Counted from the first letter of the stretch, positions 1-64,000 are shown. The stretch is DNA of 64,000 nt from Christensenella sp. (GCA_022784465.1 JALFUR010000004.1:77804-141803), one strand, 5' to 3'. Notes: generated by a model from the letters alone, not told the origin. Made by a program: numbers and translations.

Positions 1-52
1 TATGGTATGGAATATTAGGTAATATCAAAACTATACTTGGGAGGACACAAAA

Positions 53-709
53 GTGCAAAAAGATCCGTATATAATTTTAGGTCTAACAAATGAAGCTACA
101 CTAGAAGAAGTAGAAAATGCGTATAGATCATTAAGACAAAAGTATTCAAATCTTAGATTTGAAGAGGGAGAGATTGGTGCTAATGCTTCTAAAATGTTAG
201 GTCAAATTGAGATTGCATATAAAGATTGTTTAGATGATTTAAGACATAAAAATATTAAGGACACATATAACGGAAACGCATATGGGGAAATAGAAGCAAC
301 CATTAAATCAGGTAAACTTGAAGATGCGCAATCAATGTTAGATAAATGTGATATAAGAGATGCTGAATGGCATTATTATCAAGCGCAAATCTATTACAAA
401 AGACAATGGTACAATGAAGCTAAGAGTCAACTTGAAATTGCATGTGATTTAGACACTGAAAATAGTAAATATAAAACAACTTTAGAAAAACTTGAAAATG
501 TCATAAATAGAGAAAATGGCAATTTCCAACAAAGCAGTGGAGAAAATGTTAAACAAGATTCTAAACAAGAATCAAGAGCCGGTTATTCTCGTCCAAACAC
601 TTCAAACACAGCTTCTGATTCAGATGCATGTTGTAATGCATGTTCAAGCCTAATATGTGCAGATTGCTGCTGTGAATGTATGGGCGGCGATTTAATACCT
701 TGTTGTTAA
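53..709 (+). CDS. J-like domain protein with C-terminal cysteine-string tail
   Basis: 218-aa ORF with GTG start. N-terminus DPYIILGL..LEEVENAYRSLRQKY resembles J-domain helices I-II, but the HPD tripeptide is absent (KYSNLRF instead). The last 27 aa contain 10 Cys (ACCNACSSLICADCCCECMGGDLIPCC). Confidence 0.65.
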   Translation: MQKDPYIILGLTNEATLEEVENAYRSLRQKYSNLRFEEGEIGANASKMLGQIEIAYKDCLDDLRHKNIKDTYNGNAYGEIEATIKSGKLEDAQSMLDKCDIRDAEWHYYQAQIYYKRQWYNEAKSQLEIACDLDTENSKYKTTLEKLENVINRENGNFQQSSGENVKQDSKQESRAGYSRPNTSNTASDSDACCNACSSLICADCCCECMGGDLIPCC

Positions 710-710
710 A

Positions 711-1250
711 ATGAAGAAAATTGATGGCAAAATAGTAGCATTGAGCGGAGTATCGTCCGCTCTTTCAATTATTTTTACTTTATGTGCAATTTATATTCCA
801 TATGTAACAATTGCATGTTATGTTATTGCTGCGCTTTGTATAGCTTTGCCATTTATAAAAAGATCGGTAATTGGTGGCATTTTTGCCTATATTAGTTCTT
901 CATTAATTTCATTTTTTGTTGCTAACATTAACGTTCTGCCTTTTATATTATTTTTTGGAATATATTCAATTGTCGAATATCTTTTAGACTTTAGATTATT
1001 TGAAATCGAAAAAATCTCTAAGGGTATTAAATATACCATTAACATTGCTGTAAAGATAGTTTTTTATTTTGCAGCATTTTTCGCTATGTTTTATTTGATG
1101 AAAATATCTTTATCTGACTTTGTATTGTTCGGTATTGAGTGGACATTGCCGCTTCTTCTTATTGCTGGATTTGTATTTTTTGTCGTATATGATTTTTTAT
1201 ATAAAAAAGCATACATATTAATGGAAAGAACAATTATTAAGAGAATTTAA
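711..1250 (+). CDS. integral membrane protein, unknown function
   Basis: 179 aa, multiple hydrophobic helices. ATG lies 1 nt after the upstream stop, suggesting coupling to the J-like gene. Confidence 0.6.
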   Translation: MKKIDGKIVALSGVSSALSIIFTLCAIYIPYVTIACYVIAALCIALPFIKRSVIGGIFAYISSSLISFFVANINVLPFILFFGIYSIVEYLLDFRLFEIEKISKGIKYTINIAVKIVFYFAAFFAMFYLMKISLSDFVLFGIEWTLPLLLIAGFVFFVVYDFLYKKAYILMERTIIKRI

Positions 1251-1281
1251 ATATATTTAAAAAATTTTTAATTAATTCAAT

Positions 1282-1557
1282 ATGCATTTAAGAAAATTTG
1301 ATGAAATCTTTTCTGAACAAGTAAGTTCAGTTTCTCTTATACATGGAGATTTGAATATAGGAAATATTATTGTTAAAGATAATAAAGTATCTACCATTAT
1401 TGATCCAATGGGAGTTATGTGGGAAAATAGGGAAATTGAACTTTTTCAATTTGAGTGTTCAGGGTCAGATAATTATGATTTATTAGAGAAATATTTTTCA
1501 ATAAATAAACCAAGCAAAAAATTTGAATTAAAAATGCATTTTACAAGGCTTTTGTAG
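1282..1557 (+). pseudogene. 5'-truncated phosphotransferase (APH / fructosamine-kinase family) fragment
   Basis: The 91-aa ORF holds only the catalytic-loop half (LIHGDLNIGNIIV, then IIDP). The N-terminal ATP-binding lobe is missing, and an AT-rich non-coding stretch follows. Confidence 0.5.
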
Positions 1558-1748
1558 AAAATAACCACTATTGTCGAATAGGCAAAAAACAAGACAATTA
1601 TTTATCTAGTTTTTTTAAGCAATTAGAAAAAAAATATTATAATGTTTAAACTTTAATGAAATAATTATAAAAGTAGAATTAATCAATACTATTTTTAGTC
1701 TCTTTTGCTTTTTGCATTTACATAGAGTTAAAAAATTAACATTTTTTG

Positions 1749-1777
1749 TTGATATAAAATATCAAATAATTTATAAT
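1749..1777 (+). promoter_or_regulatory. sigma-A type promoter upstream of pckG
   Basis: TTGATA (1749-1754), 17-nt spacer, TATAAT (1772-1777), about 35 nt upstream of the pckG start codon. Confidence 0.6.
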
Positions 1778-1810
1778 GGGTAAGAAAGAATTTTTAAAGG
1801 AGATTATTTT

Positions 1811-3625
1811 ATGGAATTTAATTTCACAAAGAATGAACAAGTTAAATCTTGGTTACAATCTAGAATTGATTTAGTTAATCCAGATAAAGTTGTTTATATT
1901 GATGGTTCAGAAGAACTATACAAAAAATTGACAGATGAAGCTATTGCATCTGGCGAAATGATTAAATTAAATGAAAAGACATTGCCAGGATGTTTGCTTC
2001 ATAGAACAAAGCCAAACGACGTTGCTCGTGTTGAAGCAAGAACATTTATTTGTTGTAAAAACGAAGAAGATGCTGGTCGTATGTACAATTGGTGCGATCC
2101 TACAGAAATGCATGCTAAACTAGATGCTATTTTAAAGGATTCATACAAAGGCAAGACAATGTATATTATTCCATATTCAATGGGTCCAGTTGGTGGTCCA
2201 ATTTCTAAGATTGGATTAGAAGTAACAGATTCTATATACGTTGTATTAAACATGAGAATCATGACAAGAGTTGGACAAAATGTTATGGATGCTCTTGGAA
2301 ATAGTTCAGATTTCGTTAAAGGAACACATGCAAGTTGTGATGTTGATCCAGAAAACAGATATATCTGCCAATTCCCAGAAGAGAATGCTATTGTTTCAGT
2401 TAACAGTGCATATGGCGGAAACGTTCTACAAGGTAAAAAATGTTTTGCTCTACGTATAGCTTCTTACCAAGGTAAGAATGAAGGATGGATGGCTGAACAC
2501 ATGTTAATTCTTGGAATTAAGAGACCAGGAAAAGAAACAGTTTATATGTGTGCTGCATTCCCATCAGCTTGCGGAAAGACAAACTTAGCTATGTTAATCC
2601 CACCTAAGTCATTCCAAGAAAAGGGTTATGAAGTATTTACAGTAGGTGACGATATTGCTTGGATCAAACCAGGTGCAGATGGAAGACTATATGCTATCAA
2701 CCCAGAAAACGGATTCTTTGGTGTTGCTCCTGGAACTAACTCTAAATCAAACTACAATGCTTTAATGTCTACAAAGAAGAATGCAATCTTTACAAACGTT
2801 GCATGGAATCCAAAGACAAACGAAGTATGGTGGGAAGCATTAGAGAAAGATGATCCAGAAAAGAAGAAACCAGACTTCTTAATTGATTGGACAGGAAAAG
2901 ATTGGACTCCAGATACAGTTGATGCTGAAGGAAAGCCAGTTAAAGCTGCTCATCCAAACTCAAGATTTACAGCTCCAGCTGAAAATTGTCCTTGCATTTC
3001 TCCTGCATTTAAGACAGGCGAACCAGTTCCTGTAAGTGCATTTATCTTTGGTGGACGTCGTCCAACAACTGTACCACTTGTATATCAAGCTAAGTCTTGG
3101 GATAATGGTGTATTTATTGGTTCTATTATGGGTTCTGAAACAACAGCTGCTGCTACAGGTGCTGTAGGTGTTGTAAGAAGAGATCCAATGGCAATGAGAC
3201 CATTCTTTGGATACCATGTTGCTGATTATTTCCAACACTGGTTAGATATGGGTAAGATTGTTCCTGTTGATAAACAACCAAAAATCTTCAACGTTAACTG
3301 GTTTAGAACAGATGATAAAGGAAACTTCGTATGGCCAGGATTTGGAGATAATATGAGAGTTTTAGACTGGATGTTAAAGAGAATCGATGGAGAAGTAGAT
3401 GCAGTTGAAACTCCAATCGGATATCTTCCAAAGCCAGAAGATATTGATATATCAGATATTAAAGATTTCAGTGAAGATACATTAAAGAGCATTTTAACAG
3501 TAGATAAGGATGCTTGGAAGAAAGAAGCTGAAGGAATTAAAGAGTTCTATGCAACATTAGGACCTAAGATGCCTAAAGAATTATTAGAACAAGCTGATGC
3601 ATTATTAGCAAAATTCTCAAAATAA
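1811..3625 (+). CDS. pckG: phosphoenolpyruvate carboxykinase (GTP)
   Basis: 604 aa. Kinase-1a motif FPSACGKTNLAM, plus GDDIAW and NWF..D..G.F.WPGFG.N.RVL, all typical of GTP-PEPCK. SD AAAGGAG upstream. Confidence 0.93.
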   Translation: MEFNFTKNEQVKSWLQSRIDLVNPDKVVYIDGSEELYKKLTDEAIASGEMIKLNEKTLPGCLLHRTKPNDVARVEARTFICCKNEEDAGRMYNWCDPTEMHAKLDAILKDSYKGKTMYIIPYSMGPVGGPISKIGLEVTDSIYVVLNMRIMTRVGQNVMDALGNSSDFVKGTHASCDVDPENRYICQFPEENAIVSVNSAYGGNVLQGKKCFALRIASYQGKNEGWMAEHMLILGIKRPGKETVYMCAAFPSACGKTNLAMLIPPKSFQEKGYEVFTVGDDIAWIKPGADGRLYAINPENGFFGVAPGTNSKSNYNALMSTKKNAIFTNVAWNPKTNEVWWEALEKDDPEKKKPDFLIDWTGKDWTPDTVDAEGKPVKAAHPNSRFTAPAENCPCISPAFKTGEPVPVSAFIFGGRRPTTVPLVYQAKSWDNGVFIGSIMGSETTAAATGAVGVVRRDPMAMRPFFGYHVADYFQHWLDMGKIVPVDKQPKIFNVNWFRTDDKGNFVWPGFGDNMRVLDWMLKRIDGEVDAVETPIGYLPKPEDIDISDIKDFSEDTLKSILTVDKDAWKKEAEGIKEFYATLGPKMPKELLEQADALLAKFSK

Positions 3626-3646
3626 CAATAAATAAAAGATAATTAA

Positions 3647-3681
3647 AAATCCTCAAACAAGAAAAGTTTGGGGATTTTTTT
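3647..3681 (+). terminator. rho-independent terminator of pckG
   Basis: aaatcctcaaac / gtttggggattt stem (one G-U pair), 7-nt loop, T-run. Confidence 0.75.
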
Positions 3682-3760
3682 ATGCGAAATAGTTTGAGTT
3701 AAAAACCGACGCCTTACAATATGGTTTACTTTTTACAAAGTAAAGTGTAAAATAAATGAT

Positions 3761-6103
3761 ATGAATAAATTTGGAAGATTTGTTGTAGACAAAAGATTTA
3801 TAATACTTGCAGTTTTTATAGTTATGACTATAGCGTCAGTTGCAATGATTTTCTTTGTTCCTATTAATTCAGACATTTTATCTTATTTGCCATCAGGTCT
3901 AAAAATGACTGATGGTCTTGGCAAATTAAAAACCACATTCGGAATGGAAGCGGATGCCATGATTGGAGTTGGCGATGTTACATACGAAGAGATGGAAGCA
4001 ATTATTCAAAAAATTTCGGATAAATATGAAACGACAGATACAAACGATCCTAAAGGAATAAAGCCAGGTGGAATTTTATGGATAGGCATGATTGATGAAA
4101 TGCAAAACATGGACAATATTAATATGGGCTTTATTAATATTGATATGGGAGAAATGGGCAGTCAAATGCTAGATAATCAATCCCTTTTAGCAGTGTTTTA
4201 TCCTAATCCAGATAAAGATAATAATGATTTAATTACTTTTGATAAAACAGTTAAAGCAAAATATCTATTTATGCTTCAACTTGATGTTTCATCTTCATCA
4301 AATGAAGCTTTAAATATGCTTGATGACTTAGATGAGAATATTTTACCTGAAAATCATGCAATAGGCGGTTCAACTGAAATAGTAAGACAAATCTTTAGAT
4401 CTACTATTGATGAAATGTATAAATATATACTAGTAGCAGTTTTGGTAATGTTTATTGTTTTACTATTAACTACAGATACATTAATAGATTCAATAATATT
4501 TATCTTAACAATTGGAATATCAATTATTGTCAACTTGGGAACCAATATTGTATTTAAAGATGTTTCTATTGTCACCTTTGCATGTTCTGCCGTCTTGCAG
4601 CTTGCATTATCAATGGATTATTCTATATTCTTAATGCATTCTTTCTCCGAAGAAAAGAAGAGATGCTTAGATGAAAAAGAGGCAATGAGAAGAGCAGTGC
4701 CTAAGACATTCACAACAGTAACGGCATCAGCATTAACTACGCTTGGCGGATTTATGGCTCTATTTGTTATGAGATTTGGTATTGGTGCCGATTTAGGAAG
4801 AGTACTTGCAAAAGGTGTTATGTTGAGTTTAATAACAGTTGTATTGTTGCAACCTTGCCTAATGCTAATGTTCTCTAAGGTAAGAGAAAAAAGTGCTCAT
4901 AAACTTATGTTGCCAAAATTTAAATCAGTTGCAAAATTATCTATTTCTAAAAGATATATAATTGTTCTTATCGCTGTATTAATGCTTATTCCAGCAGCAG
5001 TATTGCAACAATTAGAATCTAACAACTTATCATATATAAAATTCGTTGATACACCAGAGTACGAAGAAGGTTCTGTTCAACAAGATGTAAATACTTTGTC
5101 TAATTCAATAATTGTACTTGTTCCAGTAGATAATAATGCAAACCAACAATTTATTGCAAAACTTGAAGAAATAAAAGCAGAAGATAGTGCAAAAGGTAGC
5201 AATAGCATTGCTGCGTATATGAGTATATACACTATGATTCCTGAAAATTATTCGTATCTATTACCTTTCCTTGAAAATAAAACCATGATGGATGCAATTT
5301 CCAAGATGGAAGGAGCGGAAATGATATCAGGCTTTGTAAATGATGGTTATACAATGTATGAAATCATGATAACCTGTGATGCAGAATCTCCAGAAGCAGA
5401 AGCTTTATTAAATAAAATTACGGCGGCAACTGACGAATGCTTTGGTTCTTCAGAAAAGGAAATATATATAACAGGAATGGCACAAGCCGTTTTAGATTTA
5501 AAGGAAATAACGCCAACAGACTTTATGCTTGTTACACTTATATCTGTACTTGTAATATTGCTTGTTTTAATTGTTTCTCAAAAATCTATAAAGATGCCTA
5601 TTTTATTAGTTGCGTTAATAGAACTTGGAATATTTATAAACTTGTCACTATGTTATATAGCGCACGAGGAAATAAACTTCATGTGTTACATTATATTGAG
5701 TTCAATACAGCTTGGTTCTACTGTCGATTATGCAATCTTGTATACAGATAAATATCAGCGCAATTTGGAATACATGTCTGCAAATGAAGCTGCATACAAA
5801 GCATTGAGAGATAGTGCCTCATCTATATTAACTTCTGTTTGTATCATGGCGGGTTGTTGTTTGTCAGTTACAATTGTTGCGTCAAATACGATTGTAAAAC
5901 AAATGACATGGTTAATTGCTCGTGGTTCAATTATTTCTGGTATATTAACAGTTTTAGTTTTGCCATCACTTCTTGTTGTATTTACAGGCCATAAGAAGCT
6001 AAAGAGACGTGGTTTACAACAATCTAGAATTGTGAAGAGTATAGATAGATACAACAAATCTAAAGCTAAAAAAGAAATAAACCAAGCAAATTCTGAATCT
6101 TAA
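3761..6103 (+). CDS. MMPL/RND-superfamily membrane transporter
   Basis: 780 aa with two blocks of clustered TM helices, each preceded by a large extracytoplasmic domain. This is MMPL-type topology. Confidence 0.75.
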   Translation: MNKFGRFVVDKRFIILAVFIVMTIASVAMIFFVPINSDILSYLPSGLKMTDGLGKLKTTFGMEADAMIGVGDVTYEEMEAIIQKISDKYETTDTNDPKGIKPGGILWIGMIDEMQNMDNINMGFINIDMGEMGSQMLDNQSLLAVFYPNPDKDNNDLITFDKTVKAKYLFMLQLDVSSSSNEALNMLDDLDENILPENHAIGGSTEIVRQIFRSTIDEMYKYILVAVLVMFIVLLLTTDTLIDSIIFILTIGISIIVNLGTNIVFKDVSIVTFACSAVLQLALSMDYSIFLMHSFSEEKKRCLDEKEAMRRAVPKTFTTVTASALTTLGGFMALFVMRFGIGADLGRVLAKGVMLSLITVVLLQPCLMLMFSKVREKSAHKLMLPKFKSVAKLSISKRYIIVLIAVLMLIPAAVLQQLESNNLSYIKFVDTPEYEEGSVQQDVNTLSNSIIVLVPVDNNANQQFIAKLEEIKAEDSAKGSNSIAAYMSIYTMIPENYSYLLPFLENKTMMDAISKMEGAEMISGFVNDGYTMYEIMITCDAESPEAEALLNKITAATDECFGSSEKEIYITGMAQAVLDLKEITPTDFMLVTLISVLVILLVLIVSQKSIKMPILLVALIELGIFINLSLCYIAHEEINFMCYIILSSIQLGSTVDYAILYTDKYQRNLEYMSANEAAYKALRDSASSILTSVCIMAGCCLSVTIVASNTIVKQMTWLIARGSIISGILTVLVLPSLLVVFTGHKKLKRRGLQQSRIVKSIDRYNKSKAKKEINQANSES

Positions 6104-6122
6104 ATAATTTAGATAAATAAAC

Positions 6123-6154
6123 AAAAATGGGAACCAGTTTTGGTTCCCATTTTA
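6123..6154. terminator. bidirectional terminator between the MMPL gene and serA
   Basis: atgggaacc / ggttcccat perfect stem, flanked by an A-run on the left and a T-run on the right. Confidence 0.8.
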
Positions 6155-6170
6155 GTTGTGTTTGTATTTA

Positions 6171-7319
6171 TTATAAAGCTCTTGCTTTAATGAATTTTGA
6201 ATTTAACAAATCAATTAATGAATTATCAATAGAATCTTTTGTGTCGATGATTACATATGTTAAATTGCCGCGCGAACTTGAATTAACAGCGCTAACATTA
6301 ATGTTGTTTGATTTAACAAGATCTTCTATGTAAGATACGCTTGTTTCAGAGCTAGCAAGAACTGTAATTCTATTTGCTTGTTTTGTTACTTTTAGATTTG
6401 GGAAATTAACAGAATTAATTACATTTCCGTTTTCAATATATTCTTTTAATTCATTTGCTGCCATAACTGCACAATTGTCTTCAGCTTCAGGAGTTGAGGC
6501 ACCAAGGTGAGGGAAAGTAATAACATTTTCAATGCCGATTAATTTTGCATTTGGTAAATCTGTAACAATTCTAGATAACTTTCCGCTCTTTACAGCTTCT
6601 ATTACATCATCATCGTTGAATAATTCACCTCTAGCGCAATTTATAATTACAGCGCCATCTTTCATCTTAGCAATATTTTCAGCATTAATCATTCCTTTTG
6701 TTTCGCCTGTTGCAGGAACGTGAAGTGTTATATAATCGGAAGAAGCATAAATATCGTCTAAATTTGTTGTAATCTTAACATTTGGATTTAGAGATTTTTT
6801 AGCAGAATCTGTTAAGAATGGATCATATCCAATAATGTTCATTCCAAGAGCGATAGCTGCATCAGAAACAAGTCTACCAATTGCTCCTAAACCAACGATA
6901 CCTAATGTTTTGCCGTAGATTTCAGGGCCAATAAATGCTTTTTTGCCTTTTTCGACACTCTTAGCTACTTCGTCATTTTTTTCAAGATTTTGAACCCAAT
7001 TTATAGCTGGATAAATTTTTCTTGAAGCAAGTAAAAGACCGCAAATAACTAATTCTTTAACAGCGTTTGCATTTGCACCTGGAGTATTGAAAACGCATAC
7101 GCCTTTTTCTGTCATTTGAGGAATAGGGATATTGTTTACACCAGCCCCAGCTCTAGCAACAGCAAGAACGGAATCTTCTAAAGCGTAATCATGCATTACA
7201 AAGCTTCTAACAAGAATAGCAACTGGATTGTCAATCTCGTCAGCAATTGTATATTTATCACTTGTAAGTGTTTCGTTAACTAAAGAACTAATAGGATTTA
7301 ATTTTTTAATATTATACAT
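6171..7319 (-). CDS. serA: D-3-phosphoglycerate dehydrogenase
   Basis: 382 aa. NAD-binding GIVGLGAIGR, 2-hydroxyacid dehydrogenase core, C-terminal ACT-like region. Directly downstream of serC. Confidence 0.9.
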   Translation of the reverse strand: MYNIKKLNPISSLVNETLTSDKYTIADEIDNPVAILVRSFVMHDYALEDSVLAVARAGAGVNNIPIPQMTEKGVCVFNTPGANANAVKELVICGLLLASRKIYPAINWVQNLEKNDEVAKSVEKGKKAFIGPEIYGKTLGIVGLGAIGRLVSDAAIALGMNIIGYDPFLTDSAKKSLNPNVKITTNLDDIYASSDYITLHVPATGETKGMINAENIAKMKDGAVIINCARGELFNDDDVIEAVKSGKLSRIVTDLPNAKLIGIENVITFPHLGASTPEAEDNCAVMAANELKEYIENGNVINSVNFPNLKVTKQANRITVLASSETSVSYIEDLVKSNNINVSAVNSSSRGNLTYVIIDTKDSIDNSLIDLLNSKFIKARAL

Positions 7320-7331
7320 TTTATCGCCTCA

Positions 7332-8408
7332 CTATTTGTTTGCAATTTCGAATTTCTTCATAAACTCGATTAAATCTTTTATACCTTGAACAGGCATAGC
7401 ATTATATATAGAAGCTCTCATTCCGCCAACAAGTCTATGACCTTTTATAGATAAGAATCCATTTTGAGATGCTTCTTTAATGAAAGCTGCATCTAAATCT
7501 GCATTTGGTGTTGTGAATGGAACATTCATAATAGATCTATCTTCCTTAACAACCTTATTTGTATAGAAAGAAGAATTATCAATAAAGTCATAAAGTAATC
7601 CAGCTTTATATTCATTGATTTGTTGTTGAGCTTTAACGCCACCGTTTTTCTTTAAATGTCTTAGATTTAACATTGTCATATAAATGCTAAAGCAAGGTGG
7701 TGTATTATATAAGCTGTTGTTTTCAACTTGAGTCTTCCACTTAAGCATAGTAGGGCAGATAGGCATACCATCTGTTACTAAATCATTTCTAACAATAACT
7801 ACAGTTAATCCTGCAGGTCCCATATTCTTTTGAGCACCAGCAAATAAAACGCCATATTTAGAAACGTCAATTTCTTCAGATAAAATCATAGAAGAAACGT
7901 CGGCTACAAGTGGAGCGTCTGTCTTTGGAAGATAAGGATATTTTGTTCCAAAAATTGTGTTGTTTTGACAAATATATAAATAGTCAATATCACTTCTTAT
8001 ATCTAATTCTTTAGGAATGTATGTAAAATTAGCATCTTCAGATGAACCAGCTAAATGAATATCTCCATATTTTTTAGCTTCTTTAAATGCTTTCTTTGCA
8101 AAGTTTCCTGTAACAACATAGTCTGCTTTTCCCTTAGAAAGAAGGTTTAGTGGTACTGCTTCAAATTGTGTCGAGCCTCCGCCTTGAACAAGAATTATTG
8201 AATAGTTTTCTGGAACATTCATTAATTCTCTGATTAAAGCAAGACACTCATTATTAATAGCGTCATATTGTTTGCTTCTATGAGACATTTCGCAAACGCT
8301 CATTCCACAACCTTGGTAATCTACTAAATCTTTTTGTGCTTCTTCTAATACTTCTACAGGAAGCATTGAAGGACCAGCTGAAAAATTGTAAACTCTGTTC
8401 ATTTTCAT
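7332..8408 (-). CDS. serC: phosphoserine aminotransferase
   Basis: 358 aa. N-terminus YNFSAGPSMLP and an overall class-V aminotransferase pattern. In an operon with serA. Confidence 0.9.
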   Translation of the reverse strand: MKMNRVYNFSAGPSMLPVEVLEEAQKDLVDYQGCGMSVCEMSHRSKQYDAINNECLALIRELMNVPENYSIILVQGGGSTQFEAVPLNLLSKGKADYVVTGNFAKKAFKEAKKYGDIHLAGSSEDANFTYIPKELDIRSDIDYLYICQNNTIFGTKYPYLPKTDAPLVADVSSMILSEEIDVSKYGVLFAGAQKNMGPAGLTVVIVRNDLVTDGMPICPTMLKWKTQVENNSLYNTPPCFSIYMTMLNLRHLKKNGGVKAQQQINEYKAGLLYDFIDNSSFYTNKVVKEDRSIMNVPFTTPNADLDAAFIKEASQNGFLSIKGHRLVGGMRASIYNAMPVQGIKDLIEFMKKFEIANK

Positions 8409-8574
8409 ATCTCCATTTTGTTAAAAATTTATAAATCTTTAATATTATATGCCCATATTACTTTTTATGCAAATGATTAAGCATATAAATTAACAAATAA
8501 TAAATGCGTATACGCATAGATAATAATTGCGTATGCGCGCATTTTTATATTATAATATGATACAAAGGAGCATT

Positions 8575-10245
8575 ATGTCTAAAGATTATAAAGCATTAAA
8601 AGTCGCATTTTTAGGCGGCGTTGGAGAAATAGGAAAAAATATAACGGCGATTATGTATGGCCAAGATATTTTACTAGTTGATTGTGGATCATCTTTTCCA
8701 ACATTAGATACACCTGGAGTAGATTTAATCATTCCAGATTTTTCATTTTTAGTTGAAAATGAAAAACATATAAAAGGCCTTGTTATTACACATGGACACG
8801 AAGATCATATTGGAGCAATTCCGTATTTATTAAAAGAAATTCCAAATATTCCAATATATGGAAGCGATTTAGCGGTTGCACTAATAAACCACAAATTAGT
8901 AGAGAGAAAGGTTAATACATCAAAATTAAATGTTGTTAAAAATGGAGATAAGGTTAAACTTGGTTCATTTACTGTTGAGTTTGTATCAGTAGCTCACTCA
9001 ATAATTGGAGCATTTGCACTTGCAATACAAACACCAGCCGGACTAATTTTCCACACTGGCGATTATAAAATTGACTATACGCCAATTGGAAATGCTGCGC
9101 CTGTAGATATCTCAAGCTTTGCTCGTATTGGAGAGCGCGGTGTTAAACTTATGCTTGGTGAATCAACTAACGTTGAAAAACCAGGACATACAATTTCTGA
9201 AAAACACGTTGGAAAAACTCTTGAAAAAGTATTTTTAACAAATCAGGATAAGAGAATTATTATTGCTACATTTGCATCAAATGTAAATAGAATTCAACAA
9301 ATAATAAACATTGCAGAAAAGGCAGGAAGAAAAGTTGCTTTCTCTGGAAGATCAATGATTAATATATCTGAAATGGCACTAGATTTAGGTCTTATAAAAA
9401 CAGACAGAAAAAATCTTGTTGATGCCGATGCGCTAAAAGATTATGCGCCAAATCAAGTTTGTATCATATCAACTGGATCTCAGGGAGAGCCAATGAGTGC
9501 ACTTACTCGTATGGCAAATGGAGAGGATAAAGTAGTTGTAACTAAGGATGATTTAATTGTCATTTCTTCTTCAGCAATACCAGGAAACGAAAAAGCTATA
9601 TATGGGGTTATAAACAATCTTTATAGAAGAGGAGCTAAAGTCCTATATGGCTCTCTTGAAGAATTGCATGTTTCAGGACACGCTTGTAGAGAAGAATTAA
9701 AGATGATGCTTTCTTTAATAAGACCACAGTTTTTCATTCCTGTTCACGGCGAGTATAGACATTTAAAACAACATGCTAAACTAGCAATGGACTTAGGAAT
9801 AAAAGAAGACAATATTTTAGTAACAGATATAGGTAATGTTGTTGAGATAAAAAGAAACAAAATTATGCTAGTTGAGGATATAAAAGCGGGAGCACAATTT
9901 GTTGATGGCTCAAACAATATTTCTAGAGAAATGATAAAAGAAAGAAAGCAATTATCTAATGAAGGCGTTGTTGTTATAGTATGTAGAATAAACTCATTAG
10001 AAAAGTCTTTAAGAAACGATATCATTATTGAGCCAAAGGGAATAAAATTAGACGATAGCATGATTAGAGAAATAGAAATAACTACTATGACTTGTTTTGC
10101 AGGCTTAGACTTTTCTAAAGGATTCAATAAAGATTCCTTTATAGAAACATTGAGCAAAAAAGTTAAAAGAAGATTGCAAAAGTATATTAATCAAAAGCCG
10201 GTAGTTATACCTATAATAATTGAGGAAACGCCTGATGAAATGTAA
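8575..10245 (+). CDS. rnj: ribonuclease J
   Basis: Metallo-beta-lactamase motif THGHEDHIG plus beta-CASP and RNase J C-terminal regions. I prefer ATG 8575 (SD AAAGGAG at 8563-8569) over the TTG at 8527 in the ORF track, which lies inside the promoter/palindrome region. Confidence 0.9.
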   Translation: MSKDYKALKVAFLGGVGEIGKNITAIMYGQDILLVDCGSSFPTLDTPGVDLIIPDFSFLVENEKHIKGLVITHGHEDHIGAIPYLLKEIPNIPIYGSDLAVALINHKLVERKVNTSKLNVVKNGDKVKLGSFTVEFVSVAHSIIGAFALAIQTPAGLIFHTGDYKIDYTPIGNAAPVDISSFARIGERGVKLMLGESTNVEKPGHTISEKHVGKTLEKVFLTNQDKRIIIATFASNVNRIQQIINIAEKAGRKVAFSGRSMINISEMALDLGLIKTDRKNLVDADALKDYAPNQVCIISTGSQGEPMSALTRMANGEDKVVVTKDDLIVISSSAIPGNEKAIYGVINNLYRRGAKVLYGSLEELHVSGHACREELKMMLSLIRPQFFIPVHGEYRHLKQHAKLAMDLGIKEDNILVTDIGNVVEIKRNKIMLVEDIKAGAQFVDGSNNISREMIKERKQLSNEGVVVIVCRINSLEKSLRNDIIIEPKGIKLDDSMIREIEITTMTCFAGLDFSKGFNKDSFIETLSKKVKRRLQKYINQKPVVIPIIIEETPDEM

Positions 10246-10825
10246 TAGTCTTGAGGATATAAGACAAGAATCAAAAGTTGAATTTTTGCCAATTTTATCA
10301 CAAGAGTGTGAAGAGGTTTTAATTGATTTAATAAAAAAGATAAAACCAACTTCAATTTTGGAAATAGGTACTTGTGTTGGATATTCCTCAACTATTATGC
10401 TTTTAAACTCAAATGCAACAATTGATACAATAGAGATAGATGAAGAGCGCTTAGAAAAGGCAAAAGCACTTTGGGAAAATTATAAATTGCAAGATAGAGT
10501 CAATTATTACTTAGGCGATGTAGATAAAATCCTAGATAAAGTAATAGAGAATAAAACATATGACTTAATCTTTATCGATGGACCAAAAAGTAGATATCTT
10601 GATCATTTTATAAAAACACAAAAAGCTATGCATGAAAACACAATTGTACTTTGTGATGATGTACTTTTCTTTGGGCTTGTAAAGGGCGAGGAAAAAGTTG
10701 CTCATAAGCATAGAACAATAGTAAGACATTTAAGAGAGTTTCTAAGTTTTATAGAAGAAAGAGATGATTTAAATGTTGAGATTTTAGATAAAGGAAATGG
10801 CATAGCCATAATAAGGAAGATATGA
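10235..10825 (+). CDS. class I SAM-dependent O-methyltransferase (YrrM/TrmR-like)
   Basis: SAM motif ILEIGTCVGYS and acidic FIDGPK. ATG 10235 is preceded by GAGGAA. Followed by a U32 gene, as in the B. subtilis yrrM-yrrN/O tRNA (m)o5U arrangement. Confidence 0.75.
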   Translation: MKCNSLEDIRQESKVEFLPILSQECEEVLIDLIKKIKPTSILEIGTCVGYSSTIMLLNSNATIDTIEIDEERLEKAKALWENYKLQDRVNYYLGDVDKILDKVIENKTYDLIFIDGPKSRYLDHFIKTQKAMHENTIVLCDDVLFFGLVKGEEKVAHKHRTIVRHLREFLSFIEERDDLNVEILDKGNGIAIIRKI

Positions 10826-12039
10826 TAGAACTATTAGCACCAGCAGGCGATTTAAACAAGTTAAAAACGGCACTTCATTTTGGAGCGGATGCTGTTTATT
10901 GTGGTGGAAATATTTTTTCACTTAGAGCTAATGCAAAGAATTTTACAGAAGATGAACTTATAGAGGCAGTTAAATATACGCATGAAAGAAATAAGAAAAT
11001 TTATGTAGCTGCGAATATTTTTGCGTTTAATAATGATTTTGATGCTTTAGGCAAATATTTTCAATTTTTGCAAAAAATTGGTGTGGATGCAGTACTAGTA
11101 TCTGATCCTGGTGTTTTATGTTGTTTGAAAGAAAATGCTCCTAAAATGGAGATTCATTTATCTACTCAAGCAAATACAACAAATAAATATGCTGCTAAAT
11201 TTTGGGTAGAACAGGGCGTAAAAAGAATTGTTTTAGCTAGAGAAACAAGTATTGAAGACATTAAAGAAATAAGGTCATTTTTGCCAGAGAGTGTTGAGCT
11301 TGAAGCATTTGTACATGGCGCAATGTGTATATCTTATAGTGGTAGATGCTTATTGTCTAATGCTTTAACAGGAAGAAGCTCAAATAGAGGCGATTGTGTT
11401 CAAGCTTGTAGATGGGAATATGAAATTGTAGAGAAAAACAGAAAGGGAAAACCACTTACAATTGGAGAAGAAGAAAGAGGTACATACATTTTAAACAGCA
11501 AGGATTTGAATATGATAGAGCATATAGATAAACTTGCTCAAGCAGGAGTATATTCGTTTAAAGTTGAAGGTAGAATGAAATCTGTTTATTATGTTGCTTC
11601 TGTTATAAATGCATATAGAAAAGCTTTTGAGATTTATAAAAATAATCCAAATGATTATAAGCCAAGTCAAATGCTTATTGATGAATTATATAAAAACAGT
11701 CATAGAGACTATACTACAGGCTTTTTCTTTGGAGAAAAAGATTCTGTATGTTTAGAAAGCGCGCAACCAAAATGCGATTATGAGTTTTCTGCTGAAGTAA
11801 TAGATTATAATAAAGAAAAGAAGATGCTTCTTGTAGAAATGAGAAATAGATTCAAAAAAGGCGATGTGCTTGAGATTTTGTCTAATAATGATAAGTATTG
11901 GAATAAACAAATTCAAATTGATGAAATTTATGATGAAAAAGGCAATTTAATAGATGATGTTAAACTTGTTCAACAAAGAGTTTATATTCCAACAGAATAT
12001 GAGCTAACAGCAAGAGATATTCTTAGAAAGAGGTTATAG
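10822..12039 (+). CDS. peptidase U32 family protein (RNA hydroxylation TrhP/RlhA-like)
   Basis: 405 aa. U32 signature region E.FVHGAMCISYSGRCLLS. 4-nt overlap with the upstream methyltransferase gene. Confidence 0.8.
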   Translation: MIELLAPAGDLNKLKTALHFGADAVYCGGNIFSLRANAKNFTEDELIEAVKYTHERNKKIYVAANIFAFNNDFDALGKYFQFLQKIGVDAVLVSDPGVLCCLKENAPKMEIHLSTQANTTNKYAAKFWVEQGVKRIVLARETSIEDIKEIRSFLPESVELEAFVHGAMCISYSGRCLLSNALTGRSSNRGDCVQACRWEYEIVEKNRKGKPLTIGEEERGTYILNSKDLNMIEHIDKLAQAGVYSFKVEGRMKSVYYVASVINAYRKAFEIYKNNPNDYKPSQMLIDELYKNSHRDYTTGFFFGEKDSVCLESAQPKCDYEFSAEVIDYNKEKKMLLVEMRNRFKKGDVLEILSNNDKYWNKQIQIDEIYDEKGNLIDDVKLVQQRVYIPTEYELTARDILRKRL

Positions 12040-12042
12040 TAT

Positions 12043-13344
12043 ATGAAGAAAAACATAGTAATTTTATATTCAAAAAATCGAATTGATCAAACTGCATTTT
12101 CTTTAAAAGAAGAATTTAGTAAGTTTAAAGATGAGTTTAATTTCATTACTATTCCTGCAAATAAGTTTAGCAATTTCTATGGTTCAAGTATTACAGATGG
12201 ATTTTATAAATTTACTATACGTAATATGCCATGGCTAAATCAATTAATTGGCCTTATTGCAAATAAAATTAACAACAAGAAAAATAAAAACAAAAAGCAA
12301 GAAAATACTGAAGAGACGCAAGCAATAGTAGAGGATAAAGTAGAAGATAAAAAGCCTAAAAACAAAAACAAGGAAGGCTTTATAGAAAGATATAAAATTC
12401 AATTAAGGAAAGTAGATAATATCATATATAGATATGATCCTGAAATTGTTATTTGTACGACTCCAAGAAGCTTGACAAAAGCTTTATGGGCTAAGGAAAG
12501 AACAAATTGCAAGGCATTAATTTGCGCATCAATCACTGATTATTGTGTAGATAGAGGCTTTAATTCGCCATCAGCAGACTATTTTATTGTTCAAAATCAA
12601 GCGGAAAAACAAACTCTTGAAACTTTAGGAATAGATGAAAAAAAGATTTTAGTTGTAGGAACCCCAATTGTAAGTTCTGTAAAGATTGCTTATCCAAAAG
12701 AAGATATACTAAATGAAATTGGTATAGAGAATAAGGAATTGCCAGTAGTATCAATTGTGGGCGGTAGATATGGTTCAGGAAGAATAAAATCTGCATTTAA
12801 AGATATTGCTACATATTCTGGAAGTATAAATATTGTTGTAATGACTAATGGTGCGCAAAATGTTAAGTCATTTATTCAGTCTTATTGTAAAAGCGCTGGC
12901 ATTACATCTAATGTTTATTGCATAGATGCAATTTCTGATATGTCTAAAATTTATTCTATAACAGATTGTTTAGTTACATCTCCAACAGCATCTATTACAT
13001 ATGAGGCATTATCTAGAAAAATACCTTGTGTATTAATGAAGCCATCTAATAACGTTGAGAGTGGAAACTATTCATATTTAACAGTAAACGGCTTTGCACT
13101 ACGTGGCGAAAAGAAGTCTCATATTGTGCCATCTGTTTTAAGTTGTATTAACAAAGAAGGGGAATACTCTTATATGATGGAGAATATTAAAGGAAACTTC
13201 TCACAAGATATTTCTCAAGAATATGTAAATACAATTTTAGAATTGATATCTAAAGATAATATTGAACAAGTAGAGATGAAACTTGATGATGTAGATACAA
13301 CAATAGAAAAACAAACAAGTAAGAAAAAGAAGGAAAGAAAATAA
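12043..13344 (+). CDS. MGDG-synthase/GT28-like glycosyltransferase with Lys-rich insert
   Basis: 433 aa. N- and C-terminal GT-B halves resemble diacylglycerol glycosyltransferases. Low-complexity insert NNKKNKNKKQEN..KKPKNKNK. Confidence 0.6.
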   Translation: MKKNIVILYSKNRIDQTAFSLKEEFSKFKDEFNFITIPANKFSNFYGSSITDGFYKFTIRNMPWLNQLIGLIANKINNKKNKNKKQENTEETQAIVEDKVEDKKPKNKNKEGFIERYKIQLRKVDNIIYRYDPEIVICTTPRSLTKALWAKERTNCKALICASITDYCVDRGFNSPSADYFIVQNQAEKQTLETLGIDEKKILVVGTPIVSSVKIAYPKEDILNEIGIENKELPVVSIVGGRYGSGRIKSAFKDIATYSGSINIVVMTNGAQNVKSFIQSYCKSAGITSNVYCIDAISDMSKIYSITDCLVTSPTASITYEALSRKIPCVLMKPSNNVESGNYSYLTVNGFALRGEKKSHIVPSVLSCINKEGEYSYMMENIKGNFSQDISQEYVNTILELISKDNIEQVEMKLDDVDTTIEKQTSKKKKERK

Positions 13345-13345
13345 A

Positions 13346-13633
13346 ATGATAAAGCATATTGTAATGTATAAATTGAATGATCCAACAATAGAAAACAAAA
13401 AAGCTTTGCAAGACAAGTTTTTGTCAATGAAAGGTAAAATCGATGTTTTATTGGATATAGAATCAGGAGTAGATGTATTGTTATCTCAAAGAAGTTATGA
13501 TGTAGTATTAATCTGCACTTTTAATTCTTTAGAAGATATGACAATTTATAAAAATAGTGAAGTTCATATTCCTGTTATGAATTATGTTCATAGCGTAGTA
13601 AAAGAGTCTCATTCGGTAGATTTTGAATTTTAA
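13346..13633 (+). CDS. Dabb (stress-responsive alpha/beta barrel) family protein
   Basis: 95 aa. MIKHIVMYKL start and a size typical of Dabb proteins. Confidence 0.65.
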   Translation: MIKHIVMYKLNDPTIENKKALQDKFLSMKGKIDVLLDIESGVDVLLSQRSYDVVLICTFNSLEDMTIYKNSEVHIPVMNYVHSVVKESHSVDFEF

Positions 13634-13635
13634 TT

Positions 13636-14928
13636 ATGGCAATTGTAATAGGCGTAGATAAAGGTTCAATAGCAGAAGAATTAGGTATAGAAGTTGGCGA
13701 TGAGTTACTTGGATTTAATGGTGAGCCAATAGAGGATATACTTGATTATTTTTATTACGAAGGTCAAGATTTTTTTGTTATGAACATGAAGGCGAAGCAA
13801 GGAGATATTGTTGATTTAGAAATAGAAAAAGATGTCGACGAACAAATTGGCTTAACTTTAGATGATTCTGTTCAACTTAATCCGAAAAGATGTAAAAATA
13901 AATGTCTATTCTGCTTTGTCGATCAATGCCCAAAAGGTATGAGAGAAACGCTTTATGTTAAGGATGATGATTATAGATTAAGCTTTGTTTCTGGAAATTA
14001 TGTAACATTTACAAATATGACAGATCACGATTTTGAGAGAATTGTTAAACTACATTTATCTCCACTTTATGTATCTGTGCATGCTTACGATAAAGATGTG
14101 AAAACTAAACTTATTTCTAATCCTGAAGGGGCGAATTTATTTGATAGACTACGCTATTTAGCTGAAAATAATATTGAAATGCACACTCAAATAGTAATGT
14201 GCAAAAACATAAACGATAAAGATGTGCTTTTTGAGACTTTGTCCCAATTGTATAAATTGCATCCACAAATAAAAAGTGTTGCTGTAGTTCCTGTAGGCCT
14301 TACTTCATGTAGAGACAAGCTATATAAATTAGAGCCTATAGATAAAGAATGCGCTATACAAACAATTAAACTGGTTGAAGATTTTAATGAAAAAGTTGGC
14401 GGAGATTTTTGTTGGTGTTCTGACGAATTTTATATAAAAGCTGGAATAATTGTGCCAGAAAACAATTATTATGGGCAATATAGTCAAATAGAAAATGGCG
14501 TGGGATTATGCAGAACATTTATTGAAGAAGTAAACTATGGACTAAGCAAAATAAAAAAGTGTGACACTCCTATCCAAATAGGAGTAGTTACAGGACAGTC
14601 TTTTAAAGGATATCTACATGATGCATTAGATAAAATAAAGAAAGAAAAGTTTATAAACTTAGACTACAAGATATATGATATTATTAACCATTTCTTTGGA
14701 GAGAGTATTACTGTGTCTGGACTAATAACAGCACAAGATATCATTGATCAAGTGAAAAATCCTGTAAAGCATATTTTAATCCCATCTAATATGCTTAGAG
14801 AATTTACAGATACATTTTTAGATGGAATGAGAGTTGTAGAACTTGAAGAGAAACTTAATTCAAAGATTCATGTTGTGCAAAATGGTGAAGATCTTGTACA
14901 GATTATAGGAGAATTAGCAAATGAGTAA
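13636..14928 (+). CDS. PDZ + DUF512 radical-SAM-like protein
   Basis: 430 aa. N-terminal PDZ-like segment, then the C.NKCLFCF cluster. Conserved Clostridial position immediately upstream of der. Confidence 0.7.
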   Translation: MAIVIGVDKGSIAEELGIEVGDELLGFNGEPIEDILDYFYYEGQDFFVMNMKAKQGDIVDLEIEKDVDEQIGLTLDDSVQLNPKRCKNKCLFCFVDQCPKGMRETLYVKDDDYRLSFVSGNYVTFTNMTDHDFERIVKLHLSPLYVSVHAYDKDVKTKLISNPEGANLFDRLRYLAENNIEMHTQIVMCKNINDKDVLFETLSQLYKLHPQIKSVAVVPVGLTSCRDKLYKLEPIDKECAIQTIKLVEDFNEKVGGDFCWCSDEFYIKAGIIVPENNYYGQYSQIENGVGLCRTFIEEVNYGLSKIKKCDTPIQIGVVTGQSFKGYLHDALDKIKKEKFINLDYKIYDIINHFFGESITVSGLITAQDIIDQVKNPVKHILIPSNMLREFTDTFLDGMRVVELEEKLNSKIHVVQNGEDLVQIIGELANE

Positions 14929-16249
14929 AATACCTTTGATTGCAATAATAGGAAGACCAAATGTAGGTAAAAGTACACTTTTTAACAAAATTATTGGCAA
15001 AAGGGTATCTATTGTTGAAGATTTTGAGGGAGTAACAAGAGATAGAATCTACGCTGACGGGGAGTGGTGTGGACATGCTTTTACTTTAATTGACACAGGC
15101 GGATTAGATGTAAAGAGCGAAGACAATATGTGGGCACACATAAGAGCACAAGCTGAAATTGCCATAGATTTAGCAGATGCAATAATAATGGTTGTAGATG
15201 GAAGAAATGGCATTACTTCAAACGATATAGAAGTAGCAGATTTATTGAGAAAATCTAAAAAACATATTGTTATAGCTGCAAACAAAATAGATAATAACGA
15301 AATCGAAAATATATACGATTTTTACGATTTAGCATTAGGAGAGGTTATACCAGTTTCTTCTATTCATGGAGTAGGAGTTGGAGATTTACTTGATGCTGTT
15401 TTAGAGCCAATTGAAAAGGTTTCAATTGAAGAAAAAGACGATACATTAAATATAGCTATTGTTGGAAAACCAAATGCGGGAAAAAGTTCTTTAACAAACA
15501 AGATTTTAGGATACAATAGAGTTATTGTTTCCTCTCTTGCTGGAACAACTCGTGATTCAATAGACACACCTTTTGAGTTTGAAGGTAGAAAATGCAAGAT
15601 TATTGATACAGCAGGTATAAGAAAAAAATCTAGTGTTGACGAAGGTATTGAACAATATTCAGTTTTAAGATCTTTAGCTGCAATAAGAGAAGCAGATATT
15701 GTATTAATCGTAATAGATTCGTCAGAGGGAATAACAGAACAAGATGTAAAGATTTGCGGATATGTTCATGAACAAGGAAAACCAAGCGTTATAGTAATGA
15801 ACAAATGGGATGCTGTTGAAAAAGATACCTATACAGTCAATAAATACAATGAAAAATTAGCGCAAGAATTAAACTTTATGGACTACTATGTTCCAGTATA
15901 TGTGTCTGCAAAGACAGGTCAAAGATTGGACAAGATTTTATATACTGCATTTGAAGTGTATGATGAAGCGTCTAAGAGAATTTCTACTAGTGTATTAAAC
16001 GATATAATTGGAGATGCAATTGTTGCTGTTGAACCACCAGCAACACATGGTAGAAGATTAAGAGTTTATTACACAATTCAAGCGCAAACAAATCCTCCAG
16101 TATTTATTATGTTTGTAAACGATTCTTCACTTTTACATTTTTCATATCATAGATATTTGGAAAATGCTTTAAGAAAAGCGTTTGTTTTCAAGGGAACACC
16201 AATAAAATTAATAGCAAGAGTAAAAACTGACGAAGAAAATAACGATTAA
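14921..16249 (+). CDS. der: ribosome-biogenesis GTPase Der (EngA)
   Basis: Two tandem GTPase domains (GRPNVGKST and GKPNAGKSS P-loops; DTGG and DTAG) plus a KH-like C-terminus. Confidence 0.93.
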   Translation: MSKIPLIAIIGRPNVGKSTLFNKIIGKRVSIVEDFEGVTRDRIYADGEWCGHAFTLIDTGGLDVKSEDNMWAHIRAQAEIAIDLADAIIMVVDGRNGITSNDIEVADLLRKSKKHIVIAANKIDNNEIENIYDFYDLALGEVIPVSSIHGVGVGDLLDAVLEPIEKVSIEEKDDTLNIAIVGKPNAGKSSLTNKILGYNRVIVSSLAGTTRDSIDTPFEFEGRKCKIIDTAGIRKKSSVDEGIEQYSVLRSLAAIREADIVLIVIDSSEGITEQDVKICGYVHEQGKPSVIVMNKWDAVEKDTYTVNKYNEKLAQELNFMDYYVPVYVSAKTGQRLDKILYTAFEVYDEASKRISTSVLNDIIGDAIVAVEPPATHGRRLRVYYTIQAQTNPPVFIMFVNDSSLLHFSYHRYLENALRKAFVFKGTPIKLIARVKTDEENND

Positions 16250-16311
16250 ACTTGAATAATGACTAAAAATTACATATAATTTTATATAATTATACTAAAT
16301 TAGAGGCAACG

Positions 16312-17577
16312 ATGAATTATTTAGAACTAAATAAAGAAAAAATTGAACAATTATTAGATGAAGTAAACATGCAATGTAATGACGTAAAAGCTCAAAACTA
16401 CAAAGTAGATATTTCACGTGGAAAACCTTGTAATGAGCAATTAGATATTGCAATGGGAATGCTTAGCGATCCTGCTTTATTGCAAAATATGCCTAAGAAT
16501 TATAGAAACTATGGAATGCTTGATGGAATACCAGAAATGAAGCAAATATTTGCTGATGTTCTTGGTGTTAAACCTTCTAATATTATTGTTGGCGGAAATA
16601 GTTCATTAAACATGATGTACGATGCAATTCAAAGAGCGCTTCAATTTGGTGTTTGCGGAAGTACACCTTGGAACCAAATGAAAGCTAAATTTATTTGTTT
16701 AGTTCCTGGTTATGATAGACATTTTGCAATTTGTGAACACTTTGGTATAGAGATGATTTCAGTTCCATTAAATGAAGATGGACCTGCGATGGATATAGTT
16801 GAAAGATTAGTTGAAAACGACGATACCATAAAGGGTATTTGGTGCGTTCCAAAATATTCAAATCCAACGGGATGCACATATTCTCAAGAAGCTGTTGAGC
16901 GTTTAGCTAAAATGCATACAAAAGCAAAAGATTTCAGAATCTTTTGGGATAATGCCTATGCTGTACATGATTTAATGGATCAAACAGATAAGCTTGCAAA
17001 CATTATGCAAATTGCTGAAAAATATGGAAATGAAGATAGAATATATGAGTTTACTTCTACTTCAAAAATCACATTTGCAGGTGCTGGCGTCGCGTGTATG
17101 GCGTGTAGCGAAAATAATGTTAAAGATGTTATTTCTCACATGTCTTTCCAAACAATTGGATATAACAAAATAGAACAATATATTCATTCGCAATATTTAA
17201 AGAATGTAGAAAATATTAATGAGATTATGAAAAAGCAAAAAGCTATAATTAAACCAAAGTTTGATAAGATTTTATCTGCTTTAGATGAGACTTTTGCTCA
17301 AGATTGTAATATAGCTAGATGGACTAAACCAAATGGAGGATATTTCATTACTTTATATGTTTTAAATGGTTGTGCAAAAAGAGTATATGAAGTTTGTAAA
17401 GATTTAGGCTTAACTTTAACAAAAGCTGGAGCTCCATTCCCATATGGCGTGGATGATGACGATTCTGTGCTTAGAATTGCACCTACATTTACATCTAATG
17501 AAGATTTAGAAATAGCATGCAAGATTTTGGTTTTGGCAGTACAAAAAGCTTGTTTAGAAAAGTTGTTGGAGAGATAA
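16312..17577 (+). CDS. PLP-dependent aminotransferase (class I/II fold)
   Basis: 421 aa. Pattern P.YSNPTG... and STSK (probable PLP lysine). Substrate not assignable. Confidence 0.7.
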   Translation: MNYLELNKEKIEQLLDEVNMQCNDVKAQNYKVDISRGKPCNEQLDIAMGMLSDPALLQNMPKNYRNYGMLDGIPEMKQIFADVLGVKPSNIIVGGNSSLNMMYDAIQRALQFGVCGSTPWNQMKAKFICLVPGYDRHFAICEHFGIEMISVPLNEDGPAMDIVERLVENDDTIKGIWCVPKYSNPTGCTYSQEAVERLAKMHTKAKDFRIFWDNAYAVHDLMDQTDKLANIMQIAEKYGNEDRIYEFTSTSKITFAGAGVACMACSENNVKDVISHMSFQTIGYNKIEQYIHSQYLKNVENINEIMKKQKAIIKPKFDKILSALDETFAQDCNIARWTKPNGGYFITLYVLNGCAKRVYEVCKDLGLTLTKAGAPFPYGVDDDDSVLRIAPTFTSNEDLEIACKILVLAVQKACLEKLLER

Positions 17578-17578
17578 G

Positions 17579-18121
17579 ATGAAATTATTTATTGCTTCAG
17601 ATATTCATGGATCAAAATATTACGCTGAAAAGTTAAAAGAGCGCTTTATTCAAGAAGGAGCCGATATGATGGCGCTACTTGGAGATATATATTATCATGG
17701 ACCAAGAAACCCATTGCCAAAAGATTATGCTCCTATGGAAGTAGCAAAGATTTTAAATGGAATGAAAGATAAATTAATTGTTGTAAAAGGAAATTGTGAT
17801 AGCGAAGTTGATCAAATGATATCTGAATTTTCTTTTACTGAAAGCGCTAAGATTTTAGTAGACAATGTTGTTGTAACATTAACTCATGGTCATAAATTCA
17901 ATAAAGACATTATGCCTGAATTTCCAGGAGATGTTTTGGCTTATGGGCATTTCCATGTCAATTTTATGGAAAGGGTAGGAAACACATTAGTTGTAAATCC
18001 TGGCTCTGTATCTCTTCCAAAAGAAAATGCTGTGCACGGATATATTATTATTGAAAACAATTTTGTTTCTCAATTTGATATAGAAGGAAATCTAATAGAA
18101 AAACAAAAAATCAAGGAGTAG
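17579..18121 (+). CDS. metallophosphoesterase (YfcE/MJ0936 family phosphodiesterase)
   Basis: 180 aa. Motifs SDIHG, GD..YHGPRN, GNCD, THGH, GHFH. Confidence 0.8.
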   Translation: MKLFIASDIHGSKYYAEKLKERFIQEGADMMALLGDIYYHGPRNPLPKDYAPMEVAKILNGMKDKLIVVKGNCDSEVDQMISEFSFTESAKILVDNVVVTLTHGHKFNKDIMPEFPGDVLAYGHFHVNFMERVGNTLVVNPGSVSLPKENAVHGYIIIENNFVSQFDIEGNLIEKQKIKE

Positions 18122-18126
18122 GAACA

Positions 18127-18429
18127 ATGTCAAAGAAAAATGAAACAGTAACAAAAAATTCTTTATTAAATTTAGCTTCTGTAATAGCTATTATTGTATC
18201 TATCGTTATTTGGATACTATTGATTATCAATCGTTTTGCTGGTTGGGAATTTATTTCAACAATTGCTGGAATATTAACAAAGGTTAAAGATATTTGTTTA
18301 GCTTTTGTTGTATTAGTATGTGCATTTTCTTATGCTTCAGGTATGAAAAAAGGCGGATGGAAAACTACAGTTTATGTATTTTGTGCTGTATTTTTAGTAC
18401 TTGCAATCGTAGGAGTAGTTCTTTTATAA
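18127..18429 (+). CDS. small membrane protein
   Basis: 100 aa with three hydrophobic helices. Closely follows the upstream gene. Confidence 0.5.
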   Translation: MSKKNETVTKNSLLNLASVIAIIVSIVIWILLIINRFAGWEFISTIAGILTKVKDICLAFVVLVCAFSYASGMKKGGWKTTVYVFCAVFLVLAIVGVVLL

Positions 18430-18472
18430 AATTGCCTATATAGCAAGACTACAAAATATAAAATAAGATTTT

Positions 18473-18510
18473 GAGCAATCTAAAGTCACACTTTATTTTG
18501 CTCATTTTTT
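18473..18510 (+). terminator. rho-independent terminator
   Basis: gagcaa..taaagt cac acttta..ttgctc composite stem followed by TTTTTT. Confidence 0.65.
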
Positions 18511-18702
18511 ATTCATATGAAAAAAATATTGCTATAATAAGCTAAAAATAATGTGCTAAAAAAGCTTTAAAATTCATTTACGTAATTCAATGTGATTGAT
18601 GTGATTGTGTGTTGAGACGAACTTTGTTGCATAAAAATGTATTGATTCACGCACTTGTGTGTAATATAATATAATAAATAATACAAAGGAAAAGGTGGGT
18701 TT

Positions 18703-19956
18703 ATGAATAAAAAGATAGTTATAACGATCATTACATGTTTAGCTATTTGTTTTGTTTGTGCTTTTTCTGCATGCTCAAATGTTAATTCGTTGCAGTCGCA
18801 AGAAACTCCTGGTTTAGGTGTTGTTGCACCGCAACAAAATAAGGAAGAAGCAGTTGAAAGTGAAACACAAACTGATATTCAAGAAGAAACACAAAAAGTT
18901 GAATCTAATACTGAATCTGAAACTAGTGTAGAATCTGATCCTGAAATTCCAGCAGACGATATCGTATTTGTTGAAGAAGAAACAGTTGCTGTTGGAGAAA
19001 CACAATATGTTGATTATGATGGATTTACTTTATTATTAGAAAATGTTGGAGATGGTTATTCTATTATAAAAGTTGAGAGTGATGCTAAATCAATTAGAAT
19101 TCCTAGCACTGGAACAAATATTGTTTCAATTGCAGACAGAGCTTTTAGAGGATTAACAAATCTAGAAGAATTAATTATTGAATGTAATACAATTACAAGT
19201 GTTGGAACATATGCATTTTACAATACACCAAATCTTGGTAAAGTAACCTTTCCTTCATCAATTACTAATTTTGGTGAACTATCATTCTACGGTTCAAAAT
19301 ATTTAAATGTCGCAAGAGCTAATGATGACAACAATTTGCTTGTAATTAATGATGTAATTGTTGATGGAAGAGCAGCTAAAGGCGATTTAGTTATACCTTC
19401 TAATATTAAATCAATTGCACCAAAGGCTTTCCATAATGCAACAGAATTAACAAGTGTATCTTTTGAGGGAAGCGGTGTAACACGTATTCCTTATCAAGCA
19501 TTCTATGGATGTAAAAAATTAACTAGTGTTAATTTGAGTGGAATTAAAAATATTGCAGATTATGCTTTTACAAGTTGTACATCTCTAGAATCAATAACAG
19601 GAATATCTGTAAGTTTATCTAATATTGGGGCATGTGCATTTAAAAATGATGCTTTATTAACAAAAATTGATTTATCTGCTAGTAATGTATCCTTCATTGT
19701 TGGAGAATCAGCTTTTGAAAATTGCTCAGGAATAACAGAAGTAGTTTTCCCATTAGCAATTAACGTAATTGAAAAGAATGCATTTAAGAATTGTACAGCT
19801 TTAGCAACAATTGAATTTAATAGTGCAACTAATACACTTACTACTATTGGAGAATGGGCATTCTATGGAGATTACAAACTAGTAACAATTAAGAATCAAA
19901 GTGTAATGCCAACGCCTGCTTTAAATGCATTTGAAGGAACTCAAATAGTTTTATAA
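18703..19956 (+). CDS. lipoprotein with BspA-type leucine-rich repeats
   Basis: Signal peptide with lipobox FSAC. Acidic ET-rich linker. Repeats of the form I.IP..V..IG..AF..C..L..V. Confidence 0.75.
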   Translation: MNKKIVITIITCLAICFVCAFSACSNVNSLQSQETPGLGVVAPQQNKEEAVESETQTDIQEETQKVESNTESETSVESDPEIPADDIVFVEEETVAVGETQYVDYDGFTLLLENVGDGYSIIKVESDAKSIRIPSTGTNIVSIADRAFRGLTNLEELIIECNTITSVGTYAFYNTPNLGKVTFPSSITNFGELSFYGSKYLNVARANDDNNLLVINDVIVDGRAAKGDLVIPSNIKSIAPKAFHNATELTSVSFEGSGVTRIPYQAFYGCKKLTSVNLSGIKNIADYAFTSCTSLESITGISVSLSNIGACAFKNDALLTKIDLSASNVSFIVGESAFENCSGITEVVFPLAINVIEKNAFKNCTALATIEFNSATNTLTTIGEWAFYGDYKLVTIKNQSVMPTPALNAFEGTQIVL

Positions 19957-19977
19957 TTTTTAAAAATTAATAATTAT

Positions 19978-20018
19978 ATAGATGCTTTTGATTTTAAATT
20001 AAAGGCATCTATTTTTTT
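19978..20018 (+). terminator. rho-independent terminator
   Basis: atagatgc / gcatctat stem with extension, followed by TTTTTTT. Confidence 0.7.
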
Positions 20019-20020
20019 GT

Positions 20021-20050
20021 AATATATTAAAAAGTTTTTGTGTATACATT
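20021..20050 (+). promoter_or_regulatory. putative sigma-E-type (mother-cell) promoter of spoIVA
   Basis: aATATATT (-35, ending 20028), 14-nt spacer, tATACATT (20043-20050), compared with the B. subtilis SigE consensus kmATATT-14-CATACAhT. spoIVA is SigE-dependent in B. subtilis. Confidence 0.45.
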
Positions 20051-20066
20051 AATAAACGGAGGTGTT

Positions 20067-21545
20067 ATGGTAGACTCAAAAATTTATGAAGATATAGCTA
20101 AAAGAACAAATGGAGATATCTATATAGGAGTTGTAGGGCCAGTAAGAACTGGTAAGTCTTCTTTTATAAGACAATTTATGAATACTATGGTGTTGCCTAG
20201 TATTGACGAGGGCTCGAGAAAAGAAAGAATAATTGATGAATTACCTCAATCAGGAGACGGAAAAGTAATAATGACTACACAGCCAAAATTTGTGCCTGAT
20301 GGTGGAGTGAAAATAAAACTTAATAATACAGTTGAAACAAATATTAGACTTATAGATTGTGTTGGATATCCTTATGATGGAGTAAGTGGATTTATAGAAG
20401 AAGGCAAAGAAAGAAATATTCAAACTCCATGGTCTAATGTCGATATGCCTTTTAGCGAAGCTGCAATACTCGGAACAGATAAAGTTATGAAAGACCATTC
20501 TACAATTGGAATTGTTGTAACTCAAGATGGTTCAATTCAAGGAATAGATAGAAAATTATTTATTAATGAGGAAGAAGAAATTATTAATAAAATGAAAAGT
20601 TTAGAAAAGCCTTTTATTATTTTATTAAATAGTATAGATAAATATAACAAAAAAGCCATTGCTTTAAGAAATGAACTTGAAGAAAAGTATAATATGCCAG
20701 TAGTACTTGAAAATGTCCAAAAAATGGATGTAGAATCTTTTGAGAGAATACTAAATGAAATATTAAAAGAATTTCCACTAAAGTATATAGATATAGATAT
20801 ACCAAGATATCTAGAGGCATTGCCGAAAGATAATAAGATTATTATTCATATATTAGATAAGATAAGAAATGAGGCTGCAAATTTAAAGAAAATGAGCGAT
20901 TATGACTTATTTGAATCTATATTTAATGAAGATGAATATATTGATTCTACAAAAGTAAGCAACTTAGATTATGGTAGTGGAAAAATGCAAATTGAATTAG
21001 TTCCTAATCCAAAATTATTTTATGATGTCATATCTGATCAATCTGGACAAAATATTGAAGATGAATTTAAACTCATTTCTTACATTAAAGAATTGGCACA
21101 CGCAAAGAAAGAATATGAAAAGATTAAAAATGCCATTGAAGATGCTGATGAATATGGATATGGAATTGTAATTCCAAAAGAAAACGATATGATATACGAT
21201 GAACCTGATGTATATAAAAAGGGAAATAAGTGTTCAGTAAAGATGAAAGCTGAGGCATGTTCTTATCATATTATGAAGATAGATGTAGAGACTGAAGTAA
21301 GCCCAATTTTTGGAGGTAAAGGACAAAATGAAGAAATGGTTCAGTCTTGGCTTGATGGATTTGAAAATAATTATGATGAGTTATGGCAATCTAATATGTT
21401 TGGAAAAACTCTAAAAACTTTAGCTCAAGAAGGAATTGAGACAAAACTTACAACTTTATCTGATGATGTAAAGTTTAAAATGAGAAAAACTATAAATAAG
21501 ATTGTGAATGATGGGAAAGGTGGCGTAATTTGTTTGTTGTTGTAA
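20067..21545 (+). CDS. spoIVA: stage IV sporulation protein A
   Basis: Walker A GPVRTGKSSFI, with strong overall SpoIVA pattern and length (492 aa from ATG 20067, SD GGAGG). The GTG at 20040 in the ORF track lies inside the putative promoter. Confidence 0.92.
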   Translation: MVDSKIYEDIAKRTNGDIYIGVVGPVRTGKSSFIRQFMNTMVLPSIDEGSRKERIIDELPQSGDGKVIMTTQPKFVPDGGVKIKLNNTVETNIRLIDCVGYPYDGVSGFIEEGKERNIQTPWSNVDMPFSEAAILGTDKVMKDHSTIGIVVTQDGSIQGIDRKLFINEEEEIINKMKSLEKPFIILLNSIDKYNKKAIALRNELEEKYNMPVVLENVQKMDVESFERILNEILKEFPLKYIDIDIPRYLEALPKDNKIIIHILDKIRNEAANLKKMSDYDLFESIFNEDEYIDSTKVSNLDYGSGKMQIELVPNPKLFYDVISDQSGQNIEDEFKLISYIKELAHAKKEYEKIKNAIEDADEYGYGIVIPKENDMIYDEPDVYKKGNKCSVKMKAEACSYHIMKIDVETEVSPIFGGKGQNEEMVQSWLDGFENNYDELWQSNMFGKTLKTLAQEGIETKLTTLSDDVKFKMRKTINKIVNDGKGGVICLLL

Positions 21546-21593
21546 CCATATGAATCTATTTTCCATATTATGTTATAAGGGGGAATAGAATAT

Positions 21594-22124
21594 ATGAATT
21601 GTTGTAATAATTCAACTAGGTCTTGCCAATGTAATAGATGTAATTCTTGTTCTTATGGATGTGGATGGTATTCGGCTCCAAATTGTAGTAATAACTACTG
21701 TAGTTATTGCCAACCTATTCAAACTACAACAACAAATAGACTTGCTACAGGATATTTTACAAGCGCCGCATCAACTGTTGCTGCAAATGAGACGGTGCCT
21801 CTTTCAGGGAATATAATTGTTGGCAATATTCAAAATATATCAGCAGGAAGCAATGGAGCGATTTTGCAACCTGGAACATATGCCATTGAATATTCAACAA
21901 CAGGTTCGTCCGCAAGTGGAATATCTGTTGGATTGAAAGTAAATGGCGTTACTCAAACGCAATTTACTCAATCATCAACTTTGGCGACAACAACTAATAC
22001 AAATGTTGCAGGAAATGGGGTAATAAGTGTAACTAGTCCTAATAGTGTTGTTACATTATTTAATAATGGAGCAGATACGACAACTTTTACAAATACAAAT
22101 TTGGTGATTAGGCAAGTAATTTAA
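21594..22124 (+). CDS. Cys-rich N-terminus + BclA-C-terminal-like (TNF/C1q-like) spore surface protein
   Basis: 176 aa with 10 Cys in the first 41 aa. The C-terminal ~125 aa follow the BclA_C pattern (L.PGTY.I.Y......G..V.L.VNG......., V.L.N.......N..L.I..). No collagen GXX repeats. Confidence 0.55.
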   Translation: MNCCNNSTRSCQCNRCNSCSYGCGWYSAPNCSNNYCSYCQPIQTTTTNRLATGYFTSAASTVAANETVPLSGNIIVGNIQNISAGSNGAILQPGTYAIEYSTTGSSASGISVGLKVNGVTQTQFTQSSTLATTTNTNVAGNGVISVTSPNSVVTLFNNGADTTTFTNTNLVIRQVI

Positions 22125-22131
22125 AATGATT

Positions 22132-22163
22132 AGGCAAGTGATAAAACTTGCCTGATTTTATTT
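22132..22163 (+). terminator. rho-independent terminator
   Basis: aggcaagt / acttgcct 8-bp stem, 6-nt loop, T-rich tail. Confidence 0.65.
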
Positions 22164-22187
22164 AAAGAGCATATAATAGTACTTGCT

Positions 22188-23132
22188 ATGAATAAAGAGA
22201 CAATTAAAAGATCATTATTTTGCTTACTTGCTGCTGTGGTTTGGGGTATTTCTTTTGTATCTCAAAGAAGTGCAATGGAACAAGACATGGGGCCTTTTAC
22301 ATTCAATGGAATTAGAATGTTGCTTGGCTCATTAGTTTTGATTCCTTTTATCTTTATAATTAGAGCAAAAGGCGAATATAAGACTTTTGATTTGACAAAG
22401 AAAAAAGAATATAACAAAAACACAATTATTGGCGGATTACTTTGCGGAATTGTGCTTTGTATTGCTACTAACTTGCAACAATTTGGTATTGTTGATATGG
22501 AAGCTGGCAAAACAGGGTTTATTACCGCACTTTATATTGTATTAGTACCAATTGCTGGTATATTTTTGAAAAAGAAGCCATCAATTTTACTAGCTATTTC
22601 TGTTCCACTTGCAGTAGCAGGTTTGTATTTGCTATGTATGGTTGGAACTAAATTTACTTTTGGTATTCCAGAACTACTAGTATTTATGTGTGCAATAGTG
22701 TTTACAGTTCATATCTTTATTATTGACTATTTCGCTCCAAAGGCTGATGGCGTTGCAATGAGCTGTATCCAATTTGCATTTGTTGGTGTTGTATCGTCTA
22801 TATTAATGTTTATATTTGAAGATCCACAAATATCTTTAATTAAAGAGTGTTGGTTAGAAATTGCTTATGCTGGAGTTATGAGTTGTGGTGTTGCGTACAC
22901 ATTCCAAATTCTTGGCCAAAAGAATCTTAATCCAACAGTTGCTTCTTTAATTTTATCTTTAGAATCGTGTGTTTCTGTACTATCTGGTTGGATTATATTA
23001 AATGAGCAATTATCTGTATATCAGATATGGGGTTGCGTACTTATGTTTATAGCAATTATTCTTGCTCAAATACCATTAAAACTAAAAAAGAAAAATAAAT
23101 TAAGTCAAGATGAAAGCAGCAATAATTCTTAA
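22188..23132 (+). CDS. DMT-superfamily (EamA) transporter
   Basis: 314 aa, about 10 TM helices in two EamA-like halves. Confidence 0.8.
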   Translation: MNKETIKRSLFCLLAAVVWGISFVSQRSAMEQDMGPFTFNGIRMLLGSLVLIPFIFIIRAKGEYKTFDLTKKKEYNKNTIIGGLLCGIVLCIATNLQQFGIVDMEAGKTGFITALYIVLVPIAGIFLKKKPSILLAISVPLAVAGLYLLCMVGTKFTFGIPELLVFMCAIVFTVHIFIIDYFAPKADGVAMSCIQFAFVGVVSSILMFIFEDPQISLIKECWLEIAYAGVMSCGVAYTFQILGQKNLNPTVASLILSLESCVSVLSGWIILNEQLSVYQIWGCVLMFIAIILAQIPLKLKKKNKLSQDESSNNS

Positions 23133-23709
23133 TTCTCCAAATTTAAATAGACATATTGACGAAGAGGTTGTAATAGCCGCAGATAAAGGCTATGAATTTG
23201 CTCTAAAGCAAGGCATTATACCTGATATTGTTATAGGAGATTTTGATTCGTCTGCTATTCCAACAAACTTGAATGTTTTAAAACTTAATGTTGAAAAAAA
23301 CGAAACAGATGGGCAAGAAGCTTTAGCTTATGCTATAAAAAAAGGGTATGATGAGATTGCAATTTATGGTATAAGTGGTGGAAGACTTGACCATGAGATG
23401 GGCAATTTAAGCTTATTAAAAAGCGGAGAAGAGCAAGGTGTGTCTATGGTCGGAAAAGAATACGATGTAGACATATATTTTAAATCTAAAGGCAAATATG
23501 CGTTTAAAACTCAAAAAGGAAAAGAATTTTCAATAATTACATTTATGGAAGATTCTATCATTTCAAACGGCATTGGGGTTAAATATCCAATTGATGATTT
23601 GCGTTTATCGTCCAACAGTTTAGGAAGAGCCATTTCAAATGTAGCAATAAAAGATGAGATATCTTTTGAAGTGCTTGAAGGTGGCGTTTTAATATTTTTA
23701 TATAGATAG
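23110..23709 (+). CDS. thiN: thiamine diphosphokinase
   Basis: 199 aa. ADKGY...PD...GDFDS...K..TD.E.A motif string typical of TPK. 23-nt overlap with the upstream gene. Confidence 0.8.
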   Translation: MKAAIILNSPNLNRHIDEEVVIAADKGYEFALKQGIIPDIVIGDFDSSAIPTNLNVLKLNVEKNETDGQEALAYAIKKGYDEIAIYGISGGRLDHEMGNLSLLKSGEEQGVSMVGKEYDVDIYFKSKGKYAFKTQKGKEFSIITFMEDSIISNGIGVKYPIDDLRLSSNSLGRAISNVAIKDEISFEVLEGGVLIFLYR

Positions 23710-23714
23710 TAAAA

Positions 23715-23745
23715 AATAGCGCTAGCTTTAAAAGTTAGCGCTATT
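23715..23745. terminator. bidirectional terminator between thiN and thiT
   Basis: aatagcgcta / tagcgctatt 10-bp stem, flanked by an A-run (left) and a T-rich tail (right). Confidence 0.75.
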
Positions 23746-23761
23746 GCTTATTTTTCATTAA

Positions 23762-24754
23762 TTAAGCATCTACAGTTGTGTTTTCAATTTGATCTAAAAT
23801 TTGTTTTTTATCTAATTGATCACTTGTTATATTTTGAATTAGATTTAATACTTGTTTAGAAGATAGTAGTGCAACAGAAGCAACTAATGCTATAGCAGCG
23901 TCTGGGGCAACATATAGAATGTTGTAAACAAGGCTGTAAGTCCAGATGTTTGTAAATGTTTCTGGTGCCCAAACTCCGAAGAATACTGCACCTGATATAA
24001 AGTGAGATAAAAATCTTCCAACAACACCTACTAATAAGCCAAGAGGTAGAGCAAATATTGGTTTTAATATTTTTCTAAATAATCCACCAGCCATTCCTAC
24101 AAATCCAAAAGCAATAACATAGTCTAATAAGAATTGTAATGTATGATAGAAATATGGATCTTGAATGAATTGAAGTAGACCATAAATCATGCCGGCAATT
24201 AGTCCGTTTTTAGAACCATACATATATGAATATAAGGCAAGAGGCAACAATGAAGCTAAAGTTATAGAACCACCATATGGAGCTTTGAATAATCTAATAT
24301 AAGATAATCCAAATGATAGGGCAATACAAATAGCTGCATAAGTTAATTGCTTTGTAACATTAGATGAATTAAACATTTTTGATTTTCTATCTACAACAAA
24401 AGGTGTAGCAATTAATACTATAGCCAAAATTATTGTTCCAATAATTGCAACAGATAGATAATCTAATTGTTCAAGCCAAGCTCTGCAATCCACATTTTCA
24501 ATTTTATAGGCATCGTCTTTTGCGTCTATTACGACATTTGCAATAACAATAGATAGGGCAAAAGCGCAAGCAACTAAAGCTGAAATTAAGATTGATTTTT
24601 TCAAATAATCAGGTTTTGTAAACTTGATTACAACATTTGCAATAATAATAACTCCAAGAAGAACTAATGCACAAATAAGTTCAATGCCGCGCATTTCAGT
24701 TACATTGAAGTAATTTGTATATTGCAAATCACCACAAATTAAAAAGTTAAACAT
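23762..24754 (-). CDS. thiT: ECF-type thiamine transporter S-component ThiT with N-terminal 3-TM extension
   Basis: The C-terminal ~195 aa look ThiT-like and sit behind a TPP riboswitch. The N-terminal ~135 aa add extra TM helices. The full-length start has SD AAAGGAG 7 nt upstream. Confidence 0.7.
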   Translation of the reverse strand: MFNFLICGDLQYTNYFNVTEMRGIELICALVLLGVIIIANVVIKFTKPDYLKKSILISALVACAFALSIVIANVVIDAKDDAYKIENVDCRAWLEQLDYLSVAIIGTIILAIVLIATPFVVDRKSKMFNSSNVTKQLTYAAICIALSFGLSYIRLFKAPYGGSITLASLLPLALYSYMYGSKNGLIAGMIYGLLQFIQDPYFYHTLQFLLDYVIAFGFVGMAGGLFRKILKPIFALPLGLLVGVVGRFLSHFISGAVFFGVWAPETFTNIWTYSLVYNILYVAPDAAIALVASVALLSSKQVLNLIQNITSDQLDKKQILDQIENTTVDA

Positions 24755-24757
24755 AAA

Positions 24758-24878
24758 AAAACTCCTTTAGCTAAGGAGAACTTTTAGGGAAATATAATAA
24801 ATTTACTTCCTTTCGCAAGAATTATCTTGTCCAAGTTCAAAGGGTATAATCTCAGCCACTTTGGCACCCCTAGCTACT
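24758..24878 (-). promoter_or_regulatory. TPP (THI-box) riboswitch with SD-sequestering hairpin
   Basis: The reverse complement reads CUAGGGGUGCCAAAGUGGCUGAGAUUAUACCCUUUGAACUUGGACAAGAUAAUUCUUGCGAAAGGAAG. This matches the conserved GGGGUGC, GCUGAGA, ACCCUUUGAAC and GCG.AGGAA blocks. Downstream, CUCCUU-AGCUA-AAGGAG (24762-24778) pairs with the SD. Confidence 0.88.
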
Positions 24879-24947
24879 AAAAATGATATATCTATCTTGA
24901 TTTTTATGTCAATTGAAATTTGTAGCATTTTTATCTATAATAAAGTT

Positions 24948-25829
24948 ATGTGTGAAGTGTTGTTGAAAGTTGAAGATTTATCTATGAAATATTTTGGAGG
25001 GAACTGGGGAGTTAAAGTTGCCTCTTTTAGTTTAAATGCTAATGAGCATATGGTTTTATTAGGTAAGTCATTATCTGGAAAAACTTCGCTTCTTCGCGCA
25101 ATTGCTGGTCTTGAAAAATATAACGGAAATATATCTTTTTCTAAAGATGTGTCTAAAAATTTGGCTTTTTCTTTTGATTTAAATAGCTTGCCTAAACATG
25201 ATAAAGTTTATGATGTTCTTGCTTATCCGCTTATAATTAGAAAAGAAAATAACATAGATGAGATTGTTAAAGCTCAAGCAAAAAAATATAAGCTTAATAA
25301 TATATTAGATTGTAAGGTAAATAAAATCTCTCAAGATTATAAAAAAATACTTTTACTTGCAAGATGTATGATTAGACAAAATGATTTATATTTAATAGAT
25401 AATCCACTTAAGGATATGGATGAGAAATTAAGGCAAGAAATCTTTGAAATATTCTTATTAGATTCTAAAGATAAATGTGTAATATACTCTACAGATAATT
25501 ATTTAGAAGCAATAAAAATGAATTGCAAAATCGCAATTATGGCATATTCTCAATTGATCCAATTTGACACTTTGGACAATTTAACTAGTAAACCAAAAAA
25601 TAGAATGGTTTTAGAAAATCTAGGACATAATGAATATATAATAGGGAAGCTAATAAAGAAAGAAGAAAAGTTTTATGCACAAATAGAAAATGAATATATT
25701 AACGTTTTAGAGCCAATATGTGATATATTTATTAATAAAGAGATATTATTAATTATAAATAATAATATAATAAGAAATGACATATATTTTGATAAAGATA
25801 CAGATTATTTAATTTGTAAAATGGAGTAA
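24948..25829 (+). CDS. degenerate ABC-type ATPase-like protein (orphan)
   Basis: Walker A GKSLSGKT is present. The signature is ISQDYKK instead of LSGGQ, and Walker B is LYLIDNP (no catalytic Glu). Start moved to ATG 24948, because the longer ORF overlaps the riboswitch on the other strand. Confidence 0.6.
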   Translation: MCEVLLKVEDLSMKYFGGNWGVKVASFSLNANEHMVLLGKSLSGKTSLLRAIAGLEKYNGNISFSKDVSKNLAFSFDLNSLPKHDKVYDVLAYPLIIRKENNIDEIVKAQAKKYKLNNILDCKVNKISQDYKKILLLARCMIRQNDLYLIDNPLKDMDEKLRQEIFEIFLLDSKDKCVIYSTDNYLEAIKMNCKIAIMAYSQLIQFDTLDNLTSKPKNRMVLENLGHNEYIIGKLIKKEEKFYAQIENEYINVLEPICDIFINKEILLIINNNIIRNDIYFDKDTDYLICKME

Positions 25830-25834
25830 ATATT

Positions 25835-27262
25835 ATGGAACAAGAAGATATTTTTCAAGAAAATAAAAAGCCTATTTTTGTTGATTACTCTACAAGCGTG
25901 GATAACACAACAGACCCAAATAATAAAAAGAAAAAAATAATTACTATAACTGCAATTGTTCTTGTTGCCTTGATTGTGATGTCTTCAATGTTTGTAGTTG
26001 GATATTTTTCTGGAAAGAAGGCAAGTATGGACGCAGATATGCCACTACTTGTTGAAGCATACGAATTAGTTAAAAAATATTATTATGAAGATATAGATTG
26101 GGAAACATTCCAAGTTATTGCAGCTGAGCAATTTTTTAGCAGCGTTGATGACTTTACGTTTATGTCTGAGTATGACTATACAACAGCAAGTATTGCGCTA
26201 GGAATGAATATTTCAAGTACAATATATAACGAACATAAAATAGAATATATTGTTCCTTCCTCTCCTGTAGAGCTTGCATCATCTAATACAAAATACGAGA
26301 CAAATGATTTTTCTGGATTAGGAACAACTGTTGAAGACCCTGTAAAGATTGAAATAGGGGATAAGATTTATGCAATTTCTATTAATAATTTGGCACCTAC
26401 AAAAGTAGAGGGAGCAAGCGCTGCACTTCTTTCTGCGTTTATCTCAAAAAGCGATGATGTTATCTTGTATATTCAAAAGAGCAATGGATATGATGCATAT
26501 TATAGTGGATATTATGAATTTAGTTTAACAAAGGATTTAATTGTATCAAAACAAGCATTTTATTTTGATTCAGAGCAAATTAATGATCCTACAAATACTA
26601 CTTCAATGATTAAACTTTCAGCTTTCCAAAAAACAGCAGTTAAAGATTTTTCAGAATGTATAGATCAATTTATTGAGAGTGGTAATACAAACTTAATATT
26701 AGATTTAAGATCAAATGGAGGAGGAGATTCACAAATCCTTGGATTTATTGCAGCTTGCTTGTTACAGGGCGCTGGTTCAACTGACTTAAAACTTGCAAAA
26801 TATGTATATAATACAGGTAATGGTATATTCGACGAAACGTTCTTTACCACTCAACACTCATATACAGACGACGATGGAAATGAATATACTGCAAAGAATT
26901 TGCCAGCACTTATAAATAATTTTAAGGTAACAATATTATGTAATGGTGGTTCCGCTTCTTGTTCTGAAGTTTTAATCGGTGCATTAATGCATTATAACCA
27001 ATCTCAAATTGTAGGAAGTAAAACATATGGAAAAGGAGTTGGTCAAACTGTTCGTCCTTTATCTGATGGAGAACATTATGTTCATATAACAAATGGCAAA
27101 TATTATATTCCAACATATGAAAATGATGTAGAGGTTTGGACAACATCTATTCATGGCGAAGGATTTACTCCTGAGGCTGTAAATAAAATACCTACAAGTT
27201 CAGTAAGACCATATAAAACAGATTTATATATACAACGTGCACTTACATTGTTGACTGCATAG
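25835..27262 (+). CDS. S41 family (C-terminal processing) peptidase, membrane-anchored
   Basis: 475 aa. N-terminal TM helix. LILDLRSNGGG and GGSASCSEVL..AL (Ser) plus G..TYGKG (Lys) motifs. Confidence 0.82.
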   Translation: MEQEDIFQENKKPIFVDYSTSVDNTTDPNNKKKKIITITAIVLVALIVMSSMFVVGYFSGKKASMDADMPLLVEAYELVKKYYYEDIDWETFQVIAAEQFFSSVDDFTFMSEYDYTTASIALGMNISSTIYNEHKIEYIVPSSPVELASSNTKYETNDFSGLGTTVEDPVKIEIGDKIYAISINNLAPTKVEGASAALLSAFISKSDDVILYIQKSNGYDAYYSGYYEFSLTKDLIVSKQAFYFDSEQINDPTNTTSMIKLSAFQKTAVKDFSECIDQFIESGNTNLILDLRSNGGGDSQILGFIAACLLQGAGSTDLKLAKYVYNTGNGIFDETFFTTQHSYTDDDGNEYTAKNLPALINNFKVTILCNGGSASCSEVLIGALMHYNQSQIVGSKTYGKGVGQTVRPLSDGEHYVHITNGKYYIPTYENDVEVWTTSIHGEGFTPEAVNKIPTSSVRPYKTDLYIQRALTLLTA

Positions 27263-27279
27263 CTTAGTATATGTATAAT
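27251..27279 (+). promoter_or_regulatory. near-consensus sigma-A promoter overlapping the end of the S41 gene
   Basis: TTGACT (27251-27256), 17-nt spacer, TATAAT (27274-27279). Confidence 0.6.
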
Positions 27280-27378
27280 GAAGACGATCTTATTTAAGGA
27301 TTCATTCTTAAATCAGATAAATAAACACTAAATCGATGAGTTTTCGGAGAGTAAGATAAAAATTATATATTGAATTTT

Positions 27379-27405
27379 ATAATCCGCAAACGCGGATTAT
27401 TTTTT
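27379..27405 (+). terminator. intrinsic terminator / attenuator 17 nt upstream of the next start codon
   Basis: ataatccgc / gcggattat 9-bp perfect stem, loop aaac, TTTTT. Followed by SD GGAGG (27412-27416) and ATG 27423. Confidence 0.8.
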
Positions 27406-27422
27406 ATACTTGGAGGTCAAAA

Positions 27423-27674
27423 ATGACAAAAATTGGAGTAGTAGGAATTGTCTTAAAAGCAGACAAAGACATTGTAAATAGCGTTCAAAGCGTTATAACA
27501 CAACATTCTGATATTATTACAGGAAGAATGGGAATACCAGATAAAGAATGTGGCATTAATACAATTAGTTTGATTGTAAAGGGCACAAACGAGCAAATAT
27601 CTGCACTAACTGGAAAGCTTGGAAGAATTAAAGATGTTTCAGTAAAAAGTGCTGTAGTAACAATGGAGGTATAG
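27423..27674 (+). CDS. small ACT/CopG-like regulator (TM1266-like family)
   Basis: 83 aa. The IGVVGIV...ITGRMGIP.....NTISLIV.G....I.ALTGKLGRI..V pattern recalls the TM1266 family. Family assignment is from memory only. Confidence 0.5.
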   Translation: MTKIGVVGIVLKADKDIVNSVQSVITQHSDIITGRMGIPDKECGINTISLIVKGTNEQISALTGKLGRIKDVSVKSAVVTMEV

Positions 27675-27675
27675 T

Positions 27676-28668
27676 ATGAAAAAGAGTATTTCTTTGATTA
27701 TAATCGTATTGCTATTAGCTACACTTTGCGTATTTTCTATATCTTGTGATAAAGAAGAAGTTGAAGTTACAGAAATCTCAATAGTTGCTCCAGATGGAGC
27801 TCCAGCTCTTGCTATTTCAAGTCTAATTAAAGACAAAGAAATTGATGCTATTAAAGTAAATGCAAATGTTGTTTCCGCCTCTACAATTGGTCAAGAAGCT
27901 ATAAAGTCAGATTTTGCCATAATGCCAGTAAATGCGGCTGCTAAATTATATAACAATGGCGCGCAAATTAAAGTTGTATCTACAGTTACAAATGGCAATT
28001 TATTTATTTTATCTTCTATAGATAATCCAGATTTTTCGCTTCAATCTCTAAAGGGAAAAATGTTTTATTCAATTGGACAAGCAGCAGTACCTGCAGCAAT
28101 TTTGATTTCTTTGCTACAAAATGCAAATATTGAATATGAAGAAGGGGAGGAAGCTATTGAAAACAAAGTTTGTATAAAATATGTAGCAGATGGAGCTGCA
28201 TTATTACCATTTTTAATGCAAGCTAAACAAAAAGGCGAAGAGGTATATGGATTACTTGCAGAGCCTGCAGTATCTAAAGCTGTGACAAAAGGATTATATA
28301 ATGTTGCTGATGTTCAAGATTTATATAAGACAATGCAAGGAGCAACAACAAAAGGATTTGCTCAAGCGGTTTTAGTATGCAAATCTACAACGAATGAAGC
28401 TGTTGTTAAAAAAGTTATAAAAGCGTTGCAAGATAATGTTGCATATGTTGAATCAAATCCACAAGAAGCAGTTAGAAATATAAGTGGCATTTTCGCTACA
28501 ACATTAAATGAAGATATAAGCGTTGATGCGATAAAAGGTTGTAACATTAGAGTCGATGGTTTTAGAGAAGGCTATAGTTATATTGATTTGTCTTTAAAGG
28601 CAATGAATCAAGCCGATAGTTCGCTTGTAGGAGAAGTTCCTGCTCTTAACAGTGAATTTTATTATTAA
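27676..28668 (+). CDS. ABC transporter substrate-binding lipoprotein (NMT1/THI5-SsuA-like)
   Basis: Lipobox FSISC. 330 aa periplasmic-binding fold. First gene of the SBP-permease-ATPase set. Confidence 0.7.
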   Translation: MKKSISLIIIVLLLATLCVFSISCDKEEVEVTEISIVAPDGAPALAISSLIKDKEIDAIKVNANVVSASTIGQEAIKSDFAIMPVNAAAKLYNNGAQIKVVSTVTNGNLFILSSIDNPDFSLQSLKGKMFYSIGQAAVPAAILISLLQNANIEYEEGEEAIENKVCIKYVADGAALLPFLMQAKQKGEEVYGLLAEPAVSKAVTKGLYNVADVQDLYKTMQGATTKGFAQAVLVCKSTTNEAVVKKVIKALQDNVAYVESNPQEAVRNISGIFATTLNEDISVDAIKGCNIRVDGFREGYSYIDLSLKAMNQADSSLVGEVPALNSEFYY

Positions 28669-29447
28669 TGAGTAAAAAGTTAAATATTTGGTCTATAATT
28701 TATCCCTTTGCAGCTTTGCTTTTTATTGTAGCTGCATGGGGTATTACGGCAAAAATTATTGGACAAGAGATTATTTTGCCTACAATCTCATCTACGCTAA
28801 AAAGCATGCTAAATGTTTTTTGTGAGGATAAGTTTTTCCTTAGAATAGGAAGCTCGCTTTCAAGGTGTTTAATTGCCTTTTCGATTTCTTTTATACTTGC
28901 AATTATTTTTGCTTTGTTATCTAAATTGGTAAATCCAATAAGACAGGTAATGAAAGTATTTGTTCTTGTATTAAGGGCTGTTCCAACAATGTCATTTATA
29001 TTGTTTGCCTTGATTTGGCTTAGTTCTTTTAATGCTCCAATACTCGTTGCAAGTATTGTGTTATTTCCAATAATGTATGGTTCTATATTAACTAGTATAG
29101 AGAGTGTAGATAGCAATTTAATTGAGATGGCTCAATCATATAAAATTCCTATTTTAAAACAAGTAAGATATATGTATTTGCCACAAATGCAATCTCAAAT
29201 TTTTTCTATTGTAAGATCAAATATTAGTTTTTCAATTAAACTTATTATTGCAGCAGAAGTATTAGCTCAAACAAGAGATAGCATTGGTGTTTCTATGAAT
29301 AATGCAAGGCTATATTTTGAAATGGGTGATCTTTTTGCATGGACAATAATTGCAGTTGTGCTTGCCTCAATAATGGAAGCAGTTTTGTATTTAATAGAAT
29401 TAATTGTACGAAAACTGCAAAGGCGTGGTGTTAATGAAAATAAATAA
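28668..29447 (+). CDS. ABC transporter permease (BPD_transp_1 type)
   Basis: 259 aa, six TM helices, EAA-like loop (EMAQSYKIPILKQVRYMYLP). Start overlaps the upstream stop. Confidence 0.8.
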   Translation: MSKKLNIWSIIYPFAALLFIVAAWGITAKIIGQEIILPTISSTLKSMLNVFCEDKFFLRIGSSLSRCLIAFSISFILAIIFALLSKLVNPIRQVMKVFVLVLRAVPTMSFILFALIWLSSFNAPILVASIVLFPIMYGSILTSIESVDSNLIEMAQSYKIPILKQVRYMYLPQMQSQIFSIVRSNISFSIKLIIAAEVLAQTRDSIGVSMNNARLYFEMGDLFAWTIIAVVLASIMEAVLYLIELIVRKLQRRGVNENK

Positions 29448-30126
29448 TTTAAATATTGCATTTAAAGATTTAGTTTTATATAAGGATTTTTCACTAGATA
29501 TTAAAGATAGTGAAATCACTTGTATTCTTGGCAAATCTGGTGTAGGGAAAACCACTTTATTGAACGCTATATCGAATTCGAAAAATTATATAAATTGTAT
29601 AGATAATAATCTAAAAACAGCTTATGTTTATCAATCGCCACGATTAATTCCAACTATATCCGTATATGATAATTTAAAATTCGTTATGGATAAAGAAGAT
29701 AATAATCTTATAACAAAAACATTAGATGCTTTTAAAATTCTAGACTGTATAAATAAAACTCCTAATGTAATTTCAGGAGGACAAGCAAGTAGAGTGGCAA
29801 TTTGTAGGGCTATTGTATATAAGCCAGATATGCTACTACTTGATGAGCCATTTAAGGATTTAGATATAGCACTAAAAAAAGATTTACTTACACTTTTAAA
29901 AAACTATATGCATGAAAAGAAAATAGGAGCAATATATGTAACCCATGATATAGATGAGGCGCTTTATATGGCGGATAGGATTCTTGTTTTTGATGGTAGA
30001 CCTATTGATATAAAACTTGATTTAAAAATCGACGATTCTATAGATAAAAAATATGGATGTGAAGCGTTAGACAAATATAGACATATTGTATATAATTCTT
30101 TAATGAATGAAGGCGAAAATGTATAA
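29434..30126 (+). CDS. ABC transporter ATP-binding protein
   Basis: Walker A GKSGVGKTT, signature ISGGQASRV, Walker B LLLDEP, H-loop THD. ATG 29434 is preferred (overlaps the permease stop). Confidence 0.88.
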   Translation: MKINNLNIAFKDLVLYKDFSLDIKDSEITCILGKSGVGKTTLLNAISNSKNYINCIDNNLKTAYVYQSPRLIPTISVYDNLKFVMDKEDNNLITKTLDAFKILDCINKTPNVISGGQASRVAICRAIVYKPDMLLLDEPFKDLDIALKKDLLTLLKNYMHEKKIGAIYVTHDIDEALYMADRILVFDGRPIDIKLDLKIDDSIDKKYGCEALDKYRHIVYNSLMNEGENV

Positions 30127-30766
30127 ACTTGTTATATTTGATATGGATGGAACCATCCTAGATACACTTTTAGATTTAACTAATGCAGTAAATTATGCAT
30201 TAGATAAAGCACAGTTGCCATTAAGAAGCATTGATGAGGTTAGAAATTTTGTTGGCAATGGAATTGTTAACTTAATGAAAAGGGCAATAGGCAAAGAATT
30301 ATCTAAAGATGAGTTTGATATAATATTTAAAGATTTCTGTGATTTTTACGAAGTTCATTGCGACGATAACACAAAGCCATATGATGGCATTATTGATTTA
30401 CTAAAAAAATTAAGAGTAAATAATATAAAAACCGCAGTAGTTTCTAATAAGGCTCATTTTGGTGTTAAAAAACTTGTAGATATACATTTTAATGGCTTGT
30501 TTGACGAGTATCAAGGAGCAACAGATAAAATAAAGATTAAGCCTAATCCAGATAGTGTTAATGCCATTATAGATAAGTTCAAAATTAATAAAGAAAATGT
30601 TGTCTATGTTGGTGATTCTGAAGTGGATATAATGACTGCAAAAAATGCAGGTATTAATTGTATAAGTGTCTCCTGGGGCTTTAAATCAGAAGAGTTTTTA
30701 ATTAAAAATAATGCACAACAAATTGTGCATGATTCAAAAGAACTTGAAAAACTACTAATCAAATAA
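30119..30766 (+). CDS. HAD-family phosphatase (phosphoglycolate phosphatase-like)
   Basis: Motif I FDMDGT, motif II VSNK, motif IV GDSEVD. Overlaps the ABC ATPase stop. Alternative start at 30107. Confidence 0.8.
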   Translation: MYKLVIFDMDGTILDTLLDLTNAVNYALDKAQLPLRSIDEVRNFVGNGIVNLMKRAIGKELSKDEFDIIFKDFCDFYEVHCDDNTKPYDGIIDLLKKLRVNNIKTAVVSNKAHFGVKKLVDIHFNGLFDEYQGATDKIKIKPNPDSVNAIIDKFKINKENVVYVGDSEVDIMTAKNAGINCISVSWGFKSEEFLIKNNAQQIVHDSKELEKLLIK

Positions 30767-30943
30767 TTTTTTTATTGTACTATTTATTTCATTGTCTACT
30801 ATTTTTGGGTCGCTTTTAGATCCTTTTTGCATGTTCATAAGTAGGGGTAGAAGATTTAATAAATTAGCGTTTTTTCCATTTTGCAAAGAAGACATATCAA
30901 GCCCTGAATTATTAATTAAATTTAGCATATCTTTTATATCCAT
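30755..30943 (-). CDS. small hypothetical protein (62 aa)
   Basis: Good SD (GAGGAA 5 nt upstream of ATG). No recognisable domain. Confidence 0.45.
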   Translation of the reverse strand: MDIKDMLNLINNSGLDMSSLQNGKNANLLNLLPLLMNMQKGSKSDPKIVDNEINSTIKKLFD

Positions 30944-31002
30944 ATTTTCCTCGCTTTCACACTTTATTTTATGTGCTCATAAAATATTTATGAGGGAAAG
31001 CT

Positions 31003-31236
31003 ATGAAAAAAAATAAATTTAATACAAACAATATTCAAGATGATATAAATAAATACTCTTCCATGAGTCAAGATCAACTTATGGAAGAGCTTATAAAACA
31101 CGCAAAAGAGGGAAAACAAAATGGTTCAATAAACGATGCAACAATAGAAAAATTATATAATGTCGCTAGTGGCTTTTTAAATGAAGATGAAAAAGCTAAA
31201 TTAAAATCATTGCTTGAGATTGTCAAGAAAAGTTAG
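31003..31236 (+). CDS. small hypothetical helical protein (77 aa)
   Basis: SD GAGGGA upstream. Charged helical sequence with no recognisable domain. Confidence 0.45.
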   Translation: MKKNKFNTNNIQDDINKYSSMSQDQLMEELIKHAKEGKQNGSINDATIEKLYNVASGFLNEDEKAKLKSLLEIVKKS

Positions 31237-32343
31237 CATATCCATTAAATAATCTATATCATTTTCGCTATTGTTATATCCAATAGATATTCTTGTAAGT
31301 CCTTGTTTTATTGTGCCTAAATAAGAATGAATAATTGGAGCACAATGAAGTCCGCTTCTTGTGGCAATATCTTTACTGTCTAAAAACTCGCTTACTTTTG
31401 ATGATGGAAAATACTTGTGTTTTATTGAAATGATAGGCGAGTTTTTATATGAAAAGATCTCAAAGTTTTTTAAAGATTGCAATTTATGATGCAGGCGCAA
31501 AGATAAATTTTCTATTTTGCTATGTATTTTATCTAAGTTTTCTATTGTGTATTTAAAGCCGCTTTTAAACCCAATAATTCCAGGGGCATTTATAGTGCCT
31601 ACTTCATACCCGTCAGGCATAATATTTGGCTGAGATAGAGATTCGCTATTTATGCCGCTGCCACCAAACTTAATAGGGGATAAATTAAAATTTTTATCTA
31701 TTATTAAACAACCTAAGCCTTGAGGTGAGTGAAAACCTTTATGAGGAGCAATTGATGCGGCTGCAATGCCGTCTAAAGAAAAGTTTAAATGACCAGCAGA
31801 TTGGGCTATATCTAATACAACAGGTATGGAATATTTTTTAGATATTTCTTTAATTTTTGAAATGTTTAGATATGAGCCTGTTACATTTGACATGTGATTT
31901 AAAACAAGAAGCTTCGTATTAGGTGTTATGGATTTTTCTATATTATCTATATTAATTTCAAGATTGTTGTCTGGGTAAATAATTGTATAATAAGCTTTTT
32001 TAGTTAAACGCAAATGTTCTATTGGTCTTAATGAAGAATTATGATCAAATGCTGTTGATATAATATGAAAAGGTTTTTTAAAATTACTTGCATAACCTAA
32101 AATTGCCATATTTAGCCCGTCTGTGCACGATGCAGTAAAGATAATTTCGTGTGTATTTAAAACATTAAAATAAGATAATAAATCTTGTCTAAATAAAGCA
32201 ATTTCAGTAGCTAAATAGAGTGCATCTTTATGGGATGCTCTTGAGAAATTTGAGGAGTTGTATATAGTTTTTAATATTTCTTTTGCCATAATCAAAGGCT
32301 TAAATTTTGAAGTAGCTGCGTTGTCAAAATATATCATAATCAC
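31207..32343 (-). CDS. class V aminotransferase / cysteine desulfurase-like
   Basis: 378 aa. IYFDNAATS start, an internal HK (PLP lysine region APHKGF), and C-terminal SGLHCAP. Confidence 0.78.
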   Translation of the reverse strand: MIMIYFDNAATSKFKPLIMAKEILKTIYNSSNFSRASHKDALYLATEIALFRQDLLSYFNVLNTHEIIFTASCTDGLNMAILGYASNFKKPFHIISTAFDHNSSLRPIEHLRLTKKAYYTIIYPDNNLEINIDNIEKSITPNTKLLVLNHMSNVTGSYLNISKIKEISKKYSIPVVLDIAQSAGHLNFSLDGIAAASIAPHKGFHSPQGLGCLIIDKNFNLSPIKFGGSGINSESLSQPNIMPDGYEVGTINAPGIIGFKSGFKYTIENLDKIHSKIENLSLRLHHKLQSLKNFEIFSYKNSPIISIKHKYFPSSKVSEFLDSKDIATRSGLHCAPIIHSYLGTIKQGLTRISIGYNNSENDIDYLMDMLTFLDNLKQ

Positions 32344-32408
32344 ACCTTTTTAGTTTAGTTAATATAATATATTAAGCATCGAAATGTTTTATACATAGGT
32401 AATATACA

Positions 32409-32669
32409 ATGAATAAATATTTCGCGATAACATTTCGGGCTAAGCAAGATGCTATCTTGATGAGAGATAGTTTCTTGAAGGGAGGGATAAATTGCAGCAT
32501 AGTAAATGCAAATGGATGCGTCGATTCTGTTTGTGCTTATATGTTAAAAATAGAAAATATTTCTTTAAATCAGCTGAAATCTTTTCTTGGCAATTGTAAT
32601 CGAGCAAGACAAAACGTTTATATGGTTAAAGAGGATTTTAACAAAACGACTTGCTTGAAATTAATCTAG
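32409..32669 (+). CDS. DUF3343-like small protein (putative S/Se carrier-like)
   Basis: 86 aa, divergent from the desulfurase gene. The YFAITFR...A...... pattern recalls DUF3343. Weak call. Confidence 0.4.
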   Translation: MNKYFAITFRAKQDAILMRDSFLKGGINCSIVNANGCVDSVCAYMLKIENISLNQLKSFLGNCNRARQNVYMVKEDFNKTTCLKLI

Positions 32670-32674
32670 GTAAT

Positions 32675-32703
32675 GGGGTGGAATTTTCCACCCCTGTTTT
32701 TTT
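32675..32703 (+). terminator. rho-independent terminator
   Basis: ggggtgga / tccacccc 8-bp stem, 4-nt loop, T-run. Confidence 0.85.
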
Positions 32704-32803
32704 AAAAAGATAATTATTATGAACATTTTTTTATAAAAAAAATTTGCATTTAATGTTTATTTGGTAAATTATATTTGCTATAATACAAGCGGAGATAAAT
32801 GAT

Positions 32804-33811
32804 ATGGCACTTATAATACCTGAAGAATATGATTCAAAATTAAATATTAGAGAAACAGAAAAAGCAATTAGAATTACAAGAGATTTATTTACTCAATTAC
32901 TTAGCGATAAGTTTAACCTAGAAAGGGCGTCAGCTCCATTATTTGTAAAATCCGGAACTGGTATAAATGATGATTTAAACGGAATAGAAAGAGCAGTAAG
33001 CTTTGATATTTTATCTATGAAAAATGTTGAAGCTCAAATTGTTCATTCTCTTGCTAAATGGAAAAGACTTGCTCTATACAATTATGGATATAAAGTTGGA
33101 GAAGGAATATATACAAATATGAATGCAATTCGTAGAGATGAAAATCCAGATAACTTGCATTCTTTTTATGTTGATCAATGGGACTGGGAAAAAGTAATTT
33201 CAAGAGAAGATAGAAATATAGATTTTTTGAAAAAGACAGTTAATAACATTGTAGGATTAATTTGTGATTTAAAAGACAAATTGAATACTCTTTATCCTGT
33301 TTTAAATAAAACTATAAAAAGAGAGGTTACTTTTATAACCGCTCAAGAACTTGAAGATTTGTATCCAGATAAAACTCCAAAAGAAAGAGAAGAGATTTTT
33401 GTTAAAGAACATAAAACTGTATTTTTAATGCAAATAGGAGATGTATTAAAAAGTGGTGAACCACATGATGGTAGAGCTCCAGATTATGATGATTGGTCAT
33501 TAAATGGAGATATTTTATTCTATAACGAAATCCTTGATTGTGCTTTTGAAGTGTCATCAATGGGTATAAGAGTTGACGAAAAAGCTTTAAGAGAGCAACT
33601 TGCTAAATCTGAACATGAAGATAGATTGGTACTACCTTTCCATAAAATGATTTTAAATAACACCTTGCCATTGACTATAGGTGGAGGTATAGGACAATCT
33701 AGATTGTGTATGCTTATACTAGAAAAGGCACATATTGGAGAAGTGCATTCTTCAATTTGGCCAGATGATATGATAAATAAATGTAAAAGTTCTGGTATAA
33801 ATTTATTATAG
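32804..33811 (+). CDS. asnA: aspartate--ammonia ligase
   Basis: 335 aa. Class-II synthetase-like AsnA pattern (SMGIRVD, GGGIGQSRL) and matching length. Confidence 0.88.
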   Translation: MALIIPEEYDSKLNIRETEKAIRITRDLFTQLLSDKFNLERASAPLFVKSGTGINDDLNGIERAVSFDILSMKNVEAQIVHSLAKWKRLALYNYGYKVGEGIYTNMNAIRRDENPDNLHSFYVDQWDWEKVISREDRNIDFLKKTVNNIVGLICDLKDKLNTLYPVLNKTIKREVTFITAQELEDLYPDKTPKEREEIFVKEHKTVFLMQIGDVLKSGEPHDGRAPDYDDWSLNGDILFYNEILDCAFEVSSMGIRVDEKALREQLAKSEHEDRLVLPFHKMILNNTLPLTIGGGIGQSRLCMLILEKAHIGEVHSSIWPDDMINKCKSSGINLL

Positions 33812-33819
33812 AGATTAAG

Positions 33820-33847
33820 TATGCGCGTTATGGCGCATATTTTTTTA
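33820..33847 (+). terminator. rho-independent terminator
   Basis: tatgcgc / gcgcata stem, 6-nt loop, TTTTTTT. Confidence 0.8.
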
Positions 33848-33887
33848 TATAGCATAGTATTATATCTAAAAGATAAGGAGGGACACG

Positions 33888-35141
33888 ATGGGTTATAATG
33901 CTTATGAGAATTTTTTGGCAGTTGTAGATAAGGCTGCAAAGACAGTGGGAATGGATGAACAAGATTACATCTTGCTTAAACATCCAGAGAGAGAATTAAC
34001 AGTTTCTGTTCCAATAAAAATGGATGACGGAACCATAAAAGTTTTTGAAGGTTATAGGGTTCAACATTCTTCTTCGCGCGGGCCTTGTAAAGGCGGAATC
34101 AGATATCACCAAGATGCGGATATAAACGAAGTTAGAGCACTTGCTGCTTGGATGAGTTTTAAATGCGCTGTTGTAAATATTCCATATGGTGGAGCAAAGG
34201 GCGGAATTAAGGTGGATCCTTCTACTTTGTCTAAAGGCGAGCTTGAGAGATTAACTCGTAGATACGCTGCAAGTATTTTGCCTATAATTGGACCTGAAAA
34301 GGACATTCCTGCACCGGATGTAAATACTAACTCTCAAATTATGGACTGGATTATGGATACATATTCTATGATGCAAGGTTACACGGTTCCTGGCGTAGTT
34401 ACTGGAAAAGATTTGGCAGTAGGTGGGTCTTTGGGAAGACCTGAAGCAACAGGAAGGGGAGTTATGATTACCACAATGAATTTGCTTGAAAAACATAATT
34501 TGGATCCTAAAGATATTTCAATTGTTATTCAAGGAATGGGAAATGTAGGATCTGTATCGGCAAAACTTCTATATGAAAAAGGATGTAAAATCGTTGCTGT
34601 ATCTGATGTTTCGGGCGGAATAAGAAATAAAGATGGATTAGATATACCAAAAGTACTTGATTTTATAAAAGACAAGAAAAAGCTTTTGAAAGATTATGAA
34701 TCAAGTGATGTTGAACATATCTCTAATAAAGAATTGCTTGTTACTGAGTGTGATGTGTTAATTCCAGCTGCTATGGAAAATCAAATTACAAAAGATAATG
34801 CAAATGATATTAAGTGTAGTTATATTGTAGAAGCAGCAAATGGACCAACTACAAATGAGGCTGATGAGATTCTAGAAAAGAGAGGAATTATCTTGGTTCC
34901 AGATATTTTGGCAAATGCGGGTGGCGTTACTGTATCATATTTTGAATGGGTACAAAACTTGCAATCTTTAACATGGGATTTAGAAGATGTTAATGACATG
35001 CTAAAAAAAGTTATGGACAAGGCGTGGAAGGAGTTAGATTTAATTGCAAGTGAAAATAAATTAACATATAGAATAGCTGCATATGTTCTTGCAATTCGCA
35101 GAATATCTACAGCGACAAAATTAAGAGGAATGTTCCCTTGA
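33888..35141 (+). CDS. gdhA: glutamate dehydrogenase
   Basis: 417 aa. KGGIRYH, PYGGAKGG (catalytic Lys region), GMGNVG dinucleotide fold. Confidence 0.92.
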   Translation: MGYNAYENFLAVVDKAAKTVGMDEQDYILLKHPERELTVSVPIKMDDGTIKVFEGYRVQHSSSRGPCKGGIRYHQDADINEVRALAAWMSFKCAVVNIPYGGAKGGIKVDPSTLSKGELERLTRRYAASILPIIGPEKDIPAPDVNTNSQIMDWIMDTYSMMQGYTVPGVVTGKDLAVGGSLGRPEATGRGVMITTMNLLEKHNLDPKDISIVIQGMGNVGSVSAKLLYEKGCKIVAVSDVSGGIRNKDGLDIPKVLDFIKDKKKLLKDYESSDVEHISNKELLVTECDVLIPAAMENQITKDNANDIKCSYIVEAANGPTTNEADEILEKRGIILVPDILANAGGVTVSYFEWVQNLQSLTWDLEDVNDMLKKVMDKAWKELDLIASENKLTYRIAAYVLAIRRISTATKLRGMFP

Positions 35142-35163
35142 TTGTAATTTAAGATAATACTAT

Positions 35164-35198
35164 AAAATGCCGTTTATAAATAGTAAGCGGCATTTTTT
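35164..35198 (+). terminator. rho-independent terminator
   Basis: aaaatgccgttta / taagcggcatttt stem followed by a T-run. Confidence 0.8.
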
Positions 35199-35313
35199 AT
35201 GGCTTATTCGATAAGATAAAAACTTTTTAATACTCGCGTGTTTTTCTTTACAACACAAGCGCGAATAATTATAATAATAATATATTTATTATAGGAGAAC
35301 CTTGTAAAAACTT

Positions 35314-36645
35314 ATGGGACCGATTATAGCATATACTGTTGCAATTGTGATTTTAGTCTTATTATCAGGATTTTTTTCAGCAACAGAAACTGCTTATTCA
35401 TCAATTTCAAAATTAAAATTTAAAGCATTAACTGAGAGCGATAACAGAGCTGCTAGATGGGCAGGTGTACTTGGTGAACAGTACGATAAATTGCTTACAA
35501 CAATTTTGATTGGAAATAATATTGTTAATATCGCCGCTTCAGTAATTGCTACATTGTTATTTTCAAAATTAATTAAAGAAGAATCTATATCCGGTGTTGT
35601 ATCAACTGTTGTTATTACATTAGTTGTACTTTTTGTTGGAGAAGTAGCACCAAAGACAATGGCAAAGAGAACCCCTGAGCCTGTAGCAATTGCTTCAGCT
35701 CCGTTTGTTCTTTTTTTGTATTATTTGTTTTATCCATTAAATTACATTTTAGGAGCTTGGCAAAAATTTGTTACAAAGTTTTCTAGAAACAAAGAAGGGC
35801 AAGTTCAAATTACAGACGATGAATTAATTACTTATGTTGATGAAGCTCAAAATACAGGATCAATTGATGAGGAAGAAAGTGAACTAATTAAATCTGCAAT
35901 AGAGTTTGATGATTTAACTGTTGAAGATTCTTTGACACCAAGAGTAGATATAGAAGCACTTGATGTAAATTGCTCAGTAGAAAAAGCACTTGAGAAATTT
36001 AGAGAAACAGGATTTTCAAGATTACCTGTATATAGAGGAAATATTGACAATATCATAGGGCTTGTAAATGAAAAAGATTTCTATAAAGCATATCTTGCGG
36101 GAGAGAAAAAGCTAAGAAACATTATGACAAAGAATGTCATTATGGTTCCAGCTTCTATGAAATTGCCAGATATATTAAAGAAATTGCAAGGAGCTAAAAC
36201 TCATCTTGCTGTTGTTATGGGTGAGTATGGCGGTACTAGAGGTATCATTACACTAGAAGATATTCTAGAAGAACTAGTGGGCGAAATCTGGGATGAGCAT
36301 GATGATATTGTTGAAAGAATAAAGAAAATCGACGACAATTTGTATGAAGTTGTTGGCGATTTAAATATTGGAGAACTTTTTGAAGAATTTGATTTAGACG
36401 AAGAAGCAGACGATTATGAGCCAGTTACTGTTGGTGGTTTAATTGCTACTCTTTTAGAGCGTGCTCCTAAAACAAATGATAAAGTTCTATTTAAAAACTT
36501 AAAACTAACAGTACTTAAGGCTGAACAAAACAGAGTTTTGAAGGTTATGGTTGAAGTTTTAGAAAAGAAAGAAGAAGAAAAAGAAGATAGTTTGTTGCTA
36601 AAAGGAATTATAGGAAATAGCGACGAACAACAATCGGAGGATTAA
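35314..36645 (+). CDS. CNNM/TlyC-family protein (DUF21-CBS pair-CorC_HlyC)
   Basis: 443 aa. N-terminal 4-TM DUF21, then CBS pair, then CorC C-terminal domain. Glu-rich tail. Confidence 0.82.
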   Translation: MGPIIAYTVAIVILVLLSGFFSATETAYSSISKLKFKALTESDNRAARWAGVLGEQYDKLLTTILIGNNIVNIAASVIATLLFSKLIKEESISGVVSTVVITLVVLFVGEVAPKTMAKRTPEPVAIASAPFVLFLYYLFYPLNYILGAWQKFVTKFSRNKEGQVQITDDELITYVDEAQNTGSIDEEESELIKSAIEFDDLTVEDSLTPRVDIEALDVNCSVEKALEKFRETGFSRLPVYRGNIDNIIGLVNEKDFYKAYLAGEKKLRNIMTKNVIMVPASMKLPDILKKLQGAKTHLAVVMGEYGGTRGIITLEDILEELVGEIWDEHDDIVERIKKIDDNLYEVVGDLNIGELFEEFDLDEEADDYEPVTVGGLIATLLERAPKTNDKVLFKNLKLTVLKAEQNRVLKVMVEVLEKKEEEKEDSLLLKGIIGNSDEQQSED

Positions 36646-36648
36646 TAT

Positions 36649-39600
36649 ATGTACGACAAAGTTGACTCTAGCATGAATTTTATTGATAGAGAAAAAGATG
36701 TCATTAAGTTTTGGAAAGAAAATGATGTTTTTGAGAAAAGCATTAAACAAAACGAGGGCAATGAAGAGTTTTCATTCTATGATGGCCCTCCAACAGCTAA
36801 TGGAAAGCCACACATTGGTCATATTTTGACACGTGTTATGAAGGATATTATTCCAAGATATAAGACAATGAAAGGCTATCATGTTCTTAGAAAAGCAGGC
36901 TGGGATACTCATGGACTACCTGTTGAACTTGAAGTTGAAAAGTCTCTTGGAATGGATGGAAAAGAAGAAATTGAAAAATACGGCATTGAACCATTTATTC
37001 AAAAATGTAAAGAAAGTGTTTGGAAATACAAAGGTGAATGGGAAAAGATGTCTGACAGAGTTGGATATTGGGTAGATATGGATCATCCATATATTACATA
37101 TGATGACAACTATATTGAATCAGTATGGTGGGCTTTAAAAACAATATCTGACAAAGACTTATTATACAAAGGATATAAAATTGTTCCATATTGCCCAAGA
37201 TGTGGAACTGCACTTGCTTCTCATGAAGTTGCTCAAGGATATAAAGATGTAAAAGAAACATCAGTATTTGTTAAATTTAAAAGAGTAAATGCTGAAGGAT
37301 ATTTCTTAGCATGGACAACAACCCCATGGACATTGCCATCTAACGTAGCTTTATGTATGAATGCAGATGAAAACTATGTTGAAATCAAAGCAGAGAATGG
37401 TGAGGTATATGTACTTGCAGAAGCTCTTGCTCCTTCTTTATTTGAAAATTATCAAGTATTGTCTGTAAAGCAAGGTAAAGATTATGAATATCAAGAATAC
37501 GAACCATTATATAAAGTATATGATGGAAAACAAAAAGCATATTATGTTACAAACGATTCATATGTAACATTAACTGATGGTACAGGTATTGTTCATATTG
37601 CTCCAGCATTTGGTGAAGACGATGCTAATGTTGGAAGAAAATACGATTTGCCTTTAGTTCAAATGGTTGATGATGCAGGAAAACTTACAAAAGAAACTCC
37701 TTTTGCTGGAATGTTTGTAAAAGAAGCAGATAAACATGTTATCAAGGATTTAGCAGAGAGAAATCTATTATTTAAAGAATTGCAATTTGAACATAGCTAT
37801 CCATTCTGCTGGAGATGTGATACACCACTTATTTATTATGCAAGATCATCTTGGTTTATTAAGATGACTAAGGTAAGAGATCAATTGTTAAAAAACAATG
37901 CTTCAGTAAACTGGATGCCACCTACAATCGGTACAGGACGTATGGGTAATTTCCTTGAGAATGTTATCGACTGGGGTATTTCTCGTGAAAGATATTGGGG
38001 TACACCACTTCCAATTTGGGTATGTCAAGATTGTGGCAAGGTACATGTAATTGGTTCTAGAGAAGAGCTTAGAACTCTTGGTGGTTTAGATAAGGATATT
38101 GAGTTACATAGACCATATATTGATAATGTTACATTTAAGTGTGAATGCGGTGGAACAATGAAGAGAACTCCAGAAGTTCTAGATTGCTGGTTCGATAGCG
38201 GAAGTATGCCTTTTGCTCAATTGCATTATCCATTTGAAAATAAAGAATTATTTGAAAAACATTATCCAGCTGATTTTATTTCTGAAGCTGTTGACCAAAC
38301 AAGAGGATGGTTCTATACATTACTTGCAATATCTACATTGATATTTGATAAATCACCATTTAAGAATTGTATCGTTTTAGGTCATGTTAATGATAAAAAC
38401 GGCATTAAGATGTCTAAGCACAAGGGTAACGTTGTTGATCCTTGGTCAGTATTAGACGTACAAGGTGCAGACGCAGTTAGATGGTATTTCTATTCTTCTT
38501 CTGCTCCATGGTTGCCATCTCGTTTCTCAGCTGACAACGTTTCTGAAGCACAAAGAAAGTTTATGGGTACTTTATGGAATACTTATTCATTCTTTGTTTT
38601 ATATGCAAATATTGATGGATATAATCCAACTAAGTATAACTTGAAAGATTGCAAGCTTTCTCATATGGATAAATGGATTTTATCTAACTTAAATACATTA
38701 GTTGACACAGTAGATAAATATCTTGATCAATATAAGATTTTTGAATCTTCTCGTTTAATTCAAGAGTTTGTTGATGTTTTATCTAATTGGTATATTAGAC
38801 GTGGTAGAGAGAGATATTGGGGTAAAGATATGACAGAAGATAAAGTAGCAGCATATACTACACTTTATACTGTTTTAGTTACTCTTTCTAAATTGCTTGC
38901 TCCATTTACTCCATTTATGAGTGAATGTATTTATAGAAATTTAGTTTGCAATTTTGATTCTTCTGCTCCAATTTCAGTTCATTTGACACAATTCCCAAAA
39001 GCTGATTTATCTATGGTAGATAAGCAACTTGAATATGATATGGACTATGTATTGAAAGCTGTTACAATTGGAAGAGCTGCAAGAAATAAGGCAAATATAA
39101 AGAATAGACAACCTTTAGCTTCTTTATATATTAAATCTGATACAAATCTTTCAGATGAAAAAATGTTAAATCTTGTTGCTGAAGAAATCAATGTTAAAAA
39201 GGCTGAAATGGTAACAGATGATCAAAAGTTCATGACTTATGAATTAAAGCCACAATTAAAGACTGTAGGTCCAAAATATGGTAAGTTCTTAGGCGGAATT
39301 AGAGAATATCTTTCAAAAGTATCTTGCAGCGAAAAAGCAACTGAAATTGTTGATGAAGTAAACAAGGGCAATGTTCATACATTTGAAGTAAACGGAACTA
39401 GTATTTCATTAGGAAAAGAAGATTTATTGATTGCTCCAGTAAATAAAGCAGGATACGCATTAGAAGTTGATGGATCTATGACTGTTGTACTTGATACAAA
39501 CTTAAATGAAGAATTAATCAACGAAGGTATTGCTAGAGAATTGTCTTCTAAGATTCAAACAATGAGAAAGGAAGCAGGCTTTGAAGTTGTAGATCATATT

Positions 39601-39765
39601 GTAGTTGGATATGTAGGAGAAGGAAAAGCAGTAGAAGTATTAAAAAATGATAAATCTATTTTATCTGGTGTTCTTGCTGATGAACTAGTAAATGCTATTG
39701 ATGGTTACTCAAAAGAATGGGATATTAATGGAGAAAACATTACTCTAAGCGTTAAGAAAATATAA
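36649..39765 (+). CDS. ileS: isoleucine--tRNA ligase (long, type-2-like form)
   Basis: 1038 aa. HIGH variant PHIGH, KMSKS variant KMSKH, CP1 editing domain. Starts 3 nt after the CNNM stop. Confidence 0.93.
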   Translation: MYDKVDSSMNFIDREKDVIKFWKENDVFEKSIKQNEGNEEFSFYDGPPTANGKPHIGHILTRVMKDIIPRYKTMKGYHVLRKAGWDTHGLPVELEVEKSLGMDGKEEIEKYGIEPFIQKCKESVWKYKGEWEKMSDRVGYWVDMDHPYITYDDNYIESVWWALKTISDKDLLYKGYKIVPYCPRCGTALASHEVAQGYKDVKETSVFVKFKRVNAEGYFLAWTTTPWTLPSNVALCMNADENYVEIKAENGEVYVLAEALAPSLFENYQVLSVKQGKDYEYQEYEPLYKVYDGKQKAYYVTNDSYVTLTDGTGIVHIAPAFGEDDANVGRKYDLPLVQMVDDAGKLTKETPFAGMFVKEADKHVIKDLAERNLLFKELQFEHSYPFCWRCDTPLIYYARSSWFIKMTKVRDQLLKNNASVNWMPPTIGTGRMGNFLENVIDWGISRERYWGTPLPIWVCQDCGKVHVIGSREELRTLGGLDKDIELHRPYIDNVTFKCECGGTMKRTPEVLDCWFDSGSMPFAQLHYPFENKELFEKHYPADFISEAVDQTRGWFYTLLAISTLIFDKSPFKNCIVLGHVNDKNGIKMSKHKGNVVDPWSVLDVQGADAVRWYFYSSSAPWLPSRFSADNVSEAQRKFMGTLWNTYSFFVLYANIDGYNPTKYNLKDCKLSHMDKWILSNLNTLVDTVDKYLDQYKIFESSRLIQEFVDVLSNWYIRRGRERYWGKDMTEDKVAAYTTLYTVLVTLSKLLAPFTPFMSECIYRNLVCNFDSSAPISVHLTQFPKADLSMVDKQLEYDMDYVLKAVTIGRAARNKANIKNRQPLASLYIKSDTNLSDEKMLNLVAEEINVKKAEMVTDDQKFMTYELKPQLKTVGPKYGKFLGGIREYLSKVSCSEKATEIVDEVNKGNVHTFEVNGTSISLGKEDLLIAPVNKAGYALEVDGSMTVVLDTNLNEELINEGIARELSSKIQTMRKEAGFEVVDHIVVGYVGEGKAVEVLKNDKSILSGVLADELVNAIDGYSKEWDINGENITLSVKKI

Positions 39766-40634
39766 TGATAAAAGTAGCTAGTGGTTGGAAAGATTATGAA
39801 ATAATAGCAACTGGCGATGGTCAGAAGCTTGAGAGATGGGCGAACTTAATTTTGCTTCGCCCAGATCCACAAGTAATTTGGCATTCAAGTCAACCACTAG
39901 AGAAATATCCACAAATTAATGCAAAATATACAAGAAGTTCAAACGGCGGTGGCGGTTGGACATATACAAAAAAAGTTCCAGAAAATTTCATTGTTGAGAG
40001 AAATGGATTAAAGTTTTCTTTAAAACTAATGGGCTTTAAACATACAGGTTTATTTCCAGAACAAGCAGTAAATTGGGATATGATGCAATCTTTAATAAAG
40101 CAAGCGGGTAGACCAATAAAGGTTTTAAATCTATTTGCATATACTGGCGGGGCTACTGTTGCATGTGCAAAAGTTGGAGCTCATGTAACACATGTTGATG
40201 CTGCAAAGGCTATGGTTGATAGAGCAAAAACTAATGTTGCATTATCGAATATTGATACTACAAAAGTAAGATATATAGTTGATGATTGTGCCAAATTTAT
40301 TCAAAGAGAAATAAAAAGAGGAAATAAATATGATGCCATTATTATGGATCCTCCAAGTTATGGAAGAGGAGCAAATGGCGAGGTATGGAAGATTGAAAAC
40401 TGTATTCATGATTTGGTTTCAATGTGTAAGGAAGTTTTATCTGATAATCCTTTATTCTTTTTGATAAATTCTTATACAACGGGATTGCAACCAACAGTAA
40501 TAGAAAACATATTAAAATTAGTTTTAAAGGACTTAAATGGAAATACTCAAGCGTACGAAGTAGGTTTGCCTACAGATGAGGAAATTGTGCTTCCTTGTGG
40601 ATGTAGCGGCCTTTGGATAAATAATAAGGAATAA
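39765..40634 (+). CDS. class I SAM-dependent RNA methyltransferase (PF10672-like)
   Basis: 289 aa. LNLFAYTGG SAM motif and DPPSYG catalytic-type motif. Start overlaps the ileS stop. Confidence 0.7.
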   Translation: MIKVASGWKDYEIIATGDGQKLERWANLILLRPDPQVIWHSSQPLEKYPQINAKYTRSSNGGGGWTYTKKVPENFIVERNGLKFSLKLMGFKHTGLFPEQAVNWDMMQSLIKQAGRPIKVLNLFAYTGGATVACAKVGAHVTHVDAAKAMVDRAKTNVALSNIDTTKVRYIVDDCAKFIQREIKRGNKYDAIIMDPPSYGRGANGEVWKIENCIHDLVSMCKEVLSDNPLFFLINSYTTGLQPTVIENILKLVLKDLNGNTQAYEVGLPTDEEIVLPCGCSGLWINNKE

Positions 40635-40635
40635 T

Positions 40636-41418
40636 ATGAAAAATTTTAATTATAAAGAATTGGTAGTTTTATATGAAGATAATCAAGTGATAGTGGTTGT
40701 TAAACCACAAAATGTTCCATCACAAGCGGATGAGTCTAAGGATATGGATATGTTAACTGCTGTGAAAAAGTATTTAATAGATAAATACAATAAACCTGGT
40801 TCTGCATATGTTGGGCTTGTACATAGATTAGATAGACCAACAGGCGGCGTTATGGTTTTTGCTAAAACATCAAAAGCAGCAGAAAGATTATCTAACCAAA
40901 TAAAAAATGGTGAATTTGAGAAGGAATATTTATGTATTACTTGTGGAGTTCCAAAAGATAAAACAGGCACACTAGTAAACTATCTAGCTAAAGATGAAGT
41001 AAACAATAAGGTTTCTGTTGTTCCTATGGCTACTGAAGGAGCTAAAAAAGCCATTCTTCATTATGAAGTATTAGAATCTTTTGGAGGATTCTCTTTAATT
41101 AAAGTAAAACTTGAAACAGGCAGATCTCACCAAATTAGAGTACAATTAAGTTTTATAGGATGTCCTTTATTTGGTGATGTTAAATATGGAGCAAATGAAA
41201 AATCTAAGGGATTCAATTTGGCTCTTTGGGCAACTAAATTAACATTTATTCACCCAGTATCTAAGGAAAAACAAACATTTATGGTTTATCCACCAGTTGA
41301 AGAAAATCCATGGAAACAATTTGAAATTAATAAAGAAATGCAAGTAGGATCGATTGCATCTAGTTATGCATTTCATAGGGAAGCAGAGCTTATAAAGGAT
41401 TTTCTACCTGATGACTAA
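40636..41418 (+). CDS. RluA-family pseudouridine synthase
   Basis: 260 aa. Catalytic motif HRLDRPTGG, plus GRSHQIR. Confidence 0.85.
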   Translation: MKNFNYKELVVLYEDNQVIVVVKPQNVPSQADESKDMDMLTAVKKYLIDKYNKPGSAYVGLVHRLDRPTGGVMVFAKTSKAAERLSNQIKNGEFEKEYLCITCGVPKDKTGTLVNYLAKDEVNNKVSVVPMATEGAKKAILHYEVLESFGGFSLIKVKLETGRSHQIRVQLSFIGCPLFGDVKYGANEKSKGFNLALWATKLTFIHPVSKEKQTFMVYPPVEENPWKQFEINKEMQVGSIASSYAFHREAELIKDFLPDD

Positions 41419-42185
41419 AAGTCGTCTTCTGAAGTATGAGATGTAGGTGCCGAAATGGCGCCTTTCTTTTTAAAAGGATTATAAACTAATATTACTATTA
41501 ATACAGCAAGGAAAGAAATTCCAAAATAGAATAAATTTCTTTTTAGTTTGTTTTGAGCAATAGTTGTTTGCTCTAATTGCGTTTGATTCTTGTATTCTTG
41601 CGAAGCAGGGTTTAATGGAATATTATTATACGAGAAGCTTGTTGATACCGTATCTGCTTTAATTAAGAATTGACCTGTAGTATTTAATGTAGGAATTGTT
41701 AAATTCACAAAGAAATAATAAATATCTGTATTTTCATCTAAATAAGCACCAATAAAAGTAATATCTGAAACATTATATGTGTTTGTCTCACTAAATGTTG
41801 TGTCTGATGGAGAATATACAACAATTCTTGTTTCTGGTGCTTGTAAGTCTATAAGCATATATCCAGGATTAGATATATCTGTTAATGTAGAGGCTGAGGA
41901 TTTATTTGTAAAATCTGTATTTGAAATATATAAAGTTGTATTATTATATACAATTTCAATCGATAATTCGTTTTTTCCTTTTACTTTATAAAAATAAGAT
42001 CTTGGAATAATACAAACTGGTTGAGTTAATTCTTGATCAAAATAGCAAGTAATATGGTCTTTTGCTGAATAGTATATTGAAGTATCATATGTTGTTTCTT
42101 CAGCATAGACACAAGAAAAGCCATAAGAACATGAAACAAATAATAATGTAATTAAAATAAACAATAAGTATTTAGTTCTTTTCAT
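41415..42185 (-). CDS. secreted/membrane-anchored hypothetical protein
   Basis: 256 aa. N-terminal signal peptide, C-terminal TM helix. No recognisable domain. Confidence 0.55.
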   Translation of the reverse strand: MKRTKYLLFILITLLFVSCSYGFSCVYAEETTYDTSIYYSAKDHITCYFDQELTQPVCIIPRSYFYKVKGKNELSIEIVYNNTTLYISNTDFTNKSSASTLTDISNPGYMLIDLQAPETRIVVYSPSDTTFSETNTYNVSDITFIGAYLDENTDIYYFFVNLTIPTLNTTGQFLIKADTVSTSFSYNNIPLNPASQEYKNQTQLEQTTIAQNKLKRNLFYFGISFLAVLIVILVYNPFKKKGAISAPTSHTSEDDF

Positions 42186-42636
42186 ATTTTAAATTATATA
42201 CTAAAGTTAAATATTTCTCAATTGTCTTTTATTTATGCAATTATTTTAATTATTTTAGCTCGAAATGTCCATATTATAGAACATGATATAAATAGGGTAT
42301 TGTTAAAAAATTAACTATATGGTAAAAAAAGAAAACTGGTAATTTTTTTAAAATTATTTTCAGTAAAAAAAGATGAAAAGAAAATGGGTGTTCCTGTTAT
42401 GGATTATAATAAAACAAAAAATATTTTAATGGGAACACCTACGAGGGAGTCAGCAAAGAGAGTTCAGAAAAAGCGCAATTCCCATAGGGATTTTAAATAA
42501 CATAAAATTTAATAGTAATTGCGCTTTCAAATGACAAAAAAAAATCATGAATTTGTTTAATTCGTGGATCTTTATTTTTAATCGTTGAACTATATTATAT
42601 TTAATCTAATTCGGAAGTTTTTTTGTCACATTGTGG

Positions 42637-42686
42637 TTGACTTTATTTAATTGTTATGATATAATTATTCTATGTTATAGAACATA
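42637..42686 (+). promoter_or_regulatory. promoter of XRE gene with palindrome at the predicted +1
   Basis: TTGACT (42637-42642), 17-nt spacer, TATAAT (42660-42665). Inverted repeat TATGTT-ATAG-AACATA at 42671-42686. Confidence 0.55.
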
Positions 42687-42714
42687 TAACAATATTATAT
42701 AACAGGAGGTAATT

Positions 42715-43113
42715 ATGGCAAAGAAAAACTTTAGTGCTCAAAGTGAAGAAAAAATCACTTTTGGTAAACTAATTTCTGACTTGCGGATAAAAAAAGGCTT
42801 ATCTTTACGCAAATTTGCAAATGCCGTAGGGCTACCTCCTTCTAATATGACCTATATGGAAAATGGAGCTTCTATTCCGACGGCAGAAGTTTATACAAAA
42901 ATGTTATGTGTGCTGAATCCTGAACCAGAAGATAAAGTTAAGATGGATAAGTTGTTTTGCCAAGTGCGAAAGATTCCTACCCCGGATGTTTGCCAAGTTA
43001 TATTGAATAATTATGAATTAGGAGAAAGAATAACAAAAATAGGCAATGCAATTTTAACAACAGAACAGTTAAAATTAGTTGAAGAATTATTTGAGTCTTT
43101 TAATAATACATGA
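42715..43113 (+). CDS. XRE-family HTH transcriptional regulator
   Basis: 132 aa. HTH segment LRIKKGLSLRKFANAVGLPPSNMTYMENG. SD AGGAGG. Confidence 0.8.
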   Translation: MAKKNFSAQSEEKITFGKLISDLRIKKGLSLRKFANAVGLPPSNMTYMENGASIPTAEVYTKMLCVLNPEPEDKVKMDKLFCQVRKIPTPDVCQVILNNYELGERITKIGNAILTTEQLKLVEELFESFNNT

Positions 43114-43143
43114 CATATATTGTCATATTATGTTTGATATAAT
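43110..43143 (+). promoter_or_regulatory. palindromic operator candidate plus extended -10 promoter
   Basis: ATGACA-TATAT-TGTCAT (43110-43126), followed by TGaTATAAT (43135-43143), 19 nt before the ATG of the 618-aa gene. Confidence 0.5.
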
Positions 43144-43161
43144 GAGATAGGAGGATTCCAA

Positions 43162-45018
43162 ATGAAAACGTATTATTTAAAGATCAGAGATACATTTATT
43201 ACTGATATTAAAAATAGAGTAAAAAAACATGAATATAGATTAGCTTCGCCTGAAAGGATGCAGGTAAAAGTTGGAGATACCTTTGTTTTGATATCTAATC
43301 AAAACAAGGAAAACTTTGTAAGAACAACGATAAAAGGAATCAAGGTTTATAGTTCGTGGAATGAAGCCTTAAGGGAAAATTGGGAACAAGATTTTAAAAA
43401 CATCTTTTCTTCGTTAGAAGGAACTTTAAAAGAGTGCTATAAATTTTATCCAAAAGCCGAAGTTGACCGCTATGGAATCGTTGTGTTTGAAATTGAACCA
43501 TTATATATAGATTATTCGAAAGCGAGCGTTTTATTAGATACTAATATTTTTATCAAAAGAGAAAGTAGCGATAACGTTTCATTTGAAATCAATAACTTGT
43601 TTAATTGGTTTGACAAGAAAAACGTAAAGAAATATTTGCACAAAAATACCATAGAAGAATTAAAAACTCATAAAGACGAGAAAATAAAAAACACGATGTT
43701 AACGAAAGTTGCTTCGTATGATATTTTGCCTTCTTTTAGTGCAGGAAAAGACGATTATTTTGAATATGTTGTAAGTCAATATTCTCAAGATGTAAATAGT
43801 AAAATTGATAATGCCTTGCTTTTAGAAGTATATAACGACAATGTTGGGATTCTCCTTACTGATGATGGCGCAATCCTAAAAAAGGCAAAGGATTTATTTA
43901 TACGAGATAAGGTTGTTACATCTGCTGAACTATTGGAGTATTTTGAAAAAGCTTATCCTAAAAATATAGAATACAAAATGCTTGCCGTAAAGTTAAAAAG
44001 ATTTGATGAGGTCGATATAAACAGTGCCTTCTTTGATTCTTTAAGAGAAGACTATGAAGGCAAGAAGTTCGATGATTGGTTCAAGAAAAAAGGTAATGAA
44101 AAAGCGTATGTCTTCGAAGATAATGAAAATAATTTAAAAGGTTTTTTGTATCTTAAAATTGAGGACGAAAGCGAAAATTATACTGATATAGAGCCCATCT
44201 TAACTCCAAAAAGAAGATTAAAAGTTGGAACGTTCAAAATTGAACGTACAGGCTTCCGTTTGGGAGAACGTTTCTTAAAAATTATCTTTGAGAACGCTGT
44301 TCAATGGGAAGTTGACGAAGTTTACGTAACGCTTTTTGAAAGCAAGAGACCGGAAGTCACTGCGTTAAAAGGCATTATGGAACAATGGGGTTTTGTAAAA
44401 CACGGATATAAGAAATCAAACGGCGAATTAGTACTTGTAAAAGATATGAAGAATTATAAAGAAACCGAAACGCCAAAGTTTAATTATCCTATTTTAAAGA
44501 AAGATAGAAACCACTACTTCCTTCCTATTTACGCTAAATATCATACGGATTTATTCCCCGATAATATTTTGAAGAACGAAGATATGCATTTGTATGAAGA
44601 TAAACTCGCCCATAGATATGCGATAGAAAAGATATATTTAACAGGGGCATATAATATCAAGGCTAAGGCTGGAGATGTAATTTTAATTTATAGAATGAGC
44701 GATGGTTGGTATAAAAACTATTCATCCGTTGTTACGGGTATGGCGATTGTCCAAGAAGTCGTAAAAACCAAAAACGTTGACGAATGTATAAGTATATGCA
44801 AGGATAAGTCTATTTTTAAAGAAGAAGATATCAGAGCTGTGTATAGTAAATACCCTACCGTATTAAAAATATTAGACTATAAACCCTTTACGCATAAGGT
44901 TACGTTAGATGAATTAAGAAATTGTGGTATTGTAGATAAATATTCAGGACCACGTCCGTTTACTTTTATAACCAAAGAACAATTTGACACTATTTATAAA
45001 TTAGGAATGGAGGAGTAA
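43162..45018 (+). CDS. four-module fusion protein: ASCH-like / PIN-like / GNAT-like / C-terminal PUA-like (EVE/ASCH)
   Basis: 618 aa. Residues 1-114 are ASCH-like (YYLKIRD.F...I....KKHEYR). Residues ~118-265 are PIN-like (LLDTNIF D126, IDNALL D216, LLTDDG D234/235). Residues ~272-428 are GNAT-like (FDSLREDY..FDDWF, ERTGFRLGERFLKIIFENA). Residues ~445-618 are PUA-like (GDVILIYR, VTGMAIVQEV). All calls by eye. Confidence 0.6.
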   Translation: MKTYYLKIRDTFITDIKNRVKKHEYRLASPERMQVKVGDTFVLISNQNKENFVRTTIKGIKVYSSWNEALRENWEQDFKNIFSSLEGTLKECYKFYPKAEVDRYGIVVFEIEPLYIDYSKASVLLDTNIFIKRESSDNVSFEINNLFNWFDKKNVKKYLHKNTIEELKTHKDEKIKNTMLTKVASYDILPSFSAGKDDYFEYVVSQYSQDVNSKIDNALLLEVYNDNVGILLTDDGAILKKAKDLFIRDKVVTSAELLEYFEKAYPKNIEYKMLAVKLKRFDEVDINSAFFDSLREDYEGKKFDDWFKKKGNEKAYVFEDNENNLKGFLYLKIEDESENYTDIEPILTPKRRLKVGTFKIERTGFRLGERFLKIIFENAVQWEVDEVYVTLFESKRPEVTALKGIMEQWGFVKHGYKKSNGELVLVKDMKNYKETETPKFNYPILKKDRNHYFLPIYAKYHTDLFPDNILKNEDMHLYEDKLAHRYAIEKIYLTGAYNIKAKAGDVILIYRMSDGWYKNYSSVVTGMAIVQEVVKTKNVDECISICKDKSIFKEEDIRAVYSKYPTVLKILDYKPFTHKVTLDELRNCGIVDKYSGPRPFTFITKEQFDTIYKLGMEE

Positions 45019-45020
45019 AA

Positions 45021-45392
45021 ATGAAAAAGAAAATTTTAATATCCATCAACCCTGAACACGTGCAAAACATCATTAAGGGAATCAAGAAGTACGAATATAG
45101 AAAAATTGCTGCCAAGCAGGATATTTTTTCCATAATTATATACGAGACAACTCCCGTAAAAAGAATTGTTGCAGAAGCCGAAATCATAGACGTATTAATG
45201 GATTCTCCTGAAGAGTTGTGGAAAATTACAAAGAATGAATCCGGTATTAGCAAAGAGTTCTTCGACGAGTATTTTGAGGGAAGAGATATTGCTTATGCTT
45301 ACAAGTTAGGCAAGATTAAAGTTTATGATGAACCGAAAACATTGCTGGATTACGGGATTAAAGCCGCACCACAATCATTTGTATATGTTTAA
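45021..45392 (+). CDS. stand-alone ASCH-domain protein
   Basis: 123 aa. ILISINPEHVQNIIKGIKKYEYRK...IIIYETTPVKRIVAEAEI pattern typical of ASCH (PUA-like). Starts 2 nt after the upstream stop, with SD GGAGGAG. Confidence 0.7.
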   Translation: MKKKILISINPEHVQNIIKGIKKYEYRKIAAKQDIFSIIIYETTPVKRIVAEAEIIDVLMDSPEELWKITKNESGISKEFFDEYFEGRDIAYAYKLGKIKVYDEPKTLLDYGIKAAPQSFVYV

Positions 45393-45407
45393 TGAGGGAG
45401 TATATTA

Positions 45408-46280
45408 ATGAAATGTATTTTCTGCGGACAAGAGTCATCTTATTCTAAAAGCATAGAACATATAGTTCCCGAATCGTTTGGGAATAAAACAGCATTCTTG
45501 CGAAAAGGCATTGTATGCGATAAGTGCAATAATTATTTTGCTCGGAAAGTAGAACAGCCCTTTCTTGAATCTGAAACGGTACGTGTTCTGCGTCAGGAAT
45601 TGGAACTTGAGAATAAGAGGGGTAAAATAATTAAAGATTATACCTATCCGAGAATTGGGAAAGAATATGTTCAACAAGTCGGCGAAAATACATGTATGAT
45701 ATATACAAAAGAAGATAAAACCGAATCGGATCTTGCGGCAGCAGTTGCCGAATATAACATATATTGTGGGAACACAGATAAACGATTACTTGAAGAAAAT
45801 ATTTTTGTTTCAAGATTATTAGCAAAAATGGCTGTTGAGTATTTTATATACAGATGTGGAGGCGAAGACGATGTTTGTGAGTATGTTGGCTCAGATGAGA
45901 TATTTAAATCTATTCGAGAATATGCCCGCTACGAAAGTAGAAAAATATGGAAATACAATGCACGACGCATATATGCGAGACATACAGCGTATGACGGTGA
46001 TCCATTTACAGCTATAAATTGGGAAGCGGATTTGTTGTTTTTGGGGAATGGTGAGGTATATTTTGTTATTGCGATGTATGGAATAGAATATGCAATTAAT
46101 ATGGGTGGTTCATATATTGATGGATATAAATATTGGTTAGAGAATAATAACTTTCGAAGCCCATTATATTTATCCCCTCAGGAAAAGCAAAAGCTGCTTA
46201 TGGATTATTATAGAAAAATTTCTACAACAACTGAAAAAGTAATGATTTATGATTTTCATAAGAATGGAGAACGACAATGA
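45408..46280 (+). CDS. HNH endonuclease-domain protein with uncharacterised C-terminal domain
   Basis: 290 aa. C3xxC6, SIEH18IVPES, C37DKC40NN form an HNH/zinc-ribbon core. The remaining ~230 aa are unassigned. Confidence 0.7.
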   Translation: MKCIFCGQESSYSKSIEHIVPESFGNKTAFLRKGIVCDKCNNYFARKVEQPFLESETVRVLRQELELENKRGKIIKDYTYPRIGKEYVQQVGENTCMIYTKEDKTESDLAAAVAEYNIYCGNTDKRLLEENIFVSRLLAKMAVEYFIYRCGGEDDVCEYVGSDEIFKSIREYARYESRKIWKYNARRIYARHTAYDGDPFTAINWEADLLFLGNGEVYFVIAMYGIEYAINMGGSYIDGYKYWLENNNFRSPLYLSPQEKQKLLMDYYRKISTTTEKVMIYDFHKNGERQ

Positions 46281-46711
46281 CGAATAAATACAATTACGAA
46301 GTAATGTTTGACGATAAATCAATAGACGTAAGCAAGGAAGTTAGTCTTGTTTGGTCGATAGCAAATTCTTTGCGTGGTGCTTATACTTCCGATAAGTATA
46401 AGGACGTAATTATACCTATGGTTATTATTCGTCGTTTTGAGTGTGCTTTGGCAGAGAAAAAAGATGCAGTTGTCGCTAAATACAAGGCAAACCCTAAGAT
46501 TCCTGCCGCTCTTTTATGTCAAGTATCAGGCTATCCCTTTTATAATACAAGCGAATATACTCTTGCCAAGTTATTAAACGACAGCGATAATATCGCAAGC
46601 AATTTTCAAAGTTATATCGATGGTTTTTCTGCAAACGTGCAAACGATTATAAACAACCTTGATTTTACAAAGCAAATCGAGAAGATGGATAAAAACAAAA
46701 CAGTACTTTAG
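46277..46711 (+). pseudogene. hsdM: type I R-M methylase HsdM, N-terminal domain only (truncated)
   Basis: 144 aa matching the HsdM_N pattern (LWSIANSLRG...YKDVIIPMVIIRRFECAL). It ends before any N6-MTase motif, and no hsdS or hsdR follows. ATGA overlap with the HNH gene. Confidence 0.6.
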
Positions 46712-46769
46712 TAAAAAATCTAAATAATGTAATTGTTGCTCAAGAGAATGTTAATGTTAAACCTATTCC

Positions 46770-47885
46770 TTATGAGGATATCATAGAGTTCGAAGACGAT
46801 GACGCTGATTTAGAAGAATATGAAGAATAAACTTTCTTCTTCTCTTTAAAACTATCTGTAGCACATTTTTTTATTAGAGAAGTAATTTTATTGTTAATAC
46901 TTGTATCATAATAATAAGTTGCTTTTTGAAAAATATAAGTATTATTTATTTCTCTAAGTAAAGAAGAAGCAGAAAGGTTTTCTTCAAATAGTACTCGTGC
47001 GTAATTTTGATTTCTAAAATATTTAGCATTATCTATTTGGTCGCCACGTGAAGCTTTCTTAGATAGAGGTATATAAAGAACTTTTTTATTTAAAGCTGCT
47101 AGTTCAAAACATGATGTTGCACCTGCGCGTGAAACAATCATGCTAGCAGCTTTTATATAATTATGAATTTCTAAAGTAAAATCTATTGAGACATAATTTT
47201 TCATAGAATAATTTTTGCCAGACTTTCCAGTTATATGAATAACAAAAAACGTTTTACATAATTGTTCTAGTATCTGGTAAACCGTATTATTTATAATTTC
47301 TGAGCCAAGAGAGCCACCCATAATTAATAATATTGGTTTATTTTTAGGAATTTTATGTTTTGAGTAAACAGATTCTGCATTAGCGTTAAATAAGCTTGAT
47401 CTTAGTGGCATTCCAATATTTACATAGTTTTGTCTTTTTAGTTTTGTGCAAGGGAATGATGTAATTACTTTTTTAGCAAATAATGATGTAATCTTATTTG
47501 TTATTCCTAATGTACAATCTGATTCATGACAAATAACAGGTATATTTAGCAAAAAAGCGGCGATAACAACAGGGAGAGAAATATATCCACCTTTTGAAAA
47601 TACGATGTCAATATTATCTTTTTTTAGTTGTTTTAAAGATTTAATAATACATAGAGGAAGTTTAAAGGGTATAGATAGATTTTTAGATAATGATTTTCGC
47701 GAAAATTTGACTGCCTCAATGTTTCTAAAAACAACGCTTTTATATGGTTTTACAAGTGTAAATTCCATTCCATTACTATTTCCATAATAATAGATATTTT
47801 TAAATTCTTTTTTTAAATCATTTATTAAAGAAATATTTGGAATTATATGACCAGCTGTACCACCACCTGTTAATGCTAAATTCAT
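46770..47885 (-). CDS. murG: MurG-like GT28 glycosyltransferase
   Basis: From ATG 47885 (SD AGGAGG): LTGGGTAGHIIPN and SRAGATSCFELAA...IPL....GDQIDNA motifs. The ORF-track N-terminal extension would run into the tRNA promoter region. Ser-rich low-complexity C-terminal tail. Confidence 0.7.
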   Translation of the reverse strand: MNLALTGGGTAGHIIPNISLINDLKKEFKNIYYYGNSNGMEFTLVKPYKSVVFRNIEAVKFSRKSLSKNLSIPFKLPLCIIKSLKQLKKDNIDIVFSKGGYISLPVVIAAFLLNIPVICHESDCTLGITNKITSLFAKKVITSFPCTKLKRQNYVNIGMPLRSSLFNANAESVYSKHKIPKNKPILLIMGGSLGSEIINNTVYQILEQLCKTFFVIHITGKSGKNYSMKNYVSIDFTLEIHNYIKAASMIVSRAGATSCFELAALNKKVLYIPLSKKASRGDQIDNAKYFRNQNYARVLFEENLSASSLLREINNTYIFQKATYYYDTSINNKITSLIKKCATDSFKEKKKVYSSYSSKSASSSSNSMISS

Positions 47886-48001
47886 TGTGACCTCCTGTAT
47901 GAATAAAATATATGATATTATAAAGGTTGAAAATATTGCTTTTTTGTCGCATAAAGTATAGTTTTTTATTTTGAAATAATTTGGTGTATAATAAAACAAA
48001 T

Positions 48002-48078
48002 GCTCGTGTAGTTCAGTGGATCAGAACGTTTGTTTCCGGAACAAGAAGTCGGCGGTTCGAGTCCGTCCACGAGCACCA
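48002..48078 (+). tRNA. tRNA-Arg (anticodon CCG), CCA encoded
   Basis: Hand-folded cloverleaf: acceptor GCTCGTG/CACGAGC, D-arm GTTC/GAAC, anticodon stem TTTGT/ACAAG with loop TTCCGGA, T-arm GGCGG-TTCGAGT-CCGTC, 3' ACCA. Confidence 0.9.
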
Positions 48079-48271
48079 TATAGAAAGCATGGGTTCGATA
48101 CAGCAAAATATATTATTTTAAAATTTTTTGTATATTTTTATATTGAAATATTTTAATAATTATATATAAACTTTATATTACTCGGATCTGTACAAGTATA
48201 TGTCTTATACTACGAGGGGGCGTTTTTGAGTAACTTTTTATTGTTAATGCATTTGATTTAGTTAATCTGTT

Positions 48272-49534
48272 TTATATTAAATTCATTACAATTTTTAATT
48301 CAGATTCATCAATATCTAAACCTAAGATTTCTTTATACATTAATTTATAAACACCAAATTTTAATGCGCTTGTTATATCAAATAGCCAATTATAGTCCAT
48401 ATCTTTTTTATATAAAATTTTAGTTTTATTATTTTTAACTTCAAATTTGTTATTTGGTATATAATATCCGTCATGTACATAATAATTTCTTAAACTATTG
48501 ATTTCGTTTGCAAAGTATATGTTTGATAAATCTGATTCGTTAAATAAGTCTTTGTTGTTTTCAATAAAGTATTCTATTCTTCGGAAATTGCTTGCTTTCT
48601 TTTTTTCTTTCATGGATAATTTTTCTCCAATATACATATCAATGTATCTAAAATAAAATAAAAACTTATCTTCTAGTGATGTTGGGATTTTAAATTCAAG
48701 TGGTAAAAATTTGTTTTTATCTTGAGTTACTCTATAATTTACATCAAGATACATTTTTTCTATAAATTCAAAAAACGAATTTTTTATAATGCTGTAATGT
48801 ATTTTATTGTAGTGTTTTATATCTCCTAAATGTTTGTGGACTAATTTTAGTTCTTTATTGTTACTTGTGGTTATATATGTTTCATAAGATTTTAAAGCTA
48901 TTGGAAAATATGCATTTAAATAAATGTGCATTTCGTGAATATATTCAAGAACTTCTTCATATGTGATTTCATTAATTAAATATAATTTTATATAATTTTC
49001 AGTGTTTATATTAATACTTTGATGTTGATCTTTATTACTAACTGAACAACTTCCGCTCATAACTATTTTAGAAATATTGTTTTTGTTTATGTTTATTTCG
49101 TTTTTGTTAATTTCTGTTCTTTTTATTTTGTATTGGAAATAGTCTTTTGTTTCTTCGATATTTAAACAAGGATTTTTAAAGTATTTGGCTAGCATTGGAT
49201 GATAAAAAGTTATAGCTTTAATTTTTATGTTTTTATTAAATTCTGAAGTGTTTTCTATGTTGCTTGTTGAAAAATAAAAACTAGTTTTATAACTTTCGTA
49301 TGAATCTAAACTATAAGTACTTCCTGTGTTGTAAAATATAGGTGAGTATGCAAAAAAGTTGTTTTTATAATCTTTTACAATAATTGATTTATATATTATC
49401 TCGTTACAATATTTTATTTCACTATCGAAATTAGAATAATCATGTATATCAATACTCAAATTATTTCTTTCTTCTACATAATCTCCTTTGTAACAATCGT
49501 TATCATTTTCTATCATTACTTCACATAACGCCAT
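48272..49534 (-). CDS. HEPN-motif protein, ApeA-like abortive-infection candidate
   Basis: 420 aa, very AT-rich codons. Rx4H motif R349-NYYV-H354 (nt 48473-48490) in a helical C-terminal region, with a large uncharacterised N-terminal domain. The ApeA resemblance is architectural and from memory. Confidence 0.5.
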   Translation of the reverse strand: MALCEVMIENDNDCYKGDYVEERNNLSIDIHDYSNFDSEIKYCNEIIYKSIIVKDYKNNFFAYSPIFYNTGSTYSLDSYESYKTSFYFSTSNIENTSEFNKNIKIKAITFYHPMLAKYFKNPCLNIEETKDYFQYKIKRTEINKNEININKNNISKIVMSGSCSVSNKDQHQSININTENYIKLYLINEITYEEVLEYIHEMHIYLNAYFPIALKSYETYITTSNNKELKLVHKHLGDIKHYNKIHYSIIKNSFFEFIEKMYLDVNYRVTQDKNKFLPLEFKIPTSLEDKFLFYFRYIDMYIGEKLSMKEKKKASNFRRIEYFIENNKDLFNESDLSNIYFANEINSLRNYYVHDGYYIPNNKFEVKNNKTKILYKKDMDYNWLFDITSALKFGVYKLMYKEILGLDIDESELKIVMNLI

Positions 49535-49717
49535 TTCAAATTCCTCTCAAACTGTATTGAATTTTTCCATAAATATTTTTTCTGGTTAAATATTCTAATT
49601 TAAATAGTATATTTCGTAGTGTTATATAGTCAATATTAAATATTATAGGATATAAATAATTCTAGATGTTTTTGGTTTATAGTTTTTTAGATTATTTTAG
49701 TGTGTTATAATTTTTAT

Positions 49718-50482
49718 ATGAAAATTTCAAGAAAATATATTTTTTTAATAATAATTGCAATGATTGGTTTCTTGATGTCCATTTGTATTTTTTTTGATTG
49801 CAATAAAGTATTTCAATGGATAGGGAATTTAGGAGTAGGTGTCTTTTCATCTACACTTGTAGTAATTTTTCTAGAAAGAATAAATGATAAAAATAATTTT
49901 AAGATATTAGAAAATCAAAGGGTATATATTTTTTCCAGTTTTAAAAGAGATTTAATTTATACTCTTAAAACAGAGTTAGAATGTACTAGTGAATATTTAT
50001 TGCTTAATGAAGAAATTGAAAAAGAAGAAGTAAAAATTAATATTAAAATAGCAGTTGATTATTTAATTAATAATTTTGACACAGTTGAAAAATATTATTT
50101 TTCTAGGAGAAGCCCTTTGAGAATTAATCATGATTTTATTAATAAATCAAAAAAAGAATCTTATTTATTATGTGATATTCCTGTGCATATGTATAAGATT
50201 TTATATAAGGATATTTCGTTTCTCGAAGAGCATCTAGTTGATTATTTTTTAATGGGAGTTATAAATCAAAATCAGTATGAGGTTTTGTTGGGGGTGAATG
50301 GTTTGATTGATGAAGTTATTAGATATTCAGAATTAGGTATAAATGAGCATATAAATGTAATTGAGTTTGATATGAAAAGAATGTTGTTAAAAGAGATTAA
50401 AAGTATTTGTGAGTTGTTCAATCTTAATGATGATATAGTTTGTAAAATAGCGAAAGAAAAGAGTTGTATTAAGAAAAATTAA
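49718..50482 (+). CDS. 2-TM membrane protein with cytoplasmic helical domain, unknown function
   Basis: 254 aa from ATG 49718. TGtTATAAT (49703-49711) ends 6 nt before the ATG, so the mRNA may be leaderless. Two N-terminal TM helices. Confidence 0.5.
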   Translation: MKISRKYIFLIIIAMIGFLMSICIFFDCNKVFQWIGNLGVGVFSSTLVVIFLERINDKNNFKILENQRVYIFSSFKRDLIYTLKTELECTSEYLLLNEEIEKEEVKINIKIAVDYLINNFDTVEKYYFSRRSPLRINHDFINKSKKESYLLCDIPVHMYKILYKDISFLEEHLVDYFLMGVINQNQYEVLLGVNGLIDEVIRYSELGINEHINVIEFDMKRMLLKEIKSICELFNLNDDIVCKIAKEKSCIKKN

Positions 50483-50517
50483 TATACGAATATTTTGTAA
50501 ATTTTTAGGTAATATAT

Positions 50518-50997
50518 ATGAAATTCGAAGATGTATTAAAGTATTTAAGAGAATATATTGGATTAAATCAATCTGAGTTGGCAAGAGAATTAGATTTAAG
50601 ACAATCTCATATATCAATGTGGGAAAGAGGAGAAAGAGAACCTTCTATTTCGAATCTTATAGATATGTCAAAATATTTTAATTGTTCAATTGATTTTTTA
50701 GTTGGACAAGAAAGTGCAGATAAAGCTGTTTCTTTCTTGGATTATATTAAATCTAATGTGGGAAGAACCTTTAATACAAAAACTGGAAAACCTTATACAT
50801 ATGAAATTAGAAAGAATGGTTTAAGTATTAATGATGGTAGAAGAATACGTTATGTTCCATTTGATAGTTTAATTAAGGTTGTGTCATATAAATATGTTGA
50901 TAGACCAAAAGATTTGGTAAATTTAACTGGTAGTATTTATGTTTACGGATTAATTGTAAATTATTACCATGAAGTTTGTGGTATATATTTTTTTTAA
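50518..50997 (+). CDS. XRE-type HTH protein with ~95-aa C-terminal extension (possible R-M controller)
   Basis: 159 aa. HTH GLNQSELARELDLRQSHISMWERGEREPS. Located upstream of the two methylase genes. Confidence 0.7.
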   Translation: MKFEDVLKYLREYIGLNQSELARELDLRQSHISMWERGEREPSISNLIDMSKYFNCSIDFLVGQESADKAVSFLDYIKSNVGRTFNTKTGKPYTYEIRKNGLSINDGRRIRYVPFDSLIKVVSYKYVDRPKDLVNLTGSIYVYGLIVNYYHEVCGIYFF

Positions 50998-51082
50998 TAA
51001 ATAAAAATTATTAATATAATATAATATAATTTATGTTAAGATAATATATGGTATTTTTATTTGTTTCTAATGGAGGGAATAG

Positions 51083-52195
51083 ATGATTAGATTGGCCACT
51101 GTTTTTAGTGGGATTGGTGCTATAGAATCAGCTTTAGAATATTTAAATGAAGATTATAAAATTGTCTTTGCTTGTGATAATGGAGAAAGAGAATTAAAAA
51201 AATCTTATGATGAAATAGATGATTTAGTTGAAGGAAAGTCAGAAGAAGAAGTCCAAAATATAGTCAATAGGTTATATAGAGAAACAAAAAAAGAAAATTA
51301 TGTTAAGCAATCTTATTTTGCTAATTATAAAATTAATGATAATCAATGGTTTGAAGACATAAAATATTTGAATGGTAATCTTTTTGAAAATGAAATAGAC
51401 TTATTTGTTGGAGGAAGTCCTTGTCAGTCTTTTTCGGTTAATGGTAAAAGAGCTGGTTTAAAAGATATTCGAGGAACTCTTTTTTACGAATATTGTAGAA
51501 TTATCAATGAAAGTAAGCCAAAGGTTTTTATTTATGAAAATGTTAGAGGTATGCTTAATCATGATAAGGGTAATACTTGGAAAGTTGTAAAAATGATTTT
51601 TAATCTACTTGATTATGATATCTATATTCGTCAAAATGATGGAAAAGAAGATCCTATTTTGAATTCAAAAGATTATGGAATTCCTCAAAATAGAGAAAGA
51701 TTATATGTTGTAGGTTTTAGAAAAAATTTAAATATTCGTGGCTTTGAATTTCCTATAGCTGAAGAATTAAGTACTAGAGTAAATAATTACTTAGAGTCTA
51801 AAGTGAATGCTCAGTATTATTTAAAGCAAAAGGGATTTGAATTTGTAACGTCAAATCCTTCAAGGGCAAGAGTAGGAAATGACATAATTGGATGTCAAAA
51901 AGCAAATCAACAGTTTAATTGGAATGGCGATTTTATTTTTGAGCCTTTAGAGTCAATTATAGATCGACATGATGTTTTAGAAAGAGCATATGTTGGAAAT
52001 TGGAAAGGACAAGTAGGTGTATGCAGAAAGTTTACTCCAAGAGAGTGTTTGCGACTAATGGGCTTTAAAGATTCGTTTAAAATAATACATAAAGATGAAA
52101 TCATGTATAGACAAGCGGGTAATTCAATTGTCGTTAATGTTCTTATGAGATTAGTTGAATCAATCAAAAAAACTGGAGTGTGGGATAATGATTAA
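51083..52195 (+). CDS. DNA (cytosine-5)-methyltransferase, copy 1
   Basis: Motif I FSGIGA, IV GGSPCQSFS, VI ENVRGM, VIII QNRERLYVVG, IX RKFTPRECLRLMGF, X QAGNSIVV. Confidence 0.92.
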   Translation: MIRLATVFSGIGAIESALEYLNEDYKIVFACDNGERELKKSYDEIDDLVEGKSEEEVQNIVNRLYRETKKENYVKQSYFANYKINDNQWFEDIKYLNGNLFENEIDLFVGGSPCQSFSVNGKRAGLKDIRGTLFYEYCRIINESKPKVFIYENVRGMLNHDKGNTWKVVKMIFNLLDYDIYIRQNDGKEDPILNSKDYGIPQNRERLYVVGFRKNLNIRGFEFPIAEELSTRVNNYLESKVNAQYYLKQKGFEFVTSNPSRARVGNDIIGCQKANQQFNWNGDFIFEPLESIIDRHDVLERAYVGNWKGQVGVCRKFTPRECLRLMGFKDSFKIIHKDEIMYRQAGNSIVVNVLMRLVESIKKTGVWDND

Positions 52196-53342
52196 ATTAG
52201 CAACTTTATTTAGTGGTATAGGCGCTATAGAACAATCATTAATTAGGCTTCATCAAGATTATGAAATTGTTTTTGCTTGTGATAATGGCGAAATAGAAGT
52301 AGATATTGATATAGAAAAAGCAAAGAAAGAAATATCTCATTTACATAATAAAAAAGAAAAGAAAAAATATGTTGATAATTTATATTCTATTTCGAGAAAG
52401 ACAAATTTTGTAAAAAGAAGTTATCTAGCTAATTATCAAATCAATGAAGATGATTTTCATCTTGATGTTAGATTACTCGATGGTACAGATTATGCTGGAG
52501 AAGTTGACCTTTTAGTTGGAGGTAGTCCTTGTCAATCTTTTTCTTCTATTGGGTTTCAAGGAGGATTAGAAGATGCTAGAGGCACACTGTTTTATGATTA
52601 TGCTCGCATAATTCAAGAAGTTCAACCTAAAGTTTTTATTTATGAGAATGTAAGAGGGTTGACTACTCATGATGAAGGTAGGACTTGGGCAAAAATAAAA
52701 GATATTTTTATGAATACTCTTCATTATAAAATTACTGAACCTAGAGTTTTAAACGCATCAGACTTTGGAATTCCCCAAACTAGAAGAAGATTGTTTGTTG
52801 TTGGTATAAGAGATGATTTAAATGTTATGGATTTTGAGTATCCAAAGGGAATTGGCACGGAAAATCTACCATTTTATTTGCAAGATTTATTAGAAGATAA
52901 TTGCGCGTTTGATCCAATTAATTTTAATTATTATTATGATAAAAATGGAAATATTACAATTAATTCTATTCCAGGGCATCCTGATGAAAGATTTATTTTA
53001 ACACCAAAAGTTAGAGACTATGTTTTAAAAAGTGGTACAAAAAATTTTAGAACTTCAATAGAAACTGATAAGCCAATAGCAAGAACTTTATTAAAAACAA
53101 TGACTCAACATCATAGAGCAGGAGTTGATAATTATATTACCGTTGGTTTTGATTCTGAAGGCAAGAGAATTATTAGGTCTTTGACTGATAGAGAATGTAT
53201 GAGACTTATGGGATATCCTGATTCATTTAAGATTGTTGTATCTCCAATGCAAGCTTTTAAACAAGCAGGTAATTCAATCGTAGTTGATGTTATGATGGCA
53301 ATTGTTAGAAATGTAATAGGAACAGGCGTATTTGATATATAG
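52188..53342 (+). CDS. DNA (cytosine-5)-methyltransferase, copy 2
   Basis: Motif I FSGIGA, IV GGSPCQSFS, VI ENVRGL, VIII QTRRRLFVVG, IX RSLTDRECMRLMGY, X QAGNSIVV. ATG 52188 overlaps the stop of copy 1. Confidence 0.92.
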   Translation: MIKLATLFSGIGAIEQSLIRLHQDYEIVFACDNGEIEVDIDIEKAKKEISHLHNKKEKKKYVDNLYSISRKTNFVKRSYLANYQINEDDFHLDVRLLDGTDYAGEVDLLVGGSPCQSFSSIGFQGGLEDARGTLFYDYARIIQEVQPKVFIYENVRGLTTHDEGRTWAKIKDIFMNTLHYKITEPRVLNASDFGIPQTRRRLFVVGIRDDLNVMDFEYPKGIGTENLPFYLQDLLEDNCAFDPINFNYYYDKNGNITINSIPGHPDERFILTPKVRDYVLKSGTKNFRTSIETDKPIARTLLKTMTQHHRAGVDNYITVGFDSEGKRIIRSLTDRECMRLMGYPDSFKIVVSPMQAFKQAGNSIVVDVMMAIVRNVIGTGVFDI

Positions 53343-53355
53343 GAGGAAAAATAAT

Positions 53356-54321
53356 ATGAGAGTAACTAGAATTGATGCTTTTGATATGAATTTTGAAGAA
53401 TGTTCAGTAGCTAAAAAATATAAATTAATTGGCACTAGTGGAATGGGTGAAAAACGTATTTATGTTGGACATGATGAAATGATGCTTGATGAATTTTTTG
53501 ATCTTAACAACATTGAATGTTTTATGTTGTTAAAAAAAGATTTACAAAAATATTTGTATGAAGCAAAAGATGAGTTTTATCATCCTACTCAGGATTATAA
53601 AAATGATTTATCTGATTATTATGAGGAAAACGTTATAAATACTAATAATATTGCTAACGATGTTATTAAATTACATTTTGTAAAAAAATATGATAGTCAA
53701 AATAGATATTATCTTAATTTTAAAGATGATGGATATTCTTCTTCAAATTGGGATTTTTTAAGAAATATTGCTTTGCCTAGAGTTACTAAACTAAATTTTG
53801 TCAAGGTTAGAAATGTTGATAATAATAAGTTGTATATCTATATCAAACCTTCATTCTATATTGAAGAAAAAGTTGTTGAAGAAAAACTAATTGTTGAAGA
53901 TTTATTGGCTGGTAATAGACAGGCGGTAGAGAATCGTAGAAAAGGACAGGTACAATGGAGAATGAAACTTTTAGATATTATGCCTGGATGTGTTATCACA
54001 AAAGTTACAGAAGATCGAATTTTAGAAGCATGTCATATTAAGCCTCATAGTATTTCGTTATCAGAGGGAAAAATTGAAGAACTTACTGATGTTAATAATG
54101 GACTAATTATGACTCCTACCTTCCATAAATTATTCGATATGGGGTTTATTTCTTTTAATGATAATGGAACGATTTTGATTTCTCCATTTTTATCAAATAT
54201 GAATAAACAAAGATTAAGTCTAAAAGATGATGCACAATATCGCATTCCAAAAAATTGTGCAGAATATTTAGCTTATCATCGTAGTAATGTATACAATCAA
54301 ATTCCTGATCTACAAATTTAA
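53356..54321 (+). CDS. HNH-type restriction endonuclease candidate
   Basis: 321 aa from ATG 53356 (SD AGGAGG). C-terminal EACHIKPHS...NGLIMTPTFHKLFDMGFISF is the HNH_2-type nuclease motif. Immediately downstream of the methylases. Confidence 0.7.
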   Translation: MRVTRIDAFDMNFEECSVAKKYKLIGTSGMGEKRIYVGHDEMMLDEFFDLNNIECFMLLKKDLQKYLYEAKDEFYHPTQDYKNDLSDYYEENVINTNNIANDVIKLHFVKKYDSQNRYYLNFKDDGYSSSNWDFLRNIALPRVTKLNFVKVRNVDNNKLYIYIKPSFYIEEKVVEEKLIVEDLLAGNRQAVENRRKGQVQWRMKLLDIMPGCVITKVTEDRILEACHIKPHSISLSEGKIEELTDVNNGLIMTPTFHKLFDMGFISFNDNGTILISPFLSNMNKQRLSLKDDAQYRIPKNCAEYLAYHRSNVYNQIPDLQI

Positions 54322-54525
54322 AAGTGTTTAAGATTTCTTAATTTTAGTATATCTTTTTATCGGGCATGTTTATTTGTTTATTACTTGAGAAGTTTATGTA
54401 AAAAAAAGAATGATTTTTTTTGAAAAGAAAAAAGATTGCTCAATAACAAAAGATAATATTTCAGGTTGTGTAATAGTTTCTAGAATAAGTGAAAAGCTGT
54501 CAGAGATTAGAGATGTTGAATATTT

Positions 54526-54556
54526 TAGCCGACTCAATTAAGAGCCGGCTTTTTTA
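54526..54556 (+). terminator. possible rho-independent terminator
   Basis: agccg / cggct 5-bp stem with a long loop, then TTTTTT. Weak stem. Confidence 0.4.
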
Positions 54557-54592
54557 ATCTTACAATCAAATAATCCTTCATTGTCATATTTT

Positions 54593-54904
54593 TTATCCAA
54601 ATATATATATCATCTTAAGACGAATATTGTTATCAATATCCAAAGTCATAAATGGAATCAATATATTTCTATGGTTATATAAATAAATATTAAATTGTTT
54701 ATCTATAATATATAACTTAATAGCACAATATCCGTCTGTATAATATAAGCAAAAAGGAGCTGAAGATTCATTACAAAAGTATTCAAATTCAGTTCCATTT
54801 TTGCCATTACAATAATAAATATTTGTATCTTTAATTAATTCTTTGTCTAAGTTTTCTTTATTTAGTAAATCATTAAAGATTTCTTTAATTATTGTTTCAA
54901 TCAT
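54593..54904 (-). CDS. hypothetical protein (103 aa)
   Basis: Last gene of a three-gene minus-strand set. No recognisable domain. Confidence 0.45.
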   Translation of the reverse strand: MIETIIKEIFNDLLNKENLDKELIKDTNIYYCNGKNGTEFEYFCNESSAPFCLYYTDGYCAIKLYIIDKQFNIYLYNHRNILIPFMTLDIDNNIRLKMIYIFG

Positions 54905-54911
54905 ATTTCAC

Positions 54912-55238
54912 CTATACAGTTATATTCTTATTAGGTACATAACAAGCACCTTCATTCTCTATCGCCCTATAAGTAATACCATCAATAATTTTATGTATAG
55001 AGTTAGGCATACCATCTCCAAGAGCTTTTAATGTAATATCTCCTTTTGCAAGTAGATCATTCATATTAAGATTGATGTCTATTGTATCCTCTATTTTGTT
55101 AGCCTCAATAATATTGCAGCCTTTAGATTTAACATAAGCAGAGAATTTCCATAAAGCATCTACTTTGTTATAGCAATCAATTACAAAAGATAAATTGTAT
55201 TGTGGAGCATATCCACAAATTCTATAATTGTTTTCCAT
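54912..55238 (-). CDS. hypothetical protein (108 aa)
   Basis: Middle gene of the set, separated by 15-nt and 7-nt gaps. No recognisable domain. Confidence 0.45.
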   Translation of the reverse strand: MENNYRICGYAPQYNLSFVIDCYNKVDALWKFSAYVKSKGCNIIEANKIEDTIDINLNMNDLLAKGDITLKALGDGMPNSIHKIIDGITYRAIENEGACYVPNKNITV

Positions 55239-55253
55239 AGTTTATATCTCCTT

Positions 55254-55877
55254 TTAAGCAGTTTTTAGTATTTTTCTTAATTTTTTATTGGCATAAGGTA
55301 GCCAAGTATTATTTACATAATCTAGAACATTTTCATTCGGTCTAGAATCTCTATCTCCATAACATTGAATAACTCTTTTATCAGATAGAGAATATTCTAA
55401 AGTCACATAAGGTAAATTTAAATTATTATTTAGTCTTACAAAGAATATTAAAGATTGTTCATCAACGAATTTCTTATCGTAATTCATTTTGCCTACGCAA
55501 TGGTGTAGAGAATCTCCTTCAAATATTAAATCATCTTTAGATTTGGCAATTATTGTAGAGTATTCATTGTCTTTAAATTCTAAAGAGATGTATTTGTTAG
55601 ATATCTTGTTGAATATCTTGTTAAATTCTTTGTATTTTTCTCTATTTAATTCTCTTTGTTTTGCTTCTTTTTCAGCGATTCTAATATCGTGCCAATAACG
55701 AGAATTGTGAGGATAAACATTCTTATCTTGAGTCATGTCTAAGCCCAAGAAGATGCAAGCTTCAAAATAGTCTTTGTATGAAAATATTTGTGTTTCTTGT
55801 TTTTTAAGATAATTAGCAAACTTAACAAAGTTCTTGTTAGTAATAATATCTTTAATATAAAAATTAGCTCTTTTCAA
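55254..55877 (-). CDS. PcfJ-like domain protein (conjugative-element associated)
   Basis: 207 aa. LHHCVGKMNYDKK....QSLIFFVR......PYVTLEY......VIQCYG..DS.PN resembles the PcfJ-like family pattern (from memory). Confidence 0.55.
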   Translation of the reverse strand: MKRANFYIKDIITNKNFVKFANYLKKQETQIFSYKDYFEACIFLGLDMTQDKNVYPHNSRYWHDIRIAEKEAKQRELNREKYKEFNKIFNKISNKYISLEFKDNEYSTIIAKSKDDLIFEGDSLHHCVGKMNYDKKFVDEQSLIFFVRLNNNLNLPYVTLEYSLSDKRVIQCYGDRDSRPNENVLDYVNNTWLPYANKKLRKILKTA

Positions 55878-55977
55878 ACTTATTGATATTTGTTGAGAAC
55901 CTATGTCTTAATTGAATATGTTTTAATAATATCGAAAAATGTAATGTTATATTTTATTTAATCCTTATAATAAAGAG

Positions 55978-56009
55978 TAGACATATGTAGATAGTATGTC
56001 TATTTTTTT
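55978..56009 (+). terminator. orphan rho-independent terminator (no plus-strand gene upstream)
   Basis: tagacata / tatgtcta perfect 8-bp stem, 9-nt loop, TTTTTTT. Confidence 0.7.
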
Positions 56010-56080
56010 GTTTTTATATTATAATTAAAATATAAAGTAATAATTTAAGTAAGACGAAATTATTCAGGAGAGGTAGAATT

Positions 56081-56533
56081 ATGAAAAAACGTATTGTTTT
56101 TATTCTTTTTGTTGCAATTATTATGTGTTTTAGTCTTTTTGCTGTGTCATGTAAAAAAAATGACAATATTGAAGAAGAAAAAAACACATTTATTCTTGTT
56201 GAAGAGAAGGGAGAAGAAGTCATTGAAAAAGTAATTGATTTATCAAACATCGATTTAAAAAATGGGTTAATAACAGTTTTGGATAATCAAGAAATAGAAT
56301 ATGTTATTGATTCAAATGAATTTACGAAGTTTGATCAGATGGAAATGTATATTGAAGGCGATGATATTTATATTATTGAAGTATACACTTCTAACGAAAC
56401 AGATCAAGATGATTCAGAATATGCGAGAACTGTTACATATAAAGGAGTTGAACTTGTAAATATAAAATGTTCTCCTTACGAAATGAATATTGCTAACGGT
56501 ACTATTGTTTTAGTTAAGTTAGAAAAAATCTAA
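56081..56533 (+). CDS. small lipoprotein
   Basis: 150 aa. Signal peptide with lipobox FAVSC. SD AGGAGAGG. Confidence 0.65.
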   Translation: MKKRIVFILFVAIIMCFSLFAVSCKKNDNIEEEKNTFILVEEKGEEVIEKVIDLSNIDLKNGLITVLDNQEIEYVIDSNEFTKFDQMEMYIEGDDIYIIEVYTSNETDQDDSEYARTVTYKGVELVNIKCSPYEMNIANGTIVLVKLEKI

Positions 56534-56670
56534 AAGAATATAATTATAAAATATCGAAAACATTAAAATGCGATGTATCGAGATGAATCAACTCAATACT
56601 TTGACTTTTTTTGCGTAAAAATATAATATTATTAATTGAAAAACAAATAACAAACTTTTTATTAATTAAC

Positions 56671-57069
56671 ATGAAAAGAAACGAAGTAGTAGCTGCAATA
56701 ATTGAATATAAAGGAAAGATTCTTTGTATGCAAAGAAAAGAAGGGAAATACGAATATGTTTCTAAAAAGTACGAGTTTCCAGGTGGAAAAATTGAACTAG
56801 GAGAAACAAGAACCCAAGCTTTGATACGAGAAATAAAAGAAGAACTGGATATTGATATATATGTTTCAGAGAATAATTATTATATGAGTATAAATCATGT
56901 ATATCCTGATTTTGAAATAACAATGCACAGTTTTTATGTAAAAGTAGAAAGTCCATATTTTGTAATGAAAGAGCATTTAGACTATAAATGGTTAGATATA
57001 AAAGATTTAAAGTCTTTAGATTGGGCGCCAGCTGATGAGCCTATAATAGAAAAATTAATGTCGGTTTAG
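56671..57069 (+). CDS. NUDIX hydrolase (MutT-like)
   Basis: Nudix box GGKIELGETRTQALIREIKEELDI. ATG 56671 is preferred because the TTG at 56611 lies within a TTGACT..TATAAT promoter-like region. Confidence 0.8.
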   Translation: MKRNEVVAAIIEYKGKILCMQRKEGKYEYVSKKYEFPGGKIELGETRTQALIREIKEELDIDIYVSENNYYMSINHVYPDFEITMHSFYVKVESPYFVMKEHLDYKWLDIKDLKSLDWAPADEPIIEKLMSV

Positions 57070-57077
57070 GATTAATA

Positions 57078-58616
57078 ATGCAATTTAGTTTAAATAAAAA
57101 AATAGTTATATCGATTATTGTATTTATTGTATGTTTTACAAGTATATTTCTATTTATTATAAATTGCGATAATGTATATGCGGAGGATTTGTCATATAGT
57201 GTTTCATATATAGAACAAGATGGAAATACTATAAATCCAACAGAAAAAGAAAATGTGGAACATGGCAGCGTAAGTGTAACAAAAAATGAAAATGTTTTAA
57301 CTATTTCTGTAACTCCTGAAGATAATTATTATTTTTCTATAGATATATATAAACAAGGAAATCGTGATCTAGAAAATAAGATATATAATTATATATATAA
57401 TCCTAATGATGCTAATACTAATAAGACTGAAATATCTTGTGAAATTAATGAAAATGTAGACATTGTTGTTTCTTTTACTATTACTTATTTAATAAGATTC
57501 TATTTATATGAAGACGGTGAAAAATTGTATGAATTAAGACATAAATATGGTGATCAAATTGCCTATGCAGATTCTATACCATATCGTCCTTCGGATTTTA
57601 ATAACACATATACATTTTTAAGATGGGAGCCAGAGGTTTCAAGTAGCGATGTAGTAGTGAAGGATCAAGACTACTATGGAGTTTATAGCGTAAATGGTAA
57701 ATATTATACTATAATATTTCAGGATGAAGATGGCACGCTTTTGTCGTCAAAGAAATATGGACCAGGGGAAAAAATAGTTCCACCAAAAGCCCCAACAAAA
57801 GCATCTAATAATCAATATGATTATTATTTTGCTGGTTGGGATAATCCCGTAGATGAGTATGCATTCTTTGATAAATTATATGTAGCAACATATAATGCAG
57901 TATCTAGGTTTTATCCTATTTCTACATCATCTAATCATGGTTCAATTATTTTAGATAAAATTCAAGACACTTATGAATATGGGACAATAGTAAATATAGA
58001 AACTATACCAGAACGGGGTTATGTTTTAAGTAGTATTTATTTAGTTAATTCATCAGGAAGAACAAGGATAGAAAACAATTCTTTTGTGGTTACAGGTGAA
58101 TCTGTCATAGAAGCTGAGTTTACAAAAGAATTTATAACATATATAGATGCAAGTGGAGTATTTGAAATAACATATGCATTTTTGGATGTAGAAGAAAATC
58201 CTACTATAAACATATATTGGGAGAATAATAACAAGTATAATACATACGATTTATTTACTAATAAAGGGTATAAAAATTCATATAATTTGAAAGTTGAAAT
58301 AATAGATCAAGAAGGCAATTATATAACTAGTTTTGAAGAGCCAATTACAATCAAAATGAAAGTTCCGTATAGTTCAGATAACAATTTGCTATTAAAGAGC
58401 AACAATGATAAAGTTGTCGTGTCAGATATAAAGGTAGAAGATGGGTTTGTTACAATGTCTATGTCTAGTATACAAGATTGCTATGTTTATTCAGAAGTTG
58501 TAATATATTCAAAAGGATATCAGGTAGCATATATTTTTCTTGTAGTATTTGTTATTTCAATTGCAATAGCTGCGTGTGTTCTTTGCGGAATAGAACTATT
58601 TAAGAAAAATAAATAA
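57078..58616 (+). CDS. surface protein with Listeria-Bacteroides-type repeats, C-terminal TM anchor
   Basis: 512 aa. N-terminal signal/TM. Repeats with Y.F..W (YTFLRWEP, YYFAGWDNP). Hydrophobic C-terminal helix followed by KKNK. Confidence 0.6.
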   Translation: MQFSLNKKIVISIIVFIVCFTSIFLFIINCDNVYAEDLSYSVSYIEQDGNTINPTEKENVEHGSVSVTKNENVLTISVTPEDNYYFSIDIYKQGNRDLENKIYNYIYNPNDANTNKTEISCEINENVDIVVSFTITYLIRFYLYEDGEKLYELRHKYGDQIAYADSIPYRPSDFNNTYTFLRWEPEVSSSDVVVKDQDYYGVYSVNGKYYTIIFQDEDGTLLSSKKYGPGEKIVPPKAPTKASNNQYDYYFAGWDNPVDEYAFFDKLYVATYNAVSRFYPISTSSNHGSIILDKIQDTYEYGTIVNIETIPERGYVLSSIYLVNSSGRTRIENNSFVVTGESVIEAEFTKEFITYIDASGVFEITYAFLDVEENPTINIYWENNNKYNTYDLFTNKGYKNSYNLKVEIIDQEGNYITSFEEPITIKMKVPYSSDNNLLLKSNNDKVVVSDIKVEDGFVTMSMSSIQDCYVYSEVVIYSKGYQVAYIFLVVFVISIAIAACVLCGIELFKKNK

Positions 58617-58649
58617 TTGTGAATATAACAGGAAAAATAGGAAAAAATA

Positions 58650-59165
58650 ATGATAAAAGCTATAGTATATAAATCAAACTCTGGTTTTACAAAAGAATAT
58701 GCTTTAATGTTGTCAAAAAAGTTGGCATTGCCGGTTTATGATATAAAAGAGGCTAATAAATCTTTATCTAAAAATGATGAGATTATTTATATGGGATGGA
58801 TTATGGCTGGTAAAGTTCAAGGTTTAAATAAGGCAAAAAAATACGCGATTAAAGCTATTGTTGCAGTGGGCATGACATACGATGAAAAACAAGAAAAAGA
58901 GATTCAAGAAAAAGTAAAAGCATATCATTCTGAACTTGTAATAAATATAAGAGGTGGTTTTTATTTAGATAGGTTGCATGGCATATATAAGTTTATGATG
59001 ATTAGCATGGGTAAAGTGCTAGGAAAAGTTCTAAGAAAAAAGGAAAATAAAACAGAAGAAGACAAGCAAACTCTTTTAATGATAGAGCAAGGTGCAAGTT
59101 ATGTTGATGAAGCAAATCTAGATAGAGTTATTACTTGGTATAATAATAGGGGAGAAAATAAATGA
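58650..59165 (+). CDS. flavodoxin-like domain protein
   Basis: 171 aa. IVYKSNSGFTKEYA start resembles the flavodoxin phosphate-binding loop. Confidence 0.5.
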   Translation: MIKAIVYKSNSGFTKEYALMLSKKLALPVYDIKEANKSLSKNDEIIYMGWIMAGKVQGLNKAKKYAIKAIVAVGMTYDEKQEKEIQEKVKAYHSELVINIRGGFYLDRLHGIYKFMMISMGKVLGKVLRKKENKTEEDKQTLLMIEQGASYVDEANLDRVITWYNNRGENK

Positions 59166-59728
59166 GAAAGATAGTAGCAGTAATTGGTGACGCATATATT
59201 GAAGAGAATTCTTTAAAATATCAAATGGCATATGAAATTGGTAAGACTTTAGTAGACAATGGTTATCGTGTTCAGTCAGGAGGCTTAAATGGCGTAATGA
59301 AGGCAGCTTTTGCGGGTGCCAAATCATCAAAAGAATATAAAGACGGAGATACCATAGCAATTATTCCTTCATTTGATAGGTCCCAAGTAAACGAATTTGC
59401 CGATATTGTAATTCCAACAGGGCTAGATATTTTACGTAATGCAATGGTTGCTAATGCTGATGCTGTTGTAGTTATAGGTGGCGGTGCAGGAACATTGTCA
59501 GAAATGGCTATGGCTTGGTCGCTTGGAAAACTTATAGTATCTTTTAAAAACGTTGATGGTTGGAGTAAAAAATTAGCAGATTCTAAACTTGATGATAGAA
59601 TCCGCTATGATAACATTGATTCAGATAAAGTATTTGGCGTAGATAACGCACAAGATGCGATAAACATCATTAACTCAAAAATATCTTTATACAACAAAGC
59701 TCATAAGGGCATTGTGTATATTAAATAA
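59162..59728 (+). CDS. TIGR00725/LOG-like (SLOG) Rossmann protein
   Basis: 188 aa. GGLNGVM, then GGGAGTLSE motif of the LOG/TIGR00725 group. 4-nt overlap with the flavodoxin-like gene. Confidence 0.65.
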   Translation: MRKIVAVIGDAYIEENSLKYQMAYEIGKTLVDNGYRVQSGGLNGVMKAAFAGAKSSKEYKDGDTIAIIPSFDRSQVNEFADIVIPTGLDILRNAMVANADAVVVIGGGAGTLSEMAMAWSLGKLIVSFKNVDGWSKKLADSKLDDRIRYDNIDSDKVFGVDNAQDAINIINSKISLYNKAHKGIVYIK

Positions 59729-60887
59729 TTTGTAAAACAAAGAATTTTAAATATTGAGTTTCTTCCTCAGCAAGCAAAGAAGGATGATCTGGTGATTGAG
59801 ATTTTATTTCAACGCATCTAACTACTCTTCCAGAATCTCTAGCTGCTTCTATAAGCATTCTTTCAAATAATGTAAATGTCATATAGTGAGAGCAAGAAGA
59901 GGTTACTAAATAACCACCGGATTTTACAAGCTTAATTCCAAGTATGTTTATATCTTTATATCCTCTATAGGCATCTTTAACTTCGCTTGCGCTTTTACAA
60001 AAAGCAGGAGGGTCTAAAACTACTACATCAAATTGCTTCTTTTGTGCTTTATATTCTCTTAATAAAGAAAATACATCTCCGCATTTTGTATCAACATTTT
60101 TAAAATTGTTTAATTCAATATTCTTTTTTACATTTGTTAAAGCAAGCTCAGATATATCTACTGCAGTAACATGTTTAGCTACGGTTGCTGCATTCATGGA
60201 AAATCCGCCACTATTGCAAAAGCAATCAAGAACATCTTTATCTTTGCAATATTTTCTTAATGCCAATCTGTTTTCCTTTTGATCTAAAAAATATCCAGTC
60301 TTTTGTCCGTTTTTAACATCAACGGCCATTTTTATTCCGTTTTCATTTATAATAGTCCAATCGTCGATGCTGCCATATAGCAATCCGTTTTTTTCCTCAA
60401 GACCTTCTTTTGAACGTGTAGCCATATCTGAACGCTCATATATTCCTTTTGGATTAAAAAGTTCAACTAGACATTCAACAATTAAATCTCTTCTTTTATC
60501 CATTCCTAAAGAAGAAAATTGAACGCATAAGACATTGTCATATTTATCTACAACAAGGCCAGGGAGATTGTCCGCTTCGGAAAATATCATTCTATAGCAG
60601 TTGTCATAACCTAAATCCTTTCTGTAGTTATTTGCTGTTTTTATTCTTTCTAGATAAAAATCTTTTGTATCTTCGCTGTTATCTCTAATAAAAACTCTAA
60701 CTAAAATTTTAGATAAATGATTTATATAACCTTTGCCGATGTATTTTCCATCAAATGAGTACACAGTTGCCAAAGAACCATTTTTGTCTTTTCCAACTAT
60801 TTTTTGTACTTCATTAGCATATACCCAGCTATGTCCATTAACAATTCTTTTTTCTTCGCCTCTTTTTAGATAAATTTCGTATCCCAT
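59721..60887 (-). CDS. rlmI: PUA-domain SAM-dependent rRNA (cytosine-C5) methyltransferase, RlmI-like
   Basis: From ATG 60887 (SD GAGG): the N-terminus is PUA-like, then DCFCNSGGF SAM motif and DPPAF..S catalytic region. Confidence 0.75.
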   Translation of the reverse strand: MGYEIYLKRGEEKRIVNGHSWVYANEVQKIVGKDKNGSLATVYSFDGKYIGKGYINHLSKILVRVFIRDNSEDTKDFYLERIKTANNYRKDLGYDNCYRMIFSEADNLPGLVVDKYDNVLCVQFSSLGMDKRRDLIVECLVELFNPKGIYERSDMATRSKEGLEEKNGLLYGSIDDWTIINENGIKMAVDVKNGQKTGYFLDQKENRLALRKYCKDKDVLDCFCNSGGFSMNAATVAKHVTAVDISELALTNVKKNIELNNFKNVDTKCGDVFSLLREYKAQKKQFDVVVLDPPAFCKSASEVKDAYRGYKDINILGIKLVKSGGYLVTSSCSHYMTFTLFERMLIEAARDSGRVVRCVEIKSQSPDHPSLLAEEETQYLKFFVLQII

Positions 60888-61080
60888 ACAAACCTCGCGA
60901 CTAAATAATAGCATATTATTATATATTTTTCTAATATAAACACATAAAACACAAAAAGTTGTGGTGTTAGGATTTTTTTAGGACTACATATTGTGGTTTC
61001 GTGGTTGCCAAACTGCTATAAAAAAGTTATAATATTTTAGTAACAAGTTTTTTATTAATATAATTTAAAAGGAAATTGAA

Positions 61081-63054
61081 ATGGCAAGCGATTACGGCTC
61101 AAAAGATCTTGAAGTTTTAGAAGGCTTAGAACCTGTTAGAGAAAGACCAGGTATGTACATTGGTACAACTGGGTCAAAAGGAATGCACCATATCTTATGG
61201 GAAATTGTAGATAACAGTATTGATGAAATTTCTAACGGATATGGAGACACTATTGAAATAGAGATTTTCAAAGATAATAGTATTTCTGTAAAAGATAACG
61301 GAAGAGGTATTCCGGTAGATATGCATCCAAAATATAAAGTACCTGGTGTATATTTGGTTTTCACAAAATTGCATGCAGGCGGAAAATTTAATAATAAAAA
61401 TTATGGTTTTTCCGGCGGATTACATGGAGTTGGAGCATCTGTAACAAATGCTTTATCATCTTGGCTAAAGGTAGAGATTTGGAGAGATGGTAAAGTTTAT
61501 TCAATGGATTTCCATTCTATAGAAGATAAGAGTGGTAAAATTCATTCTGGAGTAATAAATCATGAATTAACATCAAAGCCTAGTGAAGATAAAAAAGCAA
61601 AGGGAACAAGAGTTACCTTTTTGCCTGATTCTAGAGTATTTAAAAGTGAAGAATTTGATTACACAGCAATTTGCAAAAGGGCCAAAGATCTTGCGTTTTT
61701 AAATGCAGGCTTGAAAATCTCTGTAACTGACCATAGACAAACAACAGAATCAGGAAAATCAAAATGTAAAAACTATTGCTATAAAGGTGGTTTATCAGAT
61801 TTTGTTCAATATTTAAATGAAGGCAAAACTATTAAATATCAAACTCCAATATTCATTGAGAAGAAACAAGAAAATTTTTATGTTTCTTTAGCAATGCAAC
61901 TTACTGATGGATATTCAGAAAACACTTTTTCTTATGTAAATAATATTCCAACATCAGAAGGTGGAACTCATGAGATAGGATTTAAATCAGCGCTTACAAA
62001 AGCTTTAAATGATTTTGGTAGACAAAGAAACATAATCAAAGAAAAACAAGAAAATTATATAGGCGAAGACTTTAGAGAAGGATTGACTAGTGTTCTTGCT
62101 ATAAAAATGCAAAACGTTCAATTTGAAGGTCAAACAAAGAGTAAACTTGGTAATCCGGAAGCAAGAACTTTAGTTGAAAATTTACTTACTGATGCCATAA
62201 AAGATTATTTGAACAATAAGGCTAAAAAGGAAGTTATAGATGCTATTTTTGAAAAAGCTGCAATTGCTCAAAAAGCTCGTTTAAAATCTGCCGAAGCAAA
62301 AAATGTGGCTCGTGCTATAAAATCGTCTACAAACAACTTAGTTGGAAAACTAGCAAATTGCTCAGGTAAAAAACCTGAATTTAACGAATTGTTTATAGTA
62401 GAGGGAGATTCAGCTGGTGGTTCTGCAAAAAGCGGAAGAGATCCAAAAATTCAAGCTATTTTGCCTTTAAGAGGAAAACCATTAAATACAGAACAAAGAA
62501 GAATTTCAGATATTGTTGCAAATGAAGAGCTTGTATCTTTAATAAATGCACTTGGTACAGGCTTTGATAAAGATTTTAATATTCAAAATCTAAAATTTAA
62601 TAAAGTTATTATTCTTGCTGATGCCGATCAAGATGGAGGTCATATAAGATCTATTTTATTAACATTCTTCTTTAGATATATGAAAGAATTAATTACTGAT
62701 GGACATGTGTATATTGGAATGCCTCCTTTATACAGAATCCAAGATAAAAATGGCACAAGATATGCTTATGATGATGTAGAGCTTAAAGAGATGCTTAAAA
62801 CTGCAGCAAGAGGCTATTCGTTAAATAGATATAAAGGATTAGGTGAAATGAATCCTGAACAATTATGGGAAACAACAATGAATCCTAAAAAGCGTGCGCT
62901 AATGAGAGTTACAATTGAAGACGCAGCAGAGGCAGATCATTTGTTTACAACTCTTATGGGTAAAGATGCTGCGCCAAGAAGAGACTATATTTATGAATAT
63001 GCTAATTTTAATAAGCAAGATCAATTTAAAGAATTAGTTGAGAAGAAGGTATAA
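61081..63054 (+). CDS. parE: type IIA topoisomerase B subunit (topoisomerase IV ParE-like)
   Basis: 657 aa. GHKL ATPase ([22 protein letters not shown]). Toprim EGDSAGG, PLRGK, DADQDG. Not next to dnaA/dnaN, so topo IV is favoured over gyrase. Confidence 0.8.
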
Positions 63055-63055
63055 T

Positions 63056-64000
63056 ATGGCAAAGAGGAAACATGAAGTTATAGATAATGAAGTAGATACA
63101 TCTAGAATTATCGAATGCACAGTAGAAAAAGTTTTGCATGATTCTATGATGCCATATTCTGAGCATGTAATTATGGATAGAGCTATTCCAAGAATTGAAG
63201 ATGGATTAAAGCCTGTTCAAAGAAGAATATTATATGCTATGTCAACTATGGGAATAACACCGGAAAAGCCTTTTGTAAAAAGTGCAAAAGTTGTAGGTGA
63301 TTGTTTAGGTAGATTCCATCCGCATGGTGATAGTTCAGTATATGATGCAATGGTTAGACTTGCACAGCCATTTAACGTAAGAGAGCCTTTAGTTCTTGGA
63401 CAGGGAAACTTTGGTTCAATTGACGATGATCCAGCGGCTGCAATGAGATATACGGAGGCAAAGCTTGCGCCTCTTGCAATGGAACTTTTAAAAGATATAG
63501 ACAAAGATACAGTTCCAATGGTGCTTAACTTTGACGATACAATTAATGAGCCAGATTTACTTCCTGGAAAATTCCCAAATTTACTTGTTAACGGCGCACT
63601 TGGAATTGCTGTTGGAATGTCAACAAATATACCAACACACAATCTTGGTGAAACTATTGATGGCGTAGTTGCATATATAGATAATCCTAAAATTACACTT
63701 GATGAAATGATGCAATTCATACCTGCACCAGATTTTCCAACAGGGGCTCAAATTATATATACTGACGGCATAAAACAAGCGTATGAAACTGGTAAAGGCA
63801 AGATTATTATGCGCTCTAAATACACAATTGAAAAAGAGGGCGATAAAGAATCAATAATTATTACAGAGATTCCTTTCCAGGTAAATAAAGCTCAAATGCT
63901 TCAATCAATTAATAACCTTAGAGAAACAAAAAAAGAGATATATGGTGGCATACAAGATATATCTGATGAATCAAATAGAAATGGTATTAGATGTGTAATT
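63056..64000 (+). CDS. parC: type IIA topoisomerase A subunit (ParC-like), 3'-partial at window end
   Basis: My own translation from ATG 63056: ...[22 protein letters not shown]...[19 protein letters not shown]...[11 protein letters not shown] (active-site Tyr). Open to nt 64000. PVQRRIL favours ParC. Absent from the ORF track because it has no stop. Confidence 0.85.

What the first reader, a model, noticed from the sequence alone, without database searches (positions are those of the whole stretch)
48079..56009. AT-rich ~7.9-kb island directly after tRNA-Arg(CCG), with no integrase and an orphan terminator at its far end
From the first base after the tRNA CCA the sequence turns extremely AT-rich. 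One hand-counted 60-nt sample at 48301 has 13 G+C, against 22 in a sample from the left operon at 44281 (anecdotal only). The region encodes defence-type and conjugative-element-type genes: HEPN, R-M, PcfJ-like. At 55978-56009 there is a perfect 8-bp-stem terminator with T7 on the plus strand, although the three genes before it are all on the minus strand. Inference: this may be the original tRNA-Arg terminator, displaced by insertion of the island. I found no integrase and no convincing direct repeat of the tRNA 3' end, so the element looks decayed or was acquired by another route.
Basis: partly seen in the sequence, partly recalled or inferred. Interest (0 to 1): 0.55.

Follow-up and report, generated by a model that had tools for sequence, protein, structure and literature searches.

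The report
Strain-variable defence-gene hotspot beside tRNA-Arg
The 7.9 kb after tRNA-Arg is one of at least five interchangeable sets of mostly anti-phage-type genes that strains of an uncultured gut Clostridia species carry at the same chromosomal slot, a known kind of feature.

Summary
tRNA-Arg(CCG) lies at 48002-48078. The next 7.9 kb has 25.5% G+C, against 31.0% for the rest of the window.

**Gene content**
- A 420-aa protein with an invariant Rx4H (HEPN-like) motif.
- A membrane protein.
- An HTH regulator, two C5-methylases and an HNH nuclease.
- A phage-like PcfJ module on the minus strand.
- No integrase and no repeat of the tRNA.

**Comparison with other strains**
- Contigs from other strains of the same species are 96-98% identical in the core.
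- They lose all similarity 0-5 nt after the tRNA's CCA.
- Between these two points the strains carry unrelated cargo: a Hachiman system, a Z1/HATPase set, large helicases or a Bsp6I-type restriction-modification system.
- Cargo length ranges from 6.5 to about 23 kb. No empty site was seen.

**Verdict**
- This is a chromosomal defence hotspot of the "replacement island" type.
- Exchange is probably by homologous recombination in the conserved flanks. That step is inferred.
- The "displaced tRNA terminator" idea fits the junctions but is unproven.
- It is a new member of a known kind, of modest interest.

The parts
46770..47888 (-). murG, part of the conserved left anchor. The block 46693-48083 is 97-98% identical in all strains.
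   Evidence: Pfam Glyco_transf_28 and Glyco_tran_28_C. blastn limits.
48002..48078 (+). tRNA-Arg(CCG), the last conserved element of the left flank. It is identical in 16 contigs of other strains.
48079..48295 (.). AT-rich leader. It is shared at about 97% only with the L069-71 strain type. In all other strain types homology ends at 48080-48083.
48272..49534 (-). 420-aa protein of an uncharacterised family (NCBI MSH40_00840). It has a beta-rich N-terminal domain and a helical C-terminal domain with invariant NEINSLRNHYVHEGYY (R349-x4-H354). It is a candidate HEPN-type defence nuclease.
   Evidence: A homologue lies between a ResIII/N6_N4_Mtase gene set and UvrD plus DarT/DarG. The L069 type keeps only the gene's last 24 nt.
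49718..50482 (+). Predicted membrane protein of unknown function (ORF from 49700). It is shared with the L069 type at 59% amino-acid identity.
50518..50997 (+). HTH_3 regulator (159 aa), upstream of the R-M genes. It is 92% identical to the regulator in the L069/L079 type, which precedes a different R-M system.
51083..52195 (+). C5 cytosine DNA methyltransferase 1.
   Evidence: Pfam DNA_methylase E = 9e-68. TIGR00675 dcm.
52188..53342 (+). C5 cytosine DNA methyltransferase 2 (ATG start at 52188), a diverged tandem paralogue of methyltransferase 1.
   Evidence: repeats D1-D6.
53356..54321 (+). HNH_2 endonuclease, the probable restriction enzyme (ORF from 53332; called as 321 aa in L062).
   Evidence: Pfam HNH_2 E = 3e-13. 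PADLOC HNH and REase_II.
54527..54556 (+). G+C-rich intrinsic terminator of the R-M operon.
   Evidence: -11.3 kcal/mol, T6 tail.
54593..55877 (-). Three-gene minus-strand module: PcfJ-like (55254-55877), a 108-aa protein (54912-55238) and a 103-aa protein (54593-54904). The PcfJ and 108-aa genes are adjacent in the same order in gut phage contig MT835493.
55972..56009 (+). Intrinsic terminator: a 15-pair hairpin including the A and T tracts, plus a T7 tail. It is the first element of the conserved right flank in all strain types.
56081..56533 (+). 150-aa lipoprotein gene, the conserved right anchor. It is 98-99% identical in the five contigs L073-L077, which share one cargo end, and a 91% allele in the L079 type.
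56534..56663 (.). Second, small variable spot. The L079-L082 strains carry IS110 plus an SLFN-type helicase here (3.85 kb).
56671..57069 (+). NUDIX hydrolase, a core gene. In the sister species it lies 180 bp from murG.
42345..46692 (+). Second strain-variable defence segment, on the other side of murG: an HTH protein, PDC-M11A/B, an HNH_5 nuclease and a truncated type I methylase.

Best explanation
Window 48084-55971 is one allele of a chromosomal defence-gene hotspot (a "replacement island") in an uncultured, low-G+C, Christensenella-like gut Clostridia species.

**The slot**
- On the left it is bounded by the conserved murG-tRNA-Arg(CCG) block.
- On the right it is bounded by a conserved terminator-lipoprotein-NUDIX block.
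- Different strains carry unrelated gene sets between these two fixed points. Most of these sets are of anti-phage type.

**This strain's cargo**
- A type II restriction-modification unit: an HTH regulator, two m5C methylases, an HNH nuclease and its own terminator.
- A stand-alone 420-aa candidate HEPN nuclease.
- A membrane protein.
- A phage-derived PcfJ module.

**How it most likely works (inferred, not shown)**
- Cargo turns over by homologous recombination of incoming DNA from other strains. The recombination uses the conserved flanks and modules shared between alleles. No site-specific integrase of the island itself is involved.
- The terminator at 55972-56009 stops transcription from whatever cargo lies upstream and insulates the lipoprotein gene. 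It may originally have been the terminator of the tRNA.
For: **Shown**
1. Core DNA is 96-99% identical between the window and contigs of other strains. Similarity ends at 48080-48083 in L056-59, L065-67 and L072, and resumes at exactly 55972 in L073-77.
2. The cargos differ between strains:
   - UvrD/RQC helicase + HTH + HATPase_c_3 + Z1 + DUF4420.
   - MqsA-type HTH + 1110 aa + DEAD/MZB 1712 aa + NERD ... HTH + two Dcm + DUF6339, about 22.9 kb on one scaffold.
   - Membrane protein + HTH + Bsp6I R-M + DUF2971, about 6.5 kb.
   - Hachiman HamA plus helicase.
   - A fifth junction type in L088.
3. No integrase or recombinase domain is listed for any cargo seen, apart from an IS110 outside the main slot. 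There is no tRNA repeat.
4. The alleles are mosaic. The window and the L069 type share the 217-bp leader and the membrane-protein and HTH genes (79-83% nt) but have different R-M genes. The L069 type retains the last 24 nt of the 420-aa gene, a deletion scar.
5. The lipoprotein flank of the L079 type is 82-93% identical, while the core beyond it is 97%. This is what co-transfer of flank and cargo would leave.
6. The terminator hairpin is kept in three strain types. Its loop varies, and the stem changes are G-U compatible.
7. G+C is lower than the core while GC3 is the same, which fits donors from the same gene pool.
8. The right junction of the window is confirmed by two independent assemblies at 100% identity (L061, L062).

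**Context from the literature**
- Core defence hotspots with fixed flanks that include a tRNA or tmRNA gene are described, and flank-mediated homologous recombination is proposed for them (PMC10250203).
- At E. coli hotspot #37, 68% of instances have no detectable mobile element (PMC10121019).
Against: - No recombination event was observed directly. Flank identity shows no clear gradient towards the slot.
- How each new cargo first arrived at precisely this position is unexplained.
- Cargo in the L056 and L086 types was seen only in part, and about 3.8 kb of the L065/L073 island was not read. An integrase could lie in those unseen parts.
- The defence roles rest on domain hits and neighbourhood only.
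- Several cargo genes have no known function: the 420-aa protein, the membrane protein, and the 103-aa and 108-aa proteins.
- All comparison sequences are metagenome contigs, and many of them end at the junctions.
Confidence: 0.78

Rival explanations
1. This is a single tRNA-targeting integrative element (genomic island, IME or satellite). It inserted at the 3' end of tRNA-Arg and has since lost its integrase and att repeats.
For: - The left limit lies within 0-5 nt of the tRNA 3' end.
- Composition is atypical.
- A phage/plasmid-type PcfJ module is present, and its PcfJ and 108-aa genes are syntenic with a gut phage contig.
- tRNA genes are classic integration sites (PMC10121019, PMC10250203).
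Against: - No integrase was found in this cargo or in the visible parts of four others.
- No tRNA-derived repeat was found above chance.
- The tRNA is identical in all cargo types, so it carries no element-specific 3' half.
- Five different cargos end at the same two points, which one decayed insertion does not explain.
- GC3 is the same as in the core.
Confidence: 0.15
2. The segment is a remnant of a prophage or a phage satellite.
For: - PcfJ-like proteins match PHROG families and 170 phage records.
- The best match is human-gut phage contig MT835493 (48% aa), which has the 108-aa homologue next to it.
Against: - No capsid, terminase, replication or integrase genes are present.
- At the DNA level only the methylase genes find anything in the phage or plasmid collections.
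- Neither the tRNA 3' end nor the 420-aa family is found in IMG/VR.
- The phage-like part is only about 1.3 kb of the 7.9 kb.
Confidence: 0.05
3. The apparent island is an assembly or binning artefact, or ordinary low-G+C core DNA.
For: - The window comes from a metagenome-assembled genome.
- The neighbouring core genes murG and those at 56-59 kb are also low in G+C.
Against: - Two independent assemblies from other runs reproduce 53290-59557 and 55796-62880 at 100% identity, across the right junction.
- The L069-71 contigs reproduce tRNA-48295.
- Other strains carry other genes here, so this is not core DNA.
Confidence: 0.02

Closest known systems
Core defence hotspots cDHS1 and cDHS2 of Pseudomonas aeruginosa (Johnson et al. 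2023, PMC10250203)
   Same: - Fixed core-gene flanks that include a tRNA or tmRNA gene.
- Nearly always occupied.
- Very different defence cargos and sizes between strains.
- Lower G+C than the genome.
- No single type of mobile element.
- Flank-mediated homologous recombination is proposed as the means of transfer.
   Different: - The cargos here are much smaller (6.5-23 kb, against a median of 26 kb and up to 224 kb).
- The host is a Firmicutes-type gut anaerobe known only from metagenomes.
- The alleles look like replacements with shared modules rather than additive stacks.
- A second hotspot lies only 1.4 kb away, on the other side of murG and the tRNA.
E. coli defence-island hotspots, especially #37 and the 18 tRNA-linked hotspots (Hochhauser et al. 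2023, PMC10121019)
   Same: - Hotspots defined by flanking core genes.
- tRNA-adjacent.
- A large share of instances have no recognisable mobile element.
   Different: - Many E. coli instances still carry integrases, prophages or P4-like satellites.
- None was seen here in the parts that could be read.
Classical tRNA-linked genomic islands, prophages and ICEs integrated by tyrosine recombinases (Williams 2002, cited in PMC10121019 and PMC10250203)
   Same: - Position at the 3' side of a tRNA gene.
- Atypical composition.
- Variable between strains.
   Different: - No integrase.
- No duplicated tRNA 3' segment.
- No excision or transfer genes.
Type II restriction-modification operons with a controller protein and two m5C methylases
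   Same: - Gene order is HTH, then two Dcm-family methylases, then a nuclease, then a terminator.
- The nuclease has an HNH_2 domain and matches PADLOC HNH and REase_II models.
   Different: - The HTH protein is 159 aa, about twice the length I recall for typical controller proteins (from memory, not tested here).
- It is 92% identical to the HTH protein in front of an unrelated Bsp6I-type system in another strain.
- Its controller role is therefore doubtful. Recognition site and activity are unknown.
Stand-alone HEPN defence or abortive-infection nucleases (for example AbiV, PDB 9bj5; HEPN toxin, PDB 7ae6)
   Same: - An invariant Rx4H motif in a helical C-terminal domain.
- A homologue lies in a defence-gene neighbourhood.
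- A HEPN toxin is the top, though non-significant, fold match of the C-terminal domain.
   Different: - No HEPN family model matches.
- Fold matches are not significant (E = 0.75, TM 0.33-0.39).
- The 250-aa beta-rich N-terminal domain has no structural match.

Membership tests
Chromosomal defence hotspot / replacement island | The same pair of conserved core flanks in all strains of the species. | tested here: met
   The left flank 46693-48083 and the right flank from 55972 are 96-98% identical in 16 and 5 or more contigs respectively.
Chromosomal defence hotspot / replacement island | Unrelated cargos between the flanks in different strains. | tested here: met
   At least five gene sets show no DNA similarity to one another or to the window.
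Chromosomal defence hotspot / replacement island | Cargo enriched in anti-phage systems. | tested here: met
   Domain-level hits only: R-M, HamA plus helicase, Z1/HATPase_c_3/DUF4420, DEAD/MZB and NERD helicases, Bsp6I R-M and SLFN helicase. No function was tested.
Chromosomal defence hotspot / replacement island | Exchange by homologous recombination in the flanks. | tested here: inconclusive
   A divergent lipoprotein allele (82-93%) is linked to one cargo type, and the alleles share mosaic modules. There is no gradient in flank identity and no phylogenetic test.
Integrase-mediated tRNA-linked genomic island, prophage or IME | Located at the 3' end of a tRNA gene. | tested here: met
   Homology ends 0-5 nt after the CCA.
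Integrase-mediated tRNA-linked genomic island, prophage or IME | A tyrosine or serine recombinase gene in the element. | tested here: not met
   No such domain was found in the ten window proteins with Pfam, PADLOC, PHROGs or NCBIfam, nor in the precomputed Pfam hits of the other cargos.
Integrase-mediated tRNA-linked genomic island, prophage or IME | A direct repeat of the tRNA 3' segment at the far end (attR). | tested here: not met
   There is no match with up to 3 mismatches. The best local alignment is below the shuffle mean.
Type II restriction-modification system | Methyltransferase(s) and a nuclease in one operon. | tested here: met
   Two DNA_methylase genes and one HNH_2 gene are co-oriented with overlapping or abutting reading frames and followed by a terminator.
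Type II restriction-modification system | Sequence-specific methylation and cleavage. | not testable with these tools
   This needs methylome data or enzyme assays.
HEPN nuclease superfamily (the 420-aa protein) | A conserved Rx4-6H motif. | tested here: met
   R349 and H354 are invariant in 17 homologues that are 32-77% identical.
HEPN nuclease superfamily (the 420-aa protein) | A match to a HEPN family profile, or a significant match to the HEPN fold. | tested here: inconclusive
   No Pfam, PADLOC, NCBIfam or PDB-sequence hit was found. With the C-terminal domain model (pLDDT 87), the top Foldseek hit is HEPN toxin 7ae6_B, but at E = 0.75 and TM 0.33-0.39; Csm6 and AbiV are also listed.
Intrinsic (Rho-independent) terminator at 55972-56009 | A stable hairpin followed by a U tract. 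| tested here: met
   dG -14.1 kcal/mol, z = -6.3, T7 tail. It is kept in three strain types.
   No empty-site genome was found. The sister species lacks both the tRNA and the terminator. This needs Term-seq or an empty allele.
PcfJ-like protein (Pfam PF14284) | Profile match above the curated cut-off. | tested here: met
   93.4 bits against a cut-off of 25.

The most novel reading that the evidence does not exclude
Two things remain possible.
1. The 420-aa family (17 known members, no annotated domain, confident model, no structural neighbour for its N-terminal 250 residues) could be a new single-gene HEPN-type anti-phage nuclease with a new sensor domain.
2. The murG-tRNA-Arg block could be a dedicated, integrase-free double landing pad. 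Cargo would be inserted inside the tRNA's own transcription unit, between the tRNA and its terminator. Read-through from the tRNA promoter could then contribute to cargo expression or, in this strain, to antisense control of the HEPN-like gene.
Probability: 0.15. Interest if true: 0.55.

Novelty: new member of a known kind. Interest (0 to 1): 0.35.

Why it matters
- Defence hotspots have been mapped mainly in Proteobacteria such as E. coli, Pseudomonas, Vibrio and Acinetobacter.
- This locus shows the same organisation in an uncultured, very low-G+C gut Clostridia lineage: fixed flanks, a tRNA anchor, interchangeable cargo and no recognisable mobility genes.
- The junctions here are unusually sharp, running from the tRNA's CCA to the first base of a terminator.
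- The slot can serve as a "guilt-by-location" source of candidate defence genes for this clade, such as the 420-aa HEPN-like family, the membrane-protein and HTH pair, and the 580-aa and DUF2971 genes.
- It is also a compact case for testing whether hotspot turnover needs any site-specific machinery.
- In itself it is not surprising.

Tried and rejected
1. **Empty site not found.**
   - The GTDB representative genomes hold no close relative; the best MurG match is 50% identical.
   - The exact tRNA is absent from the JGI metagenomes, and its 25-nt 3' end is absent from IMG/VR.
   - About 25 same-species contigs, fetched through exact-protein look-ups, all had an occupied slot or ended at a junction.
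2. **"AAAGAG" lead.** The motif at about 115 nt after the tRNA in the L058 and L065 types looked like the start of the terminator. It is not followed by the hairpin, so it is a chance match.
3. **"GGTTCGA" lead.** This motif 14 nt after the tRNA looked like a T-arm remnant. It is not supported by alignment scores compared with shuffles.
4. **Inverted repeat I10.** Arms 48148-48171 and 56010-56033 are 24 nt long and 88% complementary. I rejected them as terminal repeats: they are AT-only, one of 167 such pairs, and the right arm lies in the conserved flank.
5. **Consensus scan.** The promoter/terminator scan found no more sites than shuffles give. It missed both real terminators because of its loop and bulge limits.
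6. **Small RNA at the terminator.** Rfam finds nothing there, so there is no evidence that the terminator belongs to a known small RNA.
7. **Fold search.** Searching the full 420-aa model against the PDB gave nothing significant.
8. **Whole-island DNA search.** Searches against the phage and plasmid collections matched only the methylase genes.

Full report
**1. What is in the window**

ARAGORN finds one tRNA in the 64 kb: tRNA-Arg(CCG) at 48002-48078 on the plus strand. Rfam confirms it. To its left lies murG, on the minus strand at 46770-47888.

To its right the genes are as follows:
- A 420-aa ORF on the minus strand (48272-49534).
- A predicted membrane protein (49718-50482).
- An HTH_3 protein (50518-50997).
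- Two C5 cytosine methylases (51083-52195 and 52188-53342).
- An HNH_2 nuclease (53356-54321).
- A G+C-rich terminator (54527-54556).
- Three minus-strand genes: 103 aa, 108 aa and PcfJ-like (54593-55877).
- A 150-aa lipoprotein gene (56081-56533).
- A NUDIX hydrolase, a 512-aa surface protein, a flavodoxin-like protein, a SLOG protein and a PUA-methyltransferase.

**2.

- The hand counts are exact (13 and 22 G+C).
- The segment has 25.5% G+C, against 31.0 +/- 0.8% for windows of equal size elsewhere. Its tetranucleotide usage is far outside the core range.
- The drop is not a sharp step at the tRNA. murG is already at 27% and the right flank to 59 kb is at 26.8%.
- Third-codon-position G+C is the same as in core genes. 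The donors therefore probably belong to the same AT-rich gene pool.
- The hairpin is real. From 55972 it forms 15 pairs (AAAGAGUAGACAUAU / GUAUGUCUAUUUUUU) with dG -14.1 kcal/mol and z = -6.3.
- The R-M operon has its own terminator and the three genes before the hairpin are on the minus strand. The hairpin therefore has no plus-strand gene to serve in this strain.
- No integrase domain was found.
- No tRNA-derived repeat was found above chance.

**3. Where the window comes from**

- The 420-aa protein is 100% identical to NCBI "hypothetical protein MSH40_00840 [Christensenella sp.]" on a 431,536-bp MAG contig.
- MurG and NUDIX proteins in the same 90%-identity clusters as the window's carry accessions MCI7401215 and MCI7401226 on a contig of that same length. 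The window's exact MurG sequence was not on record.
- The nearest GTDB representative has a MurG only 50% identical. The species is therefore poorly sampled among reference genomes.
- Metagenome assemblies do hold many strains of it.

**4. Comparison with other strains (the decisive evidence)**

I used exact-protein look-ups of MurG and NUDIX variants to fetch about 35 contigs.

*Junctions*
- Core regions are 96-99% identical to the window.
- On the left, similarity stops at 48080-48083 in L056-59, L065-67 and L072. That is 2-5 nt after the CCA. In L088 it stops right at the CCA.
- The tRNA itself is identical in all 16 contigs.
- On the right, five contigs with a different cargo (L073-77) regain similarity at exactly 55972, the first base of the extended hairpin.

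*Cargo between these two points*
- L056/57: UvrD/RQC helicase, HTH, HATPase_c_3, Z1 and DUF4420; more than 9.8 kb.
- L065 plus L073, on one scaffold: about 22.9 kb. It holds an MqsA-type HTH, a 1110-aa protein, a 1712-aa DEAD/MZB helicase, a NERD helicase, then HTH, two Dcm genes, four more genes and DUF6339.
- L069 plus L079: about 6.5 kb. It holds the membrane protein, the HTH protein, a Bsp6I-type R-M system, a 580-aa protein and DUF2971.
- L086/87: Hachiman HamA plus helicase.
- L088: yet another sequence, starting with a -20.6 kcal/mol hairpin.

No contig showed an empty slot. No cargo shows an integrase or recombinase domain. The only mobility gene is an IS110 in a separate small variable spot between the lipoprotein gene and NUDIX.

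**5. The alleles are mosaic**

- The window and the L069 type share the 217-bp leader after the tRNA at about 97%. They also share the membrane-protein and HTH genes at 79-83% nucleotide identity; the HTH proteins are 92% identical.
- Similarity ends 31 nt before the HTH stop codon. The R-M genes that follow are unrelated (28% amino-acid identity between methylases).
- The L069 type lacks the 420-aa gene but keeps its last 24 nt. This looks like a deletion scar.
- In the L079 type the lipoprotein gene and terminator are only 82-93% identical to the window, whereas the core beyond them is about 97%.
- These patterns are what recombination between alleles, and co-transfer of flank with cargo, would leave.

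**6. The terminator**

- It is present at the start of the conserved right flank in three strain types. The loop varies. In the L079 type two stem changes keep pairing as G-U.
- In the L073 and L079 types it follows plus-strand cargo genes, so there it is not an orphan.
- Joining the two conserved flanks gives ...CCA-TAT-AAAGAGTAGACATA..., an ordinary tRNA-plus-terminator arrangement.
- It remains unproven for three reasons:
  - No empty allele was found.
  - L088 has a different terminator directly after the tRNA.
  - The sister species L060 (MurG 70-72% identical) has murG and NUDIX 180 bp apart with no tRNA, no terminator and no lipoprotein gene.
- That sister species instead carries a PLD/DEAD helicase (DUF3427) gene one gene further on.

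**7. The cargo of this strain**

*Restriction-modification unit*
- It is well supported at domain level.
- Two m5C methylases with one nuclease suggest an asymmetric recognition site. This is an inference.

*The HTH protein*
- It resembles controller proteins only in its first 70 residues.
- It also precedes an unrelated R-M system in another strain, so its role is uncertain.

*The 420-aa protein*
- It belongs to a family of only 17 sequences, none with a Pfam domain.
- The motif NEINSLRNHYVHEGYY, containing R349-x4-H354, is invariant.
- AlphaFold gives a confident model (pLDDT 90) with a beta-rich N-terminal domain and a helical C-terminal domain.
- The full model has no significant PDB neighbour.
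- The C-terminal domain alone has a HEPN toxin as its top hit, but not significantly: E = 0.75, with Csm6 and AbiV also listed.
- A 47% identical homologue lies between a ResIII/N6_N4_Mtase gene set and UvrD plus DarT/DarG.
- It is therefore a reasonable but unproven HEPN-type defence candidate.

*The PcfJ module*
- PcfJ-like proteins occur in many Firmicute phages and plasmids.
- The best match is a human-gut phage contig in which the 108-aa homologue is adjacent in the same order.
- This 1.3-kb module is probably phage-derived.

**8. Interpretation**

- The locus fits the published picture of core defence hotspots:
  - fixed flanks that include a tRNA gene;
  - a slot that is always occupied;
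  - cargo that differs between strains;
  - lower G+C than the genome;
  - often no recognisable mobility genes;
  - flank-mediated homologous recombination proposed as the route of transfer.
- I file it as a new member of that kind, in a lineage where such hotspots have not been described to my knowledge.
- Membership as a classical integrase-mediated tRNA island fails on two tested defining features: the integrase and the att repeat.
- What is shown: the fixed junctions, the diversity of cargo, the mosaicism and the conserved terminator.
- What is inferred: the recombination mechanism, the defence functions and the ancestral role of the terminator.

**9. Things seen in passing**

- The other side of murG (42345-46692) is a second strain-variable segment.
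  - In this strain it holds an HTH protein, the PADLOC candidate system PDC-M11 (A, E = 1.6e-153; B, E = 8e-40), an HNH_5 nuclease and the first 134 residues of a type I methylase.
  - Other strains carry DUF4234 with or without a TnpB or a GIY-YIG gene.
- The conserved 1.39-kb murG-tRNA block therefore sits between two defence hotspots.

Noticed in passing
window 42345-46692: A second strain-variable segment lies on the other side of murG.
- In this strain it holds an HTH protein (42715-43113), PDC-M11A (43162-45018, also ASCH and PIN-like), PDC-M11B (45021-45392) and an HNH_5 nuclease (45408-46280).
- None of these genes is found in the other strains.
- Those strains have DUF4234 with or without an IS605 TnpB or a GIY-YIG gene.
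- G+C here is slightly above the core (32%).
   Followed up: partly
window 46277-46711: This ORF is only the N-terminal domain of a type I R-M methylase (HsdM_N; it matches positions 4-134 of a 661-position PADLOC model). It ends 18 nt past the point (46693) where similarity to other strains resumes. It is probably a gene truncated by a replacement event.
   Followed up: partly
L060 8200-8900 and 5370-8276: In the sister species (MurG 70-72% identical), murG and NUDIX are 180 bp apart with no tRNA, terminator or lipoprotein gene. A 968-aa PLD/DEAD helicase (DUF3427) gene is inserted between NUDIX and the 512-aa gene. The tRNA-Arg gene may itself have arrived at, or been lost from, this place.
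   Followed up: partly
window 56534-56663; L079 6144-9993: A small second variable spot lies between the lipoprotein gene and NUDIX. Several strains carry an IS110 transposase and a 663-aa SLFN-group-3-type helicase there.
   Followed up: no
L058, L086, L087, L089 and L065-67, first ~230 nt after the tRNA: A non-coding leader of about 230 nt is shared by strains that then carry different cargo: Hachiman in one group, an MqsA-HTH plus large helicases in the other. Its role is unknown; it may be a promoter or regulatory region, or a recombination module.
   Followed up: no
L088, first 62 nt after the tRNA: One strain type has a strong hairpin with a T-rich tail 1-2 nt after the CCA (-20.6 kcal/mol). 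It is unrelated to the terminator at 55972. The contig ends 93 nt after the tRNA, so the cargo is unknown.
   Followed up: partly
window 50518-50997 versus L079 272-730: The 159-aa HTH protein is 92% identical between two strains, whereas the adjacent membrane protein is 59% identical and the downstream R-M systems are unrelated. The breakpoint lies 31 nt before the HTH stop codon.
   Followed up: partly
L063, L064, L084 (start at window 56216-56276): Several contigs of other strains begin inside the lipoprotein gene. This is probably an assembly break where lipoprotein alleles (98% and 91% types) diverge within mixed samples.
   Followed up: no
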